This document shows positions 1-64,000 of a stretch of DNA of 64,000 bases, one piece after another (within the stretch, counting starts at the first letter, position 1; the number at the start of each line of letters is the position of its first letter). This stretch comes from an uncultured Pseudoduganella sp. GTDB lineage: Bacteria; Pseudomonadota; Gammaproteobacteria; Burkholderiales; Burkholderiaceae_D. The position numbers were made by a program, and so were the translations under genes. The DNA lies in the NCBI GenBank assembly GCA_966211685.1, contig CBIHOX010000011.1, positions 7,649 through 71,648 on the forward strand, read 5' to 3'. Below the pieces are notes generated by a model. That model saw only the letters and a list, made by a program, of their open reading frames with translations, did not search any database and had not been told where the DNA came from.

Positions 1-1257
1 GAACAATTCAATATCCTGCGGCAGGTAACCGATGTGCGGGCCCAGCTCGTCCTTGTTCCAGTGGAAGATGTCGGCGCCGTCCAGGCGCACCTTGCCGCTT
101 TGCGCCGGCCAGATGCCCACCATCAGGCGTGCCAAGGTGGATTTGCCGGAACCGCTGGGGCCGATCACGCCCAGCACGTCGCCGGGATTGATGGCGAACG
201 TCAGGTTTTTCAACAACACGGTCTTGGAACCCGGCGGCGCCGCCACCACGGCTTCCACCGACAGCTTGCCGGTCGGCTTTGGCAATTCCATGCCGGCTTC
301 GCGCGGCGGGTTGTCTTTCAACAGCGCGGTCAGGCGTTCGTAAGCGCTGCGGGTGGTGGCATAACTCTTCCAGACAGAAATCACTTGCTGTACCGGCGCC
401 AGCGCGCGGCCCACGAGGATCGACGCGGCAATCATCATGCCCGGGGAAATCTTCGCTTCCAGCACCAGCAGTGCGCCAAAGCCCAGCACCAGCGATTGCA
501 GCGATACTTGCACGAATTTCGTGATGGCGCCCACCAGGCCGGCTTTTTCACTGGCTTCGGCTTGCAGGTGCAGGAATTTGCCGTGCAGTTTGAACCAGCG
601 GTTCATCAGGTTCGGCAGCATGCCCATCGATTCGATGACTTCGGCGTTGCGCAGGTTGTTGGTCGCCAGGTTGCTCGAGGCGATCATCATGGAGTTGGCT
701 TCGCCCAGCGGCTTGCGCGACACGCGTTCATTCACGTACGCCAGCACCACCAGGATGGCCGTGCCGCACAGCGAGAACACGCCCAGGCCCGGTTCGAACA
801 GGAAAATCACGATCAGGTAAATCGGGAACCATGGCGCGTCGAAGAACGCGAACAGCGCGTTACCGGTCAGGAACTGGCGGATGCTTGTCAAGTCCTGCAG
901 CGCCTGGCCGGCGTTGACGCCGCCGCGGCGCAGGTTGTGCTCGAACGCGGCGCTGTACACACGGCGGTTCAGCGCCATGTCGAACTTCGCGCCCACCCGC
1001 ACCAGCACGAAACTGCGGATCAATTCCAACGCCCCCATGAACAGGTACGCGCCCAGCATCATCAGCGTCAGCATCAGCAGCGTGATTTCATTTTGGCTGG
1101 CCAGCACGCGGTCGTATACCTGCAACATGTACAGCGACGGCGTCAGCATCAGCAGGTTGGTGATCGCACTGAACACGCCGACTGTATAAAACGTCTTCTT
1201 GAAAGCACGCAGCACCTGCGCGATTTCATTGTTTGCATCCGCAAATGGATTTTTCAT
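1..1257 (-). CDS. prtD: Type I secretion system ABC permease/ATPase, PrtD/AprD/RsaD family (5' part; runs off the left edge)
   Basis: Translated by hand from ATG at 1257: MKNPFADANNEIAQVLRAFKKTFYTVGVFSAITNLLMLTPSLYMLQVYDRVLASQ..., then FFDAPWFPIY, GRALAPV, Walker A GPSGSGKSTLARL and GYLPQDIELF. Open for 419 codons to the edge; absent from the ORF track because it has no stop in the window. Confidence 0.95.
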   Translation of the reverse strand, partial: MKNPFADANNEIAQVLRAFKKTFYTVGVFSAITNLLMLTPSLYMLQVYDRVLASQNEITLLMLTLMMLGAYLFMGALELIRSFVLVRVGAKFDMALNRRVYSAAFEHNLRRGGVNAGQALQDLTSIRQFLTGNALFAFFDAPWFPIYLIVIFLFEPGLGVFSLCGTAILVVLAYVNERVSRKPLGEANSMMIASSNLATNNLRNAEVIESMGMLPNLMNRWFKLHGKFLHLQAEASEKAGLVGAITKFVQVSLQSLVLGFGALLVLEAKISPGMMIAASILVGRALAPVQQVISVWKSYATTRSAYERLTALLKDNPPREAGMELPKPTGKLSVEAVVAAPPGSKTVLLKNLTFAINPGDVLGVIGPSGSGKSTLARLMVGIWPAQSGKVRLDGADIFHWNKDELGPHIGYLPQDIELF

Positions 1258-1393
1258 GTAATTTATCTTGCAAAGGACATCGGGATACCAGCGGCGATGG
1301 CGCGCGGCGGAGCGCCTGCCATCATCGTTGCAGAGAGGAAATGCGGGCATTTCACATAAGGTCGAGACATTATGCCCGAAAACCGGCAAAGAA

Positions 1394-1409
1394 TGTGATG
1401 TACGTCACA
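1394..1409. promoter_or_regulatory. Perfect CRP-type box TGTGA-TGTACG-TCACA upstream of prtD
   Basis: Sequence aaTGTGAtgtacgTCACAtttt with AT-rich flanks. On the minus strand a -10-like CATAAT (1374-1369) / TAATGT (1372-1367) lies at class II spacing from the box centre. Confidence 0.8.
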
Positions 1410-1483
1410 TTTTTTAGTGCCCGGCGCCCACCAACTTGTTGCAAGTTGTAATTTGGAGTGATTTGTTACTATGCACCAGCCTT

Positions 1484-1568
1484 GTAGGCCGGATTAGCGC
1501 AGCGTAATCCGGCGTCTGGCGCCAGCGCCTGCCACAGCGCCCGCGTGGCGGATCACGATCCGCCACGC
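1484..1568. repeat. GTAG-type REP plus second hairpin (BIME-like unit)
   Basis: GTAGgccggattagcgcagcgtaatccggc (1484-1513) followed by gcgtggcggatcacgatccgccacgc (1543-1568). The whole unit recurs inverted at 35507-35591. Confidence 0.8.
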
Positions 1569-1592
1569 GTCACAACAGGCATACCATCGGGT

Positions 1593-4500
1593 TCAGGCAA
1601 CAAACAAATCGTAGCTGACCCCGCCCCCGATGACTGCAGCCAGCGTCTGCTGGTTTTCCGGGCTTTCACTGAACGCGGCCAGCACGTCCGAAACGGGCGC
1701 CAGTTTCTTGTTCAGCACATCCAGCCAGAAGGCATATCCGCCCTGTTCCGGCGCACGGTGCAAAACATTGTTGTACAGGCGCGTGACCAGTTCTTCATTG
1801 GTCGGGCTGGCGCCGTACAGGGCCTTGAATTCCGGCGAATTCACAAAGCCGGCCGCCACCGCGCCTTGCGTGACGCCATTGTCCATCATGGCGATCCAGA
1901 AGCCCAGGCCGGTGGCGTCGGGCGCGCGGTCGAACGCGGCCTGGTACATGCGGTACGCCTGGCCGGCAATACCGCTGGCGTCGGTATCGAACGCCATGGC
2001 GGCCTTGTCGTCGAACACCAGGCGCTCGACATTGGCCAGCACATCCTTGCCGTCCGCGCCTTTGTCCACGGTCAGGCCGCCGTTGCCGTCAGGCAGGACC
2101 GTAAAGGCGCTGCGCGCGCCCTGGTAGCGCACCGTATCGAGTCCGGCGCCGCCGTCGAACACGTCGTTGCCCGCGCTGCCGGCCAGGGTGTCGTTGCCGC
2201 TGCCGGCCAGCAGGTTGTCGCTGCCCGCCGTGCCACTGATCTTGCCGGACTGCACGGCCGGTTCATTGCGCGTGGTGAAATCATACGCATCGGTTGCCAG
2301 GTTGCCGTTGCCGGCCTGGTCGAGAATCACGCCGGCCGGCACCACCAGCTTGTAATGTGTGTTGCTCTTCAATGGCGCCGTCGGGTCGATGGTGACCGTG
2401 CCACCATTGATCGTGATGCGGTCGCTGGTGGCGACGTTGAAGCGTTCCACCAAGGTGCCATTGTCCAGCACGAGGTCGACCATCCCGGCGCCGCGCACGA
2501 CGGGATCGGAAAACACCACGGTGATGTTACTGTTCAGTGCTGCATTGAGCGCGCCATCTTCGGGTGTCACCGAGACCACTTCCAGCCCCTTGGCTTCGGT
2601 GGTGAAGTTGTACGCGTCGGTCGCGTCGATGCCGTTGCCAGCCAGGTCGACCACGGCTCCGGCCGGCACCACCATATGGTAATGCGTGCCCGGCTGCAAG
2701 TTCGCGGAAGGATCGATGGTCACCACGACGCCATTGACTGTCACGCGCTGGCTGGTCGCGATATTGAAGCTTTCCACCACGGTGCCGTCATCGAGCGCCA
2801 GCTGGACGATGCCTGTGCCGCGCTTGACGGGCTCCGAGAAGATCACCGTGATATTGGAATCGACGGCAACATCGGCGGCGCCATTGTCGGGGAAGATCGA
2901 AGACAGGTCGGGGCCCGAACTGTCGTTGTTGGTGACGCTGACCGTATACGCGCCGGTGGTGCTGTTCATGCCGCTGGCCGCCACATAATATGTGCCGCCC
3001 GTGATTGCCTTGTAGGTCAGGCTGGCATTAACACCGCCGCCACCATCGTCATTGCTGTCCATCAAGGAAGCGACATTGTTATACAGGCGCAGCAGTGGAT
3101 CGAGCGTGCTGCCGCTGGCGGCTTTCACGTTGATGGTATAAGTTGCGCCGGCCGCCAGGGTCACCGCGAACCAGTCGCTGTCGCCAACCGCTTCCACGTT
3201 GCCCTGCGCCGTGCCGCCGACGGTGGCCTTGCCGGTGGTGACCGTGCTGGCGGCAAAATCGTCAACCCCGGCCGTCAGCGTGGCCGCCACGGTATAGCCG
3301 CCAGTGCTGCCGTTGAGGTTACCTGCCGAGACGTAATAGGTACCGGCAGCGGTCGCCTTGAACGACAGTTGCGACGAACCATTGAGCCCCCCGTTACCAG
3401 TGGACAACAGCGTGCCGGCGCTGTTGTACAACTTTATCTGCGACGACAGCAGGTTGCCGCTGAACGGCGTCTGGTCGAAGCGGTAAGTCGAGCCCGATGC
3501 CAGTGTCACGGCAAACCAGTCCGTGTCCGCCGAGGTTTCGATTTTGCCGGTCGTGAAGCTGTCAATGGCCAGCTTGCCGGTGGTGGCCGTGGTGGCGGCA
3601 AAATCATCGGCGAAGCCGACCTGGAAGGCCGACACGCGGTAGCTGCCGGTGCTGGTATTGGAAGCGCCGGCCGACACATAGTAAGTGCCGCCCACGGCCG
3701 GCTTGTACGACACTTGCGACGCGCCGCCCTCCGTCGAGGCGCCGGTGGCCAGCAGGCTGCCGAAACTGTTGTAGATTTTCACCTGCGAGCTCAGCGCGCT
3801 GCCGGTGGCCGGGAACTGGTCGAAACGGTAATTCGTGTCGGCCTTGAGGGTAATGGCGAACCAGTCCTTGTCGCCGGACGTTTCCACCTTGCCGGTCACG
3901 CTGCCGTTCACCGCAAGCTTGCCGGTGGTGCCGGTGCCGGCCAGGTAATCATCGACGCCGGCAGCCACTTTGGCGGCCACGCTGTAGCTGCCGATGCTGC
4001 TGTTGAGCGATCCGGCCGACACGAAATACGTGCCGCCGGCAGTCGGGGTATAGGTCAGTTGCGACGCATTGCCGGCCGTGGCCACGCCGGTCGCCAGCAG
4101 GCCGCCAAAGCTGTTATAGATTTTCACCTGCGAGCTCAAGGCGCTGCCGGCGGCCGGCAACTGGTCGAAACGGTAGGTCGTGCCGGCCGTTAAGGCGACG
4201 GCAAACCAGTCCGCATCGCCCGACGTTTCCACCCTGCCTGAAGTGCTGCTGCCCACCGCCAGCTTGCCGGTGGTGCCGATGCCCGCCGCATAATCGTCGG
4301 CCGGGGCGCCCAGCTTGGTGAGGTCGACCACCTTGTCGCTGAACGAGGCGAATTCGATATTGCTCAGGGTATCGGTACCGCCGGCACTGACCACCGTGAA
4401 TTTATTGGTGGTGGGATTGTAGGTAATGGTGGCGCTGGTGGAGGTGCCGCTGAAGGAGGCGGTATCGACGCCCTCGCCGCCGTCCAGCGTATCGTTGCCC

Positions 4501-5564
4501 GCGCCGCCTGTCAGGTTGTTGTTGGCGCTGTTGCCGATCAGCGTATCGTTGCCGCTGCCGCCAATCGCGTTTTCTATGATGCAGCCGAATGCAATGCCGA
4601 GGTTGTCGGTGCCGTCATAGGTGGGCTTGGTGGCGCCATTGCTGAAGTCAAAGCCTGCCGTCGAGGCCGATTCGATGGTGATCCTGGAATAATGGCCGGG
4701 CTGCAAGTCGATGATGCAGCCTTTCGTGAAGTTCGACACGGAAATCGTATCGGTGCCGCCCGCATCCCAGATGGTGCGCATGAACGGCGTGGCGGGATCG
4801 AAGGTGTAGGTATCGCTGCCGGTTTTGTAGGATGTATTGGCGCCATACAGGTATTGCATGGCGGCGATATCGTAGACCATCGGCGACTCGGCCTCGATCT
4901 TGCGGGTCTCGTAGCCGCCGCTGGCGTTGATGAAGCCAAACAGGCTGTGCGCCCCGTCGGTATAGGACATCACCGTGAACTGTTCGGTATCCTGGCCGGC
5001 CGGCAGCGCCGGGGCCGGTTCGCCGAACGGGTGCTTGAAGCCCAGCGCATGGCCGAGTTCGTGGATCAGCGTGCTGTAATTCTGCGATCCCACCGCCCAG
5101 CTGCCATTGTACAGTTCGCTCTTATTGGCATTGAACCAGATATCGCCGCCGTTGGGCTCGACACTGTCCGGCGTCGAGCCCCAGGCCAGGGTGTCGCCCG
5201 TCAATGCGGACGACCAGGCCAGGCGGATGTCCCCCACCGTGGTGCTGTTGTCGACCGATTTCACGAACGTCAGGTTGGCCACCGCACTCCAGCTCTGCAA
5301 CGCCGCCACGGCGGCCGCCTGCTGGGTCGCATTGAACGCAAAATGCTTGGTGGCAAGATGTTCCTGCGCATCGGAATATTGGCTGCTGCCATTCGCCCCG
5401 AAGAAACTGGCAGCGCCGCCGTCGGCCCACGGAAAACTGTACGTCAGCGTCACGCCGGTGCCCAAGGCCCCGCCCCATTTATGCCCCTCGAGCAACGCAT
5501 TGATCAGTAACTGGGAACTTTTGGCAACACTGGTGGCAGTGCCGGCAGCGGTGGGCGATGGCAT
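1593..5564 (-). CDS. Serralysin-like M10B metalloprotease P1: catalytic domain, RTX, 4 PPC-like repeats, 2 Ig-like (Big_5/SbsA-like) domains, RTX, C-terminal DUF4214-type domain
   Basis: HELGHALGFKH zinc motif, Met-turn TVMSY, DIAAMQYLYGAN, GGxGxD repeats, four DD(Y/F)xAxxxTTGK...DWFAV repeats, C-terminal QAYRMYQAAFDRAPD...FVNSPEF...FSESPEN. No signal peptide. Start moved to MPSP (5564) to match the paralogs. Confidence 0.9.
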   Translation of the reverse strand: MPSPTAAGTATSVAKSSQLLINALLEGHKWGGALGTGVTLTYSFPWADGGAASFFGANGSSQYSDAQEHLATKHFAFNATQQAAAVAALQSWSAVANLTFVKSVDNSTTVGDIRLAWSSALTGDTLAWGSTPDSVEPNGGDIWFNANKSELYNGSWAVGSQNYSTLIHELGHALGFKHPFGEPAPALPAGQDTEQFTVMSYTDGAHSLFGFINASGGYETRKIEAESPMVYDIAAMQYLYGANTSYKTGSDTYTFDPATPFMRTIWDAGGTDTISVSNFTKGCIIDLQPGHYSRITIESASTAGFDFSNGATKPTYDGTDNLGIAFGCIIENAIGGSGNDTLIGNSANNNLTGGAGNDTLDGGEGVDTASFSGTSTSATITYNPTTNKFTVVSAGGTDTLSNIEFASFSDKVVDLTKLGAPADDYAAGIGTTGKLAVGSSTSGRVETSGDADWFAVALTAGTTYRFDQLPAAGSALSSQVKIYNSFGGLLATGVATAGNASQLTYTPTAGGTYFVSAGSLNSSIGSYSVAAKVAAGVDDYLAGTGTTGKLAVNGSVTGKVETSGDKDWFAITLKADTNYRFDQFPATGSALSSQVKIYNSFGSLLATGASTEGGASQVSYKPAVGGTYYVSAGASNTSTGSYRVSAFQVGFADDFAATTATTGKLAIDSFTTGKIETSADTDWFAVTLASGSTYRFDQTPFSGNLLSSQIKLYNSAGTLLSTGNGGLNGSSQLSFKATAAGTYYVSAGNLNGSTGGYTVAATLTAGVDDFAASTVTTGKATVGGTAQGNVEAVGDSDWFAVTLAAGATYTINVKAASGSTLDPLLRLYNNVASLMDSNDDGGGGVNASLTYKAITGGTYYVAASGMNSTTGAYTVSVTNNDSSGPDLSSIFPDNGAADVAVDSNITVIFSEPVKRGTGIVQLALDDGTVVESFNIATSQRVTVNGVVVTIDPSANLQPGTHYHMVVPAGAVVDLAGNGIDATDAYNFTTEAKGLEVVSVTPEDGALNAALNSNITVVFSDPVVRGAGMVDLVLDNGTLVERFNVATSDRITINGGTVTIDPTAPLKSNTHYKLVVPAGVILDQAGNGNLATDAYDFTTRNEPAVQSGKISGTAGSDNLLAGSGNDTLAGSAGNDVFDGGAGLDTVRYQGARSAFTVLPDGNGGLTVDKGADGKDVLANVERLVFDDKAAMAFDTDASGIAGQAYRMYQAAFDRAPDATGLGFWIAMMDNGVTQGAVAAGFVNSPEFKALYGASPTNEELVTRLYNNVLHRAPEQGGYAFWLDVLNKKLAPVSDVLAAFSESPENQQTLAAVIGGGVSYDLFVA

Positions 5565-5716
5565 GGTTGTCTCCGGAAGAAAGGCAAGAAGTTTGTCCTG
5601 AACGATGGATTGTACGTGAAATATTACCAACAATCAGTAGCAATATATCCACAGTAACTAAAATTCCACCGCCCTGCCCCGTCCCGTTCTACAGCCCGCT
5701 GCTCTCCGCCAGACTG

Positions 5717-8700
5717 CTAGCCGCCATACGGCTGATAACCGAAGCCGCTGCCGATTACCGCCACCATGTTGTCCTGGTTTTCCGGGCTTTCGCTGAACGC
5801 GGCCAGCACGGCCGGCACCGTGGCCAGTTTGTTGTCGAGCACATTGAGCCAGAATGCGATGCCGCCACTGTCGGGCGCGCGGTGCAGCACGTTCTTGTAC
5901 ATGCGCGTCACCAATTCTTCATTGGTGGGGCTGGCGCCATATAACTGCTGGAATTCCGGGGAATTGACAAAGGCGGCAGCGACGTCTTGCCGGGTCACGC
6001 CGTTGTCCATCATGCTGATCCAGAAACCGAGGCCGGTGGCGTCCGGCGTGCGGTCGAACGCGGCCTGGTACATGCGGTAAGCCTGGCCGGCAATGCCGCC
6101 GGCCCCGGTATCGAAGGCCATCGCGCCATCGTTGAACAACAGCCGCTCCACGTTGGTGAGCACATCCTTGCCGGCCGCGCCCTTGTCCACCGTGACCACC
6201 ATGGCAGCGCCGCCGCCCTCGGCCTGCGCCGTGAAGGCGGCGCGCGCGCCCTGGTAGCGCACCGTATCGAGCCCGGCGCCGCCATCGAACAGATCGTTGC
6301 CGGCGCTGCCCGCCAGCGTATCGTTGCCGCTGCCGGCCAGCACGTCATCGCTGCCGGCAGTGCCGGCATAGGTTCCGGGCTGGTTCGATGGCGCGCCGCG
6401 CGTGGTGAAATCGTAGCCATCGATTCCCGCAATGCCGTTGCCGGTCAAATCCGTGATGGCGCCGGCCGGCGTCAACAACCTGTAGTGAGTACCTACTTTC
6501 AATGGCACGGTCGGGTCGATGGTCACCGTGGCGCCATTGATGGCGATGCGCGGGCTGGTGGCGACGTTGAAACTCTCCACCACGGTGCCATCGTCCAGCA
6601 GCAGTTGCACGTTGCCGCTGCCGCGTTTGACGGCTTCGTTGAAGGTGGCCGTCAGGTTGGCGTTCAAGGTCACCCCGGTGGCGCCATCGTCCGGGAATAC
6701 CGACACCAGTTCCGGCGCCGCCGTATCGCCATTGGCGACCGAGACCGTGTAGGCGCCAAGGGTGTTGTTGGCGCCGCTCGCGGCAATGTAATACGTGCCG
6801 CCGGCGGCGGCCTTGAACGACAGGCGCGCATTGAGGCCGCCGCCGCCATCGTCATTGGTGTCGAGCAAAGTGGCGGCATTGTTGTACAAGCGCAGCAATG
6901 GATCGACCAGGCTGCCGGCCGCGCCCTTGACCTCGATGGTGTAGGTGGCGCCGGCCGTCAAGGTGACGGCAAACCAGTCGGCGTCGCCGGCCGATTCGAT
7001 AGTGCCGGCCGTCGCGCCGCCCACCGTGACCTTGCCGTTGGTGGCCGTGGTGGCGCTGAAATCATCGGTGACCTGCACTGCGGCAGCCAGCGCGTACGCG
7101 CCCGTGCTGGTATTGCCGGCCCCGGCGGAGACGTAATACGTGCCGGCGGTCGTGGCCTTGTACGTCAGTTGCGATGTGCCGCCGGTGCCGGCCGCGCCGG
7201 TGGCCAGCACCGTACCGGCGCTGTTGAAGATCTTGATTTGCGAGCTGAGCTGGCTACCCTGGGCCGGGGCCAGGTCGAAGCGGTAGGACGTGCCGGCCGC
7301 CAGGGTCACGGCGAACCAGTCGCTGTCGCCGGACGTTTCCACGGTGCCCGTGGCGCTGGAACCGATGGCCAGCTTGCCGGTGGTGGCCGTGGTGGCCGTG
7401 TAATCGTCGGCAATCACCACTTGCGCCACCGCCACGCTGTATGCTCCGGTGCTGGCGCCGTTGCCGCTGTCGGCCGCCGCGGCCGAGACGTAATACGTAC
7501 CGGTGGCGGTGGCCTTGTAGGTCAGGCTGCCATTGCCGCCGCCTCCGCCATTGTCATCGGTGGCTTGCAGCGCGCCGGCGCTGTTATACAGGCGTAAGAG
7601 CGGATCGAGCTGGCTGCCGCCGGCCGCGTTCAGGGTAATCGTGTACGTGGCGCCGGCCGTGAGGGTCACGGCGAACCAGTCCGCGTCGCCCGGCGTTTCC
7701 ACGTTGCCGGTGGCGCTGGCGCCCACGGTCACCTTGCCGGTGGTGGCGCTGGTGGCGGTGTAATCGTCGGTCGCGACCAGCGCCGCGGCCACGCTGTAGG
7801 CGCCGGTGGCCGCGCCCGTGGCCACGCCAGTGGCGGCCGAAGCCGCCACGTAATACGTGCCGGCCGTGGTGGTCTTGTACGACAATTGCGACGCGCCGCC
7901 GGCGGCCGTGCCGCTCGCTTGCAGCTGGCCCGCGCTGTTGTAGATTTTGACTTGCGGCGACAGCGTGCTGGCGCCGGCCGGCGCCACGTCGAAGCGGTAG
8001 GTGGTATTGGCCGCCAGGGTAATGGCAAACCAGTCGGCGTCGCCCGAGGTTTCCACGCTGCCGGTGGCGCTCGAACCTACCGCCAGCCTGCCGCCGGTGG
8101 CGGTGGTGGCGGTATAGTCGTCTGCCGCCACCGTGAGCGTGGCCGCCACGCTGTAGCTGCCGGTGCTGTTGCTGGTGCCGCCGGCCGACACATAATACGT
8201 GCCGGCCGTGCTTGCCTTGTACGACAGTTGCGATGCGCCGCCGGCCGCGCTGGTCCCGGTGGCCAGCAAACTGCCGCTGCCGCCATAGATGCGCACTTGC
8301 GAGGTCAACGCACTGCCGGTCACCGGCGCCAGGTCGAAACGGTAAGTCGCGCCGGCCGCCAGGGTCACGGCAAACCAGTCGGTGTCTCCCGCTGTTTCCA
8401 CGCTGCCGGTGGCGCTGGCGCCGACCACGAGCTTGCCGGCGGTGGCGGTGGTGGCCGTGTAATCGTCGCCAACGCCGCCCAAGGTGCTCAAGTCCACGGT
8501 CTTGTCGGAAAACGAGGCGAATTCGATATTGCCCAGGATATCGGTGCCGCCGCCGGCCGTCACCACGGTGACCTTGCGCGTGGCCGCGTTGTAGGTGAGC
8601 GTGGCGGCGCCCGCCAGGCCGGAAAACACGGCAGTATCGGTACCGGCGCCGCCATCGAGCGTATCGTTGCCGGCGCCGCCGGCCAGGCTGTTGTTGGCGT

Positions 8701-9742
8701 CATTGCCAATCAGCGTGTCGTTGCCGCTGCCGCCGATGGCATTCTCAATGATGCAGCCAAAGGCGATGCCGAGGTTGTCGGTGCCGTCATAATTGGGCAG
8801 GTCGCCGCCGCTGAAATTGAAGCCGTCGGTGGAGGCCGATTCTATCGTGATCTTGGAATAATGGCCGGGCTGCAAATCAATGATGCAACCCTTGGTGAAG
8901 TTCGACACCGAGATGGTATCGGCGCCGCCCGCATCCCAGATGGTGCGCATGAATGGCGAGGCCGGGTCGAACGTATAGGTATCGTTGCCGGTCCTGTACG
9001 ACGTGTTGGCCCCGTACAGGTACTGGATGGCGGCAATGTCGTCGACCATCGGCGTTTCCGGCACGATCGATTGCAGGTGGTAGGTCTCGCTGTTGCCGGA
9101 GGCGATGATCGAGCCGAACAGGCTGTGCGCGCCATCGGTATACGACATCACCGTGTATTGCCGCGTATCCTGCGCCCCGGTCAGGACCGGCGTGTCGGAA
9201 AACGAGTGTTTCAAGCCCAGCGCATGGCCGATTTCATGGATCAGCGAATAAAAATCGTAATCGCCCGCATTCCAGCCGCCATTGACCACCGAGGCCAGGC
9301 CGGCGTTGAACCAGATGTCGCCGCCGCTGGGAAAGACATTGTCCGGATAGCCGGCCCACGCGGCAGCTTCGGACGGCAGTGCGGACGACCAGGCAAAGCG
9401 CACGTCGCCCACGCTGGCGCCGGTGTCGGCGGTCGTCGTGAAGGTGACGTTGGCCACCGAGGCCCAGGTTTGCAGCGCGGCCGTCGCCGCCGCTTGCTGG
9501 ATGGCGTTGAAGCCATAGTGCTGGGGCGCTTCGAATTCCTGCGCCGTGGAGTAATCCGAACTGCTGCCGGTCGGCCCCAGGAAGGTCGCGCTGTCGGAAG
9601 CGGCCCACGGGAAGCTGTACGTCAGCGTGGCGCCCGTTCCCAGCGCCCCGCCCCACTTCATGCCGGCCAGCAGGGCGTTGATGATCAATTGGGAACTGTT
9701 GGCGACGTTGGTGATCGTGCCCGCGGTGCTGGGGGATGGCAT
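5717..9742 (-). CDS. Serralysin-like metalloprotease P2: 5 PPC-like repeats, 1 Ig-like domain, C-terminal DUF4214-type domain
   Basis: HEIGHALGLKH, TVMSY, RTX nonapeptides, five DD(Y/F)xATxAT repeats, same C-terminal domain. Start moved to MPSP (9742). Confidence 0.9.
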   Translation of the reverse strand: MPSPSTAGTITNVANSSQLIINALLAGMKWGGALGTGATLTYSFPWAASDSATFLGPTGSSSDYSTAQEFEAPQHYGFNAIQQAAATAALQTWASVANVTFTTTADTGASVGDVRFAWSSALPSEAAAWAGYPDNVFPSGGDIWFNAGLASVVNGGWNAGDYDFYSLIHEIGHALGLKHSFSDTPVLTGAQDTRQYTVMSYTDGAHSLFGSIIASGNSETYHLQSIVPETPMVDDIAAIQYLYGANTSYRTGNDTYTFDPASPFMRTIWDAGGADTISVSNFTKGCIIDLQPGHYSKITIESASTDGFNFSGGDLPNYDGTDNLGIAFGCIIENAIGGSGNDTLIGNDANNSLAGGAGNDTLDGGAGTDTAVFSGLAGAATLTYNAATRKVTVVTAGGGTDILGNIEFASFSDKTVDLSTLGGVGDDYTATTATAGKLVVGASATGSVETAGDTDWFAVTLAAGATYRFDLAPVTGSALTSQVRIYGGSGSLLATGTSAAGGASQLSYKASTAGTYYVSAGGTSNSTGSYSVAATLTVAADDYTATTATGGRLAVGSSATGSVETSGDADWFAITLAANTTYRFDVAPAGASTLSPQVKIYNSAGQLQASGTAAGGASQLSYKTTTAGTYYVAASAATGVATGAATGAYSVAAALVATDDYTATSATTGKVTVGASATGNVETPGDADWFAVTLTAGATYTITLNAAGGSQLDPLLRLYNSAGALQATDDNGGGGGNGSLTYKATATGTYYVSAAAADSGNGASTGAYSVAVAQVVIADDYTATTATTGKLAIGSSATGTVETSGDSDWFAVTLAAGTSYRFDLAPAQGSQLSSQIKIFNSAGTVLATGAAGTGGTSQLTYKATTAGTYYVSAGAGNTSTGAYALAAAVQVTDDFSATTATNGKVTVGGATAGTIESAGDADWFAVTLTAGATYTIEVKGAAGSLVDPLLRLYNNAATLLDTNDDGGGGLNARLSFKAAAGGTYYIAASGANNTLGAYTVSVANGDTAAPELVSVFPDDGATGVTLNANLTATFNEAVKRGSGNVQLLLDDGTVVESFNVATSPRIAINGATVTIDPTVPLKVGTHYRLLTPAGAITDLTGNGIAGIDGYDFTTRGAPSNQPGTYAGTAGSDDVLAGSGNDTLAGSAGNDLFDGGAGLDTVRYQGARAAFTAQAEGGGAAMVVTVDKGAAGKDVLTNVERLLFNDGAMAFDTGAGGIAGQAYRMYQAAFDRTPDATGLGFWISMMDNGVTRQDVAAAFVNSPEFQQLYGASPTNEELVTRMYKNVLHRAPDSGGIAFWLNVLDNKLATVPAVLAAFSESPENQDNMVAVIGSGFGYQPYGG

Positions 9743-9806
9743 GGAAACTCCGCTGAAAGATACTGGCCGGCTAGTAGTTACGCAAAATTTACCGTCAATG
9801 CCTGCT

Positions 9807-9894
9807 GTAGGCGGATTAGCGCGAAGCGCGTAATCCGCCACGCATGCGTGCCCGTGGCCTGCCTGCCGGATTACGCTGCGCTAATCCGGCCTAC
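9807..9894. repeat. Inverted pair of GTAG REPs
   Basis: GTAGgcggattagcgcgaagcgcgtaatccgcc (9807-9839) and gccggattacgctgcgctaatccggcCTAC (9865-9894); the second is the exact reverse complement of 1484-1513. Confidence 0.85.
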
Positions 9895-10004
9895 ATCGCT
9901 TTCCCTGGACGCACACGGGAATTTATGCGCAGCTATTTCGCTGTTGTTGGGCAACATTGTACGCACAAGGCGGGCCCCTGTGCTCGCCGGAATGCGGGGG
10001 TCCG

Positions 10005-12275
10005 TCACCCTGTATACGGTTGATAACCGAACCCGGCTCCAATCACCAGCGCCGTGGCTTCGCGGTTTTCCGGACTTTCGCTGAACGCCGCCAGCACATC
10101 CGGCACCGGCGCCAGCTTCCTGTCCAGCACGTCCAGCCAGAACGCCTTGCCGGCCGGCTCCGGCGCCCGGTGCAGCACGTTGTTGTACAGGCGCGTCACC
10201 AGTTCTTCATTGGTGGGATGGGCGCCATACAGCGCCTTGAATTCCGGCGAATCCACGAATGCCGCTGACACCTGCTGTTGCGTGACGCCCTTGTCCATCA
10301 TGGCGATCCAGAAGCCCAGCCCCACCGCGTCCGGCGCACGGTCGAACGCGGCCTGGTACATGCGGTACGCCTGCCCCGCCACGCCGCTGGCGCCGGTGTC
10401 GAACGCCATCGCGCCATCGGTAAACAGCAGCCGTTCCACGTTGGTCAGCACATCCTGCCCGCCCCCGCTCTTGGTGACCGTGATGGCGCCGCCGGCGTTG
10501 GCCTGCGCCGTGAAAGCGCTGCGCGCGACCTCGTAAGTCACCACATCGAGTCCGCCCCTGCCATCGAAGAGGTCGTTGCCGGCGCTGCCGACCAGGGTAT
10601 CGTTGCCGCTGCCGGCCCGCAAGTCATCGTTGCCCAGTGTGCCGGCCAGCGTGGTCGGCGCCCCCGTGTCGAACTCGCCGACCGACAGGCGGTAACTGCC
10701 GATGGTATTGTCGGCGCCGCCGGCCGCCGCGTAATACCTGCCGTCCTTGTCGGGACTGAACATGATGCGCGCATTGACGCCGCCGCCACTGTTGTCATCG
10801 CTGCCTATCAGTGCGCCATTGCTGTCATACATGATCAACACCGGATCGATTCCACCGCCATTGGCCGCCCCCAGGTTCAGCTCATAGATGACGTTCGCGC
10901 GCAACGTGATGGCGAACCAGTCGGTATCGCCGAAGGTCTCCACGCTGCCCATGGCGGCGCCGCCGACCACCAGGGCGCCGGCAGTCGCGGTGCCGGCCTG
11001 GTAATCGTCCGTCATTTCGCCCAACGTGCGCAAATCCAGCACCTTGCCCCTGAACGAGGCGTATTCGATATCGGTCAGCGTATCGGTGCCCCAATAACGC
11101 GTCGTGACGGTGGCTTGCCTGGTGAGCGCATCGTAAGTAATGGTGGCCTCGCCGGGCTCGCCTTCGAAGATGGCGGTATCCATCCCCTGTCCGCCCTGCA
11201 AGGTATCGTCGCCGTAGCCTCCCGCCAGGATATTGTTGGCGTCATTGCCAATCAACAGGTCGTTGCCATCGCCGCCAATTGCGTTTTCTATCACGCAGCC
11301 ATACGCGATGCCCAGGTTGTCCGTGCCGTCATACGTCGGCAAGGTGGCGCCGGGAAAGTCCACGGTGGGTGTGGAATCCATGGCGAGCGATGAATAATGG
11401 CCAGGCCGCAAATCGACCGTGCACCCTTTGAAAAAACCCGCGATGGAGATGGTATCGGTGCCGCCGGCGTCCCAGATGGTGCGCAGGAACGGCGTATGTT
11501 GATCAAAGCTATAGGTATCGTTGCCCGTCATGTAAGACATGTTGGCGCCATACAGGTACTGGATCGCCGCGATGTCATTGACCATCGGCGTGTCCGGATA
11601 GATGTACTTGTAGTTGTAATACCGGCTGTTGCCGCTGCTCGTGATGTAGCCATACAGGCTGTGCGCGGCGTTGGTGTACGACATCACCGTATATTGATGC
11701 GAGTCTTCGGGCCCGGGCAAGACCGGCGTATCTTCGAACGGGTGTTTCAATCCCAGCGCATGGCCGATTTCATGCATCAGCAGTTTGTAATTGAACCCGC
11801 CCACGTCCCACGATCCGTCGCGGACGCTGTTGATGTTGTCATTGAGCCAGATGTCGCCGCCGCTCGGGTAATAATCGTCGGGATATGAAGCCCAGGCGCC
11901 CGCATCGGAAGGCAGCGCGGACGACCACGCGAACCGGATATCGCCCACCGTGCTGCCGGTGTCGGCAGATTGCGTGAATGTCAGGTTGGCCACCGACGCC
12001 CATGCCTGCAGGGCCATCACGGCGGCGACCAGCTCCGTGCTGTTCAAGGCACGGTGCGAGGTTGCCAGATGTTCTTGCGCGTCAGAATAGTCGGAACCGC
12101 CATCGGGGCCCAGGAAGGTGGCGGAATCGGCAACGGCCCAAGGAAAACTGTAGGTCAGCGTGACGCCGGTGCCAAGTGCCCCGCCCCATTTCATGCCGGC
12201 GACTAAAGCATCGATGATGAGTTGCGAACTTGGGACGACGGCAGTGGTGGGGCTGGCGGAACTCGGCGATGGCAT
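10005..12275 (-). CDS. Serralysin-like metalloprotease P3: 1 PPC-like repeat, C-terminal DUF4214-type domain
   Basis: HEIGHALGLKH, TVMSY, RTX repeats, a single DDYQAGTATAG...DWFAITL repeat, DUF4214-type tail. Confidence 0.9.
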   Translation of the reverse strand: MPSPSSASPTTAVVPSSQLIIDALVAGMKWGGALGTGVTLTYSFPWAVADSATFLGPDGGSDYSDAQEHLATSHRALNSTELVAAVMALQAWASVANLTFTQSADTGSTVGDIRFAWSSALPSDAGAWASYPDDYYPSGGDIWLNDNINSVRDGSWDVGGFNYKLLMHEIGHALGLKHPFEDTPVLPGPEDSHQYTVMSYTNAAHSLYGYITSSGNSRYYNYKYIYPDTPMVNDIAAIQYLYGANMSYMTGNDTYSFDQHTPFLRTIWDAGGTDTISIAGFFKGCTVDLRPGHYSSLAMDSTPTVDFPGATLPTYDGTDNLGIAYGCVIENAIGGDGNDLLIGNDANNILAGGYGDDTLQGGQGMDTAIFEGEPGEATITYDALTRQATVTTRYWGTDTLTDIEYASFRGKVLDLRTLGEMTDDYQAGTATAGALVVGGAAMGSVETFGDTDWFAITLRANVIYELNLGAANGGGIDPVLIMYDSNGALIGSDDNSGGGVNARIMFSPDKDGRYYAAAGGADNTIGSYRLSVGEFDTGAPTTLAGTLGNDDLRAGSGNDTLVGSAGNDLFDGRGGLDVVTYEVARSAFTAQANAGGAITVTKSGGGQDVLTNVERLLFTDGAMAFDTGASGVAGQAYRMYQAAFDRAPDAVGLGFWIAMMDKGVTQQQVSAAFVDSPEFKALYGAHPTNEELVTRLYNNVLHRAPEPAGKAFWLDVLDRKLAPVPDVLAAFSESPENREATALVIGAGFGYQPYTG

Positions 12276-12308
12276 CGTGAACGGTGTGAGTAAGCGATGC
12301 GGTGTATT

Positions 12309-12797
12309 TTAATGCAGCACCGCCCCCTCCGGCACCGGCGCAACCCCTGTCAGCCAGTCCGGCCAAGGCAGCGCCCAATAGCCCAGTTCACTTCCACGCC
12401 GCACGATGGCGAGCCACTGGCGCAGCGGCACGGTTTCCAGCAACAATTGCGCGCTGCCGCCGTCCGCCGATTTGAACGTCAGGCTCACCACGTGGTCGGC
12501 CAGCGCAATGTCGACCTCGTGCACCAGCCAGGCCACACTGTCCTGGGCCGCCTGCACGGGCGCCGAAGGCTGCAGGCTGGACTGGGCGGCCTGCTGCGCG
12601 AACTCTTGCGCCAGCGCGGGCAGCGCCTGCGCGCCGCCCTGCGTTTTCAGCCAGCCGACCAGGTGGTCGAGCAGCAGGCGCACCATGCGCCGTGTCAGCC
12701 ACAACACGACGGGTGCGCCGTCGCCCGTTTCCGCCGACATGCGCAAACGGTCTTCAAATGCCTCGTATTCAGTGGTGAGGCGGTGCAAGGTAATCAT
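12309..12797 (-). CDS. Hypothetical cytoplasmic protein (162 aa) inside the protease array
   Basis: GC3-rich ORF MITLHRLTTEYEAFEDRLRMSAE...VLWLTRRMVRLL...HEVDIA that fills the gap between P4 and P3. No signal peptide or transmembrane segment. Confidence 0.7.
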   Translation of the reverse strand: MITLHRLTTEYEAFEDRLRMSAETGDGAPVVLWLTRRMVRLLLDHLVGWLKTQGGAQALPALAQEFAQQAAQSSLQPSAPVQAAQDSVAWLVHEVDIALADHVVSLTFKSADGGSAQLLLETVPLRQWLAIVRRGSELGYWALPWPDWLTGVAPVPEGAVLH

Positions 12798-12899
12798 GTA
12801 AAGCCAGTCAGGTGCAGTGCCAAATCATGAAATTATGACAGAACGCACCGGCCGCATGCACCACATGGCATCCCTGCCCCACCATGCATGCCGCAGCGC

Positions 12900-14825
12900 T
12901 TATCCGGTATACGGCTGGTAACCGAACCCGGCCCCGATCACCAGCGCCATGGCTTCGCGGTTTTCCGGACTTTCACTGAACGCCGCCAGCACGTCCGACA
13001 CCGGCGCCAGCTTCCTGTCCAGCACGTCGAGCCAGAACGCCTTGCCGCCCGGCTCCGGCGCGCGGTGCAGCACGTTGTTGTACAGGCGCGTGACCAGTTC
13101 TTCATTGGTGGGATTGGCGCCATACAGCGCCTTGAATTCCGGCGAATTCACGAACCCGGCCGAGACCTGCTGCTGCGTGACGCCGCGGTCCATCATGGCA
13201 ACCCAGAAGCCCAGTCCCACCGCGTCCGGCGCGCGGTCGAACGCGGCCTGGTACATGCGGTAGGCCTGCCCCGCCACGCCATTTGCGCCGGTATCGAACG
13301 CCATCGCGCCATCGGTAAACACCAGGCGCTCGACGTGCGCCAGCATATCCTGCCCGCCCGCGCTTTTCGCCACCGTGATGGCGCCGCCGCTGCCGACCTG
13401 CACGGTGAAGGCGCTGCGCGGTCCCTGGTAATTGACCGTATCGAGCCCGGCGCCGCCGTCAAACACGTCGCTGCCGGCGCTGCCGGCCAGGGTGTCGTTG
13501 CCGCCGGCGCCCAGCAGGTTGTCGTTGCCGGCCGTGCCGGTAATGGCGCCGGACTGCGGCGCGGGTGCGCGCAAGTCCACCATGCGGTCGCTGAAGGCGG
13601 CAAACTCGATGCCGGTCAGCGTATCGGCGCCGCCGGCCGCCGTCGTGATGCGGGTTTGCCCGGTCGCTGCATCGAACGTGATGGTGGCGCTGGTGGACAG
13701 GCCGCTGAAACTGGCGGTGTCAAGCCCGGCGCCGCCGTCGAGCGTATCGTCGCCGGCGCCGCCGGTCAGGTTGTTGGCCGCATCGTTACCGATCAGGAAA
13801 TCATTGCCGGCGCCGCCCACCGCGTTTTCTATCACGCAGCCAAAGGCGATGCCCAGGTTGCCGGTGCCGTCATAGCCGACCGCGGGCGGGGTGCCGCTCC
13901 AGTTGAAACCCGCGGTTGATGCGGACTCGATGGTGATGTTCGAATAATGGCCCGGCTGCAAATCAATCATGCAGCCCTTGGTGAAATTCGACACGGAAAT
14001 CGTATCGATGCCGCCCGCATCCCAGACCGTGCGCAGGAACGGCGACGCGGGGTCGAAGGTGTAGGTATCGTTGCCGGTTTTATACGCGGTGTTGGCGCCA
14101 TACAGGTACTGGATCGCGGCAATGTCGTCCACCATCGGCGTATCGGGCACGATGCGTTCGGTATGGTACGTCTGGCTGTTGCCGGACCTGGTGATGTAGC
14201 CATACAGGCTGTACGGGCCGTCGGTATACGACATCACCGTGTATTGCCGGGTATTGAATGGCGCGCTCAGGACCGGGGTATCGTCGAATGGGTGTTTCAA
14301 ACCCAGCGCATGGCCGATTTCGTGGATCAGCGTGTAATAGTTGTAATCCCCGGCGTTCCAGCCATCATTGAGGTTGCTGGCCAATGAGGCATTGATCCAC
14401 ACGTCGCCGCCATTGGGGAAAACCTTGTCCGGATAATACGCCCATGCGGCGGTCTCCATGTCGTTGCTGGACGCCCAGCCGAAGCGGATATCGCCAACGA
14501 CCGTGGCAGTGTCGGGAGAGGGCGCGAACGTGACATTGGCCACCGCGGCCCATGCCTGCAAGGCCGCGGCGGCGGCAGCCTGCTGCACGGTATTCAGGCC
14601 GAAATGCGTGGCCGCCTGGTATTCCATGTCGGTCGAATACGGGGTCTGGCTGTCCGGCCCGGAAAACGTCGCGTTGCCGCTGCCGGCCCACGGAAAGCTG
14701 TAGGTCAGCATGACACCGGTGCCGGATGCCCCGCCCCACTTCATGCCGGCCAGCAGCGCGTTGATGATCAGTTGGGACGAATTGGCGACCGGCGTGGCGG
14801 TGCCGGCGGAACTGGGCGATGGCAT
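12900..14825 (-). CDS. Serralysin-like metalloprotease P4: minimal form, no PPC-like or Ig-like spacer, C-terminal DUF4214-type domain
   Basis: HEIGHALGLKH, TVMSY, RTX repeats followed directly by a second RTX block and the DUF4214-type tail. Confidence 0.9.
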   Translation of the reverse strand: MPSPSSAGTATPVANSSQLIINALLAGMKWGGASGTGVMLTYSFPWAGSGNATFSGPDSQTPYSTDMEYQAATHFGLNTVQQAAAAAALQAWAAVANVTFAPSPDTATVVGDIRFGWASSNDMETAAWAYYPDKVFPNGGDVWINASLASNLNDGWNAGDYNYYTLIHEIGHALGLKHPFDDTPVLSAPFNTRQYTVMSYTDGPYSLYGYITRSGNSQTYHTERIVPDTPMVDDIAAIQYLYGANTAYKTGNDTYTFDPASPFLRTVWDAGGIDTISVSNFTKGCMIDLQPGHYSNITIESASTAGFNWSGTPPAVGYDGTGNLGIAFGCVIENAVGGAGNDFLIGNDAANNLTGGAGDDTLDGGAGLDTASFSGLSTSATITFDAATGQTRITTAAGGADTLTGIEFAAFSDRMVDLRAPAPQSGAITGTAGNDNLLGAGGNDTLAGSAGSDVFDGGAGLDTVNYQGPRSAFTVQVGSGGAITVAKSAGGQDMLAHVERLVFTDGAMAFDTGANGVAGQAYRMYQAAFDRAPDAVGLGFWVAMMDRGVTQQQVSAGFVNSPEFKALYGANPTNEELVTRLYNNVLHRAPEPGGKAFWLDVLDRKLAPVSDVLAAFSESPENREAMALVIGAGFGYQPYTG

Positions 14826-14835
14826 GGTGCCTCCA

Positions 14836-14871
14836 CAAGAAAATACCCCGGCAGGCGGGCTGGCCGGGGTA
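14836..14871 (-). terminator. Terminator-like hairpin immediately upstream of P4
   Basis: Minus strand TACCCCGGC-cagcccgcct-GCCGGGGTA followed by TTTTCTTG. Confidence 0.5.
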
Positions 14872-14875
14872 CTTG

Positions 14876-14903
14876 ATTGTATGCCGAAAAGAATTCCTGT
14901 TAG
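14876..14903 (-). promoter_or_regulatory. Putative sigma70 promoter of P4 (conserved with the P5 promoter)
   Basis: Minus strand CTAACA-ggaattcttttcggca-TACAAT; 22 of 24 nt identical to 19331-19354. Confidence 0.55.
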
Positions 14904-14949
14904 AAGCCGGAATCACAGGAATCGCGGTGGCGATGCGTGCACGCCACCA

Positions 14950-17900
14950 TCAGGCAAATCCCGTATAAGGCTGATAATTGAAACCGGAACCGATCAGTGT
15001 CGCCAGCGCCGCCTGGTTTTCCGGACTTTCACTGAACGCGGCCAGCACGGCCGGCACGGTCGCGAGTTTCTTGTCGAGCACGTTGAGCCAGAATGCATAA
15101 CCGCCCGCGTCCGGTGTGCGGTGCAGGACGTTCTGGTACATGCGGTTCAACAAATCCTCATTGGTGGGATTGGCGCCATACAGGGCCTTGAATTCCGGGG
15201 AATTCACGAATCCGGCCGACACGTCCAGCTGCGATACGCCATGGTCCATGACGGCGATCCAGAACCCCAAGCCGCCCGCGTCGGGCGCGCGGTCGAACGC
15301 GGCCTGGTACATGCGGTACGCCTGCCCCGCCACGCCGGTGGCGCCGGTATCGAACGCCATGGCGCCGTCAGTGAACAACAGGCGCTCGACGTGGGCCAGC
15401 AGATCCTGCCCGCCGGTCGCCTTGGTGACGACGATCTCGCCATTGCTGGTGACTTGCGCGGAAAAGCCGCTGCGCACGCCCTGGTAGCTCACCACGTCGA
15501 GCCCGGCGCCGCCATCGAAGATGTCGCTGCCCAGGCTGCCCACCAGCGTATCGTTGCCGCTGCCGGCCAGCAAATCATCGTTGCCCAGCGTGCCGGTCAA
15601 CGTGGTTGGCTGGTTCGATGGCGCGCTGCGGGTATAAAAATCATACGTATTGGTGCCCGCATACAGGTTGCCTGCCACATCCGTGATGGCGCCGGCGCCC
15701 ACCACCAGCTTGTATTGTTTGCCGGCCACCAGCGCGGCGGTCGGATCGACCGTCAGCGTGGCGCCATTGATGGCCAGGCGCGGGCTGGTGGCCGCGCCGA
15801 AGGTTTCCACCACGGTGCCGTCGGCCAGCACCAATTGCAGGGTGCCCAGGCCGCGCTTGATGTTTTCCGAGAACGTCACCGTGATATTGCTGTTCACCAG
15901 CACGTTGCTGGCGCCATCGGCCGGATCGAACGACACCGCCACCGGCGCCACGAGGTCGAGCTGGCCGGCCGACAGGCTGTAGCCGCCGATGGTATTGCCG
16001 GCGCCGCTGGCCGACGCGTAATAAGTCCCGGCCGTGACGGGACTGTAAGTCACGCGGGCATTGAGGCCGCCGCCACTGTTGTCATCGCTGGTCAGCAGCG
16101 CGCCGTTGCTGTTGTAGAGGCGCAGGATGGGGTCGATTTCACTGCCCTCGGCGGCGGCCAGGTTCAGTGCATAGGTGGCGCCCGCGTTCAGCGTGACGGC
16201 GAACCAGTCGGCGTCGCCCGCGGTTTCCACGAAGCCGGCCGCACTGATACCCGGCACCAGCTTGCCGGTGGTGGCCGTGGTGGCGGCGTAATCGTCCGGG
16301 GCCGCGGTCTGTACCGCCGTCACGGTATAGCCGCCGGTGCTGCTGTTGAGCGTACCGGCCGACACGTAATACGTGCCGGACGCGGTGGCCCGGTACGTCA
16401 GCTTGGCGTTGACGCCGCCACCGCTGTCATCGTCGCTGGCCAGCAAAGTGCCGCTGCCGTTATACAGGCGCAGCAAGGGATCCAGCGCGCTGCCATTGGC
16501 CACCGATACGGCAAACGTATAGGTGGCGCCGGCCGTGAGCGTGACGGCGAACCAGTCCGCGTCGCCTGAGGCTTCCACACTGCCGGTGACGGTACTGCCC
16601 AGCACCAGCTTGCCGGTGGTGGCCGTGGTGGCCGCATAATCGTCGGCCGCCGCCGTCTGCGCGGCAGCCACGCTGTAGCCGCCGGTACTGGTGTTGAGCG
16701 CGCCGGCCGAGACGTAGTACGTGCCGCCCGTCAGCGCCTGGTATGACAGTTGCGATGCGCCGCCGGTGCCGGCTACGCCGGTGGCCAGCAGGGCCCCGGT
16801 GCTGTCATACATTTTCACTAGTGACGACAGCGCGCTGCCGGCCGTTGGCGTCTGGTCGAAGCGGTATGTGACGCCGGCCGCGAGGGTGACGGCAAACCAG
16901 TCGGTGTCGCCGGACACTTCGACGCTGCCGGCGGTCTTGCCGCCGACCGTCAATTTGCCCGTGGTGGCGGCGGACGATGCGAAATCATCGGGCGCCGCGG
17001 TCAGCACGGCCGCCACGCTGTAGCCGCCTGTGCTGGTGTTGAGCGCCCCGGCCGACACGTAATACGTGCCGCCCGTCAGCGCCTTGTACGACAATTGCGA
17101 CGTGCCGCCGCTGCCGGCGGCGCCAGTGGCCAGCAAGGCCCCGTTGCCGTCATAGATTTTCACTTGCGCCGACAGCGCGCTGCCGGCCGACGGCGCCTGG
17201 TCGAACCGGTACGTGGCGCCGGCCGTCAGGGTCACGGCAAACCAGTCGGCGTCGCCGGCGGTTTCCACCGTGCCGGCGCTGCTGCCACCCACCGCCACGG
17301 CGCCGGTGGTCGCGGTGGTGGCCGCATAATCGTCGGCCGCAGCCGTCAGCACGGCCGCCACGCTGTAGTTGCCGGTGGAGGTATTGGTGGCGCCGGCCGA
17401 CACGTAATACGTGCCGGCCGTGGTGGCCTTGTACGACAGTTGCGACGCCCCGCCGCTGCCGGCTGTGCCGGTACCCAGCAATACGCCGCTGCCGCTGTAG
17501 ATCTTCACTTGCGGCGACAACGCGCTGCCGCTGGCGGGCGACTGGTCGAAGCGGTACGTGGCGCCGGCCGCCAGGGTCACTGCGAACCAGTCGGCGTCGC
17601 CCGCGGTTTCCACGCTGCCGGTGGCCGCGCCGCCCACCGTCAATTTGCCGGTGGTGGCAACGGTGGCCGCGTAATCGTCAGCCGCCGCGGTCAGCACGGC
17701 CGCCACGCTGTAGTTGCCGGTGGAGGTATTGGTGGCGCCGGCCGACACGTAATACGTGCCGGCCGTGGTGGCCTTGTACGACAGTTGCGACGCCCCGCCG
17801 CTGCCGGCTGTGCCGGTACCCAGCAATACGCCGCTGCCGCTGTAGATCTTCACTTGCGGCGACAACGCGCTGCCGCTGGCGGGCGACTGGTCGAAGCGGT

Positions 17901-19290
17901 ACGTGGCGCCGGCCGCCAGGGTCACGGCAAACCAGTCGCTGTCGCCCGACGTTTCCACGCTGCCGGTCGCGGCCCCGCCGACCGCCAGCACGCCGGTGGT
18001 CGCGGTGGTGGCCGCATAATCGTCGGGTACGGCGCCCCAGGTGCGCAAGTCCACCACCTTGTCGCTGAACGAGGCATATTCGATATCGGCCAGCGTATCG
18101 GTACCGCCCGCGGCCGTGACGATGGTGGCCTGTTTGGTGACGGCGTTATACGTGATGGTGGCGGCCGAAGACAGGCCGCTGAACGCGGCGGTATCGTTGC
18201 CCAGGCCGCCCTGCAGCGTATCGTTGCCGGCGCCGCCGGTCAGGCTGTTGTCGGCGTCATTGCCGATCAACAGGTCGTTGCCGCTGCCGCCAATCGCGTT
18301 TTCAATCACGCAGCCATACGCAATGCCGAGGTTGTCGGTGCCGTCATAGGTCGGCAGTTGGGCGCCGCTAAAGCCCGACGTCGACGCGGACGCAATCGTG
18401 ATCGATGAATAATGGCCGGCCTGCAAATCGATCGTGCAACCGGCGGAAAAATTCGCCACCGAAATGGTATCGGTGCCGCCCGCATCCCAAATGGTGCGCA
18501 GGAAGGGTGTCGAGGAGTCGAAGGTATAGGTGTTGTTGCCGGTCATGTACGACGTGTTGGCGCCATACAGGTACTGGATCGCGGCGATGTCGTCCACCAT
18601 CGGCGTATCCGGATAAATGTACTCGTAGTTATAAAACCGGCTGTTGCCGCTGCTCGTGATATAGCCATACAGGCTGTGCGCGGCGTTGGTGTACGACATC
18701 ACCGTGTATTGCAGCGAATCCGCCGCCCCGGTCAGGACCGGACTGTCTTCGAACGGGTGTTTCAAGCCCAGCGCGTGGCCGATTTCATGCATCAGCAGGC
18801 TGTAGTTGAATTCACCGGCGCTCCACGATCCACTGGTGATGCTGCTGATGTTGGCATTGATCCAGACGTCGCCACCGCTCGGGTAATAATTGTTGGGGTA
18901 CGACGCCCAGGCGCCAGCGGTGGAAGGCAGCGCCGACGACCAGGCAAAGCGGATGTCGCCGACAGTGGTGCTGGTGTCGACGGACTTCGTAAACGTCAGG
19001 TTGGCCACGGACGCCCATGCCTGCAGGGCCGCGGTCGCGGCAGCCTGCTCCGTGCTGTTCAAGCCATAGTGCTGGGTCGCCTGGTGTTCCTGTGCGTCAG
19101 AATAGTCGGAACTGCCGTTGGGACCGACGAACGTCGCGGTCCCCGCATCGGCCCACGGGAAACTGTAGGTAATGGTGGCGCCGGTGCCGACGGCGCCGCC
19201 CCATTTAATGCCGGCTAACAAAGCATTAATGATGAGTTGCGAACTGTCGGCAACGGAAGTGGTACTGCTGGCGGAACTCGGCGATGGCAT
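14950..19290 (-). CDS. Serralysin-like metalloprotease P5: 6 PPC-like repeats, 1 Ig-like domain, C-terminal DUF4214-type domain
   Basis: HEIGHALGLKH, TVMSY, RTX repeats, six DD(Y/F)A repeats, DUF4214-type tail. Confidence 0.9.
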   Translation of the reverse strand: MPSPSSASSTTSVADSSQLIINALLAGIKWGGAVGTGATITYSFPWADAGTATFVGPNGSSDYSDAQEHQATQHYGLNSTEQAAATAALQAWASVANLTFTKSVDTSTTVGDIRFAWSSALPSTAGAWASYPNNYYPSGGDVWINANISSITSGSWSAGEFNYSLLMHEIGHALGLKHPFEDSPVLTGAADSLQYTVMSYTNAAHSLYGYITSSGNSRFYNYEYIYPDTPMVDDIAAIQYLYGANTSYMTGNNTYTFDSSTPFLRTIWDAGGTDTISVANFSAGCTIDLQAGHYSSITIASASTSGFSGAQLPTYDGTDNLGIAYGCVIENAIGGSGNDLLIGNDADNSLTGGAGNDTLQGGLGNDTAAFSGLSSAATITYNAVTKQATIVTAAGGTDTLADIEYASFSDKVVDLRTWGAVPDDYAATTATTGVLAVGGAATGSVETSGDSDWFAVTLAAGATYRFDQSPASGSALSPQVKIYSGSGVLLGTGTAGSGGASQLSYKATTAGTYYVSAGATNTSTGNYSVAAVLTAAADDYAATVATTGKLTVGGAATGSVETAGDADWFAVTLAAGATYRFDQSPASGSALSPQVKIYSGSGVLLGTGTAGSGGASQLSYKATTAGTYYVSAGATNTSTGNYSVAAVLTAAADDYAATTATTGAVAVGGSSAGTVETAGDADWFAVTLTAGATYRFDQAPSAGSALSAQVKIYDGNGALLATGAAGSGGTSQLSYKALTGGTYYVSAGALNTSTGGYSVAAVLTAAPDDFASSAATTGKLTVGGKTAGSVEVSGDTDWFAVTLAAGVTYRFDQTPTAGSALSSLVKMYDSTGALLATGVAGTGGASQLSYQALTGGTYYVSAGALNTSTGGYSVAAAQTAAADDYAATTATTGKLVLGSTVTGSVEASGDADWFAVTLTAGATYTFAVSVANGSALDPLLRLYNGSGTLLASDDDSGGGVNAKLTYRATASGTYYVSAGTLNSSTGGYTVTAVQTAAPDDYAATTATTGKLVPGISAAGFVETAGDADWFAVTLNAGATYALNLAAAEGSEIDPILRLYNSNGALLTSDDNSGGGLNARVTYSPVTAGTYYASASGAGNTIGGYSLSAGQLDLVAPVAVSFDPADGASNVLVNSNITVTFSENIKRGLGTLQLVLADGTVVETFGAATSPRLAINGATLTVDPTAALVAGKQYKLVVGAGAITDVAGNLYAGTNTYDFYTRSAPSNQPTTLTGTLGNDDLLAGSGNDTLVGSLGSDIFDGGAGLDVVSYQGVRSGFSAQVTSNGEIVVTKATGGQDLLAHVERLLFTDGAMAFDTGATGVAGQAYRMYQAAFDRAPDAGGLGFWIAVMDHGVSQLDVSAGFVNSPEFKALYGANPTNEDLLNRMYQNVLHRTPDAGGYAFWLNVLDKKLATVPAVLAAFSESPENQAALATLIGSGFNYQPYTGFA
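17345..17925. repeat. 236-bp direct repeat, 345-bp period, inside P5
   Basis: 17345-17580 and 17690-17925 look identical base for base on manual comparison. Confidence 0.85.
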
Positions 19291-19326
19291 GATGGTCGTG
19301 GGCGGTGCCCAGAAAATAGGCAGAGT

Positions 19327-19357
19327 AGGAATTGTACGCCGAAAACAATTCCTGACA
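19327..19357 (-). promoter_or_regulatory. Putative P5 promoter overlapped by a 9-bp inverted repeat
   Basis: Plus strand AGGAATTGT-acgccgaaa-ACAATTCCT; minus strand CTGTCA-N16-TACAAT. Confidence 0.55.
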
Positions 19358-19369
19358 GAAGGGTTTTGC

Positions 19370-20602
19370 TTACAACGCCGCCAGTCCTTCCACCCACGCC
19401 ACCTGCCCGGGCAGGCAGACCGTATTCAAATCATATGTTTCCTGGGCAAAGGCGCGGGCACGCGCGCCCAGGCGCGCCCGCTGCGCCGGGTCGCCCAGCA
19501 ATTCCGACACGGTCGACGCCAGGGCGGCAGCGTCGAAGAAATCCACCAGCCGGCCGGTGTCGCCGTCGCGGATGGCTTCGCGCACGGGCGCCGTATCGCT
19601 GGCCACGATGGTGCAGCCGATGCTCATGGCTTCCAGCATGCTCCAGCTCAGCACGAACGGATACGTGAGGTACACGTGCACCATCGACAACTGCAGCAAG
19701 GGGATAAACAAGTCGTAGGGAATCTTGCCCAGGAAGTGCACGCGCTCGCGCTGTTCCGGCGTCAACTGTCCCTGCACTTCCGTGGCAAAAATGTCTTTCC
19801 AGCTGCGGCCGTCAGGCGGACGGCTGCCGTAGCTGACGTCATCGCCACCCACGATCAGCACACGCGCCTGCGGGCGGTTGCGCAACAGTTCGGGCAGCGC
19901 ACGCATGAACACGTGGTAACCGCGGTATGGTTCCAGGTTGCGGTTGACGAAGGTGACGACTTCATCCTGCCGCGTCAGGCGGATGCCGGCCACCTGCAGC
20001 GCCACGTTGGGCGCCGGCGCGGCAGCCTCGGTATCGATGCCTTCGTGGACCACCGTGATGCGCGAACGGAAGCGTTCGGGGAACGTACTGGCCTGCCACA
20101 ACGTGGGGGAAATGCCGGCGTCGGCCACTTCCATGTGCAGCAGCATGTTGGTGTTCTTGACCAGCATGCGCGGCCCGGCTTCGGCCGAATCATTGGGGAA
20201 TTCCGGATCGAAACCGACATCGGCGCCGCTGGCGTGGTAGTAGAATTCGCAGCTCAGGCCCAGTTTCGCCTGCGGCCACACGTCCTTCAGGAACAGGCTT
20301 TCGCCCCAGCCCGGATGCGCCACGATGACGTCCGGCGCAAAGCCGGCCGCCTTCAGCTTCAGGGCGGCGCGATAGCAGGCTTCGCCGCGGATGATCTTGG
20401 TTTCGGTATCGGACAGCCACGGGTGGACATTGGCGCCGTTGCCGCGCTCGACCCCATATTGCAGCACTGTCACACCCTTCCACTGGCCGCTCAATTTGCG
20501 GTTCATGGTCAGGGTGACCACCTTGTGCCCGCGCGCCGCCAGTGCGGGCGCCAGGAACTTGTATTGGGCCGGGAAGTTTTGATGGATAAATAAGATATTC
20601 AT
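19370..20602 (-). CDS. Glycosyltransferase family 4 (GT-B fold)
   Basis: MNILFIHQNFPAQY, PDVIVAHPGWGE, RNLEPYRGYH, HVYLTYPFVLSWSMLEAMSIGC. Start moved to the ATG at 20602. Confidence 0.9.
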   Translation of the reverse strand: MNILFIHQNFPAQYKFLAPALAARGHKVVTLTMNRKLSGQWKGVTVLQYGVERGNGANVHPWLSDTETKIIRGEACYRAALKLKAAGFAPDVIVAHPGWGESLFLKDVWPQAKLGLSCEFYYHASGADVGFDPEFPNDSAEAGPRMLVKNTNMLLHMEVADAGISPTLWQASTFPERFRSRITVVHEGIDTEAAAPAPNVALQVAGIRLTRQDEVVTFVNRNLEPYRGYHVFMRALPELLRNRPQARVLIVGGDDVSYGSRPPDGRSWKDIFATEVQGQLTPEQRERVHFLGKIPYDLFIPLLQLSMVHVYLTYPFVLSWSMLEAMSIGCTIVASDTAPVREAIRDGDTGRLVDFFDAAALASTVSELLGDPAQRARLGARARAFAQETYDLNTVCLPGQVAWVEGLAAL

Positions 20603-20651
20603 GGCGCGCGGCCGCACCGGCGATACACCGGTGCGCCTGGATCGGCAGAGG

Positions 20652-21431
20652 TCAGTTCAGCTTGCTGAGGTTCAGTACACCGCCATCGTTGAGGAAGTCG
20701 GCCGGCTCGGTGGCCGCCAGTTCCTTCATCTCGGCAGCGATTTGCGCACGCACCTGCACCAGCTTGGACAGCAGCGGCAACTGGTGCATCGACAGCAACT
20801 GGCTGTACGCCACCGCCAGCGCGCCGCTGTCGGCCAGCTCGCGCAGCGCATCGCCCGGCAAGGCGTTCAGGGCGGCCTCGTCGACCTTGAACAGGCCATT
20901 GACGGTCTGTTCGCCCTGGGCGCCGCGCAGGGTCAGCGGCCATGGCGCAAGCACCTTGTGCTTTTGCAGCGCGGTGCATGCCATGGTTGCCTGCATGCGG
21001 CTGCGCTCGGCCTGCACCAGGAATTGCAGCATGCCGGCGATCTTTTGCGCCGGCTTGCCATCTTCTTCAAAGAAACGCTCGCCGGCGGCGTCCACCAAGC
21101 CGCTGGCTTCATCGATGCACAGCACGGCTTCATCATTCTGGCGCGCCAGGCGGAACGGATAGCCGCGCAGCGCGGCCGGCACGTACGAACCCAGCCAGCG
21201 GCCATCGGGCGCCACATACAGGTTGACGCCATCCTGCACACCCATCAGCGCCGACAGCACATAACCGTCGCCATCGGCCAGGAAAGCGATCGGCATGGCC
21301 GGCACGGCGGCAGCCAGTTCCGCGGCAGCCAGCGGCACGACGGCGCTGCCGGCGGCAAACAGGTAATTGGCAGGCGCCTTCCAGCGCAGGTTGGCGTGAC
21401 GCTCTTGGGTAATCAGTTGAATGGTGGTCAT
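20652..21431 (-). CDS. sapC: SapC family protein
   Basis: YLFAAGSAVVPLAAAEL...PIAF...LMG...NLYV...W...YVPAALRGYPFRL...LCID...LFEEDG...LQF...FKVDEAAL..L...L...GAL...YSQLLSM pattern of SapC. RBS GAGG before the ATG at 21431. Lies directly downstream of the S-layer-like gene. Confidence 0.85.
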   Translation of the reverse strand: MTTIQLITQERHANLRWKAPANYLFAAGSAVVPLAAAELAAAVPAMPIAFLADGDGYVLSALMGVQDGVNLYVAPDGRWLGSYVPAALRGYPFRLARQNDEAVLCIDEASGLVDAAGERFFEEDGKPAQKIAGMLQFLVQAERSRMQATMACTALQKHKVLAPWPLTLRGAQGEQTVNGLFKVDEAALNALPGDALRELADSGALAVAYSQLLSMHQLPLLSKLVQVRAQIAAEMKELAATEPADFLNDGGVLNLSKLN

Positions 21432-21485
21432 GGGGTCCTCTGTGAAATTTTTGCTGAAGGCGCTCATTATCGGGTGAACGTCCTC

Positions 21486-21521
21486 AGAAAAAACCCCGCC
21501 TCTTAAAAAAGAGGCGGGGTT
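21486..21521 (-). terminator. Rho-independent terminator after the S-layer gene
   Basis: Perfect 12-bp stem AACCCCGCCTCT / AGAGGCGGGGTT followed by a T-run on the minus strand. Confidence 0.85.
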
Positions 21522-21605
21522 GGGAACATCTTCTGCTTACGCCGGCGCGGGGTACCGCGCCGGCGGCAGTTCCAGTCACGCGGCTTGCGCCGCGTGGTGG
21601 GACTA

Positions 21606-24600
21606 TTAAGCGGAGAAGTTGGTCGAGGTCAGCGAGTCAGCGGTCACGCCCGACAGGGTACCGATCAGGTCAACCACGATGTTAGCGGTGGTTGCGTCTG
21701 CGCCGGCAGCGGTCGAGGTTACAGCGTACACGTAGGCGTTGCCGCCGCCGTATGCAACAACCGTCAGGTTGCCCGAAGCGGTGGTGCCCAGGGCGCTGGC
21801 GATCAGGGTTTCAACTGCCAGGCCGTCGCCGACTTGGGTTGGAGCCAGGATCGAACCGGCAGCCGATTCGATCTCGATCACGCCACCGGTTGCCACGGTG
21901 ATTGCCGTGCCAGCTGGGTTGGTTACCGTCTGGAAGGCAGTCACGCCAGCCGATGCCACTTTCAGAACGTCAGCCGACGCGCCGGTTGCGGTGAAGCCGG
22001 TGATGGTGTCAGCGCCGGTGGTGATACCGGTTGCTGCGCCACCAGCCAGCGTGGTCAGCGTGAAGGTATCGGTGCCGGTGCCGGCCGTTGCGGTCTGCGC
22101 GGTGGCAGCGTGGAACGTGAAGTTGTTCGCACCGTTAGCCAGTACGTAGTTTTCCACGTTCACGTTACCCGTTGCGGTGCCGGCCGTCGTGAAGGTGACG
22201 GTTTCGGTACCAGCAGCGTTGATGGTCGTGAAGGCGTTGTGCTGTGCCACGGTCATCGATACGGAACCGCCCGAAGCGATGGTTGCCGTGGTGAAGCCTG
22301 CACCGATGGTAGCGCCAGCAATGTTGGAACCAGTTGCCAGGCTCACGATGTCAGCAGCGGTCACTTCGCCGTTCAGCGTACCGGTGAAGGTGCCGCTCAC
22401 GCCCACGGTTACCACGTCGGTTGCCGCGGTGCCGGTGACGGACTGGGCGCCGGTGATGCCGGTCACGGAGATGGCGTTACCAGCAGCATCGCTCAGGGTG
22501 TAGCTTTCCACGTTGGCGTTCGCTGCCACAGCGGTGATTGCCGTGTCAGTGAAGGTTACGGAGTCAGCACCGCCAGCAGCGTTGATGGTGGTGAAGCCAG
22601 CGTACTGAGCCGAGGTCAGCGACAGGTTGCCGGTCAGGTTCAGCACGGTCGCGCCGGTTACGGCACCAGCGTTCACGCCAGCGATGTTAGCGCCGGTGGT
22701 CGCGGTGATGCTGTCCAGAGCTTGCAGCGTGTAGGTACCGGTGACGGTGTTACCGCCCACGTTCACGGTGTCGGTGCCAGCGGAAACAACGTTCACGCCG
22801 GTATCCGATGCCAGAACCGTGAAGGTACGGCCGTCGGTGCCCAGGTTGTAGGTCTCAACACCAGCTTTACCGGTCACAGCGCCAGCGCCGGACAGGGTCA
22901 CGGTGTTGGCACCGGTTGCGCTCAGGGTGGTGATCGCGTTGTGCTGGGTAGCCGACATCGTTACTGCAGCCAGGCCGTCGATGGTCACGGATTCAGCGGT
23001 CAGCGCTGCGCCGCCGTTGATGCCTGCCAGGTTGGTGCCGGTGGTGGTCACAACCAGCGAGTCAGCAGCGCCGGCCAGAGCCAGGGTGCCGGTCGGGGTG
23101 GTGATCGCGCCGGTGTTCACCGTTACGTTGCCAGCGGCCGACACGTTCTGGGCAGCTGCGCCCAGCGTGAAGTTCGAACCGGTAGCCAGTACGTAGCTTT
23201 CAACAGCTGCGTCGCCAGTGTCGGTCAGAGCCGTGGTCACGGTCACGGTGTTGGTGCCCGTTGCGTTGAAGGTGGTTACAGCAACGTGCTGAGCAGCGGT
23301 CATCGAAACAGCAGCAATGCCGTTGATGGTCACGGTTTCAGCAGTCGTGTCCGCGCCGCCGTTGATGCCAGCCAGGCTGGTACCAGTGGTGGTCACAACC
23401 AGGGTGTCGCCAGCGCCAGCCAGAGCCAGGGTGCCGGTTGGAGCGGTGATCGCGCCGGTGTTCACGGTGACGTTGCCAGCAGCCGACACGTTCTGAGCAG
23501 CTGCGCCCAGGGTGAAGGTGGAGCCGGTTTGCACGGTGTACGACTCGATAGCTGCGTTACCGGTCAGGGTAGCAACATCGCTGATGGTCACGGATTGTGC
23601 GCCGGTAGCGGTGAAGCTGGTAGCAGCAGCCAGCGTGTCGAACTGAGCCTTCGTTGCGGTCAGGGCCAGGCCAGCAGCCAAGGTCACGGTGTTGAAGCCG
23701 GTCAGGTTGCCGATGGTCGAGGTGCCGCTGATGGTCAGCGTGTCGGTTGGCAGGGTTGCCGCGGCGTTGACTGCGCCGGTGGTGACGCCATCCTTGAACA
23801 CGTTGTTGGTCGCGTTCGCGGTGAAGTCCACGGTGTACGAGCTGCCCAGGGTGCCAACTTCGAAGTCAGCTTGTGCCAGCGATGCTGGGCTGTTCGACAG
23901 GTTCAGCTGGATGTCGTTCGCGTTCAGCGCGCCGTCGTTGTTGACGTCGATCCACAGGGTGTGGGTGGCGGTATCCAGAACGGCGTCGATGGTGCCGCCA
24001 GCCGAGATCGCGCCTTGAGCTGCGCCGAACGAGCTGTATGCGCCAACGTAGGTGACTGCGCTGGTGTACACGATCTTGTCGGTGCCCGATACGAAGTCGG
24101 TGATGGTGTCAGCATTGTCCGCGCCAACGTCGCTTGCCACGATGTAGAAGCGGTCGGTGCCGGTGCCACCGGTCAGCACGTCTTTGCCAGCGCCGCCCAG
24201 GATCGAGTCGTTGCCTGCGCCACCGATGATGGTGTCGACTTTCGCGCCGCCCAGGATGCGGTCAGCACCTGCGCCGCCGGTTACGCTGTACGAACCGTCC
24301 AGTTCAGCGGTACCAACGAAGTTGAAGGCAGCAGCAGCGTTGGTCAGCGCGGATGCGTCGACGTTCAGCGTTTTGCCAGCTTCCAGGTTGCTGTTCACGG
24401 TGGTGATCGATACGCCGTTGGCGCCGTTGGCTTCAACGAACACGTTTTCGATCTTCGTTACGCCGTTCAGGTTGGCAACTGCGTTGTCAGCAACAACTAC
24501 CAGCTTGTCACCGGTGTTGGTGCCGCCGGTGATCACGTCGGTGCCCGACAGCGAAGCTGCGGTCGAACGTACGGTCATCAGGCCGGTTGCCAGGCTTGCG

Positions 24601-27600
24601 TTGACGGTGTCGTTGCCGCCGGCGCCCAGGTTGATGGTCAGGTTGCTGGAGAAGCCTTCACCCACGTTCACGCTGTCGTCGCCCGTGCCAACGGTGATGT
24701 CTTTCAGGCCGTTCTTGTTGGCGATCGCGTTCACGTTGATGGTGTTGTTGCCGTTGCTCAGCACCAGGTTTTCAACGGAATCCCAGTTGTTGAAGATAGC
24801 GTCGTTCAGGACTGCGGCATCCGTCGTGATCTTGACGGTGTCGGTACCTGCGCCACCTTTCACGGTGTCGGCCGAAGTGATGCCTTCGGTTGCGACAACA
24901 GCGCTGTAGGTGAAGTTGAAGGTGTCGTCGCCGGCACCGCCATCCAGGTAATCAACGCCTTCCACGCCGGAAACTGCGCCGGTACCAGCGGTGATGGTGT
25001 CGTTGCCGTCGCCGCCAACGATCGAATCGTCGCCGTTGCCGCCGATGATCACGTCGTTGCCTGCACCGCCGGTGATGGTGTCTTTACCAGCAGCGGTGGT
25101 CACGGTCCAGCCGCCTGCGCCTACAGTGATCTTGCCGTTTGCGCCGCCGGTCAGGGTGACGGAGCCAGCGCCAGCGCCGGTGGTCACGGTGTGGGTTGCG
25201 GTCGAGCCAGCAGCCGAGTTCAGGGTGATGACGTCTGCGCCCGAGCCCGAGTTCACGGTGAAGGTGCCGGTGCTGGTGCCATTGCCCAGGGTGATGGTGT
25301 CAACGCCGGTGCCGCTGTTCACGGTCACGGATTGTGCAGCAGCAGCGGTCGCTGCGAACGACACGCCGCCCGACAGAGCGGTTGCGTCAACGGTAGCCAG
25401 CTTGGTCGAGCCGATGGCTGCGGTGATGACAACCTTGTCTTCGCCCGACAGGGTCAGCTTGGTCAGGTTGGCGCCATCCAGCGAAGCCGCGGTGATGGTT
25501 TCAACGGTGTTGCCTACGGCGCCGTTGTTGGCGTCTTTGGCGGTCACGGTGACGTTTTCAGCCTGGCTGAACAGCAGCGCGCCGGTCGCGTAGTTAGCGG
25601 TGTCGGTGGTCAGGTTCAGGGTCAGGTTGTCAGCTGCCGTGTCGGTAGCGTGGGTCACGGTCAGGTTGTCCGCGCCAGCGAAGCCGGTGGTTGCTGCACG
25701 GGCGTTCACGTTCACCACCACGTTGTTGGCAACGTTGTTCAGGGCAACAGCGCCATTGGTGCCGTTGTCGAACGAGAAGGTGTTGATCACGTGATCGGTG
25801 CTGCCCGAAGCCTTGGTGCCGCCGTTGCCTGCATCCAGAACACCAGACGTTGCGTCGGTGAAGGTCAGGTTTTCAACGTTGGTGGTGTTGGCGAACGTAT
25901 CGGCGTCAACAGTAACGCTTGCAATGGTGGTGGTCGACACGGTGTCGGTGCCGGTGCCGCCGTTGACGGTGTCGCTATTGCGGTAGTTTGCACCCAGCTT
26001 GATGGTATCGTCGCCGGCGCCGGCGTTCACGTTGGACTTGCCTACGTTAGCCGATACGTCCAGCGTGTCGCTGCCCGAACCGGAGGTTACCGACAGAGCG
26101 GTGCCAGCCAGGGTCACGTAGTTGCCCGAGGTGATGTTCAGGTTGCCGGTGAAGGCGCCTGCATCGATGGTGCCCACGGTGCCGTTCAGGCCAGCGGTGA
26201 TGGTCAGGTTCTGGTTACCAGCGATGGTGACTTTCGAAGCGTCCACGTTCAGCGCGCCGACGACCGATGCTGCGCCGCTGGTGGTGATGGCCACGGTTTC
26301 GATGCCGGTGTTGCCAGCGCCAACCAGTGCGTCGGTGTTGGTACCGATCTTGATGGTGCCGGTGCTGTTACCGTTCAGCAGGATCTTCTGGGTGTCGGCT
26401 GCGCCAGCAACAGCGGCAGCTTTGTAAGCCAGGGTCAGGTCGGAAGCGTTCAGTGCGTTAGCAACTTCCAGGTCAACGATCTGGCCGATGTTTTTCACGG
26501 TCAGGTTGTTGTTCGAGGACGACGAACGAACGGTCTTCAGTGCGGAGTCAACGTTTTCCAGGCCCAGGATGGTCGCGCCTTCAGCTGCTGGAGCTTGAGC
26601 TTGAACTTCCAGAACTTCGATGTTTTTCACGACGAAGCCTTGTACCTGGCTTGCGTTGGTGATGGCAGCGTTGTTGGTGGACGAGGTAACCACGCGCAGG
26701 GTGTCGGTGCCCACGCCGCCGTCGATCGAGTCGGACGATTGCAGGGTGGTGGATTGACCGGTCTGGCCGATGATGGTGTCATCGTTCAGGCCAGCGATGA
26801 CCACGTCGGTTGCGCTGATGGTCAGGGCCTTGCTCTGTGGGCCGGCTTCAACAACGGCGTCTTGAGCAACTTTCTGGTGAGCAGCAACCAGCAGTTGAGC
26901 AGCAACCAGCGGATCGTTGATGGCTTTGATGGCGGCAGCGGTAGCGGCCGAAGCAACGTCGTCAGCGGTCGACTTGGTGGTGCCTACAACAGCGGCGAAG
27001 TCAGCAGCGGCGGTGTTAGCAACAACAACGCTGGCCAGTGCTTTTTCGATCGCGGTTTTTTCGTTGGTGGCAGCGGTAGCCAGAGCCGTGGCGTTGGCAA
27101 CGGATTTGGACAGGTCGAATGCAGCTTTCGCGTCAACGTACGCTTTGGTTGCTGCAGCGGCAGCGTCAGCGTCGGTCTTGGCGGTAGCCAGTGCCGTGGT
27201 GTAAGCACCTTTCTTGGCATCGGAGATCGCTTGAGCAGCAGCTTCAACAGCGTCTTCACCAGCTTTGATGGCGTCGTCAACAACGGTCTTGGCAGCGGCA
27301 GCAGCGGTCACAACGGTGTTAGCGTTGGTCACGGCGGTAGCGGCAGCGGTGTTGTCAGCGGCGTTGACGGTCTTGTCAGCGGCAGCTTTCAGTGCGTCAG
27401 CAGCGGTCTTGGCATCGGCAGCGGCGGCAACAGCGGCGTCTGCAGCGGTCTTCGCGTTGGCGATGGTGGTCGGCACCTTGGCGACAGCAGCGGCTGCGTC
27501 GGCGATGGTCTTGTTGCCAGCGGTCAGGTTGGCGGCAGCGGTGTTCGAAGCAGCCAGCTTGGTGGCGGCGTCTTGCTGTGCTTTAGCCAGGTTGAAGTCG

Positions 27601-28928
27601 GCAACCGACTTGGTCGCGCCGGTAGCAGCGATTTCGTCAGTGTTACCACCAGCAACGGCAGCGTTGTACGCGTCGGTAGCAGCTTTGGCATCGGCTTGTG
27701 CGGTGGTCAGCACGCCTTGGGCTGCGTCGGATGCGGCTTTGGCATCGTTTGCTGCGGTGGTCAGAGCGGCAACGTCAACAGCGGCAGCGGCCGTTTTCAG
27801 GGCAGCGGCAGCGTCTTGGTCGATCTTGATCTGGGCAGCAGCGGTGGTAGCAGCAGCGGCCTTGGCGGTAGCGTTGGCGTTAGCGGTGGTAACGGCAGCT
27901 TGTGCGTCGATCACGGCTTGCACCAGTGGCTTCTCAGCAACAGCAGCGGCTACGTGGGCAGCAGCGTCGGTCACCAGCTTGGCAGCAGCGGTCTGAGCAG
28001 CAGCAGCGTCTGCAACAGCTTTGATTGCCAGCGCGTCGTCAGCGGTGGTGGCGGTTTTCAGTGCTTTGGCCAGGTAGTTGTCGGCAGCGGCTTTCGCGGT
28101 GTCGGCAGCGGTCTTGGCAGCGTCGGCAGCAGCTTTCTCGGTGTCGGCAGCGGTCTTGGCAGCGTCAACCTTGGCGATGGTGTCCGAACCTTCCAGGGCA
28201 ACTTTAGCAGCTGCGGCAGCGGTAGCGGCGGTAGCGGCAGCGGTGGCGGCAGCGGTTACTGGCGCGGTCAGGGCGGCGGCAGCCAGGTTCGCGTCGAACT
28301 CGGCAGCAGCGTTGGCGTCGTAGGTGCGCAGCACTTCGTTGGTCACCAGTGCCAGGGCAGCAGGTGCGGTAGCAGCAGCCAGCGAGGCAGCGTCCTTAAC
28401 CGAGTTCAGGAACGACGTACCCCATGCGTTTGCCTGTGGGCCGCTGTAAGCCAGTTGCAGGGCAACGCTGTCAGCGATTTTTGCGGTGAACGCGGTAGCA
28501 GCAGCCAGCTTGCTTGCAACGGTTTCAACGTCTTGGCCTTTTGCGTTCGAGAACATCGTGTTCAGCGTGAAGCTGACAGCTTGCGCTTTGACTTCGGCTT
28601 TCTCAGCAGCGGTCAGTTTCGTGTTGGCGGCGTTGGCGGCATCAACACTGTTCAGGTAGTCGGTGTAGAAGTTCAGGCCTTCCTGGTCCGGCAGACGACC
28701 GAACGAGTTCTGGTACATCTTGGCAACCAGTTGCTGGTTGCTCAGTTTCGGCGTTACATAGATCGCCTTGTACTCTTCGTTGTTGGCAAAGAAGTTTGCC
28801 ACGGCTTTCATGTCGATCTTGTTTGCAGCCAGCAGATCTTCCCAAAACTTCAAACCGGCTGGGTCAGCGGGACGGTTGTAGTAAGCGATATACAGTTTTT
28901 GCAGATCGGAGGTGTACTGTGTTGCCAT
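21606..28928 (-). CDS. Giant S-layer-like T1SS substrate (2440 aa): N-terminal SapA/DUF4214-type domain, ~490-aa Ala-rich stalk, Thr/Gly/Asn-rich beta-helix region with RTX motifs
   Basis: N-terminus DLQKLYIAYYNRPADPAGLKFW...NQQLVAKMYQNSFGRLPDQEGLNFY. Many GGxGxD motifs, no signal peptide, RBS AGGAG, high-expression codon bias, and adjacency to sapC and a T1SS gene. Confidence 0.85.
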   Translation of the reverse strand: MATQYTSDLQKLYIAYYNRPADPAGLKFWEDLLAANKIDMKAVANFFANNEEYKAIYVTPKLSNQQLVAKMYQNSFGRLPDQEGLNFYTDYLNSVDAANAANTKLTAAEKAEVKAQAVSFTLNTMFSNAKGQDVETVASKLAAATAFTAKIADSVALQLAYSGPQANAWGTSFLNSVKDAASLAAATAPAALALVTNEVLRTYDANAAAEFDANLAAAALTAPVTAAATAAATAATAAAAAKVALEGSDTIAKVDAAKTAADTEKAAADAAKTAADTAKAAADNYLAKALKTATTADDALAIKAVADAAAAQTAAAKLVTDAAAHVAAAVAEKPLVQAVIDAQAAVTTANANATAKAAAATTAAAQIKIDQDAAAALKTAAAAVDVAALTTAANDAKAASDAAQGVLTTAQADAKAATDAYNAAVAGGNTDEIAATGATKSVADFNLAKAQQDAATKLAASNTAAANLTAGNKTIADAAAAVAKVPTTIANAKTAADAAVAAAADAKTAADALKAAADKTVNAADNTAAATAVTNANTVVTAAAAAKTVVDDAIKAGEDAVEAAAQAISDAKKGAYTTALATAKTDADAAAAATKAYVDAKAAFDLSKSVANATALATAATNEKTAIEKALASVVVANTAAADFAAVVGTTKSTADDVASAATAAAIKAINDPLVAAQLLVAAHQKVAQDAVVEAGPQSKALTISATDVVIAGLNDDTIIGQTGQSTTLQSSDSIDGGVGTDTLRVVTSSTNNAAITNASQVQGFVVKNIEVLEVQAQAPAAEGATILGLENVDSALKTVRSSSSNNNLTVKNIGQIVDLEVANALNASDLTLAYKAAAVAGAADTQKILLNGNSTGTIKIGTNTDALVGAGNTGIETVAITTSGAASVVGALNVDASKVTIAGNQNLTITAGLNGTVGTIDAGAFTGNLNITSGNYVTLAGTALSVTSGSGSDTLDVSANVGKSNVNAGAGDDTIKLGANYRNSDTVNGGTGTDTVSTTTIASVTVDADTFANTTNVENLTFTDATSGVLDAGNGGTKASGSTDHVINTFSFDNGTNGAVALNNVANNVVVNVNARAATTGFAGADNLTVTHATDTAADNLTLNLTTDTANYATGALLFSQAENVTVTAKDANNGAVGNTVETITAASLDGANLTKLTLSGEDKVVITAAIGSTKLATVDATALSGGVSFAATAAAAQSVTVNSGTGVDTITLGNGTSTGTFTVNSGSGADVITLNSAAGSTATHTVTTGAGAGSVTLTGGANGKITVGAGGWTVTTAAGKDTITGGAGNDVIIGGNGDDSIVGGDGNDTITAGTGAVSGVEGVDYLDGGAGDDTFNFTYSAVVATEGITSADTVKGGAGTDTVKITTDAAVLNDAIFNNWDSVENLVLSNGNNTINVNAIANKNGLKDITVGTGDDSVNVGEGFSSNLTINLGAGGNDTVNASLATGLMTVRSTAASLSGTDVITGGTNTGDKLVVVADNAVANLNGVTKIENVFVEANGANGVSITTVNSNLEAGKTLNVDASALTNAAAAFNFVGTAELDGSYSVTGGAGADRILGGAKVDTIIGGAGNDSILGGAGKDVLTGGTGTDRFYIVASDVGADNADTITDFVSGTDKIVYTSAVTYVGAYSSFGAAQGAISAGGTIDAVLDTATHTLWIDVNNDGALNANDIQLNLSNSPASLAQADFEVGTLGSSYTVDFTANATNNVFKDGVTTGAVNAAATLPTDTLTISGTSTIGNLTGFNTVTLAAGLALTATKAQFDTLAAATSFTATGAQSVTISDVATLTGNAAIESYTVQTGSTFTLGAAAQNVSAAGNVTVNTGAITAPTGTLALAGAGDTLVVTTTGTSLAGINGGADTTAETVTINGIAAVSMTAAQHVAVTTFNATGTNTVTVTTALTDTGDAAVESYVLATGSNFTLGAAAQNVSAAGNVTVNTGAITTPTGTLALAGAADSLVVTTTGTNLAGINGGAALTAESVTIDGLAAVTMSATQHNAITTLSATGANTVTLSGAGAVTGKAGVETYNLGTDGRTFTVLASDTGVNVVSAGTDTVNVGGNTVTGTYTLQALDSITATTGANIAGVNAGAVTGATVLNLTGNLSLTSAQYAGFTTINAAGGADSVTFTDTAITAVAANANVESYTLSDAAGNAISVTGITGAQSVTGTAATDVVTVGVSGTFTGTLNGEVTAADIVSLATGSNIAGATIGAGFTTATIASGGSVSMTVAQHNAFTTINAAGTETVTFTTAGTATGNVNVENYVLANGANNFTFHAATAQTATAGTGTDTFTLTTLAGGAATGITTGADTITGFTATGASADVLKVASAGVTAFQTVTNPAGTAITVATGGVIEIESAAGSILAPTQVGDGLAVETLIASALGTTASGNLTVVAYGGGNAYVYAVTSTAAGADATTANIVVDLIGTLSGVTADSLTSTNFSA

Positions 28929-29029
28929 TTAAAGGGCTCCTAAGGGATTCATTGAAAGTCAATATTGCAGGGGCTCAAACCCGCTACAACCCAACGTACC
29001 GAATACTCGCAGATGGATTTGCGTACTAA

Positions 29030-29045
29030 TGTGACGGTCATCACA
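29030..29045. promoter_or_regulatory. Perfect CRP-type box TGTGA-CGGTCA-TCACA upstream of the S-layer gene
   Basis: taaTGTGAcggtcaTCACAaaa. With the centre set at -41.5, the minus strand gives an extended -10 TG-C-GAGTAT at 29011-29003. Confidence 0.85.
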
Positions 29046-29287
29046 AAACAACACAAATCCTCTGTTTATTAGTAATTTATTCACTAAAAAAATACACGGC
29101 GGGACATTATCCGAGATGGCAAGAGGTAAAGCAAGGATTAGCAACTTTCCCGGCAGGGTACCCCCAACGCAATCCTTGCCAGCCCCATGGACAGCGCCAG
29201 CCGGCCGTTAACAGCGCGGCTAACTTACCATAAAGGCACTGATAACGGGCGCTACAGATGGGTCTGAATAAAAAAGTCACAAGCATA

Positions 29288-29330
29288 TAAAAAGCGCAAG
29301 CAAGGCTAATGCCGTGCTTGCGCTTTTATT
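29288..29330. terminator. Terminator downstream of the FecR-domain gene (probably bidirectional)
   Basis: AAAAGCGCAAGCA...TGCTTGCGCTTTT stem with A/T runs on both sides. Confidence 0.75.
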
Positions 29331-29369
29331 AACTTTGATTGGCGTGCAATTAGCGCACGCGAATTGGCG

Positions 29370-30782
29370 TCACTTGGGCTTGGTCCAATACGTGGCGCCT
29401 TCCGTGGTGCGGGCCGCATCGAGACGCCCCTGGAACAGGTAGGCCGCAGTGCCCCCATTCTCCGAACTCAACACCCCTGTCACATTGACATTGCTGTTGT
29501 TGTTGTAACGTGGCGACTCTCCATAGAAGCGGCCATCGCTCCCCACCGTGCCGCTGGAACGCATGTTGAAACGCTCGGCCTGCGCCACCAGGTCAAAACT
29601 GGTGGTGTACGTTTTTTGGTCAAAATTGAAATTCAATACACCGTTTTCCACTTTGGCCACTTCCGCCGGCGTGAAACTGTCGCGCAAAATATACGCTTCA
29701 CTGTCTTTCAAGGTGAAACCAGCTGAACTGCGTTCCGGTATTTGATAATCGGCGCCCGGCGTGCGGAACAAGGCAAAGTTGCCTTTCATGTCCACCAGCT
29801 CCGCACCGCTCTTCAGCATGGCGACCAGGTCCACCTTGGCGGTTTTATCGAGCAACGGTTGCCAGCGTCCCCAGACGATCTTCCGCTCAGGCTGCGGCGG
29901 TTCAGGCGGCGTCACCACGGGCGGGTCCACCACCGGCGGCGTCACCACCGGCGGGACCACCACCACCCCGCCGCCCGTGTCGGGTTTTTCCAGCACTGGC
30001 GGCACGGTAACGATCGGGTCCGGAGTCGTCGTTGGCGGCTGCTGCACCACTTGCGCCACGCGCTGCTTCAACTCCTGGTCTTTTTTTGCTTCCAGGCTGG
30101 GTTCCGGCGGCCCGCCCGCCATGCCGCCTTTAGGTTCATCCGTGCGTGGCGGCGCCACCACATCCGGCGCCAAAGTGCCAGACGGCAACAATTGTGGCGC
30201 CGCCTGGCCGCGGCGCACCTGCAACAGCAGGCCGCGCTGCGCGGCGGACAATTCACGGCTGGCCTTGCCTTCGCATGGGCCGGTACCGTCCGGGCTGCAC
30301 GCGCCGGCAAATCCACTAATAGTAATACCGCCAGACAGCACGGTGACCCGGGTTACTTCCTGGTCGGCCGACACGGCGAAATCCGTCCCACGCACCCCAA
30401 TGGCCGCCACCGGCGTATTGAAACGGAAATTCTGGCGCGCCTGCTTGACGGCTTCGCCGGACTGGCTGCGCGCCACCCCTTCCAGCAATTCCAGCTTGAT
30501 GCGGGTATTGGCCGGGTTGGCGGCGTCGATGTGGTAATTGACGATGCGGGCCTTGCTCGACGGCCGGACAATGAACAGGCCGTTGTCGATGGTTTTCACA
30601 TACACATAGCCATCGCCTCCGGTGACCAGCATATCCCCTTCCCGCACCACGCCGTTCAATTCGGCGGCGCGGTCGGCGACCTTGACCTGGCCTGCGACAA
30701 AAATGATTTTCCCGGCATCGGCCGCGAAGGCTGTTGCGCCCCACAAGCCGAGCCCGACGATAGCTAATAGATTACGCAACAT
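29370..30782 (-). CDS. Exported FecR-domain protein with Pro-rich linker and C-terminal beta-rich domain
   Basis: Signal peptide MLRNLLAIVGLGLWGATAFA, FecR-type ...FRFNTPVAAIGVRGTDFAV...VTVLSGGI, linker PVVTPPVVDPPVVTPPEPPQPE, alternating aromatic/polar strands at the C-terminus. Confidence 0.85.
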   Translation of the reverse strand: MLRNLLAIVGLGLWGATAFAADAGKIIFVAGQVKVADRAAELNGVVREGDMLVTGGDGYVYVKTIDNGLFIVRPSSKARIVNYHIDAANPANTRIKLELLEGVARSQSGEAVKQARQNFRFNTPVAAIGVRGTDFAVSADQEVTRVTVLSGGITISGFAGACSPDGTGPCEGKASRELSAAQRGLLLQVRRGQAAPQLLPSGTLAPDVVAPPRTDEPKGGMAGGPPEPSLEAKKDQELKQRVAQVVQQPPTTTPDPIVTVPPVLEKPDTGGGVVVVPPVVTPPVVDPPVVTPPEPPQPERKIVWGRWQPLLDKTAKVDLVAMLKSGAELVDMKGNFALFRTPGADYQIPERSSAGFTLKDSEAYILRDSFTPAEVAKVENGVLNFNFDQKTYTTSFDLVAQAERFNMRSSGTVGSDGRFYGESPRYNNNSNVNVTGVLSSENGGTAAYLFQGRLDAARTTEGATYWTKPK

Positions 30783-30837
30783 ATGATTCCTTTTCCTTCT
30801 GGCGCCCGGATATGGTGATGGGCGATGGCGCGGATGT

Positions 30838-30867
30838 GCCGGATTACGCTGCGCTAATCCGGCCTAC
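30838..30867. repeat. GTAG REP
   Basis: gccggattacgctgcgctaatccggcctac, identical to 9865-9894. Confidence 0.85.
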
Positions 30868-30967
30868 ATCACAAGCTGCAGGGGCGGATCGCGGTCCGCC
30901 GTTGCTTGAGGGTCTGCAGGCGGCCTTCCCCTGTTACCGTAATTATCCCTGTGGATACACAAGTTAC

Positions 30968-30983
30968 AGTGACGACCATCACA
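30968..30983. promoter_or_regulatory. Near-perfect CRP-type box AGTGA-CGACCA-TCACA in the fecR/cyclase divergent region
   Basis: 9/10 consensus match. GATAAT on the minus strand (30947-30942) lies at class II distance, facing the FecR-domain gene. Confidence 0.7.
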
Positions 30984-31128
30984 TTGTACCGAACTTGCCT
31001 GCCTCGGCCGCCAAGGTTACACATTGTTGCAAAGCAGGGTCTCCATATATATAGAGGGTAGGAAGGCTGACGTATAATAAAAGCTCAGTCTCCCCATCTT
31101 CCAGCGCAGCACTTTCAGGCGATCCCCT

Positions 31129-33066
31129 TTGTTGAGTTTTACGGCATTGTCCACGTGGCGTTCCTTTTTCCGTATACCGGCCATCCCGGCGCATGCGGTG
31201 CTGGCCGCGATCGGGCTGGCTGCCGTGCTGTTGACCGCGGCCGCCCAGTGGGGCATGCCGGCCGGCGCCACCTTCCCCGCCGATGAATGGCTGCGCGACC
31301 GCATCCTGCGCCTGCGCAGCGCGCCCACGCCGGAGCCGCGCATCCTGGTGGTCGATATCGATGAAGCCAGCCTGGCAGAAGTAGGCGCCTGGCCGTGGCC
31401 GCGCGAGCGGCTGGCCACTTTGGCGGAAATCCTGCTGACCCATTACGAAGCACGCGGCGTGGCCTTCGATATCCTGCTGCCCACGGCCGGCGATCCGCAG
31501 GGCGACCAGCGCCTGATGATGCTGGCGGCGCATGGGCCGCTGGTGCTGGCGCAGGCATTCGATTATCCGGAAGCCCAGCGCCAGCCGCTGCGCGCCGGAC
31601 AGCTCGGCGGCGCCCGCCCCGGCCGCGGCACGGCCCAGCTGGAAGCTTCCGGCTACATCGCCAACCACCCGCAATTCGCTAATGCGCGCAATATCGGCAA
31701 CATCGGCTTCCTGCCCGATGCCGATGGCGCGCTGCGCCGCGTGCCGCTGCTCACCAGTTTCAATGGCGCGCTGTATCCTTCGCTGTCGCTGGCGCTGCTC
31801 GATTGCTGCAGCGGCGGCCCCAAACTCGTGGTGACGGACCCGGCGCCGTTGCGGGTGGATTTCCAGCGCGACTGGAATGCCTATACCGTGGTCAGCGCCG
31901 CCGACATCCTCGACGAACGCATTGCCCCCGAGAGCGCTTCCGGCCGCCTGGTGCTGGTCGGCTCCTCGTCGATGGGCACCGGCGACCGCGTGACCACACC
32001 ATTGGCGCGCAACCGCCCCGGCCTCGGCGTGCAGGCCGCCGTGCTGTCGACCATCCTGGACCGCCAGCAAGGACTGGCGCCCCGCCCCTGGCCGGGCCGC
32101 CTGATCGCCTGCGTGTTTACCGCCATCGTGGCGCTGGTGAGCGTGTGGAGTTTCCCGCGCCTGTCCGCCATGGCCAGCGTCAGCCTGCTCGGCGCCGGCA
32201 TGGCGGCGTGGCTGGGCGTGGCGTGGGTGGTGTTGCCGCACGACGACGCCATGGTCAGCAGCGCCCCGCTGGCCAGTTGCCTGTTCTTGCTGGCGTTTGC
32301 CATTCCTTACCAGTGGCACGTCAGCCAGCGCCGTTCGCGCCGCCTGCTCGATACCCTGCGCCAATATGTGGCGCCCGCCGTCGTGACGGAACTGTTGCGC
32401 AGCGACATGGCCGATCCCTTGCAGCCGCGCCTGCTCGACGTCACCACCCTGATTGCCGACCTGCAGGGTTACACGTCGCACGTGGAAGCGCTGCCGCTCG
32501 ATGAAGCCGCGGAATTGACCAGCAGTTTCCTCGATTGCCTCACCGCCCCCGTGATTGAACAGCAGGGCACCTTGGATAAATATACCGGCGACGGCTTGGT
32601 GGCATTCTGGGGTGCGCCGTTGCCCAATGATAACCATGCTGATTTGGCATTGGACGCGGCACGTGATATTGTAGCCAGAGTGCAACAATTGAGCGCCCAG
32701 CGCCGTGCCGCCGGCTTCCCGCCGCTGCGGGTGCGGATCGGCATTGAAAGCGGCCCCGCCATGGCGGGCGATTTCGGCAGCGTGTTCCGCAGCGTGTATA
32801 CCGCGGTCGGCGACAGTGTGAACACGGCGGCGCGCCTGGAGCAGGCCGCCAGGGATTTCCCGCACGACGTCATCATTGGCGCCGGTACAGCACAACGCAC
32901 GCGCCGCCACCGGCTCATGTTGCTGGGCGAACGGCAATTACGCGGCAAAGATAAACCAACCATTCTTTATACGTTTGACAGCAGCATGGATGTCTCCCTC
33001 ACCAACGGCCTCACTGGCGCCAGCCAGGCTGCCGCCACGCCGGCAAAGGCAGCGTTTACTGCATGA
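31129..33066 (+). CDS. CHASE2-domain class III adenylate cyclase (start codon uncertain)
   Basis: N-terminal TM, CHASE2 motifs ILVVDIDEASL...GAWPWPRERLA...FDILLP...D.DGALRR, three TMs, cyclase motifs LIADLQGYT, DKYTGDGLVAFWG and YTAVGDSVNTAARLE. Both Asp residues, the ATP-specifying Lys/Thr and the Asn/Arg are present. Confidence 0.92.
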   Translation: MLSFTALSTWRSFFRIPAIPAHAVLAAIGLAAVLLTAAAQWGMPAGATFPADEWLRDRILRLRSAPTPEPRILVVDIDEASLAEVGAWPWPRERLATLAEILLTHYEARGVAFDILLPTAGDPQGDQRLMMLAAHGPLVLAQAFDYPEAQRQPLRAGQLGGARPGRGTAQLEASGYIANHPQFANARNIGNIGFLPDADGALRRVPLLTSFNGALYPSLSLALLDCCSGGPKLVVTDPAPLRVDFQRDWNAYTVVSAADILDERIAPESASGRLVLVGSSSMGTGDRVTTPLARNRPGLGVQAAVLSTILDRQQGLAPRPWPGRLIACVFTAIVALVSVWSFPRLSAMASVSLLGAGMAAWLGVAWVVLPHDDAMVSSAPLASCLFLLAFAIPYQWHVSQRRSRRLLDTLRQYVAPAVVTELLRSDMADPLQPRLLDVTTLIADLQGYTSHVEALPLDEAAELTSSFLDCLTAPVIEQQGTLDKYTGDGLVAFWGAPLPNDNHADLALDAARDIVARVQQLSAQRRAAGFPPLRVRIGIESGPAMAGDFGSVFRSVYTAVGDSVNTAARLEQAARDFPHDVIIGAGTAQRTRRHRLMLLGERQLRGKDKPTILYTFDSSMDVSLTNGLTGASQAAATPAKAAFTA

Positions 33067-34325
33067 CGCATCGCCTTGCCCTGACAGCCTGGCTGCTGGC
33101 CATGGCCGCGCTGCCGGCCGCGGCGCAGGACGCCCCCCGGGAGCCCGCGCCGCCGCTGCCCGTGGTGGAAATACCCGGTCCGCACCAGCAGGATTGGTAC
33201 CAGGCCGCGCTGCAGTCGATTGCCGAGGGCCGCAAGCATGACGCCAGCGCGGAACTGGAGCGTGTCATCCGCAATGAACCGCTGCACGCCGGCGCCTGGC
33301 TGGACCTGGCGCTGATCCAGTGCAGCCTGGGCCACGCCGAGGAAGCCTTCCGCCTGTTCGGTATCATCGAGGAGCGCTTCAAGCCGCCGCCGGCATTCCT
33401 GGAATTGATCGCCAGTTACCGCCAGCAGGGATGCGACCGGTGGGAAGTGCAAAGCCAGGCCAGCCTCACGCTGGCGCGCGGCATCGACCAGAACGTCAAC
33501 CAGGGCCCGAGCGCCAGCAGTTACTCGGTCGGCACCGCCGCGCTCAGCGTGGAATATCCGGTGTCGCCGGAATTCAGGCCGAAACACGACCAGTATACGT
33601 CGCTGTCCGGCGATTATCTGCGCGACCTTACCAGCAATGGCACGGTCGGCATCGTGCAATTCCAGTTCCGGCGCAATGATGAATTGAAACAATATGACAA
33701 TGCATCGCTGTTCGGCAGCGTCGAGTCGCCGTGGCGCCTGGGCAACTTCAGCGGCCGCCATGTCGGCACGGCCGGCCTGCTGACACTGGGCGGCCACCTG
33801 TACCAGCGCCAGGCCCAGTTGCAGGAGCGCGTCACGGTACCCCTGCCCGGCAAGGTGCAATTGACGATGATGACCAGCATGACGCGCCTGAATTACGTCA
33901 CGTTGAACAATTTCGATTCCAGCACGGCGGAACTGCGCGGCGTGCTCAGTTACAGTGCCGGCGCCGGCAGCGTGCGCGCCGCCATCAGCCTGCTCAATGA
34001 CCATGCGATGGCCGACCGCCCCGGCGGCAACCGCCATGGCCAGGTGCGCTCGGTGTTGTTCCGCCAGAACCTGGGCATGCGCATCACGGGCGAACTCGGC
34101 TACACCGACCAAACCTGGCAAAGCGCCACCGCATATGCGCCGGGCGCACTGGACATCATCCGGCAGCAGCGCACGCAATCGCTGACGGCCAGCCTGTTTT
34201 ACCCGATCGGCAAGAACCAGATGGTGCAGCTGGAAGCGCGGAAAGTACGAAATCAGGAAAACATTCCGATCTTTCAGTACAATAATCGGCAGTTACAGCT
34301 AAGTTGGCAGTGGCAGGGTTTGTGA
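33063..34325 (+). CDS. Exported TPR plus outer-membrane beta-barrel protein (Slam/NsrA-like architecture)
   Basis: Signal peptide, TPR-like helices (EPLHAGAWLDLALIQCSLGHAEEA), amphipathic beta strands ending QLQLSWQWQGL. ATGA overlap with the cyclase stop. Confidence 0.75.
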   Translation: MTHRLALTAWLLAMAALPAAAQDAPREPAPPLPVVEIPGPHQQDWYQAALQSIAEGRKHDASAELERVIRNEPLHAGAWLDLALIQCSLGHAEEAFRLFGIIEERFKPPPAFLELIASYRQQGCDRWEVQSQASLTLARGIDQNVNQGPSASSYSVGTAALSVEYPVSPEFRPKHDQYTSLSGDYLRDLTSNGTVGIVQFQFRRNDELKQYDNASLFGSVESPWRLGNFSGRHVGTAGLLTLGGHLYQRQAQLQERVTVPLPGKVQLTMMTSMTRLNYVTLNNFDSSTAELRGVLSYSAGAGSVRAAISLLNDHAMADRPGGNRHGQVRSVLFRQNLGMRITGELGYTDQTWQSATAYAPGALDIIRQQRTQSLTASLFYPIGKNQMVQLEARKVRNQENIPIFQYNNRQLQLSWQWQGL

Positions 34326-34334
34326 GTGTAAAGA

Positions 34335-34679
34335 ATGGCAAATGAAATTTGGGGTATCGCTTTACTGGTTGGTATCCTGGGCCTGTCGGCCGGTTGCCTG
34401 GTCCCCAACCGGTGGTTGCCTGCCCGCATGCCCAACGATAAGTTGATGCATTTCGTCGCGTTTGCCGTCCTGGCCGGAGTGGCCATGCAAATCGCACAAA
34501 CCCGTATCGAAGCGGCCTGGTGGATGCTGGGCTTGCTGGTGGCGGGTTGGATAATTGAATGTCTGCAACAATTGCTGCCGGACCGCGGCTTCAGCTGGCG
34601 CGACATTGCCGCCAACGCGGCCGGCATCGTATTTGCCGCCGGCTGTACCCTGGCCTACCAAAGCCTGCCGATTTCGTGA
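34335..34679 (+). CDS. VanZ-like small membrane protein
   Basis: NDKLMHFVAFAVLA...IECLQQLLPDRGFSWRDIAANAAGI, a VanZ-like pattern. Confidence 0.8.
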   Translation: MANEIWGIALLVGILGLSAGCLVPNRWLPARMPNDKLMHFVAFAVLAGVAMQIAQTRIEAAWWMLGLLVAGWIIECLQQLLPDRGFSWRDIAANAAGIVFAAGCTLAYQSLPIS

Positions 34680-34732
34680 CGCAGATCACACGATACTGCT
34701 CGACTGACGCCGCTCCATGAGATAATCACTGC

Positions 34733-35485
34733 ATGAGTTCGACGCCCCTGCCTGCCAACGCGCCTGCGCAAACCGCCACTGCCGCGCCTTCCGCCGCTCC
34801 CGCCAGCGAAGAGCGCAATGTCCAGGTGCACCTGCGCAAAATCCCGCTGCTGGCGAATTTGAACGATGAGGAAATTGCCCGCGTGAAGGCGGACATCCGC
34901 ATCCGCCAATACGCCAAGCGTGAAGTCGTGCTGCACAAGGGCGGCAGCGGCGACGGCTTGCTGTTCCTGCTGGCGGGCCAGTTGCAAGTCATCGACGTGA
35001 CCGAGGATGGCCGCGCGATCGGCTTGCGCATGCTGGTGCCGGGCGACTTTTTCGGCGAAATCGCGCTGATCAACAATACCACCCGCTCCGCTTCCGTGGT
35101 GGCCACCACCGACGTGCTGGTGGCGTTCCTGCCGGCGCCGACCGCGATGCACCTGTTTTCCCATTCGCCGTCGGTGGCGCGCCAGATGCTGCAACACCTG
35201 GCGCAAAAGATCCAGCGCGACTCGGAATTCCGCGCGCTGCTCAGCATCAACAACACGGCCAAGCGCATTTACACCTACCTGGTGCTGATGCAAAAGAAAA
35301 ACCCGGACGGCACCGTGGTGGAAAACCTGCCGACTCACCAAGACATTGCCAACATGATCAACACCAGCCGCGAAACCGTGACGCGCGCGCTGTTGACCTT
35401 GGTGCAACAGGGTATCGTGCAAAAAGAACCGAATCGCCTGGTCATCAAGGATCCGGAAGCGCTGCAAAAGCTGGTGCAGGGCTGA
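34733..35485 (+). CDS. Crp/Fnr family cNMP-binding transcriptional regulator
   Basis: cNMP pocket GDFFGEIAL...RSASV; HTH THQDIANMINTSRETVTRAL; no FNR-type Cys cluster. Confidence 0.93.
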   Translation: MSSTPLPANAPAQTATAAPSAAPASEERNVQVHLRKIPLLANLNDEEIARVKADIRIRQYAKREVVLHKGGSGDGLLFLLAGQLQVIDVTEDGRAIGLRMLVPGDFFGEIALINNTTRSASVVATTDVLVAFLPAPTAMHLFSHSPSVARQMLQHLAQKIQRDSEFRALLSINNTAKRIYTYLVLMQKKNPDGTVVENLPTHQDIANMINTSRETVTRALLTLVQQGIVQKEPNRLVIKDPEALQKLVQG

Positions 35486-35506
35486 AATAAGGCGCTGCCG
35501 CATGAT

Positions 35507-35591
35507 GTAGGGCGGATCGTGATCCGCCATGCTGGCGCCGTGGCAAGCGCTGGCGGCGGATGCCGGATGACGCTGCGCTAATCCAGCCTAC
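35507..35591. repeat. BIME-like REP unit (inverted copy of 1484-1568)
   Basis: GTAGggcggatcgtgatccgcc ... gccggatgacgctgcgctaatccagcCTAC, with a spacer also similar to that of the 1484-1568 unit. Confidence 0.8.
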
Positions 35592-35779
35592 GGTTCACCA
35601 CCACTGCCCGCCTTTAACCTGTGACAACGTGTTACAACTGTGGCAAGGCCTCTTGCCGCAGTGCGGTATAATACCCGCCTCCTACCGGTTTCCAGACAGC
35701 GCCGCTTCCAGGACGGCGTATCAGCTTTCAAAATGACAGTTTCAATCGCAGCAGCGGCACGCTTGCAACGAGGTGCGGC

Positions 35780-36580
35780 ATGATTTCGGGCATGATGATG
35801 CGGGCGCTGTGGTCGTACCGCGGCTTCGTCGCGGGCAGCGTACGGCGCGAGTTCCAGGCCAAATACCGCAATACCATGCTGGGCGCCGCATGGGCGGTGC
35901 TCAGCCCGCTGGCCATGATCCTGGTCTACACCATGATTTTTTCCCAGGTCATGCAAAGCAAGTTGCCCGGCAACGCCAGCCAGTACGGCTACAGCATTTA
36001 CCTGTGCGCTGGCATCCTGACCTGGGGCCTGTTCTCGGAAATCCTGGCGCGCTCGCAAAACGTGTTCTTGGAAAACGCCAACCTGCTGAAGAAAATCAGC
36101 TTTCCGCGCATTTGCCTGCCCGTCATCGTGGTGTTGAACGCGCTGCTCAATTTCGCCATCATTTTCGGCCTGTTCACCGCGTTTTTGATCCTGTCCGGCC
36201 AGTTCCCCGGCGCCGTGTTCCTGTTGCTGTTGCCGGTGATCGCGCTGCAAGTGCTGCTGGCGCTGGGACTGGGCATGGTGCTGGGCGTGTTGAACGTGTT
36301 CTTCCGCGACGTCGGCCAGTTTTTCACGATCTTCCTGCAATTCTGGTTCTGGCTCACGCCCATCGTCTACCCGGCCTCGATCGTGCCGGAAAGCGTGCGC
36401 GAGGCCATGAAATTCAATCCCATGGCGGCGCTGATCCAGGCGTGCCAGGACATCCTGGTGGCCGGCCGCGCGCCGGCCTGGGGCGACCTGCTGCCCGGCG
36501 CCGTGCTGGCGCTGGCGCTGTGCGCGCTGGGCTTGCACTTGTTCCGCCGCCGCGCGGGTGAAATGGTGGATGAACTCTGA
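35780..36580 (+). CDS. wzm: Polysaccharide ABC exporter permease (start may be one of the next in-frame Met codons)
   Basis: RREFQAKYRNTMLGAAWAVLSPL, LLKKISFPR, LNVFFRDVGQ, WFWLTPIVYP, NPMAALI. Confidence 0.93.
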   Translation: MISGMMMRALWSYRGFVAGSVRREFQAKYRNTMLGAAWAVLSPLAMILVYTMIFSQVMQSKLPGNASQYGYSIYLCAGILTWGLFSEILARSQNVFLENANLLKKISFPRICLPVIVVLNALLNFAIIFGLFTAFLILSGQFPGAVFLLLLPVIALQVLLALGLGMVLGVLNVFFRDVGQFFTIFLQFWFWLTPIVYPASIVPESVREAMKFNPMAALIQACQDILVAGRAPAWGDLLPGAVLALALCALGLHLFRRRAGEMVDEL

Positions 36581-37806
36581 TGGGATCGATTACCGTTACC
36601 AAACTGGGCAAGGCCTACAAGCAATATCCGACACGCTGGTCGCGCCTGCGCGAATGGCTGCCCATGGGCGGCACGCACCACACGCTGAAGTGGATCTTGC
36701 AGGACATCGATTTCCAGGTGAAGCCCGGCGAAGCCGTGGGCCTGATCGGCACCAATGGCGCCGGCAAGAGTACGCTGTTAAAGCTGATCACCGGCACCAC
36801 GCAGCCGACCACCGGATCGATCTACATGGAAGGCACCGTGGCCGCGCTGCTGGAGCTGGGCATGGGCTTTCATCCCGACTTCACGGGGCGCCAGAACGTC
36901 TACATGGCGGGCCAGCTGATGGGCATGAGCATGGAACAGATCACCGCGCTGATGCCGGAAATCGAAGCCTTTGCCGAGGTCGGCGAATACATGGACCAGC
37001 CGGTGCGCGTCTATTCGTCCGGCATGCAGATGCGCGTGGCGTTTTCCATCGCCACCGCGCGCCGGCCCGATATCCTGATCGTCGACGAGGCATTGTCGGT
37101 GGGCGACGCCTACTTCCAGCACAAGAGCTTTGAACGGATCCGCCAGTACCGCCGCGCCGGCACCACCTTACTGCTGGTGTCGCACGACAAGCAGGCCATC
37201 CAGTCGGTGTGCGACCGCGCCATCCTGCTCGATGGCGGCCGTATCGCGCGCCAGGGCCCGCCCGATGAAATCATGGATTACTACAATGCGCTGATCGCCG
37301 ACAAGGAAAACAGCAAGCTGCAATTGCTGGCGCGCGAAGACGGCAAGGTGCAGGTGATTTCCGGTACCGGCGAAGCCACCGTGACCGACATCGCGCTGCT
37401 CAACGAAGCCGGCGAGCGGGTCGACGTGATCGACGTGGGCGCCCGCGTGACCCTGGAAATTGCGGTGCAGACGCGCGCCCTGATCCCGTGCCTGATCCTG
37501 GGCTACATGATCAAGGACCGCCTGGGCCAGCCGATCTACGGCACCAATACCGACTTGCGTGAAATGCCGCTGCATGACGTGCAGCCGGGCGAACGCCACG
37601 TGTACCGCTTCACGTTCGACGCCAACCTGGGCGCGGGCAGCTATTCGGTCGCCACCGCGATCGTCAGCACCGCGACCCACTATGTCAACAATTACGAATG
37701 GCGCGAACTGGCGCTGGTGTTCACGGTCGTGAACATGCGCCGGCCTTATTTCGAAGGTTCCTCGTGGATGGAACCCGCCATTGAAATCGCACGCGACGAG
37801 CCATGA
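36580..37806 (+). CDS. wzt: Polysaccharide ABC exporter ATPase with C-terminal carbohydrate-binding domain
   Basis: Walker A GTNGAGKST, YSSGMQMRVAF, ILIVDEALSVGD, ~150-aa C-terminal Wzt_C-type extension. TGATG coupling to wzm. Confidence 0.93.
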   Translation: MGSITVTKLGKAYKQYPTRWSRLREWLPMGGTHHTLKWILQDIDFQVKPGEAVGLIGTNGAGKSTLLKLITGTTQPTTGSIYMEGTVAALLELGMGFHPDFTGRQNVYMAGQLMGMSMEQITALMPEIEAFAEVGEYMDQPVRVYSSGMQMRVAFSIATARRPDILIVDEALSVGDAYFQHKSFERIRQYRRAGTTLLLVSHDKQAIQSVCDRAILLDGGRIARQGPPDEIMDYYNALIADKENSKLQLLAREDGKVQVISGTGEATVTDIALLNEAGERVDVIDVGARVTLEIAVQTRALIPCLILGYMIKDRLGQPIYGTNTDLREMPLHDVQPGERHVYRFTFDANLGAGSYSVATAIVSTATHYVNNYEWRELALVFTVVNMRRPYFEGSSWMEPAIEIARDEP

Positions 37807-39200
37807 CCTTCATTTCCTATTCGCAGAACCACGAAGACGTGCTGCTGTGGCGCGCGCTGGGCCACATCGCCAACGGTTTCTACATCGACGTCGGCGCCAA
37901 CGACCCGGAATTGCATTCCGTGACCAAGGCGTTCTACGACGCCGGCTGGCGCGGCATCAACGTCGAACCGATGCCGTCCTACCGCCAGCCGTTCCTCGAC
38001 CAGCGCCCGCGCGACATCAACCTCGCTTGCGCGGCCGGCGCAGAGGAAGGCGAGATCACGCTGTACGACGTGCCCGACATGAACGGCTGGGCCTCGACCG
38101 ACGCCGCGGTGGCCAGCGCCCACGCGGCCGACGGCTACGCGGTAACCGAAGTCAAGGTGCCGCTGCGCACCCTGTCCGGCATTTGCGCCGAGCACGTGCA
38201 GGGACCGATCCACTTCCTGAAGATCGACGTCGAAGGCTTCGAAGGCGCGGTCCTGCAAGGCATGGATTTCCAGCGCTGGCGCCCATGGGTGCTGGTGATC
38301 GAAGCCACCCTGCCGGGCCAGCGCACCACCAACCATGGCGACTGGGAACACCTGGTGCTGCCGCACGGCTACCGCTACGCCTACTTCGACGGTTTGAACC
38401 GCTATTACGTGGCCGAGGAACACCCGGCGCTGCTGGAGGCGTTGAACCTGCAGCCAAACGTGTTCGACGCGTTTATCCCGCACCATCTGGACAAGGCGTG
38501 GAAGCAGGAAAAGCAACTGGCGGCCGAGGTGCGCGCCAACTGGCAGCGCATCGATGAACTGGACGCCCATGCCGGCAAGCTCACGGCCGACCTGCAGCGG
38601 CGTGCGCAGGAAAACGCGCGCCAGGCCAGCCAGCTGGAGGAATTGCAGCAGCAGGCGCTGCGCATGGTCGAGCATTTGCAGCAGACCCAGGACCAGCTGC
38701 AGGAAACCATCCAGCGCGAGCTGGCCGCCCTGCAGCGCGAACAGGCGGCGCTGCAGCGCGAACAGGCCGCCAACCAGCGCGAACAAACCACCTACGCCTC
38801 GCTGCTGCGCGCCGACGAATGGGGCCGCAACCTGGAACAGCGCCTGAATGCGGTCTACGCCAGCTCGTCGTGGCGCATCACCGCGCCGCTGCGCCTGGTC
38901 ATGCGGCGCGGGCCGGACAGCCTGCCGAACCTGGTGCGCCGCAAGGCCAAGGGCGCGCTGCGCCGCGGCCTGCGCTGGCTGACGTCGCGCGAAGCGCTGC
39001 GCCGCACGCTGTTGCCGGTGATCGGCCGTTCGCCCTGGCTGCAGCAGCAGGTCGCCAATACACTGGCCGCCGCCAAGATGGCGACCGCGCCGGACAGCGC
39101 CGCCACGCCCGACGTGCCATCGCAATTGCGCGACTTGTCCATCCCGGCCCGCGCCGTGCTGGCCGACTTGCAGCGCGCCTTTGACACCCAAGCCAAATGA
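37803..39200 (+). CDS. FkbM-family methyltransferase with C-terminal coiled coil (WbdD-like chain terminator)
   Basis: SYSQNHED, FYIDVGANDP, GINVEP, HFLKIDVEGFE, then a Q/E/L/R heptad region and an SSSWRITAPLR amphipathic tail. Confidence 0.88.
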   Translation: MTFISYSQNHEDVLLWRALGHIANGFYIDVGANDPELHSVTKAFYDAGWRGINVEPMPSYRQPFLDQRPRDINLACAAGAEEGEITLYDVPDMNGWASTDAAVASAHAADGYAVTEVKVPLRTLSGICAEHVQGPIHFLKIDVEGFEGAVLQGMDFQRWRPWVLVIEATLPGQRTTNHGDWEHLVLPHGYRYAYFDGLNRYYVAEEHPALLEALNLQPNVFDAFIPHHLDKAWKQEKQLAAEVRANWQRIDELDAHAGKLTADLQRRAQENARQASQLEELQQQALRMVEHLQQTQDQLQETIQRELAALQREQAALQREQAANQREQTTYASLLRADEWGRNLEQRLNAVYASSSWRITAPLRLVMRRGPDSLPNLVRRKAKGALRRGLRWLTSREALRRTLLPVIGRSPWLQQQVANTLAAAKMATAPDSAATPDVPSQLRDLSIPARAVLADLQRAFDTQAK

Positions 39201-42200
39201 ACATGCCAACCTTGCGTCTCGTTATCGATTTACAGTCTTGCCAGACCGGCGCCGCCCATGACCGCGCCTTCGTGCTGGATCAGGCCAAGGCGCTGGCGCG
39301 TGTCGGCGCCGCGCAGGGCCACATGGTGCTGGCGGCCGTCAATGAAGCGTATCCCGACAGCGCGGCCGCCGTGCGCGCGGCATTGACCAGCGAACCGGGC
39401 GCGCTGCCGGCACGGCACATCGTCAGCTATGCCGTGCCGGCGCCGGACAGCGACTGGCAGCGCCACGCGGCCGAGCAACTGCGCGCCGGCTGGCTGGCCG
39501 GCTTCAATGCCGACGCCGTGTATGCGCCGGGCGTATTCGACATCCCGCAAACCGCGACCCTGTACACGGCGGCGCCGCACACGCTGAACGTGATCGGCGT
39601 CGGCGACGCCGGCCAGCTGGCCGCCAGCGCCGGCCCGCAACAGGCGCTGCTGTGCCAGCAACAGCAATTGCTGCGCCAATGCGACCTGGTGACCTTGCGC
39701 GACGCCGCGCTGCACATCAAGCTCGCCGCCTGCCTGCCGCCACAATCCCCGGCCGTGCCGGCCGACGCCACCGAAGCCGGCGCCGCCGCGCTGTTCGAGG
39801 CGATCCGCCTGGCCGCCCAGACGCTGGCCGCGCGCCAGGCCCTGCAGGCGCAGCCGGCCGGCCGCCCGCGCCTGGCGTACATTTCGCCGCTGCCGCCGGA
39901 ACCGTCGGGCATTGCCGACTACAGCGCCGAAGTGCTGGAGCAGATCGGCCAGTTTTACGACATCACGCTGGTGGCCACGCCAGGCGCCACGCCCAATGCC
40001 GCGATGCAGCGCTACCCCATCATCGACGCCGCCGCGTTCGCGCAGCAGGCCGCCGGTTTCGAGCGCATCGTTTACCACTTCGGCAATTCGAACATGCACA
40101 AGCACATGTTCGCGCTGCTGAAGGCGCATCCGGGCGTGGTGGTGCTGCACGACTTTTACCTCAGCGGTGTGCTCGACAACATGGAGCGCGACGGCGACGT
40201 GCCGGGCGCGTTCATGCAGGCGCTGCATGCGTCGCACGGCTACGGCGGCTTGCGCCACCATACCGAACATGGCCGCAACCCCACCATCTGGGCGTACCCG
40301 TGCAACAAGGAAGTGCTGGACCACGCGGCCGGCGTGATCGTGCACAGCGCCTACGCCAAACGCCTGGCCGAACAATGGTATGGCCCCGGCAGCGCCGACA
40401 GTTGGCGCACCCTGCCGCTGTTGCGCGGCGGCGCCGAAGGCGACCCGGCCGCGCGCCGCGCCGCCGCGCGCAAGGCGCTCGGCATCGCCGACGATGAATT
40501 CATCGTCAGCAGCTTCGGCATGCTGGGCGCGATCAAGCTCAACGACCGCCTGCTCGATGCTTACCTGGCCTCGCCGCTGGCCGGCCAGCGCCAGTGCCAC
40601 CTGGTCTTCGTCGGCGCCAATGACGCGGGACCGTATGGCGCCGAACTGCAGCGCCGCATCCAGGCCTCCGATGCGCGCGACCGCATCCGCATCACCGGCT
40701 TCGCCACCACGGAAGATTACGCCAACTGGCTGGCCGCCAGCGACGTGGCCGTGCAGTTGCGCACCATGACGCGCGGCGAATCGTCGGCATCCATCCTCGA
40801 CTGCCTGCTGTATGGCGTGCCCACCATCATCAATGCGCACGGCGCGGCGGCCGACCTGCCGGACGACGTGCTGGTGATGCTGGACGATGAATTCGACACG
40901 GCCGACCTGGCCGGCGCGCTGGCAAGCCTGCAAGGCGACGCCGCACGCCGCGCCCATCTGTCCGACGTGGCGCGCGCCTACATCCGCCGCGAGCACAGCC
41001 CGCAACAGGTCGGCCTGCAATACCGCGACGCCATCGAACACTTCCACCAGCGAAGCGGCCACGCGCATTACCGCCGCATGGTGGCGGCGCTGGCGCAGCC
41101 GGGCGCCCCGCGGCCGCCATCGGCCGACGCCCTGACGCCGCTGGCCCGGCAGATCGCCGCCAACCGCGCGCAACTGCTGCCCGGCCACCGCCAGCTGCTG
41201 GTCGATATCTCGGCGCTGGTGCAGACCGATTACAAGACCGGCATCCAGCGCGTGGTGCGCAGCGTGCTGCTGGCGCTGATCGCCGATCCGCCGGCCGGCT
41301 ACCGCGTCGAACCGGTCTACAGCGCCGGCGTGATGCACCCGTACCGTTATGCGCGCCGCTTCATGTGCGCCATGATCGGCGGCCAGGCGCCGGAACTGGA
41401 AGATGCGCCGATCGACACCGCCGCGGGCGACCTGTTCCTGGGCCTGGACCTGGCCTCGAACATCACCACGCAAAACGAGGCGCAATTCAAGCAGATGCGC
41501 CTGCGCGGCGTGGCGATCTGGTTCGTGGTCTATGACCTGTTGCCGCTGCTGCGTCCCGACGCTTTCCCATACGGCACGCAAAAATACTACGGCGACTACA
41601 TCAACACCGTCAGCCGCATCGCCGACGGCGTGGCCGCGATTTCGCGCTCGGTGTCGGACGAACTGGCCGCGTGGCTGGCGTCCCGCCCGAGCCAGCGCGC
41701 GCAACCGCTGCAACTGGGCTATTTCCACCTGGGCGCCGACATTGCCGCCAGCGCGCCATCGACCGGCATGCCGGACAATGCCCAGCAAGTGCTGCAAGCC
41801 ATGCAGGGCGCGCCGACCCTGCTGATGGTCGGCACCATCGAACCGCGCAAGGGCCAGGCGCAGGCGCTGGCCGCGCTGGAATTGCTGTGGCAACAGGGCA
41901 TCGCGGTCAACCTCGTCATCGTCGGCAAACCCGGCTGGCTGGTGGACCAGGTGGTCAAGCGCCTGGAACAGCATCCGCAGCGCGAACGCCGCCTGTTCTG
42001 GCTGCCGGGCGTGTCCGATGAAATGCTGCTGCAGCTGTACCAGGGCTGCGCCGCGCTGCTGGCCGCCTCCGAAGGCGAAGGCTTCGGCTTGCCGCTGATC
42101 GAGGCCGCGCAGCATGGCTTGCCGATCATTGCGCGCGACATTCCCGTGTTCCGCGAAGTGGCCGGCGAACACGCGTACTACTTCGACGGCAAGGCGCCGC

Positions 42201-43717
42201 AGGCGCTGGCCGACGCGGTCCGGTCGTGGCTGGCCCTGCACGCGGAAGGCAAGGCGCCCGCGTCGGCCGGCATGCCGTGGCTGACGTGGGAACAAAGCGC
42301 GCGCCAGCTGGTCGACGTGGTGGTGCACGGCCGCGCCCATGGCAGCTTCGCCGCCGGCCGCGTGGCGCCGCAACTGCTGGTCGACGTGTCGGCCGTGGCG
42401 CGCGAAGACTTGAAGACCGGCATCCAGCGCGTGGTGCGGGCGCAATTGTCGGAATTGCTGCGCCTGCCGACCACCGCATTCCAGGTGGTGCCGGTGTACC
42501 TGACCGACGAGGGCAACCGCTGGCACTACCGCTACGCGCGCCGCTATGAGCACACCATGCTCGGCACCGACAGCTATGGCGTGGTCGATGACGAAGTGCG
42601 CGTGTCGGCCGGCGACGTGTTCTACAGCCCGGACTTCTTCCCCGGCGCCGTCACCGAAGCGGCCAACACCGGCCTGTATGCGCGCTGGCGCGCGGCCGGC
42701 GTCAGCGTGAATTTCCTGGTGCACGACATCCTGCCCGTGCTGCGGCCGGACTTCTTCCCGCCCAACACCGACGCGGTGTTCGAGCGCTGGCTCAAGGCCA
42801 TCAGCGGCCATGCCGACCGGCTGGTCTGCATCAGCGGCGCGGTGGCCGACGAAACGCGCCAGTGGCTGCGGCAAAAGCTGCCGCACCAGGCCATGCCGGA
42901 GATGGTGGTCGTGCACCACGGCGCCGACATCGACGCTTCGCAGCCGAGCAAGGGCTTGCCCGACGACGCGCCTGCCGTGCTGGCCGACATCGCCGCCGCG
43001 CCATCCTTCCTGATGGTGGGCACGATCGAGCCGCGCAAGGGCCACCTGCAAGCGCTCGACGCGTTCGAGCAACTGTGGGCCGCCGGCGCCGACGTGCGCC
43101 TGGTGATCGTCGGAGGCGAAGGCTGGAAAGGCGTGCCCAATGCACAGCGCCGCACCATCCCCGCCATCATGGAGCGCCTGTCGTCGCACCCTGAACTGGG
43201 CAAGCGATTGCACTGGCTGCGCGGCATCAGCGATGAATACCTGGAGCGCGTGTACCAGTCGTGCGCCTGCCTGCTGGTGCCGAGCGAAGGCGAAGGCTTT
43301 GGCCTGCCGCTGATCGAGGCGGCGCGCCACGGCGTGCCGCTGATTGCGCGCGACATTCCGGTATTCCGCGAAGTGGCGCGCGAGCATGCGCACTACTTCA
43401 GCGGCAACGGCGGCGCCGACCTCGCCGGCACCATCACGGCCTGGCTGGCGGACAGCAAGGCCGGCAAGGTCACGGGCTCGCAAGGCATGCCGTGGCAAAC
43501 CTGGGCGGACAATGCTCGCCAGCTGGCCGCCGCGCTGTTTGGACCGGAGACCGCCGCCGCCATGGCCACCGCCGATGCGGCGCGCGCCGGGCATGCCGAT
43601 CCTGCTGCGCCTGCCGATCGCGCCGGGCGTGCCGCCGGCACAGCCAATGCGGCCGCCGCCAGCGCCATCAATGAACCGCTTGCCAACGCAGGCACCGAAC
43701 TGAGTACCACGCCATGA
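39197..43717 (+). CDS. Multidomain GT4 glycosyltransferase (1506 aa, WbdA-like polymerase)
   Basis: SPLPPEPSGIADYS module plus two LLVD.S...D.KTGIQRVVR ... MVGTIEPRKG ... EGFGLPLIEAA modules. Confidence 0.9.
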   Translation: MNMPTLRLVIDLQSCQTGAAHDRAFVLDQAKALARVGAAQGHMVLAAVNEAYPDSAAAVRAALTSEPGALPARHIVSYAVPAPDSDWQRHAAEQLRAGWLAGFNADAVYAPGVFDIPQTATLYTAAPHTLNVIGVGDAGQLAASAGPQQALLCQQQQLLRQCDLVTLRDAALHIKLAACLPPQSPAVPADATEAGAAALFEAIRLAAQTLAARQALQAQPAGRPRLAYISPLPPEPSGIADYSAEVLEQIGQFYDITLVATPGATPNAAMQRYPIIDAAAFAQQAAGFERIVYHFGNSNMHKHMFALLKAHPGVVVLHDFYLSGVLDNMERDGDVPGAFMQALHASHGYGGLRHHTEHGRNPTIWAYPCNKEVLDHAAGVIVHSAYAKRLAEQWYGPGSADSWRTLPLLRGGAEGDPAARRAAARKALGIADDEFIVSSFGMLGAIKLNDRLLDAYLASPLAGQRQCHLVFVGANDAGPYGAELQRRIQASDARDRIRITGFATTEDYANWLAASDVAVQLRTMTRGESSASILDCLLYGVPTIINAHGAAADLPDDVLVMLDDEFDTADLAGALASLQGDAARRAHLSDVARAYIRREHSPQQVGLQYRDAIEHFHQRSGHAHYRRMVAALAQPGAPRPPSADALTPLARQIAANRAQLLPGHRQLLVDISALVQTDYKTGIQRVVRSVLLALIADPPAGYRVEPVYSAGVMHPYRYARRFMCAMIGGQAPELEDAPIDTAAGDLFLGLDLASNITTQNEAQFKQMRLRGVAIWFVVYDLLPLLRPDAFPYGTQKYYGDYINTVSRIADGVAAISRSVSDELAAWLASRPSQRAQPLQLGYFHLGADIAASAPSTGMPDNAQQVLQAMQGAPTLLMVGTIEPRKGQAQALAALELLWQQGIAVNLVIVGKPGWLVDQVVKRLEQHPQRERRLFWLPGVSDEMLLQLYQGCAALLAASEGEGFGLPLIEAAQHGLPIIARDIPVFREVAGEHAYYFDGKAPQALADAVRSWLALHAEGKAPASAGMPWLTWEQSARQLVDVVVHGRAHGSFAAGRVAPQLLVDVSAVAREDLKTGIQRVVRAQLSELLRLPTTAFQVVPVYLTDEGNRWHYRYARRYEHTMLGTDSYGVVDDEVRVSAGDVFYSPDFFPGAVTEAANTGLYARWRAAGVSVNFLVHDILPVLRPDFFPPNTDAVFERWLKAISGHADRLVCISGAVADETRQWLRQKLPHQAMPEMVVVHHGADIDASQPSKGLPDDAPAVLADIAAAPSFLMVGTIEPRKGHLQALDAFEQLWAAGADVRLVIVGGEGWKGVPNAQRRTIPAIMERLSSHPELGKRLHWLRGISDEYLERVYQSCACLLVPSEGEGFGLPLIEAARHGVPLIARDIPVFREVAREHAHYFSGNGGADLAGTITAWLADSKAGKVTGSQGMPWQTWADNARQLAAALFGPETAAAMATADAARAGHADPAAPADRAGRAAGTANAAAASAINEPLANAGTELSTTP

Positions 43718-44706
43718 AAAACGATTACCAGGCAACCACCGCCGCGATTGCCGTCGTCATCCCCAGCTACCGCGTGACGCGCCACATCCTGGGCGTGATC
43801 GAATCGATCGGCCCGGAAGTGCTGCGCATTTACGTGGTCGATGACAAATGCCCGGACAATTCCGGCGAATTCGTCCGCGCCAACTGCCAGGACCCGCGCG
43901 TGGTAGTGATCTTCCACGAACAAAACCAGGGCGTGGGCGGCGCCGTGATGAGCGGTTACCGCGCCGCCATCCAGGATGGCATGACGGTGATCGTCAAGGT
44001 CGACGGCGACGGCCAGATGGACCCGCGCCTGATCCCGGAATTCGTCGCGCCCATCCTCAATGGCGAAGCCGACTACACCAAGGGCAACCGCTTCTTCGAC
44101 CTGGAACAGATCAGCGCCATGCCGCCGGTGCGGCTGTTCGGCAACGCGGTGCTGTCGCTGATGACCAAGCTGTCGTCCGGCTACTGGGATTTGTTCGATC
44201 CCACCAATGGCTATACCGCGATCCATGCCGACGCCGCGCGCCATTTGCCGTTCCATAAGATCAGCCAGCGCTACTTCTTTGAAACGGACATGCTGTTCCG
44301 CCTGAACACCATCAACGCCGCCGTGGTCGACGTGCCGATGGACGCCAGCTATGGCGATGAAGTCAGCAATTTGAAGATTTCCAAGATCATCACGGAATTT
44401 TTGTTCAAGCACGTGCGCAACTTCGGCAAGCGCGTGTTTTACAACTATTACCTGCGCAATATGTCGCTGGCATCGATTGAATTGCCGCTGGGCCTGCTGA
44501 TGTTGATCGGCGGCGCCGTGTATGGCGGCATCCACTGGATGCAGTCGGCCAAGGCCGGCCTGCCGACCGCGCCCGGCACCGTGATGCTGTCGGCGCTGCC
44601 GGTGCTGATGGGCACCCAGCTGATCCTCGCGTTCCTGTCGCACGACATCGCGTCCGTGCCGCGCCGTCCCATCCACCGCCGCAGCCTGTGGCGTGCGCCG
44701 AAATGA
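43714..44706 (+). CDS. GT2 glycosyltransferase with C-terminal TMs (polyprenol-phosphate glycosyltransferase-like)
   Basis: VVIPSY, VVDDKCPD, NQGVGGA, KVDGDGQMDP, DPTNGY, two C-terminal TMs. Confidence 0.88.
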   Translation: MKNDYQATTAAIAVVIPSYRVTRHILGVIESIGPEVLRIYVVDDKCPDNSGEFVRANCQDPRVVVIFHEQNQGVGGAVMSGYRAAIQDGMTVIVKVDGDGQMDPRLIPEFVAPILNGEADYTKGNRFFDLEQISAMPPVRLFGNAVLSLMTKLSSGYWDLFDPTNGYTAIHADAARHLPFHKISQRYFFETDMLFRLNTINAAVVDVPMDASYGDEVSNLKISKIITEFLFKHVRNFGKRVFYNYYLRNMSLASIELPLGLLMLIGGAVYGGIHWMQSAKAGLPTAPGTVMLSALPVLMGTQLILAFLSHDIASVPRRPIHRRSLWRAPK

Positions 44707-45119
44707 AGCGCCACGTGCAACGGTTGCGCCACCTGCGCCAGTTCGTCATCTATGTCGGCGGCGGCGTGGTGTCGGCGCTGATCGACATCGGCGTCATGCA
44801 ATGGCTGCTGTCGCTGGGCTGGCACGTGGTGGCCGCCAGCTCGGCCGGCTTCCTGACGGGCCTGCTGTTCAATTACATGTTCCACGCCAAGGTCACGTTC
44901 AGCGCCATGCCGCAGGGCCGCAGCTTTGCGCGCTACCTGGCGCTGGTGGCGGTGAATTACCTGATCACGGTCGCCATGGTCAGCGTGGCGCAAAGCCTGT
45001 TCGGCAGCGCGCTGGCAGGCAAGCTGGCGTCCCTGCCGGTGGTGGCCGTCAATGGCTACCTGCTCGGCAAATACTGGATCTTCAAGCCAGCCGTCGGCTC
45101 CGCCGCGCCCGCCAAATAA
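44703..45119 (+). CDS. GtrA-family flippase-like membrane protein
   Basis: RQFVIYVGGGVVSALIDIG...NYMFHAKVTF...RYL...NYL...KYWIF; four TMs; ATGA overlap with the GT2 gene. Confidence 0.85.
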   Translation: MKRHVQRLRHLRQFVIYVGGGVVSALIDIGVMQWLLSLGWHVVAASSAGFLTGLLFNYMFHAKVTFSAMPQGRSFARYLALVAVNYLITVAMVSVAQSLFGSALAGKLASLPVVAVNGYLLGKYWIFKPAVGSAAPAK

Positions 45120-45235
45120 AAACAACGACGGGAACCGCTGGTACAGGGTTCCCGTCCTGCCATTCAAAATGATGTCTTTTTGCTACATGTGCGTTATCAT
45201 CGCCGCCGTGTTGCCACTTTGAAAGTAATCTCTTC

Positions 45236-47353
45236 ATGTCTGTCTCACTGTCTGGCTCAAGCAGCAATTCCACACTGGGGCGCATCACCACGGCCCATGG
45301 TTTCACGGCCGCGCTGGTCATTGCCCTGTTGTACCTGGCGCTGCGCAATACCGGCCCCTATCCGCTGGTGTTTGCCGATGAATGGCTGTACAGCAAATTC
45401 GCGCGCCTGACCCCGCTGGGCGAGTCGCAATTGCCGTCGTACCTGTACCTGGGCCTGTATGGCTGGACCAATGCATGCGGCGCCGGCTTCCTGCAATGCA
45501 CGCGCCTGCTCAACGTGGCGTTCTTCATTGCCGCCGCCCCCTTCATTTACCTGGTGGCGCGCACGCTGCTGCCGCGCCCGGCCGCCGCAGTGCTGGCCGT
45601 GCTCAGCATGCTCTCGCCCATCAATGGCTATACCGCGTACTTCATGCCGGAAGCCATGTATTACTTCGGCTTCTGGGTCTTGACCTGGGTCTTGCTGCGC
45701 CCCGGCCTGCAAGCCACGCTGGCGCTGGGCGCCGGCGCCGGTGTGCTGCTGGGCCTGCTCAGCCTGATCAAGGTGCATGCGCTGTTCCTGTTGCCGGCGC
45801 TGTGCCTGTACCTGGTGTACGCGGCGTGGGCCGGCTCCGGCCGCCAGGGCTTGCTGCAGGGCGTGCTGGCCGCCGCAGCGGCGCTGGCGCTGACGATTGC
45901 CACCAAGCTTGGCGTCGCTTACCTGCTGGCCGGCAAACCCGGCTTGAGCCTGTTCGGCACGTTCTATGGCGGCCACGTCAACAACAGCGACCATGGCTTG
46001 CTGCATTTGCTGCCGCCGGCCCTGCACAATTTTTATGGCCACGCGATGGCGCTGGCCGTGCTGTTCGGCTTCCCGCTGCTGGCCTTTGCCGCCGCGGCCG
46101 CGTGCCGCGGCATGCGCAACGCCGTGGGCGCCCAGGGCCGCACGCTGCTGCTGTACACGGTCTTGATGCTCGGTTCCGCACTGGGCATGACGGTGGCCTA
46201 TACCGCCTCGATCGCCAATGCCGGCCCGCTGGAAGGCAGCCGCCTGCATTTGCGCTATTACGATTTTGCTTTCCCGTTACTGTTGCTGGCCGGCGCCGCC
46301 TGCATGGCGCAAGCCACGAAGATGTCGGCGCGGCTGCGCTGGCTGCTGGCCGGCGGCATGGCCGTGCTGGTGGGGTTTGCCGCGCTGCGCCTGCTGCCGG
46401 CCTACGTCAGCTCGCTGATCGATTGCCCGGAAGTGTTTACCCTGCTCGACAGCCAGGGCCGCTTTGGCCACGGCAGCACCCGCCCCGCGTCGGCGCTGCT
46501 GGTGGGCCTGGAAATCGGCTTGCTGCTGTGGTGGGCATGGCGCCCGCAACAGGCGGCGCGCGGCTTCCTGTACGGGCTGCTGCCGCTGATGATGCTGTGC
46601 TCGGAAATCGGCACCACGGTCGTGTTCCAGCGCGCCCAGGCCGGCAATGAATACGACGCGGCCGGCGCCGCCGTGCGCGCCGTGCTGACGCCGCGCCAGC
46701 GCGACGACGTGGCCATTGCCGGCAGCGACCTGGCCGGCCTGGCGCGCGCGCAATTCCACATCGACAGCCCGCGCGCCACCACCATTGAATTGCCGGCCGA
46801 TGTACCGTTCGACGCCATGCTGGCGCCGGCCGACAAGCGCTGGCTGCTGGTGGTCGGCAAGCATGCACTGCCGCCGGAATGGAAACCCGCGCTGGCCACG
46901 CCGGACTATGCGCTGATCCCGGTCACGGGCGCCGGCGCCATGCTGTACCAGCTGGAATTCGGCCAGCCGCGCAACAACCCGGCGCTGGAGCGCATCGAAG
47001 GCTTGCATGACGCGGAAGACTGGGGCAGCTGGTCCAGCGGCAAGACCGTCACGCTGCACTTCGTACAACCGCTGCCGGCGCGCGCCACGCTGGTGCTGGA
47101 AGGCCGCGCCTTCGGCCCCAACGCCGGCAAGGAATTCGTACTGCAGGCGGGTTCCACTACGCTGCCGTTCAAGCTGCAGGCCGGTCCGCAGCAATTGCTG
47201 CTGAAACTCGATACCGATGGCCGGCAGCGCCAGTTGACCATTACGGTGCCGCAACCGGCCTCGCCGCTGGCGCTCGGCATGGGCAACGACCAGCGCACGC
47301 TGGGCCTGGGGCTGACCCGCCTGGCGGTGGGCGAAACGCCGCCATCGCCATGA
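45236..47353 (+). CDS. Polytopic membrane protein, putative GT-C glycosyltransferase with C-terminal periplasmic beta domain
   Basis: FADEWLY acidic motif after TM1, YFMPEAMY, about 12 hydrophobic segments, C-terminal EDWGSWS...F..PLP domain; follows GT2 and GtrA. Confidence 0.65.
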   Translation: MSVSLSGSSSNSTLGRITTAHGFTAALVIALLYLALRNTGPYPLVFADEWLYSKFARLTPLGESQLPSYLYLGLYGWTNACGAGFLQCTRLLNVAFFIAAAPFIYLVARTLLPRPAAAVLAVLSMLSPINGYTAYFMPEAMYYFGFWVLTWVLLRPGLQATLALGAGAGVLLGLLSLIKVHALFLLPALCLYLVYAAWAGSGRQGLLQGVLAAAAALALTIATKLGVAYLLAGKPGLSLFGTFYGGHVNNSDHGLLHLLPPALHNFYGHAMALAVLFGFPLLAFAAAAACRGMRNAVGAQGRTLLLYTVLMLGSALGMTVAYTASIANAGPLEGSRLHLRYYDFAFPLLLLAGAACMAQATKMSARLRWLLAGGMAVLVGFAALRLLPAYVSSLIDCPEVFTLLDSQGRFGHGSTRPASALLVGLEIGLLLWWAWRPQQAARGFLYGLLPLMMLCSEIGTTVVFQRAQAGNEYDAAGAAVRAVLTPRQRDDVAIAGSDLAGLARAQFHIDSPRATTIELPADVPFDAMLAPADKRWLLVVGKHALPPEWKPALATPDYALIPVTGAGAMLYQLEFGQPRNNPALERIEGLHDAEDWGSWSSGKTVTLHFVQPLPARATLVLEGRAFGPNAGKEFVLQAGSTTLPFKLQAGPQQLLLKLDTDGRQRQLTITVPQPASPLALGMGNDQRTLGLGLTRLAVGETPPSP

Positions 47354-47372
47354 TGTATTGCTGTCTTCAGCT

Positions 47373-47410
47373 GTAGGGCGGATTAGCGGGCGCAGCCCGC
47401 GTAATCCGCC
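47373..47410. repeat. GTAG REP
   Basis: GTAGggcggattagcgggcgcagcccgcgtaatccgcc. Confidence 0.8.
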
Positions 47411-47445
47411 ACGCACCGCCGCATAAATTGTTCTCACCAACCCTT

Positions 47446-49560
47446 ATGAAACCTGTTTCCGTCTCTCCCCAACGCCCCGCCGCGCCGGTCTGGTTCGCGC
47501 CGCTGCTAGCGGTGATCTTTATCTTCCTGTTCATCCGCAACAGCGGCGTCTACCCGATCGCCTTCGTCGATGAATGGGTCTACAGCAGCGGCGCGCGCCT
47601 GTTGCCGGCGGCGCAGGCGGAAGTGCCGTCGTACCTGTACTTCTGGCTGTACAAGCTCACCCTGCAGTGCGGCGACAGCTTCCTCGACTGCAACCGCATG
47701 TTCAACGTATTGCTGTTCGTGCTGGCCGCGCCGTGCATCTACCTGATGGCGCGGCGCCATATGCCGGCCTGGGTGGCGGCGCTGGTGGCGGCGGTGGCGA
47801 TGTTCGGCCCGAACAATGCGTACACGCCGTTCTTCATGCCGGAAGCGATTTACTTTTGCGCTTTCTGGGCCTTCAGCTGCCTGGTCATGACTTACAGCGA
47901 CGCCATGACCACGCGCCGCGCGCTGGCCATCGGCGTGGCGCTGGGCCTGACCGCGCTGATCAAGTTGCACGGGCTGTTCCTGGCGCCGGCCCTGGCGGTG
48001 TTCCTGTTTTACCTGGCCTATGCGGACCGCGGCGACGCGCCGGCCTCGCGCTGGCTGTTGCGCGGCCTGCTGTGGACCGTGGCTGCCGCAGTGGCGACGC
48101 TGGCCACGCGCATGGCGGTGGGTTACCTGTTGGCCGGCAAGAACGGCTTGAGCCTGCTGGGCTCCCTGTACAGCGGCCAGGCCGCCTACACCGCCAAGAC
48201 CCACTACCCGCTGCCGATGCTGCTGCAATTCGCGTGGCACAACATGCAGGGCCACCTGATGCTGCTGGGCCTGATGTTCGGCGTACCGCTGGCAGTCTTG
48301 CTGACCATGCTGCCGGGCGCCGTGCGCGCCGCCCGCGGCGGCGATCCGGCCACGCGCCGCATGCGGGCGCTGACGGTCTATACGATCCTGATGCTCGGTT
48401 CCGTGCTGGCCGTCACGGTGGCGTTTACCGCATCGATCACCGGCCTGGCCGTCACCGACAGCACGGCGCGCATCCACACCCGCTATTACAACTTTGCCTT
48501 GCCGCTGTTGATGGTGTTTGCCGCCGCCGCATGGCAGGCGCCGCAAGTGGACAAGCGCCAGTGGCCGCGCCTGCTGGTCGGCGCCCTGCTGCTGGTGCTG
48601 ATCTGGCACGCCCGCGCGCACTTGCTGCACCGGTTTGCACCGGGCATCATCGACAGCCCGGATTTGCTGGCGGTGTCGTACAAGCGTTCCATCTTCAACG
48701 TCGTCACCGGCCTGGCGCTGCTGGCGTCGCTGGCCTGGATGGTGCGTCCGCTGCTGGGCTTGCGCCTGTTCGTGCTGCTGGCGCTGCCGCTGGCCACGCT
48801 GGGCGGTTCGCTGAACATCAACAAGTACGTGCGCTACACGATCTGGCCCGACCATTATTCGAAGGCCGGCCTGTTTGCACGCCATTACCTCGACCGCGGC
48901 GAGACGGACCAGCTGGTGATCGTCGCCAACGACATCGGCGGCCTGCACCGTACCCGCTTCTTCGTGGAAAACCCGAATTCCGCCTTCATGCAAGTGCAGC
49001 CGGGCCAGCAGCCCGACTGGTCGCAACTGCCGGGCGACAAGCAGTGGGTGCTGGTGATTGGCCAGTACGCGCCGCCGCCGCAGGCGCGCGTGGTGGCGCG
49101 CAAGGATGAAATGATGCTGTTCCAGATGCCGCGCAGCGCGGCCGGCAAGGTGTTCACGTTCGACCGCCCGCTGACCGGCATGTACGTGGCGCGCGCCATG
49201 GGCCTGGCCGGACCGGAACCCTGGGGCAGCTGGTCGGACGGACCGCAAGTGGAAATCGAATTCACCGGCCCGCTGCCGAAGCACCTGACGCTCGCCATCA
49301 AAGGCCGCGCGTTCGGCCCGAACATCGGCCGCGACATCACGGTGTCCATCGGCGGCCAGCAACGGACCATGCAGCTGGGCGCGGAAAGCAGCCAGGTCAC
49401 GCTGCCGTTCGATACCGACGGCACGGCCACCACGCTGCGCTTCACGATCCCGGCCCCGACTACGCCCAAGTCGCTGGGCCAGGGTGAAGACTTGCGGGCA
49501 ATGGGCATCGGGTTTGAAAGCTTGAAGATCGACAGCGCGGAAAGCGTGTCGGGCAACTGA
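47446..49560 (+). CDS. Paralogous putative GT-C membrane protein
   Basis: FVDEWVY, FFMPEAIY, IKLHGLFL, HTRYYNF and EPWGSWSDG mirror the motifs of 45236-47353. ATG at 47446 preferred over TTG at 47428. Confidence 0.65.
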   Translation: MKPVSVSPQRPAAPVWFAPLLAVIFIFLFIRNSGVYPIAFVDEWVYSSGARLLPAAQAEVPSYLYFWLYKLTLQCGDSFLDCNRMFNVLLFVLAAPCIYLMARRHMPAWVAALVAAVAMFGPNNAYTPFFMPEAIYFCAFWAFSCLVMTYSDAMTTRRALAIGVALGLTALIKLHGLFLAPALAVFLFYLAYADRGDAPASRWLLRGLLWTVAAAVATLATRMAVGYLLAGKNGLSLLGSLYSGQAAYTAKTHYPLPMLLQFAWHNMQGHLMLLGLMFGVPLAVLLTMLPGAVRAARGGDPATRRMRALTVYTILMLGSVLAVTVAFTASITGLAVTDSTARIHTRYYNFALPLLMVFAAAAWQAPQVDKRQWPRLLVGALLLVLIWHARAHLLHRFAPGIIDSPDLLAVSYKRSIFNVVTGLALLASLAWMVRPLLGLRLFVLLALPLATLGGSLNINKYVRYTIWPDHYSKAGLFARHYLDRGETDQLVIVANDIGGLHRTRFFVENPNSAFMQVQPGQQPDWSQLPGDKQWVLVIGQYAPPPQARVVARKDEMMLFQMPRSAAGKVFTFDRPLTGMYVARAMGLAGPEPWGSWSDGPQVEIEFTGPLPKHLTLAIKGRAFGPNIGRDITVSIGGQQRTMQLGAESSQVTLPFDTDGTATTLRFTIPAPTTPKSLGQGEDLRAMGIGFESLKIDSAESVSGN

Positions 49561-49657
49561 AAAACGCGCTCAGCGCTGGCGCGGCGGGCGGCACTGGTTT
49601 GCGTGCCGCCAATTGGCTCTGTCACCTGGAATCGTGGCATACCCTGTACTGGCAACG

Positions 49658-49757
49658 GTAGGGCGGATTAGGCGGTACGCCGTAATCCGCCATTGCATGC
49701 GTATAGGTGCTGCCGGCAATGGCGGATTACGCTGCTGCGCAGCTAATCGCGCCCTAC
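49658..49757. repeat. Inverted pair of GTAG REPs between convergent genes
   Basis: GTAGggcggattaggcggtacgccgtaatccgcc and ggcggattacgctgctgcgcagctaatcgcgccCTAC. Confidence 0.8.
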
Positions 49758-49924
49758 AGCCTACAGCCGTGGGCCATTCCACGATTGCTGGTGACAGCGC
49801 TTTTTAATTTCCCTTCCCCTGTTCGCAAATCGCCTTCAAGGGCAAAAGAAAATGGCACCGCCTCTGGCCTTGCGCCTCTAGGCTGTTGCCTAGGGGCTGC
49901 GCGCGGCCATCGACGAGGCGCCGC

Positions 49925-51928
49925 TTACTTGTTTCCGCGCGCCGCCTGCTGCGCCGCGAACTGTTCGCCCACATACAAATCGCCCACATAACTCAGGTGG
50001 TGCGTATCGCGGTACATCAGGCGCTTATTCAACATCACGTGACAGCGCTGCGCATCGCACAGGGGCGCGGCCGCGTCGAACAATTGCACGTCGGGGAACT
50101 CGCGCAGCACGGCTTGCAGCGCATCCTGGTGCAGCTTCACGTTTTCATCGAATTTCGCGCGCGGCAGCGCGCAGTCGGTGCGCATCTGCGTGCTGGCGAT
50201 ACCCGGGCGGCCGATGCAGGCGCGCGGTTCGAAGTCCAGCATCGGCACGTCATTGACGAAGATGACGCGCTTGCCGGCCGCCTGCAATTGCTGCAGCGTT
50301 GTGCGCAGCGCCGCCACCATGCGCTGGCCATCTTCATTCACGTTTTGCAGCTTGGCCACGGTGGAAATGATCACCGTGTGCACGCTGGCGGTCTTCAGCG
50401 CCAGCTCCAGCATGGCCGGCGTGGCTTGCTGGTACGGGTCGGAACCGACCGGCAGGCCGATGAAGGGGATGCGGGTGCCCAGCAGCCACAGGTTGTCGCC
50501 GCGCGCGCGCCAGTATTTCGTCATGCCGGCCACGATGTGGTAGGCGTGGCTGTCGCCGATCAACAGCACGGTCGGATCGCGCTGCACGTCGTCCAGGATG
50601 CAATACTGGTACTGGCTGGTGAATCCATAGCGCGCCTTGCACGCATTGGCCTTGGCCACGTCTTCCACCATGATCAAGTCCTTGTGCAACTGGGCGTTGG
50701 CCACCACCGCGCCACGCTGCGGCAAACCTTCGGCGCGGTTCACGTACACGCCGGCCCCCGCCAGCGCCGCCATGGCCGCCGACAGCACGATGACTTTCAC
50801 GCGGCCCTGCGCGGCGCCGCGCAATGGGCGCTCGAGCAGGCGGTACGTCAGCCACGCCAGCACCACGGACGCCGCCAGGGCAATCGCGCGCCATTTGGCC
50901 GGCGGCGTGCCCGATTCAATGATGTGGGCAAACGACAGCAGCGGCCAGTGCCACAGGTAGAGCGGATAACTGATCAGGCCCACCCACACCATGGCGCGGT
51001 TCGACAGCACCACGCGGTTGACCCACGCTTGCGGCCCCGCGCTGATCAGCATGATGGCGCCCAGCACCGGCAGCAAGGCGCCCCAGCCCGGATACGGGCG
51101 CTTGGCGCTGAGGAAGGCATAGGCCGACGCGATCAGCAACAGGCCGACCACCGAACGCACGCTGCGCGCATAGGCGCTGCCGGGATTGAGCAGCAGCCGA
51201 TCGCCGCCGCCTTCCTGGCGCACGCCGGCAAACAGCGTGTAGCGGTGCACGCTCAGGTAGGCCAGCAAGGCGCCCAGCAGCAATTCCCACACCCGGCTGG
51301 CCGGCGAATAAAACGTGGCGCTGGCATATTTGTGCATGCCGCCGATATTGACCAGGAACGACACGGCCGCCAGCGCCAGCAACACCTTCACCACGTTGCC
51401 GCCGCGCTTGTGGGTCCACGCCAGGATCAGGGGCCAGAAAATGTAGAACTGTTCCTCGATGCCGAGCGACCACAAATGCAGCAGCGGCTTGGTATCGGCC
51501 GCCGTGTCGAAGTAGCCGACTTCATTCCACAGGAAGATATTCGACAGGAACGCCGCGCCGCCAAACACGTGGCGACCGAGCTTGGCCAGTTCATCGGGGA
51601 ACAGCGCGAACCAGGCGTACGCCAGGCACGCCGTCATCACCAGCAGCAGGGCCGGGAAGATGCGGCGCACGCGGCGCGCGTAAAAGTCGGCGAACGTGAA
51701 CGTGCCCTGCTCCAGGTTGCCCATCAGGATGCTGGAAATCAAAAAGCCGGAAATCACGAAGAACACGTCGACGCCGGCAAAGCCGCCCGGCAGCGCCTTG
51801 GGGAACGCGTGGTACACCAGCACGGCCAGCACGGCCAGCGCGCGCATGCCATCGATATCGGGGCGGTAAGCCGGGTGCGCGTGGCTGGCCGCGGCCACGC
51901 CTGCTTCAGGGAGTTTTTCCAGTTTCAT
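49925..51928 (-). CDS. OafA-type O-acyltransferase (acyltransferase-3 fused to SGNH domain)
   Basis: YRPDIDGMRALAV, GVDVFFVISGFLI, HLWSLGIEEQFY, SYPLYLWHWP, then IGDSHA and DTHH (SGNH catalytic Ser and His). Confidence 0.93.
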   Translation of the reverse strand: MKLEKLPEAGVAAASHAHPAYRPDIDGMRALAVLAVLVYHAFPKALPGGFAGVDVFFVISGFLISSILMGNLEQGTFTFADFYARRVRRIFPALLLVMTACLAYAWFALFPDELAKLGRHVFGGAAFLSNIFLWNEVGYFDTAADTKPLLHLWSLGIEEQFYIFWPLILAWTHKRGGNVVKVLLALAAVSFLVNIGGMHKYASATFYSPASRVWELLLGALLAYLSVHRYTLFAGVRQEGGGDRLLLNPGSAYARSVRSVVGLLLIASAYAFLSAKRPYPGWGALLPVLGAIMLISAGPQAWVNRVVLSNRAMVWVGLISYPLYLWHWPLLSFAHIIESGTPPAKWRAIALAASVVLAWLTYRLLERPLRGAAQGRVKVIVLSAAMAALAGAGVYVNRAEGLPQRGAVVANAQLHKDLIMVEDVAKANACKARYGFTSQYQYCILDDVQRDPTVLLIGDSHAYHIVAGMTKYWRARGDNLWLLGTRIPFIGLPVGSDPYQQATPAMLELALKTASVHTVIISTVAKLQNVNEDGQRMVAALRTTLQQLQAAGKRVIFVNDVPMLDFEPRACIGRPGIASTQMRTDCALPRAKFDENVKLHQDALQAVLREFPDVQLFDAAAPLCDAQRCHVMLNKRLMYRDTHHLSYVGDLYVGEQFAAQQAARGNK

Positions 51929-51939
51929 CGTTCAATTGC

Positions 51940-53142
51940 TCAATTACCGTAGCGGCGCTGGCCCTCTTGGGCGCCAGCAGTGGATTCCGGGGCCGGTGCG
52001 GCGACCGTGCGCGCCGCGTGCAGGCCGCGCCGCGGCAATGCCTGCAGCAACAGCGCGTGCGCCTGCAGCATGCGCTTGCGCAGCCAGGGCGCCACGCCCA
52101 GTTCCAGGTAGTGGTGCGACAGCGCCGCCAGCGGCAGCGACAGCACCGTGGAAATGAACATGTAGTTCCAGCCGTGGGTAAACGGTTCCAGTCCCACCTT
52201 CGTCAGCGCGACCTTGACCACGTGCTGGGCGATCAAGTGCGTCAGGTACAGCGAATACGAAATCGCGCCCAGCCACAGCAGCAGGCGCGGCATCTTGAAC
52301 GGCAGGGTTTTCACGCCGATCGCCAGCGACAGCACCATCAGCGCCACCGGCCAGCCCCAGTGCGTGGGGCCATGCATGTAGGTGGCGCCGCTGTAGATGG
52401 CCCACACGCCGAAGCCGCAGCCGACCCACATCAATTGCGCCGCCACCGCTTTGCTGGAAAAGCGCAGCCAGGGCGCGCGGTACGCCCAGCCGATCGCCAC
52501 GCCGGCCAGAAATTCAAGGATGAACGGGCTGGTGACGATGGCCATGTAGCGCGAGTGGTAACCCAGGTCTTGCGTGACTTCCAGGTTGAGGCCGATGCGG
52601 CCCAGCGGCAGCAGGAACACGGTCAGCACGATCCACGACAGCATCACGAACCAGCGCAGGCGGTGGAACAGCATGGAACCGGCAAACACCAGGTAGAAGT
52701 ACATTTCAAACACCAGGGTCCAGCCCACCTGCAGCGCGATCGTGAAATACGGCGGCTGGCGCGGGTCGACCGGCAGGAAGAAGATACTGCGCAAGAAGTT
52801 GGCCTTGTTGCCGTCAAAGTAATGCCAGCCGCCGTTGACCACCAGCACATAGGCCAGCGACACCACGGCATACACGGGCCACACGCGGGCAAAGCGCTTG
52901 ATCAGGAAATTGGCCGCGGCCGCCGGACCGGTCGGCGTGCCAACCGTCGAGTAATACATGATGAAGCCGCTGATCACGAAGAACAGGTCGACGCCCATCG
53001 CGCCCGGAATGAAGATCTGGTTCGCCAGGCCCCATTGCTCGGTATTGAGCAGGGCATAGCGCGCGTGGGTCAACACCACCAGCAGCGCGGCAATGCCCCG
53101 CAACATTTGTATCCAGTCCAGTTCCTGCTCTTGGCGCTTCAA
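51940..53142 (-). CDS. Acyltransferase-3 family protein
   Basis: IQMLRGIAALLVV, GVDLFFVISGFIM, GWTLVFEMYFY, SYSLYLTH. TTG start at 53142 chosen for its RBS. Confidence 0.9.
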   Translation of the reverse strand: MKRQEQELDWIQMLRGIAALLVVLTHARYALLNTEQWGLANQIFIPGAMGVDLFFVISGFIMYYSTVGTPTGPAAAANFLIKRFARVWPVYAVVSLAYVLVVNGGWHYFDGNKANFLRSIFFLPVDPRQPPYFTIALQVGWTLVFEMYFYLVFAGSMLFHRLRWFVMLSWIVLTVFLLPLGRIGLNLEVTQDLGYHSRYMAIVTSPFILEFLAGVAIGWAYRAPWLRFSSKAVAAQLMWVGCGFGVWAIYSGATYMHGPTHWGWPVALMVLSLAIGVKTLPFKMPRLLLWLGAISYSLYLTHLIAQHVVKVALTKVGLEPFTHGWNYMFISTVLSLPLAALSHHYLELGVAPWLRKRMLQAHALLLQALPRRGLHAARTVAAPAPESTAGAQEGQRRYGN

Positions 53143-53176
53143 CCTCGCCCCCTGTCTTAATTGGTAAAAATGCAAC

Positions 53177-53206
53177 ACCCCTCCCGCACGGATGCACGGG
53201 AGGGGT
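53177..53206 (-). terminator. Hairpin downstream of rhlE
   Basis: ACCCCTCCCG-N10-CGGGAGGGGT, followed on the minus strand by GTTGCATTTTT. Confidence 0.5.
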
Positions 53207-53224
53207 ATCGGTGTAACGTGCGCC

Positions 53225-54730
53225 TTACTGCTTGCGCAAGCCGCCCAGCAACGCAGCGATTTTTTGCTTGGGCTTGGCGGTGCCGGCCGTCGCGGCCGGC
53301 GCCGGGGCGGCCGGGGCGGTGCTCTTGCTGGGCTCGTATGGTTTCAGGAACCACGGATCGACTTTTTCACGCCGTGGCGCCGGGCTGAATGGGCGGCTGC
53401 CACGCTCGCCTGGACGGTCGCCGCCGCGGTCACTGCCGCGTGCACGCTCGCCGCCGCGCTCGCCGCCGCGCACCTCGGCGTCGGGACGGCGGGCGCCGGC
53501 GCGGCGTTCGCCCATGCGGTCATCGCGCTCGCCGCGCGACGACGACGGCATGAAGCCTTCCAGGGTGCCGCGCGGGATGGTTTGCTTGATGAGCTTTTCA
53601 ATATCATCGAGCAGGCGCGTATCCTTGTCGGAATAAATCGAAATCGCGTCGCCCGAGGCGCCGGCGCGGCCGGTACGGCCGATGCGGTGCACGTAATCTT
53701 CCGCGTTGTACGGCAAATCGTAGTTGATCACGCACGGCAAGTCGGAAATGTCGAGGCCGCGCGCCGCCACGTCGGTGGCCACCAGCACGTCGATCTCGAA
53801 GCGCTTGAAGGCGTCCAGCGCCGCCATGCGTTCCTGCTGGGTCTTGTCGCCGTGAATCGCGGCGGCTTTCATGCCTTCGCGTTCCAGGCTGCGCGCCAGG
53901 CGCGACGCGCCGATCTTGGTGTTGGAAAACACGATGACTTGCTTGGCTTCGCGCTGGCGCAGGATGTGCGCCACCACGTCGCCCTTTTGGCTTTCCTCGA
54001 CCTTGTACACCACCTGCGTCACGCGCTCGGCCGTGGCGTTGCTGCGCGCCACTTCGATGGTGACCGGCTGGTTCAGGAAGCTGCCCGCGAGTTTCTTGAT
54101 TTCCGGCGAGAAGGTCGCCGAGAACATCAGGCTCTGGCGCTGCTTCGGCAACAGGTTCACGATGCGCTGCAAGTCCGGCAGGAAGCCCATGTCGAGCATG
54201 CGGTCGGCTTCGTCCAGCACCAGCATTTGCACCTGACCCAGCGCGATGTTTTTCTGCTCGACGTGGTCGAGCAGGCGGCCCGGCGTGGCAATCACGATTT
54301 CCACGCCCCGGCGCAGCGCTTCGGTTTGCGGCTTCATGTCCATGCCGCCAAACACCACGCACGAGCGCAGCGGCGTGAACTGGCTATAGGCCTGGACGTT
54401 TTCCGCCACCTGCACCGCCAGTTCGCGGGTCGGGGTCAGGATCAGCGCGCGCACCGGATGGCGCGCCGGCGACATGCTGGTGTTGGCGTGCGCCAGCAGG
54501 GTCTGGATGATCGGCAGCGAAAAGCCGGCGGTTTTGCCGGTGCCGGTCTGGGCGGCGCCCATGACGTCGCGGCCTTGCAATACGATAGGAATTGCCTGCG
54601 CCTGGATCGGCGTCGGATGGACATAACCTTGGGCCGTCAGGGCCCGCTGGATATCGGGCGACAAGCCAAAGTCGGCAAAGCGCACCGTTGGCGCATCGAC
54701 AACTTCAGGATTGATCGGTGTTTCAGACAT
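53225..54730 (-). CDS. rhlE: DEAD-box RNA helicase, RhlE-like
   Basis: Q motif PTPIQ, AQTGTGKT, PTRELA, TPGRLLD, DEAD, SAT, HRIGRTGR. Start MSETPINPE at 54730. Confidence 0.92.
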   Translation of the reverse strand: MSETPINPEVVDAPTVRFADFGLSPDIQRALTAQGYVHPTPIQAQAIPIVLQGRDVMGAAQTGTGKTAGFSLPIIQTLLAHANTSMSPARHPVRALILTPTRELAVQVAENVQAYSQFTPLRSCVVFGGMDMKPQTEALRRGVEIVIATPGRLLDHVEQKNIALGQVQMLVLDEADRMLDMGFLPDLQRIVNLLPKQRQSLMFSATFSPEIKKLAGSFLNQPVTIEVARSNATAERVTQVVYKVEESQKGDVVAHILRQREAKQVIVFSNTKIGASRLARSLEREGMKAAAIHGDKTQQERMAALDAFKRFEIDVLVATDVAARGLDISDLPCVINYDLPYNAEDYVHRIGRTGRAGASGDAISIYSDKDTRLLDDIEKLIKQTIPRGTLEGFMPSSSRGERDDRMGERRAGARRPDAEVRGGERGGERARGSDRGGDRPGERGSRPFSPAPRREKVDPWFLKPYEPSKSTAPAAPAPAATAGTAKPKQKIAALLGGLRKQ

Positions 54731-54924
54731 AAATTTCCCGGGCCTCCAATGGGAAGCCCTGTTCTTGATGAAGGTGGATGGGCTGCTGTGCTGGCAAGAC
54801 CCGCAAAAAACGGGCGCACAAGCGTAGACACAATAATAGTGGCGTAAACGATACCGCAAAACCCGGCAACTGTACATCACATCCTACGTTATACTAGGCG
54901 CTTTTCTTTTTGCAACGGATTGGT

Positions 54925-56049
54925 ATGGAAGGGTATGCAGGGCGTTCGCGCCCACTGGCCACGGCAATTGCCTCGCACGACAACGGCTTCAACCTGGTGC
55001 GCCTGGCCTGTGCCCTGCTGGTAGTGGTCTACCATGCCTACCAGATCAATGCGGTGCGTCCCGGCGCGGCCGATCCCCTCAGCGCCCTGATGGCGCCGCT
55101 GACCGACCTGGGCAGCCTGGCCGTCGGCGTGTTCTTCGTCATCAGCGGCTTGTTCATCACGCAAAGCTGGGAGCGCGATCCCCATGTGCTGCGCTTTTTG
55201 GCGCGCAGGATCGCGCGCATCGTGCCGGGCCTGTTTGTCTGCCTGCTGGTCTCCACTGTCGTGGCCGTGGTGTTCTTTTCCGACAAGGGCGCGGCCGGCC
55301 TGGCCGAGACCGCGCCTTGGCGCTACATTGTTGGCAACACGGTCCTGCACCGCCTGGTCTACATCATCCCGCCCTCGGAATACCGGATTGCCGGCGTGCT
55401 GGGCGGCCAGGACTTGAACGGTCCACTGTGGACGCTGTACTGGGAAGGCCGCATGTACATCATGGTGGCGCTGGTCGGCGTGGCCGCCATGCTGCCGATG
55501 CGCACCTGGCTGCGCGGCGCCGCGGTTTTCCTGTTACTGGCCACGCATCTGTTCCCCACGGTCTTGTCGGGCTATATCTGGGAAACCAGACTGTGGTCGA
55601 TGTTTTTGGCCGGCATGCTGCTGTACACCTTGGCGCCGTCGGTCCACATCACGTGGCGCCACGTGCTGTGCGCGGTGGCGCTGCTGGCGCTGAACTGGAC
55701 CCGCAACCATGACTTGACGCCCAGCGGCCTCAGTTATTTCGGCATTGCCCTGGTGGCGGCCACGGCGGGACTGGCCCTCGGCGGCGCCACCCGGCGCTGG
55801 ATGCATTTGCGCCACGATTATTCATACGGCGTGTATATCTGGCACTGGCCCATCCTGCTGATGCTGCGCGCCGCCCTGCCCCCGCTGGACGCGCCCGCCA
55901 CCCTGGCCATCGCGCTGGCGGTCACGCTGCCGATCGCCATGCTGAGCTGGCATTTCGTGGAATTGCCTGCGCAACGGCTGGCGCGGCGCTGGCTGCGCAC
56001 ACCGCGCGCCGATACGGCGCCCGTGGCGAACCTGAATAAAATTGCCTAA
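54925..56049 (+). CDS. Acyltransferase-3 family protein
   Basis: NGFNLVRLACALLVV, AVGVFFVISGLFI, RIVPGL, NGPLWTLYWE, DYSYGVYIWHWP. Confidence 0.9.
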   Translation: MEGYAGRSRPLATAIASHDNGFNLVRLACALLVVVYHAYQINAVRPGAADPLSALMAPLTDLGSLAVGVFFVISGLFITQSWERDPHVLRFLARRIARIVPGLFVCLLVSTVVAVVFFSDKGAAGLAETAPWRYIVGNTVLHRLVYIIPPSEYRIAGVLGGQDLNGPLWTLYWEGRMYIMVALVGVAAMLPMRTWLRGAAVFLLLATHLFPTVLSGYIWETRLWSMFLAGMLLYTLAPSVHITWRHVLCAVALLALNWTRNHDLTPSGLSYFGIALVAATAGLALGGATRRWMHLRHDYSYGVYIWHWPILLMLRAALPPLDAPATLAIALAVTLPIAMLSWHFVELPAQRLARRWLRTPRADTAPVANLNKIA

Positions 56050-56089
56050 AATACAGCACTTCATTTCCATTACCCGTCGGAAGCAGTAC

Positions 56090-56123
56090 GTAGGCCGGAT
56101 TAGCGCTAAGCGCGTAATCCGGC
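56090..56123. repeat. GTAG REP
   Basis: GTAGgccggattagcgctaagcgcgtaatccggc. Confidence 0.8.
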
Positions 56124-56181
56124 AAGCATTCCGCCCCGCATGCATGGCGGAACAACCCGTCCAGGATCAAGTTTCCAACTG

Positions 56182-57603
56182 ATGAAATCCCTATTTAACT
56201 TATTCAAGCAGAGCGCCAGCCTGGCGCCCGCCCAGCCTGAACCTGCGACTGCCGTGGCGCAAGCGCCTGTCCTGGAACCAGTTGCAGCGCCCGCCGTGCC
56301 AGCGCCGGACACCTCCTCATCCCAGGCTTCCGGCGCCGCCGTGGATGCCGGTGCCGGCGCCCATGCCGTAGCCGCCCCCGCCGAACCGGCCGCGCAGCCG
56401 GCAGCCGCCCCCGCCGGCCCGGCCCACCGCCGCTTCCTCAAGGACAACCCGATCGCCTACCAGAAAGCCGTCGCGGCGGCCGAAGCGTATGTCGACATCC
56501 TCGAGCAGGATGGCGATAAATGGTGGCTGTACCAGAAGCCGTTCGACCAGCGCAACCATAACCAGCAATACTTCCGCCTGATGTATGACGTGCTCAACAT
56601 CCTGCAGGCGATGGATATCAAGCCGGGCGGGCGCGTGCTGGAAATCGGCAGCGGTCCCGGCTGGGTCACTGAAATCCTGCTGGCGCTGGGCTTTGCCGTC
56701 GATGCGCTGGAACCGGCCGCCGACATGGTCAGCGTGGCGCGCGAGCGCGTGGCCGCCGCCGCCGCGCATTACCGCCTGCCGGGCGAATTGCCGATGCGCT
56801 TCCACCAGACCACGGTGGAAGACATGGCGTTCGACGACGGCGAGTTCGACGCCATCCTGTATTTCGATTCGCTGCACCACATCCACGATGAACACGACGC
56901 CATAGCGAAGAGTTTTCGCTACCTCAAGCCGGGCGGCTGCCTTGGCGTGGTCGAAGGCGCGTGGCACCCGGACTTCAAGGAACTGGAAGCGGGCCTGATG
57001 GCGGAAATGGAAAAGTACGGCACGCTGGAAAATCCGTTTTCCGTCGAATACCTGGACCAGTTGCTGGACCAGGCCGGCTTTATCGAAGTGCAGCGCTATG
57101 TCGGCGTCAATGGCTTCTTCACGCACAGCCAGCTGGCGCAACTGCACCACGCCGGCAACGCCATGGCGGGATCGAACAACGTCACCGCGCGCAAGCCGAG
57201 CCGCGAAGAATTGCAATACCCGCCGTGCACGGATTTGCAGCACAAGACCGATGCCCGCTTCGCGCTGCAATCGGCCACGATCGCGCCCGGCAGCCGCCAG
57301 GCCACGGTGCAGGTGGCGTTCACCAATACCGGCGACACCATCTTTTCCAACCGCCAGGCGCGCGTGGGCCACGTCACGTTTGCGTTACGGCGCGGCGCGC
57401 CCGGCAGCGATGGCTTTGCCGAGTGCAAGGAGCGCCACCTGTTGCCTGAAATGATGATCCCGGGGAAAACCATCACGCTGCAACTCGCGTTCACGTTGCC
57501 GGCCGGCGCCAGCCTCGATGGCTGGGAACTCGATGCGATTGCCGAAGGCGTGTTCTGGTTTTCCAGCCGGGGCGTGGCGCCCTGCCCGGTGCCGCTGGCG
57601 TGA
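56182..57603 (+). CDS. Class I SAM-dependent methyltransferase with C-terminal Ig-like domain
   Basis: RVLEIGSGPGW, FDAILYFDSLHH, LKPGG; C-terminal VAFTNTG...IPGKT...AIAEGVFWF beta domain; Ala/Pro-rich N-terminus. Confidence 0.85.
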   Translation: MKSLFNLFKQSASLAPAQPEPATAVAQAPVLEPVAAPAVPAPDTSSSQASGAAVDAGAGAHAVAAPAEPAAQPAAAPAGPAHRRFLKDNPIAYQKAVAAAEAYVDILEQDGDKWWLYQKPFDQRNHNQQYFRLMYDVLNILQAMDIKPGGRVLEIGSGPGWVTEILLALGFAVDALEPAADMVSVARERVAAAAAHYRLPGELPMRFHQTTVEDMAFDDGEFDAILYFDSLHHIHDEHDAIAKSFRYLKPGGCLGVVEGAWHPDFKELEAGLMAEMEKYGTLENPFSVEYLDQLLDQAGFIEVQRYVGVNGFFTHSQLAQLHHAGNAMAGSNNVTARKPSREELQYPPCTDLQHKTDARFALQSATIAPGSRQATVQVAFTNTGDTIFSNRQARVGHVTFALRRGAPGSDGFAECKERHLLPEMMIPGKTITLQLAFTLPAGASLDGWELDAIAEGVFWFSSRGVAPCPVPLA

Positions 57604-57788
57604 TGGAGTCCGTCAACATGGCACCCGACAACGACCCGCGCCCCGAGCCGCCCGAAGCGCCACAGCCCGGCGATTGCTGCCACAGCGGCTGCGCCTATTG
57701 CGTCGAGGACTTATATACCGAAGCGCTGCACAAATACCGCGAAGAGTTGCAGGCGTGGCTGGCGCGGCATCCGGACGCGGAGCAGTGA
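57603..57788 (+). CDS. Small oxidoreductase-like domain protein (CCxSGCxxCV)
   Basis: PEPPEAPQPGDCCHSGCAYCVEDLY...Y; TGATG overlap with the methyltransferase stop. Confidence 0.75.
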   Translation: MESVNMAPDNDPRPEPPEAPQPGDCCHSGCAYCVEDLYTEALHKYREELQAWLARHPDAEQ

Positions 57789-57886
57789 GCTGGCGGCGGG
57801 CTGGATCACCGCCGATCCGGCCTGCGCCGTCAACTTGCTGTAAACCGGCCCGATCAGCAGGAATTTCGGGTCGCCCCCTTTCGCGG

Positions 57887-58285
57887 TTATCTGACTTCGG
57901 CCAGCAATTCAGGGTGGTGATCCAACACCTTCAGCAGCTTTACCAAGGCAACTGGCGGCTTCGTTTTGCCGCTTTCATATCGGACAAAGGCATTGGCGCC
58001 GCCGCCGAAGATGGCTGATGCCTGTTTCTTGTCCAGGCGCAGCTTGGTGCGCACCCTGGTGATGTATGCCGGGTCCACCAGTCCCGCATTGACTGTGCGC
58101 TGGAATTCCCCGACCGACTCGCTGTAACGGTCCACCGCGTCACGGTCCAGCGTCACCTCGCCGCAAGCGGCGCAGTGATAACCGGACACAGCCGGGATGG
58201 TGGTGGTTTGGCCTTTGTAAGTGTAGGGCACGCCACGGATGTCATGCACCGGGGACGATGCCCCGCATTCGGGGCAATTCTTCAT
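57887..58285 (-). CDS. mqsA: MqsA-family antitoxin (Zn ribbon plus HTH)
   Basis: MKNCPECG...YHCAACGE, RTKLRLDKKQASAIFGGGANAFVRYESGKTKP. Confidence 0.92.
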   Translation of the reverse strand: MKNCPECGASSPVHDIRGVPYTYKGQTTTIPAVSGYHCAACGEVTLDRDAVDRYSESVGEFQRTVNAGLVDPAYITRVRTKLRLDKKQASAIFGGGANAFVRYESGKTKPPVALVKLLKVLDHHPELLAEVR

Positions 58286-58286
58286 G

Positions 58287-58588
58287 TCACAACTCCTTAA
58301 ACGAAACAATCAGCACATCATCGATCACGGTCAGCTTGATATAAAGCGATACGCCTTCCGCTGTCTTACCGTGATACACGTCCTGCCATATCCGATGATC
58401 CGCGTGCGTAGTCATGCTCTTGTGGAATCCGCCGTGGTCAGAGATAGCACCACGTCACACATCCCTCGCAATGTGTTGATGCCGACTGCGCGGGCGCTGG
58501 CGATTGCACTGCCAGTGGCGCTAACACGGTCGGCTTTAATCATTTTCCTGACGGCAGCCAGTTTGCAATGTGGAGTGTGCTTTTCCAT
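58287..58588 (-). pseudogene. mqsR: MqsR mRNA interferase toxin, frameshifted by a 1-nt deletion
   Basis: First frame reads MEKHTPHCKLAAVRKMIKAD...GMCDVVLSLTTAD then STRA* (stop 58412). The shifted frame continues FHKSMTTHADHRIWQDVYHGKTAEGVSLYIKLTVIDDVLIVSFKEL*. The span is 302 nt, one short of a 100-codon gene plus stop. Confidence 0.88.
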
Positions 58589-58615
58589 GAGCCATTATAC
58601 CCAAATAGGTTGATA

Positions 58616-58632
58616 ACAACCCATTAGGTTGT
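58616..58632. promoter_or_regulatory. MqsA-type operator palindrome in the mqsRA promoter
   Basis: ACAACC-catta-GGTTGT resembles the E. coli MqsA site AACCT-N3-AGGTT; TATAAT on the minus strand at 58598-58593. Confidence 0.6.
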
Positions 58633-58789
58633 TTTAGGCTTATTAATTGCATACGCATGGCATGTGGCGCGGCGCCTGGCTGCGGTCATCTTGAAACACC
58701 CCAAGCTGGCCGAGGAATATGACGCAGTGGCAGTCGGAATACATATGCCCCTGCACAAGGCAGGACTGCCACTGGTCTGCGGTGAAGCC

Positions 58790-60520
58790 CTAGAACTCTT
58801 CCCACTCATCGCCCGCCGGCGCATTGGCGCGCTTGCGCGGCTGCGGCGGCGTGGCTGCCTGCGCGGCAGGCTTCGGCGCGGGCTTGGCCAGCGCCACGGC
58901 CCGCGCCGGCGTCCTGGCGGGCGCCGCGACTTTCGGCGCAGGCGCCTGCGCCACGCCGAGCGCCATGGCGCCGGCATCGAGCTTGAAGGCGCTGACCACC
59001 TGGCTCAGGTGCGCGGCCTGTTCCATCATGGCTTCGGCCGCGGCGGCGGCCTGTTCCACCAGCGCCGCGTTTTGCTGCGTCGACTGGTCCATGTGCGTGA
59101 TGGCTTCATTGACTTGCGCAATGCCGCCGCTTTGTTCCTGGCTGGCCGCCGTGATTTCCGACATGATGTCGGTGACGCGCGTGATGCTGGCCACGATTTC
59201 ATTCATCGTGGCCCCGGCTTCATCGACGAGTTTCGAACCGGCTTCGACCTTGTCGACGGAATCGCCGATCAGGGTCTTGATGTCTTTCGCGGCGGCCGCC
59301 GAACGCTGCGCCAGCGAGCGCACTTCGGACGCCACCACGGCAAAACCGCGGCCCTGTTCGCCCGCACGGGCCGCTTCCACTGCCGCGTTCAAGGCCAGGA
59401 TATTGGTCTGGAACGCAATGCCGTCGATGACGGCAATGATGTCGACGATCTTGCGCGACGATTCATTGATGGACGCCATCGTGCCCACCACCTGGCTGAC
59501 CACGTCGCCGCCCTTGACGGCAATGCCGGACGCCGATTGCGCCAGCTGGTTGGCCTGGCGCGCATTGTCCGCGTTTTGCTTGACGGTGGACGTCAACTGT
59601 TCCATCGACGACGCGGTTTCCTCGAGCGAGCCGGCCTGTTGTTCAGTGCGGGCCGACAAGTCCTGGTTGCCCGAGGCGATTTGCGTGGAGGCGGTGGCGA
59701 TGGTGTCGGTGCCGCTGCGCACTTGCGCCACCAGCGATTGCAGGCTGGCCAGCATTTCCTTCAGCGCCTGCATCAAGTCACCGGTTTCACACTGGCTCTT
59801 GACGTCGATGGCCACCGTCAAGTCGCCGGACGCCACCTTGCGCGCCACCGTGACGGCTTCCTGCAGCGGGCGCGACACGATGCGGGCCAGCCACAATTGC
59901 ATGATGATCCCGATGACCATGTTGGCCGCCACCAGCGCGCCGATCGACCACATGGACTTGCTGAAGACGCCGCCCGCCTCCTTGTTGGCGGCCTCGCCGC
60001 CGGCCACGTTCAGCTGGACCAGCTTGTCCAGCGCATCGGTGACTTGCAGCAGCTTTTGCGTGGACGCGCCCGTCGCCAGCGTGCGCGCGTCATCCTTGGC
60101 GCCCTGGCGCGACAGCGCCACCAGCTTGTCATGCTCCACCATGAATTCCTGCCACGCCTTCTTGAACTGGTCATACCGCGCCTGTTCCTCCGGGTTGGAA
60201 ATCAGCTTGGTGTAATTGACGATATCCTGCTGTAAATCAGCCTGCGTGGCGGTCATGCGCTTTTCATATTCCGCATAGGCCGCATCGGTATTGGCGATCA
60301 TGTGCGCCAGTTCCCAGCGCCTGAAATCGCCCACGTTGGTGCGCATGTCCATGGCCGACTGCACGCTGGGCATCCAGTCGGTGGCCTGTTCTTCCGAGGA
60401 GTCATGGATGCGGCTCATGGCCATGATGGCATTGATGCCGAGGAACAGGGTGAGCAATTGCACAACCCCGAAGGTGAGATTAAGCTTCCTTGCAATCCGC
60501 AAGTTGTAGAACCACTTCAT
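58790..60520 (-). CDS. Methyl-accepting chemotaxis protein (4HB sensor, HAMP, signalling domain)
   Basis: Two TMs, [45 protein letters not shown]-terminal pentapeptide EWEEF. Confidence 0.95.
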
Positions 60521-60659
60521 AATCTCTCCTTGTCGTGTGGATGAGTATGCTGAACGGCAACTACAGGCTTACATCATGGGCCACGGTGTTGGACAAAGCA
60601 AGACCGCCGGCGCAACAATGTTCGGGTCTTAACGGACGGGTTAAGCGGGCTCTTCTAGC

Positions 60660-61961
60660 ATGACTGACATGGACATGACACCACCCCACAAATCCGCCAC
60701 ACCCGGCTCCCAGCATGGTTCATGGACCAGCAAGCTGGGGCCCGGCCTGGTGGCCGGCGCGGCCGATGACGATCCCAGCGGGATCGCCACTTATTCGCAG
60801 GCGGGCGCCCAGTTCGGCTTCGGCATGTTGTGGACGGTCTTGCTGACCTACCCGCTGATGGTCGGCATCCAGATGACCAGCGCCCGCATCGGCCGCGTCA
60901 CGGGGCGCGGGCTGGCGTCGAACATCCGCCGCCATTACCCGGCGCCATTGCTGTACCTGCTGGTCTTGCTGCTGGTAGTGGCCAACACCATCAATATCGC
61001 GGCCGATATCGCGGCCATGGGCCAGGCCGTGCAATTGCTCGCCGGCGGTCCCGCGCCCGTGTATGCGGCGGGCTTCGGCCTGCTGTCGCTGGCGCTGCAG
61101 ATTTTCATTCCATACCAGCGCTACGTGCGTTTGCTCAAGTGGCTGACCCTGGCGCTGATGGCGTACGTGGCCACGGTGCTGGTGGTGCGCGTGCCATGGC
61201 TGCACGTGCTGCGTGAAACAGTGCTGCCGCAAATCCAATGGACACCCACCTGGCTGACCACGGTGGTGGCGGTGCTGGGCACCACCATCAGCCCGTATAT
61301 GTTCTTCTGGCAATCGTCGCAGGAAGTCGAGGAATTGCGCGCCAACCCGGAAGCGCAAGCGCTGAAACGCGCGCCGTACCAGGCCGAGGAAGAATACCGC
61401 CGCATCAAGCTTGACACGCTGACCGGCATGGGCTTTTCCAACCTGGTGGCGTTTTGCATCATGCTGACCACCGCCATCACGCTCCATGCGCATGGGGTGA
61501 AGGACATCGCCACGTCGGCGCAGGCCGCCTCGGCATTGCGCCCGGTGGCGGGCGAATTCGCCTTCATCCTGTTCACGGTCGGCATCGTCGGCACCGGCTT
61601 GCTGGCCATTCCGGTACTCGCCGGTTCCGCGGCGTATGCGGTGGCGGGCACGTTCCAGTGGCGTAACAGCCTGGAACTGGCGCCGTCTGCGGCCCGCAAG
61701 TTCTACGGCATCATTGCCGGCTCCACGCTGGCCGGCGTGGCGCTGGGCTTTGCCCACTTCGATCCGATCCAGGCGCTGTACTGGAGCGCCGTCATCAATG
61801 GCGTCATCGCGGTGCCGGTGATGGCGGTCATGATGCACCTGGGCGGCCTGCGCTCGGTCATGGGCCAGCAAACGCTGCCCGGGTGGTTGAAGGCGCTGGG
61901 CTGGACGTGCACGGGCGCGATGGCGGCCGCTGTTGCAGCGATGTTCGTGACGGCGGCCTGA
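60660..61961 (+). CDS. NRAMP-family divalent metal transporter-like protein
   Basis: LGPGLVAGAADDDPSGIATYSQAGA, GTTISPY; about 11 TMs. Confidence 0.88.
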   Translation: MTDMDMTPPHKSATPGSQHGSWTSKLGPGLVAGAADDDPSGIATYSQAGAQFGFGMLWTVLLTYPLMVGIQMTSARIGRVTGRGLASNIRRHYPAPLLYLLVLLLVVANTINIAADIAAMGQAVQLLAGGPAPVYAAGFGLLSLALQIFIPYQRYVRLLKWLTLALMAYVATVLVVRVPWLHVLRETVLPQIQWTPTWLTTVVAVLGTTISPYMFFWQSSQEVEELRANPEAQALKRAPYQAEEEYRRIKLDTLTGMGFSNLVAFCIMLTTAITLHAHGVKDIATSAQAASALRPVAGEFAFILFTVGIVGTGLLAIPVLAGSAAYAVAGTFQWRNSLELAPSAARKFYGIIAGSTLAGVALGFAHFDPIQALYWSAVINGVIAVPVMAVMMHLGGLRSVMGQQTLPGWLKALGWTCTGAMAAAVAAMFVTAA

Positions 61962-61999
61962 CGATTGCCGCGGCGCGGACGCTCCGGTAAGCTGGAGCG

Positions 62000-62338
62000 A
62001 TGCGCTTCTCTTCGATCCTTGCCACTGCCATCCGCGCCGCCGCGCTGGCCGCCATTGCCGCCCCATTGGCGCTGCTGCCTGCCGCCGGCGCATGGGCCGA
62101 CCGCCCCATTCCGCCGCACGCCAAGCGCGGCACGATGACGCCCGCTTACCACCCCGACATCCTCATCGACGGCAAGCCGCGCCGCCTGGCGCCTTCGGCC
62201 CGCATCTTCAACCAGGACAACCTGATCGAATTGCCGGCCAGCCTGCGCGGCGCCGATATCGTGGTGAAGTATGAGGAAGACCGCGACGGATTGATCGTCA
62301 ACGTCTGGATCCTGACGCCCGAAGAAGCCCGCCGCTGA
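62000..62338 (+). CDS. Exported hypothetical protein
   Basis: Ala-rich signal peptide (AWA-D), then RPIPPHAKRG...IDGKPRRLAPSARIFNQDN...VWILTPEEA. Confidence 0.7.
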   Translation: MRFSSILATAIRAAALAAIAAPLALLPAAGAWADRPIPPHAKRGTMTPAYHPDILIDGKPRRLAPSARIFNQDNLIELPASLRGADIVVKYEEDRDGLIVNVWILTPEEARR

Positions 62339-62412
62339 GCTTGCAATGTCACACCCTGGGGTCAGGCACCACAGTGTGACATGCGGTGCGTGGCGGACTT
62401 TGGTGGCTTGCG

Positions 62413-63312
62413 TTACAGGAAGATGATGGCTGCCGCCAGGCCGATGATCAGGCCGAATTTCGTGATCTTGTACACGGTCTTGTTCCACGCCTTGAAACGG
62501 CGGCGGTACTGGCCCATGTAAAACGAAATCTTGAACAGTTTCGATACCAGCCCGGTCTGGTCGCCGGTTTCATTGGGCGAACTGGCCGCCGTCATCATGG
62601 TGCGGCCCAGGAAGCGGTTGATGGCTTGCGCCCAGCCGAAACGCATCGGGCGTTCGACGTCGCAGAACAGGATGATGCGGTCGCTTTCGCTGCCATTGAT
62701 GGCCCAGTGGATATACGTTTCATCGAACATCACGCCCTGGCCGTCGCGCCAGCTGTGGCGCTCGCCATCGACGTCGATGAAGCAGCGGTCATCGTTGGGC
62801 GTGGCCAGTCCCAGGTGGTAGCGCAGCGAACCGGCAAACGGGTCGCGGTGTGGATTCAATTTGCCGCCGGGCGGCAGTTCGGCAAACATGGCGGCCTTGA
62901 CCGACGGGATGGCTTTCAACAGCGCATAGGTTTGCGGGCACAGTTGCGCGGCCGATGGATGGCTGGCGTCATACCACTTCAAGTAAAAGCGCTTCCAGCC
63001 ATTCTTGAAGAAGGAATTGAAGCCGGCGTCGTCGTTCTGTTCCGCCGCCTTGATTTTTTGCATGTCGCGCAGCGCTTCGGCTTCGGCGCGGATCACTTGC
63101 CAGTTCTGTTGCAGCGGTTCCAGTTCCTTGAACTGGTCCAGCGGCAAGTAGGGCTTGGACGGCACGCGTGAAAACGTGTGCATGAACCAGTTGATCGGCG
63201 CCATGAATGACGAGTGGTCGAACAATTGCCGCATGAACGGCAAACGCACCCGGCCACGGAAGTGAATATGGAAAACAGACAACAGGTAAATCGACACCAG
63301 CACCAGCTTCAT
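62413..63312 (-). CDS. lpxO: Lipid A hydroxylase LpxO (Asp/Asn beta-hydroxylase family)
   Basis: HFRGRVRLPF.RQLFDHS, GWKRFYLKWY, PHRDPFAGSLRYHLGL, FDETYIH; N- and C-terminal TMs. Confidence 0.9.
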   Translation of the reverse strand: MKLVLVSIYLLSVFHIHFRGRVRLPFMRQLFDHSSFMAPINWFMHTFSRVPSKPYLPLDQFKELEPLQQNWQVIRAEAEALRDMQKIKAAEQNDDAGFNSFFKNGWKRFYLKWYDASHPSAAQLCPQTYALLKAIPSVKAAMFAELPPGGKLNPHRDPFAGSLRYHLGLATPNDDRCFIDVDGERHSWRDGQGVMFDETYIHWAINGSESDRIILFCDVERPMRFGWAQAINRFLGRTMMTAASSPNETGDQTGLVSKLFKISFYMGQYRRRFKAWNKTVYKITKFGLIIGLAAAIIFL

Positions 63313-63478
63313 GGAGCCTCCAGCATTTGAGCAATCGGTAATGATACCGCCAAATGCCCGCCATCGCGTAATTGCACGGCGCTGGCGATATCAACAAGGC
63401 AAGATGCTCAGGGGCTGGCGCAGTCCCGGTCATTGCACGCGGCAATGACCGGGCGGGAATGCTGCCGGAGCGGGCTCG

Positions 63479-63583
63479 TCACCAGGGGACGAACATCAGC
63501 AGCATGGCAACAACCAGTAACACGATCAGGACAGTCACAAGGTGGCGGCCGCGGCGCGGCTGTATGCCTCCAGGAAGTCGCAT
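63479..63583 (-). CDS. Candidate 34-aa single-pass membrane microprotein
   Basis: GGAGG 5 nt before ATG; MRLPGGIQPRRGRHLVTVLIVLLVVAMLLMFVPW. Confidence 0.4.
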   Translation of the reverse strand: MRLPGGIQPRRGRHLVTVLIVLLVVAMLLMFVPW

Positions 63584-63904
63584 GGTGGCCTCCAAAGGTT
63601 GGTATCGATGAGGCCAGTCTAGAGCCGGTACGCAACTTTGTATGTTCTGTGGCGCACATGGAGCGGCACGCCGCTCATCCTCGCGGTTGCCGGGGATGCT
63701 CTCCTTCAATTCAAAAATATGTCGACTGTTGGTAAAAAACATACATCCCGGCCGTGATCGCCGCCAATAGAATCAAGCGCAACGCGGCGCTGATGTCCGC
63801 CAGGCCCGTCACCGATCCTGCTTCCAGTCGCGCCGCAATCCCAGACCAGACCCACGCGGCAGGCCTCCCTCACGGCAACCGCGTGCATCCAACAAGGAGA
63901 AGAC

Positions 63905-64000
63905 ATGAGACACCTATGGACCGCCCTGCTTTTCACCGCGCTCGTCGCTTGCGGAGGTGGGACCGCCGCCACCGGCACTTCCACACCCGTATTGACATCT
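63905..64000 (+). CDS. Lipoprotein, 5' fragment
   Basis: AAGGAG RBS, MRHLWTALLFTALVAC-GGG lipobox; runs off the right edge. Confidence 0.7.
   Translation, partial: MRHLWTALLFTALVACGGGTAATGTSTPVLTS

What the first reader, a model, noticed from the sequence alone, without database searches (positions are those of the whole stretch)
26840..28300. ~490-residue Ala/Thr/Lys/Asp stalk between anchor and lattice domains of a 2440-aa S-layer-like protein
After the anchor domain comes a nearly Pro-free and aromatic-poor segment (AAATAAATAATAAAAAAK...AKTAADAA...), then about 1750 aa of beta-helix/RTX sequence. RsaA and SapA types are around 1000 aa and lack such a stalk. If continuous helix (0.15 nm per residue) it could reach about 70 nm. 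Inference: a stilted S-layer or fibrillar coat held well off the outer membrane, leaving a compartment for long O-antigen and the tethered proteases.
Basis: partly seen in the sequence, partly recalled or inferred. Interest (0 to 1): 0.75.

Follow-up and report, generated by a model that had tools for sequence, protein, structure and literature searches.

The report
Helical rod in major surface protein
A soil or freshwater Massilia/Pseudoduganella-type bacterium makes a very highly expressed 2440-residue secreted surface protein in which a conserved 490-residue alanine-rich helical rod separates the attachment domain from the calcium-binding body, so the outer coat may be held off the cell at a distance that evolution can change.

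Summary
Residues 210-697 of a 2440-aa protein (window 21606-28928, minus strand) are 41% Ala, 12% Thr, 1% Pro and 1.6% aromatic. They lie between a DUF4214-type N-terminal domain and a 1743-aa Thr/Gly/Asn-rich body with RTX blocks.

The segment is not an orphan. Ten relatives, five of them at the same locus in Pseudoduganella-group genomes, carry a homologous rod of 343-606 aa. The rods share Gly and T-x-x-D-D turn motifs. Most other cargo proteins at this locus lack the rod.

AlphaFold2 with the family alignment predicts eight helices of 39-89 residues (mean pLDDT 79.5). Polar residues in the family profile repeat every 3.48 residues, and turn-prone positions recur about every 45. A multi-helix coiled-coil-like rod of very roughly 15-25 nm is therefore more likely than one 70-nm helix. 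I had no coordinates and could not measure this.

The gene has the strongest ribosomal-type codon bias of 5838 ORFs. It ends in a terminator-like hairpin and sits in a cluster with SapC, five DUF4214-tailed proteases, a type I secretion system and O-antigen export genes. That fits an abundant coat protein rather than a minor adhesin.

A crystalline lattice, O-antigen anchoring and a protease-holding compartment remain untested. I class it as a new variant of a known kind.

The parts
21606..28928 (-). Gene for the 2440-aa T1SS-type surface protein (P0001). No signal peptide; the protein ends ...DLIGTLSGVTADSLTSTNFSA.
   Evidence: Its codon bias ranks first of 5838 ORFs.
28302..28928 (-). N-terminal helical domain, aa 1-209, of DUF4214 / phycobilisome-linker type. 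It is the presumed cell-surface attachment module, and the same domain type ends the five neighbouring proteases.
   Evidence: Pfam PF13946, E 9e-11. A profile of the domain hits ApcE linker repeats at E 1e-6. AF2 pLDDT is about 90, and Foldseek matches 3osj_C at probability 1.0. The domain matches the protease tails at E 1e-8 to 1e-11.
26838..28301 (-). Alanine-rich helical rod ('stalk'), aa 210-697. AF2 helices are 205-246, 251-289, 295-382, 386-427, 430-518, 523-607, 610-648 and 656-695.
   Evidence: Composition. AF2 with the family alignment gives pLDDT 75-89 over the rod. Homologous rods occur in ten relatives. Family-profile polar periodicity is 3.48 residues.
28041..28061 (-). Conserved turn 1, LKTATTA(DD), aa 290-296. 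First of three K-T-x-T-T-x-D-D type turns.
   Evidence: AF2 helix break at 290-294. Turn-score peak 0.87 in the family alignment. Motif positions in relatives are listed.
27636..27653 (-). Invariant Gly turn, AGGNTD, aa 426-431. G428 is invariant in 11 of 11 sequences.
   Evidence: Alignment A3. AF2 helix break at 428-429.
27351..27380 (-). Conserved turn 2, ADKTVNAADN, aa 517-526. D525 is invariant.
26955..26990 (-). Conserved turn 3, VVGTTKSTADDV, aa 647-658. T651 and D656 are invariant.
   Evidence: Turn score 0.91.
26793..26852 (-). Rod-to-body junction, VEAGPQSKALTISATDVVIA. Relatives read LPANF.AKTFTLTTG.D at this point. Beta strands begin at aa 709.
21609..26837 (-). Body, aa 698-2440, rich in Thr, Ala, Gly and Asn. 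It holds RTX beta-roll blocks at about aa 1250-1340 (24909-25181) and 1470-1650 (23979-24521), ~115-aa repeats, and a C-terminal end of the kind seen in T1SS cargo.
   Evidence: Pfam PF00353. PDB phmmer hits to CyaA and serralysin RTX blocks. A 345-nt repeat at 22896-23528.
21492..21521 (-). Intrinsic-terminator-like hairpin (13-bp stem with 8 GC pairs, then a T run), 85 nt after the stop codon.
20652..21467 (-). SapC-family gene.
   Evidence: PF07277, E 5e-62. It is the only copy in the genome.
19370..20617 (-). GT4 glycosyltransferase gene.
1593..19425 (-). Five serralysin-type (M10 plus RTX) protease genes, each ending in a DUF4214 pair, plus one 171-aa ORF at 12309-12824.
   Evidence: Their codon bias is average, z 0.0-0.5.
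1..1404 (-). 5' part of the PrtD-type T1SS ABC transporter gene. The MFP and TolC-like genes follow just outside the window.
   Evidence: TIGR01842 at 775 bits, above its cut-off. Genome ORFs at C11:5616-7268 and C11:4324-5874.
29370..43717 (.). Conserved upstream neighbours: FecR-domain gene (-), then CHASE2 cyclase, TPR protein, Crp, Wzm, Wzt (with Wzt_C), FkbM methyltransferase and a 1506-aa glycosyltransferase (+).
   Evidence: The same gene order holds in more than 30 relatives' loci.

Best explanation
The 490-residue Ala/Thr/Asp/Lys segment is a folded, all-alpha rod module. It is built from about eleven ~45-residue amphipathic helical stretches. These are joined by conserved short turns: one invariant Gly turn and three K-T-x-T-T-x-D-D turns in this protein.

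The rod sits between a DUF4214-type N-terminal domain and a large Ca2+-binding beta-rich body. The N-domain is the likely surface-glycan or surface attachment module, and the same module tags five co-encoded secreted proteases. The whole protein is the dominant cargo of the adjacent type I secretion system and is among the most highly expressed proteins of the cell.

The rod most likely acts as a rigid spacer of defined length between the attachment point and the exposed body. That length changes in evolution by gain or loss of ~110-150-residue units, giving family rods of 343, 366-375, 493-497 and 606 aa.

What is shown: composition, conservation, predicted helicity, turn motifs, 3.48-residue amphipathic periodicity in the family, gene context and codon bias. 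What is inferred: antiparallel (spectrin- or MCP-like) packing, a net length of roughly 15-25 nm, the spacer role, attachment through the N-domain, and whether the body forms a lattice or a brush of fibrils.
For: Composition and uniqueness in the genome.

Homologous rods are present in L019, L029, L031, L034, L047 and P0021-P0025, with invariant G428, D385, D525, T651 and D656. Six sequences have rods of 343-344 aa, which argues for a length constraint, and the larger classes differ by whole units. P0001 scores 167 bits against the L019 N-domain plus rod, whereas rod-less relatives score 100 bits or less.

AF2 with the family alignment gives pLDDT 79.5 and eight helices of 39-89 aa, with beta strands only from aa 709. 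Family-profile polar periodicity is 3.48 residues, with summed power 35 against a shuffle 99th percentile of 21. Turn propensity has a period of 45 residues, with power 24.8 against a block-shuffle 95th percentile of 23.6.

The gene is the positional orthologue of the cargo gene in a locus conserved across more than 30 Oxalobacteraceae genomes, between the FecR gene and the T1SS ABC/MFP/OMP genes. Its codon bias ranks first of 5838 ORFs (z +5.5) and tracks ribosomal-gene preferences in both directions, r = 0.93. A terminator-like hairpin follows the gene. RTX blocks are present and there is no signal peptide.
Against: No coordinates were available, so fold-back versus extended geometry and the length estimate were not measured. 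Foldseek found no significant structural relative (best rod-type hits have E > 0.1). The AF2 alignment holds only 11 sequences, and pTM is 0.41.

The single sequence shows no significant heptad signal. phmmer of the rod alone found nothing among 1.84 billion representatives, so homology rests on alignment landmarks and synteny. The 45-residue period is only marginally significant.

Attachment through DUF4214 has never been demonstrated biochemically.
Confidence: 0.55

Rival explanations
1. The rod is an in-plane or inter-subunit assembly element. Helices from neighbouring subunits bundle as intermolecular coiled coils into a mesh or into lattice vertices. The segment would then build the layer rather than lift it.
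For: Heptad-like 3.48-residue periodicity in the family. Long helices of 85-89 aa. High pLDDT with low pTM is compatible with partner-dependent packing. Known stalks such as tetrabrachion, Deinococcus SlpA and Lpp are homo-oligomeric coiled coils (my own knowledge).
Against: Conserved tight turns about every 45-130 residues favour intramolecular hairpins. No oligomer prediction could be run.
Confidence: 0.2
2. The protein is a giant RTX adhesin or surface fibril and does not form a lattice. The rod is simply an extender, like the repeat regions of LapA- or MpIBP-type adhesins, and the coat is a brush of fibrils.
For: Its size of 2440 aa, the RTX blocks and the ~115-aa repeats in the C-terminal third. 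The commonest cargo at the same locus in relatives is a ~650-aa protein of N-domain, helical region and a small C-terminal domain, which looks fibrillar rather than lattice-forming. There is no sequence similarity to RsaA.
Against: The codon bias is the strongest in the genome, as expected for a bulk structural protein. No Pfam match at E<=0.1 other than DUF4214, RTX and a sub-threshold LRR_5 hit, so no Ig-like extender or retention-module domain was detected. No LapG/LapD-type genes were seen in the window.
Confidence: 0.25
3. The N-domain and helix act as a retention plug. The protein leaves C-terminus first, while the pre-folded N-terminal helical part stalls in or under the TolC-like channel and tethers the protein through the secretion pore.
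For: T1SS cargo exits C-terminus first, and LapA-type adhesins are retained this way (my own knowledge). Ala-rich helices would fold without calcium.
Against: The same DUF4214 module sits at the extreme C-terminus of five T1SS proteases, and of Psh, where it must be exported first. A multi-helix rod of 490 aa does not fit a 14-nm channel. No LapG/LapD partners are present in the window.
Confidence: 0.07
4. The segment is a flexible low-complexity, possibly O-glycosylated, linker with no defined structure or length function.
For: Low-complexity composition with 12% Thr. A GT4 gene and a SapC gene lie directly downstream. phmmer finds no homologue of the segment alone.
Against: Only 1% Pro and 2% Gly with 41% Ala. 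Helix is predicted throughout at pLDDT 75-89. Turn motifs are invariant, and six relatives share a rod length of 343-344 aa. There is amphipathic periodicity.
Confidence: 0.05

Closest known systems
RsaA of Caulobacter crescentus (T1SS-secreted, O-antigen-anchored S-layer protein)
   Same: No signal peptide. Ca2+-dependent beta-rich body. An alpha-helical N-terminal domain proximal to the cell. A dedicated T1SS and O-antigen genes nearby. Very high expression. A SapC-family gene also exists in Caulobacter (control).
   Different: RsaA is 1026 aa, and its two domains are joined by a 5-residue linker (PMC6978808); here the join is 488 residues. There is no detectable sequence similarity. The N-domain here is DUF4214 / phycobilisome-linker type, not RsaA-NTD type.
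Psh (PP_1794) of Pseudomonas putida KT2440, an RTX-DUF4214 protein (bioRxiv 10.64898/2026.09.02.748959)
   Same: T1SS cargo that combines RTX repeats with a helix-rich DUF4214 domain. It is encoded near T1SS and O-antigen genes and is proposed to coat the cell surface.
   Different: Psh is small and carries DUF4214 at the C-terminus, with no rod. O-antigen binding is a model there, not a demonstrated interaction.
Stalked S-layers and envelope spacers: Staphylothermus tetrabrachion, Sulfolobales SlaB, Deinococcus SlpA, and Braun lipoprotein Lpp (alanine-zipper)
   Same: A long alpha-helical, coiled-coil-type element sets the distance between an anchor and an outer layer (my own knowledge).
   Different: Those are homo-oligomeric parallel coiled coils anchored in a membrane or in peptidoglycan, in archaea or Deinococcus. 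This one is in a T1SS cargo of a betaproteobacterium. It has conserved internal turns that suggest intramolecular fold-back, and its anchor is probably a glycan-binding domain.
Spectrin / alpha-actinin rod repeats and alanine-rich rods of Gram-positive adhesins (antigen I/II A-region)
   Same: An elongated rod made of long helices linked by short turns. The length is modular. These are the best, though non-significant, Foldseek neighbours.
   Different: No significant structural or sequence match. The unit here is about 110-150 aa with ~45-aa segments and 41-56% Ala.

Membership tests
DUF4214 (PF13946) domain proteins | Match to the Pfam model above its gathering score | tested here: met
   42.1 bits against a 23.2-bit cut-off, E 9e-11, aa 44-94. 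A profile of the N-domain also hits phycobilisome linker repeats.
T1SS-secreted RTX S-layer proteins (RsaA / SapA type) | No N-terminal signal peptide, RTX Ca2+-binding repeats, and a C-terminal secretion region | tested here: met
   The N-terminus MATQYTSDLQKLY has no hydrophobic leader. PF00353, E 2.4e-13. RTX blocks match CyaA and serralysin. The C-terminal signal itself is inferred only.
T1SS-secreted RTX S-layer proteins (RsaA / SapA type) | Dedicated ABC/MFP/OMP secretion genes in the same locus | tested here: met
   A PrtD-type ABC gene scores 775 bits, above the cut-off, with MFP and TolC-like genes next to it. These genes are directly adjacent to the cargo gene in orthologous loci.
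T1SS-secreted RTX S-layer proteins (RsaA / SapA type) | Sequence homology to RsaA or SapA | tested here: not met
   phmmer against all PDB chains at E<=1 returned only RTX blocks; from my own knowledge the RsaA crystal and cryo-EM structures are in the PDB, so a similarity should have shown. SapA was not tested directly.
T1SS-secreted RTX S-layer proteins (RsaA / SapA type) | Very abundant protein | tested here: inconclusive
   Codon bias ranks first of 5838 ORFs and mirrors ribosomal genes. This is an indirect proxy.
T1SS-secreted RTX S-layer proteins (RsaA / SapA type) | Self-assembles into a 2-D paracrystalline lattice on LPS | not testable with these tools
   Needs EM or cryo-ET.
Canonical coiled-coil stalks (tetrabrachion / SlpA / Lpp type) | Sustained heptad (about 3.5-residue) periodicity of core positions | tested here: inconclusive
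   Not significant in the single sequence. Significant in the 11-sequence profile: period 3.48, power 35 against a shuffle 99th percentile of 21, strongest in helix 430-518. Oligomeric state is unknown.
Spectrin-like three-helix repeat rods | Structural match to spectrin-repeat folds, with three helices per repeat | tested here: inconclusive
   The Foldseek hit to beta2-spectrin repeats 14-16 has E 0.52, probability 0.66 and TM 0.31. Helix lengths in ~43-residue units run 1,1,2,1,2,2,1,1, which only partly fits.
LapA-type giant RTX adhesins | N-terminal retention module with a LapG site, LapD/LapG partners, and Ig-like extender repeats | tested here: not met
   The N-terminus is DUF4214, and the only other Pfam matches at E<=0.1 are RTX and a sub-threshold LRR_5 hit, so no Ig-like repeats were found. 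No LapG/LapD-type genes were seen among the window's genes. The rest of the genome was not searched.

The most novel reading that the evidence does not exclude
This would be a stilted surface layer in a Gram-negative bacterium. The rod would hold the Ca2+-bound outer body some 15-25 nm beyond the zone where the DUF4214 domains attach, probably at capped O-antigen. That would create an extracellular inter-space in which the five DUF4214-tailed metalloproteases are parked. The height of this space would be set genetically by the number of ~110-150-residue rod units (2, 3 or 4 in known relatives).
Probability: 0.2. Interest if true: 0.8.

Novelty: new variant of a known kind. Interest (0 to 1): 0.55.

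Why it matters
S-layers exported by type I secretion are understood almost entirely from RsaA, where the anchor and lattice domains touch. Here an apparently dominant surface protein has a conserved, modular helical rod between anchor and body. If that reading holds, coat height in Gram-negative bacteria would be an evolvable variable.

The system is open to experiment. Cultured strains carry rods of different length: P. danionis DSM 103461, P. rivuli FT92W, P. aquatica FT127W and P. namucuonensis CGMCC 1.11014. Rod-less cargo occurs at the same locus in Duganella sp. OV510 and Massilia agilis JCM 31605.

The locus also bears on what DUF4214 binds. The domain appears here on the coat protein and on five secreted proteases, next to O-antigen export genes.

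Tried and rejected
- **phmmer of the rod alone** against 1.84 billion representatives found only the query itself. Composition correction hides the relatives. They were found instead through the N-domain profile, synteny, and a search with the L019 N-domain plus rod.
- **A first MAFFT alignment** with rod-less homologues smeared them across the rod, so I did not use it for folding.
- **Single-sequence AF2** gave pLDDT 54 and was used only for helix boundaries.
- **Foldseek against PDB** with both models gave no significant match.
- **NCBIfam** gave no hit.
- **Single-sequence Fourier tests** for heptads were negative. Only the family profile gave a signal.
- **Literature searches** for S-layers in Massilia, Pseudoduganella, Duganella or Janthinobacterium, and for alanine-rich stalks in T1SS S-layers, found nothing relevant.
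- **Recent tandem-repeat expansion** as the origin of the segment was rejected.
- **Low-GC foreign DNA** as the cause of the low GC3 was rejected. C-ending codons such as AAC, ATC, CTG and ACC are enriched along with GCT and GTT, exactly as in ribosomal genes.
- **Matching of rod length to the FkbM/WbdD-like terminator** looks unlikely. That protein aligns over a similar span (465-476 aa) next to 343-aa and 497-aa rods. This was not analysed further.
Full report
**Observation.** The window holds two fully overlapping long ORFs at 21585-28943 (+) and 21606-28928 (-). The minus-strand product is a plausible protein. The plus-strand product is Gly/Arg/Val-rich nonsense. Residues 210-697 of the 2440-aa protein (window 26838-28301) are 41% Ala, 12% Thr, 8.4% Asp, 7.8% Lys, 1% Pro and 1.6% aromatic. 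The flanks have 21% Ala (residues 1-209) and 16% Ala with 13% Gly (residues 698-2440).

In the whole 6.39-Mb assembly, only two other real proteins have a comparably Ala-rich, Pro/Gly-poor 200-residue window. Both are FHA/TpsA-like giants with a different, Glu/Lys-rich repeat. The segment is not a recent tandem DNA array.

**Anatomy of the protein.** Residues 1-209 match DUF4214 (PF13946, E 9e-11). As a family profile they match phycobilisome linker repeats. AF2 models them at pLDDT of about 90, and Foldseek matches a phycobilisome linker domain at probability 1.0. The body carries RTX nonapeptide blocks at about aa 1250-1340 and 1470-1650 and ~115-aa repeats. There is no signal peptide. No similarity to RsaA or any other solved S-layer protein was found.

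**Context.** On the same strand the gene is followed by:
- a terminator-like hairpin;
- a SapC-family gene and a GT4 glycosyltransferase gene;
- five serralysin-type proteases, each ending in a DUF4214 pair;
- a complete PrtD-type type I secretion system, whose ABC gene begins at the window edge and whose MFP and TolC-like genes lie just outside.

Upstream lie a FecR-domain gene, a divergent CHASE2 cyclase / TPR / Crp module, and O-antigen ABC-export genes: Wzm, Wzt with a Wzt_C domain, an FkbM methyltransferase and a large glycosyltransferase.

**Organism and orthologues.** Titles of related loci place the genome in the Massilia/Pseudoduganella group of Oxalobacteraceae. The gene order from O-antigen genes through Crp, TPR, CHASE2 and FecR to the cargo gene and the T1SS is kept in more than 30 genomes. 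The cargo gene at that position varies widely in architecture:
- about 16 loci encode a ~650-aa protein with the N-domain, an acidic helical region and a small C-terminal domain;
- about 8 loci encode 880-1430-aa proteins in which the N-domain runs straight into the beta-rich part;
- about 11 loci show only a ~195-aa N-domain ORF;
- one locus encodes a 2491-aa protein of a different build;
- five loci encode the same N-domain, Ala-rich rod and beta body as here (P. danionis, P. rivuli, P. aquatica, P. namucuonensis and a Burkholderiaceae MAG).

Five more rod-bearing proteins came from the protein collection (P0021-P0025). The rod is therefore a minority architecture that recurs, and it is not an orphan. 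phmmer with the rod alone found nothing. That result reflects composition correction rather than absence of relatives.

**Is the rod a conserved structure?** In the 11-sequence alignment A3 the rods align with invariant landmarks: D385, G428 (the A-x-AGD/GGN turn), D525, T651 and D656. Rod lengths fall into classes: 343-344 aa in six sequences, 366, 375 (twice), 493 (this protein), 497 and 606. The number of T-x-x-D-D turns rises from 2 to 3 to 4 with length, so the rod grows by units of about 110-150 residues. A length held to within one residue in six sequences (four named species, one unclassified isolate and one MAG) argues against a floppy linker.

**Fold.** Single-sequence AF2 gave an all-helical but low-confidence model (pLDDT 54). 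With alignment A3 the mean pLDDT rose to 79.5, and to 75-89 over the rod. That model has eight helices: 205-246, 251-289, 295-382, 386-427, 430-518, 523-607, 610-648 and 656-695. The breaks fall at the conserved turns, and beta strands begin at residue 709.

In the single sequence no heptad signal passes shuffling controls. In the family profile, polar positions recur every 3.48 residues, with summed power 35 against a shuffle 99th percentile of 21. The signal is strongest in helix 430-518. This is the signature of amphipathic, supercoiled helices. Turn propensity along the alignment peaks at a 45-residue period, which is marginally significant (24.8 against a block-shuffle 95th percentile of 23.6). 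The strongest turns lie 44, 47, 133, 95, 131 and 38 residues apart, close to multiples of 44-47.

Foldseek gave no significant match. The nearest neighbours were spectrin, alpha-actinin and talin rods and chemoreceptor hairpins.

I had no coordinates, so the geometry is inferred. Short conserved loops between long amphipathic helices suggest antiparallel fold-back and an elongated multi-helix rod. Summing alternating helix directions, or assuming one three-helix unit per ~130 residues, gives about 15-25 nm.

**Abundant layer or minor adhesin?** I scored every ORF of at least 250 aa for use of the codons preferred by the ribosomal-protein cluster. The gene ranks first of 5838 (z +5.5) and scores higher than the ribosomal genes themselves. 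The rod is its most biased part. The bias follows ribosomal preferences in both directions: GCT and GTT are raised, and so are AAC, ATC, CTG and ACC (r = 0.93). Low-GC foreign origin therefore does not explain it. The downstream proteases, SapC and GT4 are average to mildly biased. Together with the terminator-like hairpin, this suggests a strongly expressed unit whose transcription mostly stops at the hairpin, as expected for a bulk coat protein. Direct expression data could not be obtained.

**Anchor.** The same domain type ends all five proteases. It matches the N-domain at E 1e-8 to 1e-11. A 2026 preprint shows that P. putida Psh, an RTX-DUF4214 protein, is exported by a T1SS and protects cells at the surface. 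Its binding to O-antigen is a model, not a measurement. Earlier notes of this scan reached the same unproven reading for DUF4214 tails in other phyla. In RsaA the helical N-terminal domain binds O-antigen and is joined to the lattice domain by five residues. The anchor role here is therefore a reasonable inference and not a result.

**Verdict.** The segment is a conserved, modular, alpha-helical, coiled-coil-like rod. It lies between a DUF4214 attachment-type domain and the RTX body of what is very probably the main T1SS-exported coat protein of this bacterium. It most likely works as a spacer of defined length that evolution can change. Three questions remain open: whether the body forms a crystalline lattice or a brush of fibrils, whether the rod stands radially or bundles between subunits, and whether it creates a space for the tethered proteases. 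I class it as a new variant of a known kind, a T1SS S-layer-like protein with an inserted rod. Interest is 0.55.

Noticed in passing
Outside the window: G000 contig C27:32173-41997 and C27:44655-53798 (+): Two FHA/TpsA-like giant proteins (about 3275 and 3048 aa as read; the second runs into the contig end). Each ends in hundreds of residues of near-perfect (AEEAAAKAAAEAAAKKA)n. This looks like a single-alpha-helix type extension and is unrelated to the rod studied here.
   Followed up: no
Outside the window: G000 C11:6974-7250 (3' end of the T1SS ABC gene whose 5' part is window 1-1404): The PrtD-type ABC transporter carries a C-terminal tail of about 90 residues rich in Gln/Ala and then Ala/Pro (…QQQQQLQAQAQAQ…AAAAAAAAAPAVPAAP…). 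This is unusual for this transporter family.
   Followed up: no
Window 21492-21521 (-): A strong terminator-like hairpin (13-bp stem, T run) lies between the surface-protein gene and the SapC gene. It suggests that most transcripts end before the accessory and protease genes.
   Followed up: partly
Loci L014, L016, L023, L026, L030, L035, L038, L042, L044, L045, L050, L054, L055, L061, L066, L078 (and L003): In most Massilia genomes the cargo at the same conserved locus is a ~650-aa protein. It has the same N-domain, an acidic helical region of about 350 aa, and a small C-terminal domain (…GSDIY.AG…LNTG.LTTGNN.VLEAF…). This is an uncharacterised family.
   Followed up: partly
Loci L020, L021, L027, L041, L046, L052, L053, L059, L071, L073, L080: ORFs of about 195 aa that hold only the N-domain lie next to the same T1SS in several Massilia genomes. 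They may be stand-alone DUF4214-type proteins or truncated cargo genes.
   Followed up: no
Window 28580-28640, aa 97-116 of the protein: This protein's N-domain has a 19-residue Ala/Lys/Glu insertion (AANAANTKLTAAEKAEVKA) that is absent from all aligned relatives.
   Followed up: no
Window 22896-23528: A 345-nt (115-aa) repeat of 1.8 copies at 83% identity lies in the C-terminal third of the body. The same 'MTAAQHNAFTTINAAG…' module recurs about five times and is shared with P0013 and P0014 from other genera.
   Followed up: no
Locus L017 (Pseudoduganella sp. GCM10020061), 9995-17467: At the same locus this species has a 2491-aa cargo with the N-domain, two Ig-like modules and about 25 copies of a ~70-aa Ala/Val-rich repeat (…Y.L.DTAANL…). 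It is followed by a GT4 gene 61% identical to the one in the window.
   Followed up: no

Follow-up and report, generated by a model that had tools for sequence, protein, structure and literature searches.

Comparative sequence evidence points to a dedicated, locally wired cAMP-Crp circuit that probably governs the cell surface of a soil-dwelling member of the Massilia/Duganella group (genome 6.39 Mb). The window analysed, a stretch of 64,000 nucleotides of this genome, harbors the genes of a membrane-bound adenylate cyclase with a Crp regulator of its own, of an outer-membrane pore resembling Slam and of a FecR-headed protein, the likely cargo of that pore. This module and its associated TGTGA-N6-TCACA boxes are real and far beyond chance.

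All genes named in an earlier note on this DNA are present, as judged by Pfam and NCBIfam matches, and the module lies where that note placed it, between the gene for a giant RTX/DUF4214 protein (the ‘coat gene’, 21606-28928) and Wzm/Wzt (from 35780; Table 1). The Wzm/Wzt/FkbM cluster, a conserved neighbor of crp in relatives, is predicted to serve ABC-dependent O-polysaccharide export, and the VanZ-like gene is found in roughly half of the relatives. The GT4 and SapC genes lie downstream of the coat gene in the same orientation; SapC is located elsewhere in relatives and so does not belong to the conserved module.

Table 1. Features of the window, with strand and basis of assignment.
Feature	Position	Strand	Basis or details
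prtD, 5' part (T1SS ABC permease/ATPase)	1..1257	-	TIGR01842
prtD operon promoter	1369..1409	-	Perfect Crp box TGTGACGTACATCACA, 1394-1409; -10 CATAAT, 1374-1369
Five serralysin-like RTX metalloprotease paralogues, C-terminal DUF4214	1593..19290 (1593-5633, 5717-9841, 10005-12275, 12900-14825, 14950-19290)	-	Pfam
GT4 glycosyltransferase	19370-20617	-	PF12000, 211 bits
SapC-family gene	20652-21467	-	PF07277 SapC, 210 bits
Giant RTX/DUF4214 secreted protein (coat gene)	21606-28928	-	Pfam
Coat-gene promoter	29003..29045	-	Perfect Crp box TGTGATGACCGTCACA (minus-strand reading), 29030-29045; extended -10 TGcGAGTAT, 29011-29003
Intrinsic terminator 3' of FecR gene	29285..29330	-	Fold -28.9 kcal/mol, z -5.45, then UUUUU
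Exported FecR-headed protein	29370-30782	-	PF04773, 38 bits
REP-like 30-mer in FecR-gene 5' leader	30838..30867	+	
FecR-gene promoter	30942..30983	-	9/10 Crp box, 30968-30983; -10 GATAAT, 30947-30942; class II geometry
CHASE2 + class III adenylate cyclase	31129-33066	+	PF05226, 153 bits; PF00211, 33 bits
TPR + 14-strand beta-barrel protein	33063-34325	+	AlphaFold2, hhalign
Small VanZ-like membrane protein	34335-34679	+	PF04892, 32.9 bits (cut-off 30.1)
Fourth box, 9/10, just 5' of crp	34675-34690	+	
Crp-family regulator	34733-35485	+	cNMP_binding, HTH_Crp_2
Wzm	35780-36580	+	
Wzt, C-terminal glycan-binding domain	36580-37806	+	
FkbM methyltransferase	37803-39200	+	

Boxes had been reported before the coat gene, the type I secretion (T1SS) gene prtD and the FecR gene; two of these are perfect and that of the FecR gene matches at 9/10 positions. 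The two perfect boxes are the only ones in the entire 6.39-Mb genome, a weight-matrix scan of which puts the three window sites in its top three places, and the window contains four boxes with ≤1 mismatch, versus 1.24 expected. The fourth, missing from the earlier list, scores 16.7 in the weight matrix and is centered 38.5 nt from a GATAAT (34721-34726), a spacing that is not class II; the 19 loci examined from the genus have no box there, and its role is doubtful. None of the five protease genes has a box of its own (≤1 mismatch, stretch 1593..19290).

The proposal had been made dependent on relatives that keep the module also keeping the boxes, and a survey of 80 named Oxalobacteraceae loci (1.47 Mb) found both the boxes and the synteny with DUF4214/RTX genes retained. 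These loci contain 138 perfect boxes (0.47 expected; none for a control palindrome), 127 of which sit before RTX, FecR or prtD genes at tight distances, including 59 upstream of the coat gene and 35 upstream of prtD. In complete genomes of relatives, the perfect boxes that fall within the locus number 3/4, 3/4, 3/6, 2/3 and 2/2. Gene order is rearranged in four other GTDB families of the order, with the module still linked. All three perfect boxes of genome G230 lie upstream of the RTX gene, FecR gene and prtD, all four of G280 in or next to the module (at RTX/Wzm, crp and prtD genes, and next to a second CHASE2/Slam-like pair), and the single perfect box of each of G263, G349 and G083 upstream of a DUF4214/RTX gene. 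Crp and pore are jointly absent from G001, G011 and G014. Counting against the circuit, G065 keeps the four genes, with no box at ≤1 mismatch and a recognition helix reading RESVSR.

Judged by sequence geometry, the boxes are centered at approximately -41.5 at all three promoters, which is the class II arrangement; at prtD, ∼40 nt separate the box center from the inferred start site. Box-anchored logos place the -10 element 27.5-30.5 nt from the box center, with the same geometry in other families, and no recognizable -35 element is seen at any of the three promoters, either in the logos of relatives or at the window sites. At prtD-type sites (50 sites, including some few coat-gene sites placed here by mistake) the box is followed at fixed spacing by gATAAT, an arrangement repeated in G230 and G280, and at coat-gene sites by TGnCATnAT, again at fixed spacing (58 sites, 58/58 with a perfect box). 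The FecR gene is preceded in 65/67 loci by a box with ≤1 mismatch, then GATAAT, an AAGGGGA Shine-Dalgarno sequence and the ATG, which in relatives lies ∼55 nt from the box center; a REP-like 30-mer specific to the source genome extends this leader to ∼150 nt. Class II geometry assigns the box in the divergent region to the FecR promoter and not to the cyclase operon, which is probably Crp-independent because it has no box at activating distance. The terminator 3' of the FecR gene is predicted to keep its transcript apart from the coat-gene promoter.

The Crp carries both the GE..RSA pocket for cAMP and the RETVTR recognition helix originally read from it; across 86 orthologues, each is either unchanged or altered by conservative substitutions only. 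The box matches the E. coli CRP consensus exactly, as it would if these were ordinary targets of a global catabolite-control CRP beside which crp lies by coincidence. Such a reader is extremely improbable: the window Crp reaches 80 bits, below the 266-bit cut-off of the CRP equivalog model, and on sequence grounds is not the global CRP orthologue; it is the only one of 15 cNMP-binding ORFs in the genome with an RExxxR helix; and more than ten genomes have perfect boxes nearly confined to the module gene set, the opposite of a global regulon. Box confinement and the lone RExxxR Crp thus contradict a global CRP, and comparative evidence strongly supports the local regulon of the earlier note, in which this Crp recognizes the boxes and thereby governs coat gene, T1SS operon and FecR gene.

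It is unlikely, though less so, that Crp represses the coat genes, or that its ligand comes from elsewhere (cAMP made by other cyclases, or cGMP). Box and -35 position overlap, the extended -10 (TGn) of the coat gene could work without an activator and the box could then repress, and the global CRP of Vibrio represses rtxBDE and rtxA1 (PMC12846084); Clr of S. meliloti binds cGMP as well as cAMP (PMC10127613), and the genome encodes five class III cyclase domains, one of the four outside the module also with CHASE2. Against this, the three promoters lack a -35 element and those of FecR and prtD a TG extension, the spacing matches the canonical class II activating position within 1-2 nt at hundreds of sites, and wherever a family has cyclase and Crp, the two are linked. 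Activation by cAMP from the neighboring cyclase appears the better account. That enzyme comprises a transmembrane (TM) segment, CHASE2 (36-336), three further TM segments and a catalytic domain (438-610) whose adenine pair is K/D; its catalytic and ATP-specifying residues (D, K, D, R, D, N, R), as claimed earlier, align to Spirulina CyaC (1WC0/1WC1, E 3e-26) and are kept in 72-74 of 74 orthologues. The description of the relay as ‘dedicated’ is supported for its output sites, which are nearly all local, and fails for cAMP, which is not private; with four other class III cyclase domains in the genome, the input need not be private either.

The protein encoded between cyclase and VanZ-like protein is indeed a beta-barrel: an AlphaFold2 model (pLDDT 90) has helices at 40-122 followed by 14 long strands at 131-418. 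Its ATG overlaps the cyclase stop codon (ATGA), indicating translational coupling. A Pfam search, including Pfam's SlipAM model, returned no direct match, and hhalign against PF04575 proteins aligned 360 columns (98.6%, E 1e-15); by this profile homology it is distantly related to Slam/SlipAM (DUF560), the outer-membrane pore of type 11 secretion (T11SS). A likeness to NsrA, which the earlier note cites as part of a precedent, is not borne out: the protein has 420 aa, versus about 1200 aa in NsrA, where the barrel occupies residues 600-1200 (PMC7529298). BcsC, PelBC and PgaA are among its top Foldseek matches and glycan genes adjoin the module, as expected of a BcsC/PgaA/PelB-type polysaccharide export channel, a role we consider very improbable: the TM-scores are only ∼0.4 and equaled by generic porins, the homology to Slam is full length, and what accompanies it from family to family is the FecR-barrel protein rather than glycan genes. 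To our knowledge, Wzm/Wzt O-antigen routes use no such channel. In G098, moreover, a bona fide PF04575 pore adjoins a FecR-domain gene.

The FecR protein itself looks like cargo of the Slam-like pore. It has a Sec signal peptide and no lipobox cysteine, and its AlphaFold2 model (pLDDT 83) combines a FecR beta-sandwich (22-200), a disordered, Pro-rich linker of ∼90 residues (about 205-295) and a C-terminal handle plus 8-strand barrel (300-467). Foldseek relates the N-terminal domain to FecR/PupR anti-sigma regulators (6ovk_R) and the C-terminal domain, which no sequence family recognizes, to TbpB and the TbpB C-lobe. Both this T11SS cargo build and the Slam kinship of the TPR-barrel are new. 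With its Sec signal peptide and the lack of a lipid anchor, the protein resembles secreted T11SS cargo (Grossman et al., bioRxiv 10.1101/2024.09.26.615229).

What the FecR protein and pore do for the circuit can be read in two ways. They may well be outputs only, a second Crp-induced surface or secreted component, with CHASE2 sensing alone or via other partners; we regard this as a serious possibility, somewhat short of probable. The sole direct evidence on the FecR gene is its conserved class II box, its product has the cargo architecture described above, and the circuit resembles the Clr/CyaD1-type cascade of Sinorhizobium meliloti, in which the FecR-domain protein SMc02177 (encoded next to cyaD1/clr), SMc02178 and the TPR protein SMb20495 are Clr targets dispensable for signal perception (PMC5498481), a precedent that argues for the FecR protein as output. 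This reading leaves unexplained why the pore gene lies inside the cyclase-crp operon rather than beside its Crp-controlled cargo, and what keeps the four genes together when gene order changes. More tentatively, the linear relay of the earlier note is possible: an outside cue would pass via a FecR/barrel sensor to periplasmic CHASE2 and turn the cyclase on, with Crp control of fecR as positive feedback. FecR and CHASE2 are neighbors in an unrelated Burkholderia system (a LysM-FecR + CHASE2 kinase operon, PMC5192318) as well as in cyaD1-smc02177, the FecR-CHASE2-pore genes of G065 are co-directional and tightly spaced, pore and cyclase genes are translationally coupled, FecR/PupR domains are known periplasmic signaling adaptors, and the Pro-rich linker could span the periplasm. 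However, the S. meliloti counterparts are dispensable for perception, and export of the entire protein through the pore, the way T11SS handles soluble cargo of the hemophilin type, would take the FecR head out of the periplasm; a relay from barrel or FecR protein to CHASE2 is purely conjectural.

The coat protein (2440 aa, 236.8 kDa, pI 4.2, no Cys) is rich in Ala, Thr and Gly and has no signal peptide; DUF4214 is N-terminal, and the first ∼200 aa are conserved throughout the relatives. By sequence it matches none of the solved S-layer proteins; composition and context make the ‘S-layer’ label plausible, and the protein is a candidate for a coat anchored on O-antigen or for an S-layer. In P. 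putida, Psh, likewise a DUF4214-RTX protein, is T1SS-exported and binds O-antigen (bioRxiv 10.64898/2026.09.02.748959). The putative exporter gene here, prtD (549 bits against TIGR01842, cut-off 510; likely start ATG at 1257), runs off the start of the window and is followed on contig C11 by genes for an HlyD-type MFP (PF13437) and an OEP/TolC-type protein (PF02321). The five DUF4214 metalloproteases are probably further T1SS cargo.

In the favored circuit, a producer operon would supply the CHASE2 cyclase, Slam-like pore, VanZ-like protein and Crp. A cue, presumably sensed by CHASE2, would activate the cyclase, and cAMP would load Crp, which would bind near -41.5 at the three -35-less promoters and activate them in class II fashion: those of the acidic 237-kDa RTX/DUF4214 protein, of its putative exporter (the prtD-MFP-OMF operon) and of the FecR-headed protein, whose C-terminal barrel marks it as likely cargo for display by the pore. 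Once exported, the RTX/DUF4214 protein, probably with the metalloproteases, would most likely coat the cell, perhaps as a lattice, held most likely by binding to the O-polysaccharide of the adjacent Wzm/Wzt cluster. As its sites stand almost solely before coat, exporter and cargo genes, the system looks like a private cell-surface cAMP switch.

The cAMP-Crp gene set and its surroundings are listed in the table below, and Pfam and NCBIfam searches recover all of the genes named in an earlier note, which had described a FecR-domain protein, a CHASE2 cyclase, a TPR-barrel protein and a Crp as a local cAMP relay apparently dedicated to an S-layer gene and its exporter. What that note had observed holds as a whole: genes and boxes (TGTGA-N6-TCACA, read as predicted Crp sites) are present, and the boxes occur beyond chance.

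Genes, promoter elements and protein domains of the cAMP-Crp gene set and its surroundings (window coordinates in nt, or residues of the protein where stated)
Feature	Position	Strand	Remarks
prtD, 5' part (T1SS ABC gene)	window start, likely ATG 1257	minus	TIGR01842
Five paralogous serralysin-like RTX metalloprotease genes	1593-19290	minus	C-terminal DUF4214
GT4 glycosyltransferase gene, then SapC-family gene		minus	
RTX protein gene	21606-28928	minus	2440 aa; N-terminal DUF4214
Exported FecR-domain protein gene	29370-30782	minus	strong terminator separates it from RTX gene
CHASE2 class III cyclase gene	31129-33066	plus	divergent from FecR gene
TPR protein gene	33063-34325	plus	ATG overlaps cyclase stop
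VanZ-like gene	between TPR protein gene and crp	plus	
Crp gene	34733-35485	plus	
Wzm, Wzt, FkbM and glycosyltransferase genes	after crp	plus	
-10 element, RTX gene	29011-29003	minus	TGcGAGTAT
-10 element, FecR gene	30947-30942	minus	GATAAT
-10 element, prtD	1374-1369	minus	CATAAT
FecR protein, FecR sandwich	residues 22-200		AlphaFold2
FecR protein, disordered Pro-rich linker	residues ~205-295		AlphaFold2
FecR protein, handle and 8-strand barrel	residues 300-467		AlphaFold2

Only two perfect boxes occur in the whole 6.39-Mb assembly, and both lie within the window (1394 and 29030); two further window sites match at 9 of 10 positions (30968 and 34675). In a genome scan with a weight matrix built from the sites of relatives, three window sites ranked first to third (32.7, 30.7 and 22.4 bits). 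The next matches, which lie next to a TetR gene, within a response-regulator gene and following an 804-aa ORF, were considered as further regulon members and set aside; we judge them to be chance occurrences or sites of other regulators. The fourth window box (34675, before crp) was likewise rejected as a target, its spacing being wrong and the position being boxless in the 19 loci of the genus that were fetched. As a GATAAT ends 7 nt before the crp ATG (window 34721-34735), crp may also be transcribed from an internal promoter as a leaderless mRNA.

The boxes are retained in relatives that carry the module. Across 80 named loci (1.47 Mb) of Massilia, Duganella, Pseudoduganella, Rugamonas, Telluria and related Oxalobacteraceae, in which the Crp is 71-95% identical, we found 138 perfect boxes against 0.47 expected from composition, and no occurrence of a reversed control palindrome in the same 1.47 Mb. 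Of the 138, 59 precede the RTX/DUF4214 gene, the box centre standing a median of 116.5 nt from the start codon, 33 the FecR gene (median 54.5 nt by the same measure) and 35 prtD; most of the other 11 occupy these same relative positions, with a downstream N-terminus that is unaligned or at the locus edge. Perfect boxes inside the locus make up 3/4, 3/4, 3/6, 2/3 and 2/2 of those in complete relatives, and nearly all sufficiently long loci show the same gene order (RTX, FecR, then divergently cyclase, barrel, (VanZ), Crp, Wzm, Wzt, FkbM).

In box-anchored logos from the relatives, each box is followed at constant spacing by a -10 element, which reads TGnCATnAT for the RTX gene, gATAAT for prtD and GATAAT for the FecR gene, where an AAGGGGA Shine-Dalgarno sequence and the ATG come next. 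The first -10 base lies 27.5-30.5 nt from the box centre, which sets the box near -41.5, and no -35 element appears in the logos. Class II CRP promoters have the galP1-type arrangement, and this is the predicted arrangement of all three promoters: as in E. coli, a 16-bp TGTGA-N6-TCACA box centred near -41.5 would replace the -35 element. At none of the three sites did a sigma-70 consensus scan find a complete promoter, as would be expected if they depend on an activator. Within the divergent region no -10 element facing the cyclase gene was found at class II distance from the box, and a perfect TATAAT (31073-31078) lies ~100 nt away from it. The box therefore appears to serve the FecR gene, on whose side alone a -10 element stands at class II spacing, and transcription of the cyclase-pore-VanZ-crp operon probably does not depend on Crp.

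A REP-like 30-mer, GCCGGATTACGCTGCGCTAATCCGGCCTAC, which resembles the ends of E. coli REP elements, is present in 25 genomic copies at ≤3 mismatches. Its four window copies (1484-1513, 9865-9894, 30838-30867 and 35562-35591) are all intergenic, and one copy lies in the FecR leader, between the Crp-box promoter and the start codon.

The regulator itself consists of a cNMP-binding domain (PF00027, 71.7 bits) and a C-terminal Crp-type helix-turn-helix (PF13545, 61.3 bits). Its cAMP-contact motif GE...RSA reads GEIALINNTTRSAS and its DNA-reading helix RETVTR, in keeping with the GE..RSA pocket and RE..R recognition helix of E. coli CRP; all 86 orthologues keep G, E, R, A and the two helix arginines unchanged, with S/T and T/S swaps at the remaining pocket and helix positions. 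Fifteen ORFs in the genome are predicted to bind cNMPs, and the RExxxR recognition helix is found in the window Crp only, the others being FNR-like or of other types. Given its score against the CRP equivalog model NF008732 (80 bits, cut-off 266) and just two perfect sites in the genome, the regulator is not an orthologue of the global E. coli CRP. It also differs from that protein in reach, with 2-6 perfect sites per genome (one in G263, G349 and G083, genomes of other families), most of them at or near the gene set, and in its predicted cAMP source, here a class III receptor cyclase instead of the class I Cya.

The cyclase combines a CHASE2 domain (PF05226, 152.8 bits, residues 36-336), flanked on both sides by hydrophobic segments read from the sequence, in agreement with a periplasmic sensor placed between transmembrane segments, with a catalytic domain (PF00211, 32.9 bits vs a cut-off of 21.9) that aligns residue by residue to Spirulina CyaC (1WC0/1WC1, E 3e-26). 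The catalytic and ATP-specifying residues that had been read from the sequence prove to be in place in this alignment (both metal Asp, the Lys/Asp adenine pair, and Asn/Arg), and the catalytic residues are kept in 72-74 of 74 orthologues; the product thus has the features that define class III adenylate cyclases and is predicted to synthesize cAMP. Four further class III cyclase domains are encoded elsewhere in the genome, so that the coupling of cyclase to Crp rests on conserved linkage and not on exclusivity. A second CHASE2 plus class III cyclase paralogue is located at C27:28758-30641, on another contig of this genome, and a third CHASE2 protein, cyclase-less, on contig C183. For the predicted local Crp regulon, comparative genomics could hardly provide firmer support; its input arm and ligand, the direction of control and the identity of the product as an S-layer are what we infer around it.

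The T1SS at the window start is of the PrtD/AprD type, with an ABC protein above the family cut-off (TIGR01842, 549 bits vs 510) and MFP and OMF genes (HlyD_3, 59 bits; OEP, 162 bits) in the operon, directly downstream of prtD on the contig. The rest of prtD (C11:6971-8904, in contig numbering) completes a protein whose C-terminus is a ~90-residue low-complexity Gln/Ala/Pro tail (QQQQQLQAQAQAQ...AAAAAAAAPAVPAAP), of a kind that is, to our knowledge, unusual among T1SS ABC proteins. The five proteases (641 to 1446 aa) have a C-terminal DUF4214 pair in common and vary in how many PPC and Big_5 repeats they carry; since in relatives the coat-gene box and the prtD box are only ~2-6 kb apart, these genes probably represent an expansion confined to this genome.

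The giant RTX protein (236.8 kDa, pI 4.2, no Cys, rich in Ala, Thr and Gly) has the attributes of a T1SS substrate, namely RTX repeats, no signal peptide, an acidic and Cys-free composition, and a T1SS nearby. A search of PDB sequences matched it to the RTX blocks of toxins, proteases and epimerases only, and to no solved S-layer protein. Its composition, T1SS context and adjacent Wzm/Wzt genes are reminiscent of RsaA-type systems: like Caulobacter RsaA and other RTX S-layer proteins it is acidic, Cys-free and Thr/Ala-rich, although it has no sequence match to RsaA structures. With Psh of Pseudomonas putida KT2440 it shares the combination of RTX and DUF4214, export (predicted here) through an AprD/PrtD-type T1SS, and O-antigen genes alongside. 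In contrast to both, it is much larger (2440 aa) and carries DUF4214 at its N-terminus; we know of no dedicated second-messenger regulator for either Psh or RsaA. DUF4214 is the sole part of the giant protein kept across relatives, and it recurs in the five proteases. For Psh, T1SS export, O-antigen binding and the masking of phage receptors have been shown (bioRxiv 10.64898/2026.09.02.748959). This precedent, together with the conservation of DUF4214 and its presence in the proteases, suggests that the domain is probably a glycan anchor and the product a surface coat; by analogy, we hypothesize that the coat may be an S-layer. The SapC-family gene was rejected as support for an S-layer or as part of the module, being located elsewhere in relatives and persisting in genomes that lack the module. 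Our literature search found no paper linking 'S-layer' with these genera, and none joining CHASE2 with an S-layer or a T1SS.

A Crp-family protein also binds upstream of rtx secretion and toxin genes in Vibrio (PMC12846084), as is predicted here from the boxes. The Vibrio regulator is the global CRP, a repressor tied to carbon status; the Crp described here appears to be private, and its promoter geometry is an activating one. Because control of the Vibrio rtx operons is repressive (PMC12846084), the sign of regulation here calls for caution.

For the TPR-barrel protein and the FecR protein only profile-profile and fold comparison were informative; when the barrel and the C-terminal domain of the FecR protein were compared directly with Pfam, NCBIfam and PDB sequences, nothing useful emerged. 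An AlphaFold2 model of the TPR-barrel protein (41 orthologues, pLDDT 90) predicts five TPR-like helices behind a signal peptide, and then a 14-strand barrel with long strands. A polysaccharide channel was considered and rejected, the Foldseek matches being to generic barrels only (BcsC, CymA, OmpG, PelBC and PgaA, all at TM ~0.4). Pfam as a whole matched nothing in the barrel part, and its SlipAM/Slam model PF04575 gave no match to the protein even at E 10 and none in this genome at a threshold of 1e-10. Nevertheless, hhalign of the 41 orthologues against 12 aligned PF04575 proteins from genomes of the same order gave 98.6% probability (E 1.1e-15), the 360 aligned columns covering both TPR and barrel, and in genome G098 both profiles hit one and the same ORF, after which comes a FecR-domain gene. 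At that locus (L153 9455-11557) the Pfam SlipAM pore is directly followed by a 259-aa FecR-domain protein, with no cyclase nearby; pairing of Slam-like pores with FecR proteins may thus predate and outrange the cAMP module.

The FecR protein is modelled (pLDDT 83) with a Sec signal peptide and no lipobox, and Foldseek relates its head to the FecR/PupR anti-sigma regulators and its tail to TbpB, the TbpB C-lobe and lipocalins. No Pfam family covers the C-terminal domain in any of 40 orthologues, and a profile of this domain matches no PDB sequence, so that its candidacy as secretion cargo rests on fold and adjacency; the modelled tail resembles the barrels of type 11 secretion (T11SS) cargo at the fold level only. 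Such cargo is built as effector, linker, pedestal and barrel (bioRxiv 10.1101/2024.09.26.615229), and like TbpB, fHbp and hemophilin the FecR protein would have a Sec signal peptide, a variable head, a disordered linker, a pedestal and an 8-strand barrel, next to a pore that shares N-terminal TPR helices, a 14-strand barrel and full-length profile homology with the Slam/DUF560/SlipAM family. We infer that this type 11 secretion pore with a FecR-headed cargo, as predicted from profiles and models, is a previously unrecognised component of the circuit. It departs from known T11SS in that the pore falls below the PF04575 threshold and is encoded in an operon with a cyclase and a Crp, and that the cargo head is a FecR domain, whereas the cargo known so far functions in host binding and in the capture of metal or heme. 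A survey of T11SS cargo (bioRxiv 10.1101/2024.09.26.615229) mentions neither FecR nor cyclases nor the Massilia-group genera, and a link of T11SS to FecR-domain proteins and cAMP signalling was not described in the literature searched.

Searching with the barrel-protein profile revealed full-length relatives in other GTDB families of the order, surrounded by the same four genes in differing orders; in all families examined, the FecR protein gene adjoins the pore gene. Two such genomes, G263 and G349, encode a Crp that is 42-43% identical, a CHASE2 cyclase, a FecR-barrel protein and a pore, in rearranged order, and each contains exactly one perfect box, 125-140 nt before a DUF4214/RTX gene of the locus. 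The sole perfect box of G083, whose module parts are spread over three contigs, likewise precedes a DUF4214/RTX gene, and all three of G230 precede the RTX gene, the FecR gene and prtD. Of the four perfect boxes in G280, one lies in the divergent RTX/Wzm region, one each at crp and prtD, and the last next to a second CHASE2/Slam-like pair (L156). The crp start codon of this genome has a perfect box ending 2 nt ahead of it (L149 11977-12015), which suggests crp autoregulation, unlike in the Massilia group. No site within one mismatch of the box occurs in G065, which keeps the module genes and has the recognition helix RESVSR. Crp and pore are both absent from three genomes of the genus. Second Crp copies (~70% identical) occur in L027 (G006:C1) and L111 (Massilia yuzhufengensis), with no cyclase, pore or FecR genes and no boxes nearby.

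The closest known system is the Sinorhizobium meliloti clr-cyaD1-smc02177-smc02178 locus, with CyaD2, CyaK and NsrA, in which clr is SMc02175, cyaD1 (SMc02176) encodes a CHASE2 cyclase and smc02177 a FecR domain. In both systems the gene of a CHASE2 class III cyclase neighbours those of a Crp-family regulator and of an exported FecR-domain protein. The FecR gene is activated by the regulator in S. meliloti (PMC5498481) and is a predicted target here, and both systems include an outer-membrane beta-barrel protein (PMC7529298). The Clr regulon, however, comprises dozens of genes (exopolysaccharide, motility) and its box is TGTT-N8-AACA, whereas here an E. coli-type TGTGA-N6-TCACA marks essentially three promoters, whose targets include a T1SS and its RTX/DUF4214 cargo. 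Judged by size and layout alone, NsrA (~1200 aa, barrel 600-1200; PMC7529298) differs from the 420-aa Slam-like protein, and the FecR protein here carries a TbpB-like C-terminal barrel.

This precedent bears on the part that the FecR protein and pore may play. The earlier note had proposed that an outside signal passes from barrel and FecR protein through the CHASE2 cyclase and cAMP to Crp; of this interpretation the local Crp regulon is sustained by the comparative evidence, and the sensory chain is weakened, since signal perception in S. meliloti does without smc02177, smc02178 and the TPR gene smb20495 (PMC5498481). Such relaying of a signal to CHASE2 is, in our view, doubtful. That the two proteins are outputs only is possible, if somewhat short of probable; the output arm is identical in either case. 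Extended to its full length, the proposal that they participate in input would make the T11SS pore and FecR-headed cargo a trans-envelope antenna that gates the CHASE2 cyclase and stands under positive feedback, with the private cAMP-Crp signal deciding whether to build a T1SS-exported, O-antigen-anchored RTX/DUF4214 coat (S-layer-like, and possibly phage-shielding like Psh). We offer this antenna model tentatively and consider it, taken whole, rather unlikely; if it is true, T11SS would be a signalling device, beyond a secretion route.

Few second-messenger circuits in bacteria can be read end to end from sequence. The circuit described here appears to comprise a receptor cyclase, its own Crp and a three-promoter regulon whose boxes are nearly the sole consensus sites in the genome, and it is widespread, occurring in Massilia, Duganella, Pseudoduganella and Rugamonas, common bacteria of soil, rhizosphere and freshwater, as well as in other betaproteobacterial families. 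It offers a compact and directly testable model for the working of CHASE2 sensors, and bears on how specificity may be kept among several cyclases within one cell, on how a very costly surface coat and its exporter may be switched, and on a possible role for T11SS past nutrient capture, tied here to FecR-domain proteins and cAMP signalling.

Follow-up and report, generated by a model that had tools for sequence, protein, structure and literature searches.

At galP1 of Escherichia coli, a CRP site at -41.5 is combined with an extended -10 element, and the R-E-x-x-x-R recognition helix of E. coli CRP reads TGTGA. The palindrome TGTGA-N6-TCACA is also used by two global virulence regulators of the CRP family, Xanthomonas Clp and Pseudomonas Vfr; some proteins of this family with the same DNA motif are c-di-GMP-responsive or ligand-free, and Clp is governed by c-di-GMP. 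RTX-type S-layer proteins secreted by a type I secretion system (T1SS) are encoded at loci such as rsaA-rsaDE of Caulobacter and sapA-sapCDEF of Campylobacter fetus. S-layer-type coats are usually regarded as constitutive and very highly expressed, and we know of no description of rsaA/sapA-type S-layer genes as Crp-controlled. The site of Clr, a Crp-like regulator of Sinorhizobium meliloti, is TGTT-N8-AACA. Class II CRP-dependent promoters of E. coli, galP1 among them, were reportedly described by Busby and Ebright in 1999.

In S. meliloti, the CHASE2 cyclases CyaD1, CyaD2 and CyaK together with outer-membrane NsrA raise cAMP, and Clr activates a small regulon (PMC5498481; PMC13001267), whose targets include the FecR-domain protein SMc02177 and the TPR protein SMb20495 (PMC5498481). 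We have analysed a stretch of 64,000 nucleotides (hereafter the window) from an uncultured Pseudoduganella sp. (contig CBIHOX010000011.1 of assembly GCA_966211685.1), and by analogy the CHASE2-cyclase/Clr pathway appears to be the nearest described relative of the system that it encodes. Both have a CHASE2 class III cyclase, a Crp-family regulator and FecR-domain/TPR parts, and a small set of envelope genes as targets, which is a prediction in our case. They differ in output, which is a DUF4214/RTX surface protein and a T1SS here and root-infection control there, and also in that the genes in the window stand in one compact cassette and the operator is a canonical CRP palindrome. Our reading, which we regard as probable, is that the palindrome in front of the surface-protein gene serves as the operator of a Crp-family regulator encoded 5.7 kb away, that the promoter would be of the cAMP-activated class II type, and that the regulon would be small and local.

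Box 1 and the surface-protein promoter

A sequence-only reading of this DNA had pointed to a perfect CRP-type box with all ten half-site positions matched, and this box is indeed present. Box 1 (TGTGACGGTCATCACA; 29030-29045, minus strand), which we predict to act as operator for the Crp-family regulator, is a TGTGA-N6-TCACA palindrome that reads TGTGATGACCGTCACA on the gene strand with both half-sites perfect; its centre is at 29037.5, and the ATG of the 2440-codon ORF lies 101 nt downstream. On the minus strand, the region from the box to the promoter runs ...gttgtttTGTGATGACCGTCACAttagtacgcaaatccatcTGcGAGTATtcggtacg...cttAGGAGccctttaaATG, and the extended -10 element TG-C-GAGTAT that had been proposed is found 21 nt past the box (29003-29011, minus strand; TG-C at 29011-29009, GAGTAT at 29008-29003). 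When the -10 hexamer is set at -12 to -7, as in the numbering used here, box 1 is centred at -41.5 and +1 falls at 28996, and our recomputation thus returned the same values as those first given. The predicted 5' leader (28929-28996, minus strand), whose start near 28996 comes from this arithmetic, contains AGGAG at 28941-28937 and is followed by the ATG at 28928; the start site, the activation and the cAMP dependence are all what we infer.

Box 1 covers the -35 region, as had been noted, and no TTGACA-like hexamer was found at the -35 position in the window. A strict scan of 28850-29450 for sigma-70 promoters and terminators gave no stand-alone promoter and no terminator. Class II promoters are characterized by a site centred near -41.5 that overlaps the -35 region and by the absence of a functional -35 hexamer; both features are seen here, and in an alignment of 62 promoters the information content at the -35 position is low. 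The activator-type geometry proposed earlier is supported, because a class II-like spacing from the box to the (TGn) -10 is kept in relatives without a -35. As at galP1 and other E. coli class II promoters, TGTGA-N6-TCACA lies over the -35 region, a TGn-extended -10 is present without a -35 hexamer, and the -10 begins some 29.5-30.5 bp from the box centre; unlike those promoters, the regulator here is no CRP orthologue, and the predicted regulon is a handful of local promoters. Two other candidates, TTGCTT-N17-GATAAT upstream (29134-29106) and TTGTAG-N17-AATATT in the leader, were rejected as the main promoter because relatives do not keep them. The 2-kb bin containing the surface-protein promoter has the lowest GC of the window (0.564).

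When the 62 promoters were aligned on the box, the half-sites were invariant, with TGTGA-Y-G-n-n-C-R-TCACA as the preferred extended motif, and the information was low for about 17 nt past the box, leaving no -35. A conserved block T-C-T-G-n-C-A-T-n-A-T then represents the TGn and the -10, in which position -11 is A and position -7 is T; counted from the box start, TG stands at +35/36 and CATnAT at +38-43, and positions +45 to +55, around the predicted start, are also conserved. Upstream of the box, A/T tracts are phased at about one helical turn. The extended -10 of the relatives has the form TGn-(C/G)ATnAT at N21-22, and GAGTAT of the window is weaker than their -10. Among 80 promoters, which are not 80 independent species because the same-genus and named sets overlap and some genomes occur in both, box and -10 are separated by 22 nt in 58 cases and by 21 nt in 16, the window among them, and gaps of 20 and 23 nt occur in 2 and 4 cases. 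The box centre is at -42.5 in the 58 and at -41.5 in the 16; the TG extension is found in 75.

We also counted boxes in the genome (6.39 Mb in 308 contigs, 64.7% GC, 90.8% complete). Two perfect boxes are present against 2.1 expected from base composition; both are intergenic and both lie inside the window, where 0.02 would be expected. The sequence-only reading had looked to such a count for an enrichment at this locus, and what emerged was that both copies belong to the locus and that the total shows no genome-wide excess. In crude intergenic DNA (about 14% of the genome), the two perfect boxes compare with 0.45 expected (P about 0.07). Boxes with at most one mismatch number 41 genome-wide, four of them in the surface-protein/regulator locus; 27 of the 41 were counted in such intergenic DNA, and the comparison with expectation there gave 24 against 14.6 +/- 3.8. 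Shuffling of the 441-bp upstream region yields a perfect box with a probability of 3.6e-4. As evidence against chance, the box count within this one genome is only suggestive.

The locus in relatives and its further boxes

Conservation was examined in three sets of loci. A perfect box precedes the orthologous gene at 19/19 same-genus loci; at 61/61 loci of Massilia, Duganella, Pseudoduganella and Rugamonas, at most 330 nt upstream, these 61 being the loci that contain a DUF4214-type gene among 80 named loci; and at 11/11 loci of other genera (47-67% GC), namely those that reach the surface-protein gene among 12 sampled loci of the same family, all 12 of which have the same synteny as the window. 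The orthologous surface proteins have no more than 29-42% identity and lengths of 643-2440 aa, yet the box is kept. We consider the palindrome to be more than chance because it is conserved in relatives and clustered near the regulator gene, and on this basis it is predicted to be a real, deeply conserved regulator-binding site. If the palindrome were due to chance, or formed a hairpin in RNA or DNA without a protein partner, a genome-wide count equal to the compositional expectation would fit, but this explanation is effectively refuted by the conservation: across more than 90 loci the half-sites stay invariant while the N6 spacer and the flanks diverge, which is identity and not covariation, and the distance from box to -10 is fixed. 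Furthermore, Rfam gave nothing at gathering score across 28800-29450, which argues against a known riboswitch or sRNA.

The gene order is also conserved, running from the gene with N-terminal DUF4214 through a perfect box, the FecR gene, a further box, the cyclase, the TPR gene and (VanZ) to Crp, and it is identical in 19/20 same-genus loci, the exception being a second, non-syntenic regulator copy. One relative, L055 (G006:C1:885000-904800), has a second regulator copy with 69% identity elsewhere in its genome, and the cyclase, the FecR gene and the boxes are absent nearby. In another relative, L058 (G026:C5), two identical perfect boxes (TGTGACGGGCATCACA) at 7548 and 10850, 3.3 kb apart, suggest a tandem duplication of the surface-protein gene with its promoter. 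Regulator orthologues with 66-86% identity occur in 31/36 same-genus genomes. Four of the five same-genus genomes in which the regulator was not detected, one of them 100% complete and one a single contig, have no perfect box and no cyclase orthologue. In the fifth, which is 87% complete, there are three boxes, including one on a short contig, and the locus may therefore simply be unassembled.

Box 2 (1394-1409, minus strand), the only other perfect box of the genome, lies upstream of the gene for a PrtD-type T1SS ABC permease/ATPase (1-1257, minus strand; TIGR01842 at 549 bits against a cut-off of 510), which runs off the window and has its likely ATG at 1257; the box is followed by N19 and CATAAT (1374-1369). 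A perfect box precedes the PrtD-type gene in 19/19 relatives, and this promoter, with the box centre at -39.5, has TCACA-N19-GATAAT in 18/20 cases (CATAAT in the window). Box 3 (TGTGATGGTCGTCACT; 30968-30983, minus strand) is a 9/10 match directed toward the gene for an exported FecR-domain protein of 470 aa (29370-30782, minus strand), the predicted third target, and is followed by N20 and GATAAT (30947-30942), which places its centre at -40.5. It has at most one mismatch in 77/79 loci and is perfect in 40, and the N20-GATAAT-like -10 is kept on the side facing the FecR-domain gene, with nothing conserved toward the cyclase.

The three promoters therefore have a common design, a box over the -35 position and a recognisable -10 without a -35, and those of the T1SS and FecR genes should need help because they have neither a TG extension nor a -35. 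The spacings of N19, N20 and N21-22 (centres at -39.5, -40.5 and -41.5/-42.5) mean that not all three can be at the optimum, and this spread of 2-3 bp weakens a strict class II reading. A fourth site with a 9/10 box (CGTGACGCAGATCACA; 34675-34690) overlaps the VanZ stop, 43 nt before the regulator ATG. Autoregulation of the regulator through it was considered and rejected, as the box is absent from 80/80 related loci and is separated by 30 nt from the closest -10 (GATAAT, 34721-34726), and the site is probably outside the conserved regulon. A REP-like palindrome (GCCGGATTAGCGCAGCGTAATCCGGC), of which the genome has at least 11 copies, occurs at 30837-30862, within a stretch of about 130 nt that is inserted into the leader of the FecR gene and that relatives do not have, and at 1488-1513, about 80 nt upstream of box 2.

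The secreted-type surface protein of 2440 aa (21606-28928, minus strand) consists of an N-terminal DUF4214 helical domain, an Ala/Thr-rich region and RTX repeats; it is Cys-free, with a pI of 4.2, 21.5% Ala and 15.5% Thr. The third-position GC of its gene is 0.72, against 0.80-0.90 in the neighbours. On its 3' side, the same strand carries genes for a SapC-family protein, a GT4 glycosyltransferase, five serralysin-like M10/RTX proteins with C-terminal DUF4214 and the T1SS ABC protein. On its 5' side is the FecR-domain gene, and divergent from it are the genes for the CHASE2 cyclase, the TPR-containing protein (33063-34325, plus strand; syntenic in relatives), a VanZ-like protein and the Crp/Fnr regulator, beyond which lie genes for glycosyltransferases and for a transporter of the O-antigen ABC-2/Wzt type. 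Just past the surface-protein gene, 2-7 kb from box 1, 19/19 same-genus relatives have the T1SS gene with its box. In the window, about 20 kb (1593-21467) with the SapC, GT4 glycosyltransferase and five M10/RTX/DUF4214 genes and a 162-aa ORF is interposed, and none of these genes is preceded by a box with at most one mismatch.

The sequence-only reading had called this an S-layer gene, and there are features for and against this designation. RTX repeats, an acidic Cys-free composition, a PrtD-type exporter and a SapC gene nearby, and the O-antigen cluster are typical of T1SS-secreted S-layer proteins, and in these features, as well as in the Ala/Thr-rich sequence, the locus is like those of rsaA and sapA. 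The N-terminal domain is not RsaA-like: an AF2 model of its 240 residues (28209-28928) is all-helical (pLDDT 88.8), and a Foldseek search against the PDB gave only weak matches, to the phycobilisome linker (PF00427-type), and neither an RsaA-like fold nor an RsaA-type anchor; the domain is described here as DUF4214/phycobilisome-linker-like. The protein has no match in NCBIfam, and its homologues are named only as DUF4214-domain or beta-strand-repeat proteins. S-layer-like surface protein is a defensible name; its S-layer identity would be a guess from context, as would its rank as the most abundant protein of the cell.

The neighbouring regulator and cyclase

The predicted reader of the boxes is the Crp/Fnr-family regulator (34733-35485, plus strand), encoded 5.7 kb from box 1, which has a cNMP_binding domain (PF00027 at 5e-20) and HTH_Crp_2 (PF13545 at 9e-17). 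Its phosphate-binding cassette FFGEIAL..TRSAS and its recognition helix SRETVTR, the latter of CRP-type specificity, are kept as SRETVTR and FGE..R(S/T)AS in 80/80 orthologues. The best matches among solved structures are cAMP-binding members of the CRP family, namely Thermus thermophilus 4ev0, GlxR 3r6s, Mycobacterium tuberculosis CRP, E. coli CAP and S. meliloti Clr 7pza, and the cNMP pocket residues FGE..RSAS match those of cAMP-bound T. thermophilus CRP. The combination of an RE..R helix with TGTGA-N6-TCACA outside the enterobacteria is shared with Clp and Vfr, which differ in that the intact cNMP pocket is accompanied here by an adjacent, dedicated adenylate cyclase.

If a transcription factor other than the neighbouring Crp-family protein were to read the box, it could be sought in the part that the 90.8% complete assembly lacks, where a second RE..R regulator could be missing, and co-localisation of regulator and box is no proof of binding. 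We consider this improbable, however, because the RE..R helix is unique to this regulator among the 15 cNMP-domain ORFs of the genome, the other 14 being FNR-like or without an HTH, because synteny is strict in more than 90 loci, and because the four regulator-less genomes have no boxes. Classical global catabolite control by cAMP-CRP on the E. coli model, in which the surface-protein gene would be one target of many, appears more improbable still. The half-sites of the box are identical to the E. coli CRP consensus and CRP is the best NCBIfam name, but the regulator scores 80.1 bits on the CRP equivalog NF008732, whose cut-off is 266, and is, as judged from its sequence family, not an E. coli-type global CRP or CRP orthologue. 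The box counts and the distribution of the regulator point the same way: the genome has only the two perfect sites, both at the locus, and of its 41 sites with at most one mismatch only four are there; in five complete or near-complete relatives, 14/20 perfect boxes are within 12 kb of the regulator gene; and the regulator is present in only 18/64 sampled genera of the family. The regulon is most likely small, local and dedicated, rather than a part of global catabolite control.

The adjacent cyclase gene (31129-33066, plus strand) encodes a CHASE2 domain (PF05226) fused to a predicted competent class III adenylate cyclase domain (PF00211), and Crp, FecR-domain and TPR genes stand with it in one syntenic cassette, in which the FecR gene has a conserved box and -10, as would be expected for a system of the CHASE2-cyclase/Clr type. 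The best PDB match of the catalytic domain is Spirulina CyaC (1wc0, E = 6e-26). As in CyaC, both metal-binding Asp residues and the substrate Lys are kept, as are the Thr found in place of Asp in this subclass and, for the transition state, Asn and Arg, and because this CyaC-type set is complete, the protein looks like an active adenylate cyclase; the catalytic motifs are kept in 64/68 orthologues. Only the pocket residues of the regulator and the neighbouring cyclase point to cAMP as the probable ligand.

These residues bear on another possibility, in which the proposed site and local regulator would hold but with a different logic: the regulator would repress or tune a self-sufficient extended -10 promoter, or respond to another ligand (cGMP, c-di-GMP) or to none. 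The TGn extension found in 75/80 surface-protein promoters can replace a -35, and because an extended -10 promoter is able to fire on its own, the site could modulate or repress; the range of N19-N22 over the three target promoters is also in its favour. We nevertheless consider it unlikely, though with more weight than the alternatives discussed above, because the T1SS and FecR promoters, which lack a TG extension and a -35, are expected to need help, and because the FGE..RSAS pocket is that of a cAMP-bound CRP and the neighbouring cyclase has the ATP-type Lys/Thr residues of CyaC. Activation by a cAMP-bound local regulator at a class II-like promoter is thus the reading that we prefer.

A predicted signal-dependent coat

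In the mechanism that we propose on this basis, the CHASE2 cyclase would sense an envelope signal, possibly together with the FecR-domain and TPR proteins, and raise cAMP; cAMP-Crp would bind near -41.5 and recruit RNA polymerase as class II activators do, galP1 of E. coli being the textbook analogue; and the DUF4214/RTX protein, the type I exporter and the FecR-domain protein would be switched on together via the three boxes. It is quite possible, and we put it forward tentatively, that a self-contained relay from envelope to cAMP, made up of the FecR-domain protein, the CHASE2 cyclase, the TPR protein and the dedicated Crp, lets an external cue gate the production and export of the outermost coat. 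If so, the three boxes would co-induce the coat protein, the type I exporter and the sensor itself, giving a positive feedback. In the literature searched, we found nothing on this system in Massilia, Duganella or Janthinobacterium, nor on a Crp-controlled S-layer, and to our knowledge it would be the first cAMP-gated S-layer-type system.

The circuit is conserved in at least 13 genera of Oxalobacteraceae-type Burkholderiales, and it would represent a second case of the rhizobial CHASE2-Clr pathway, though with different wiring. In the CHASE2 case of Sinorhizobium, a plant protein signal has been reported. The present system may offer a handle on what CHASE2 cyclases and their FecR-domain partners sense, and its three conserved promoters form a small, readily testable regulon. 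The conserved operator, the dedicated Crp and the envelope-sensing cyclase together suggest signal-dependent switching of the coat, and hence that Massilia, Duganella and their relatives in soil, water and the rhizosphere may turn on the coat and its exporter jointly in response to a signal.
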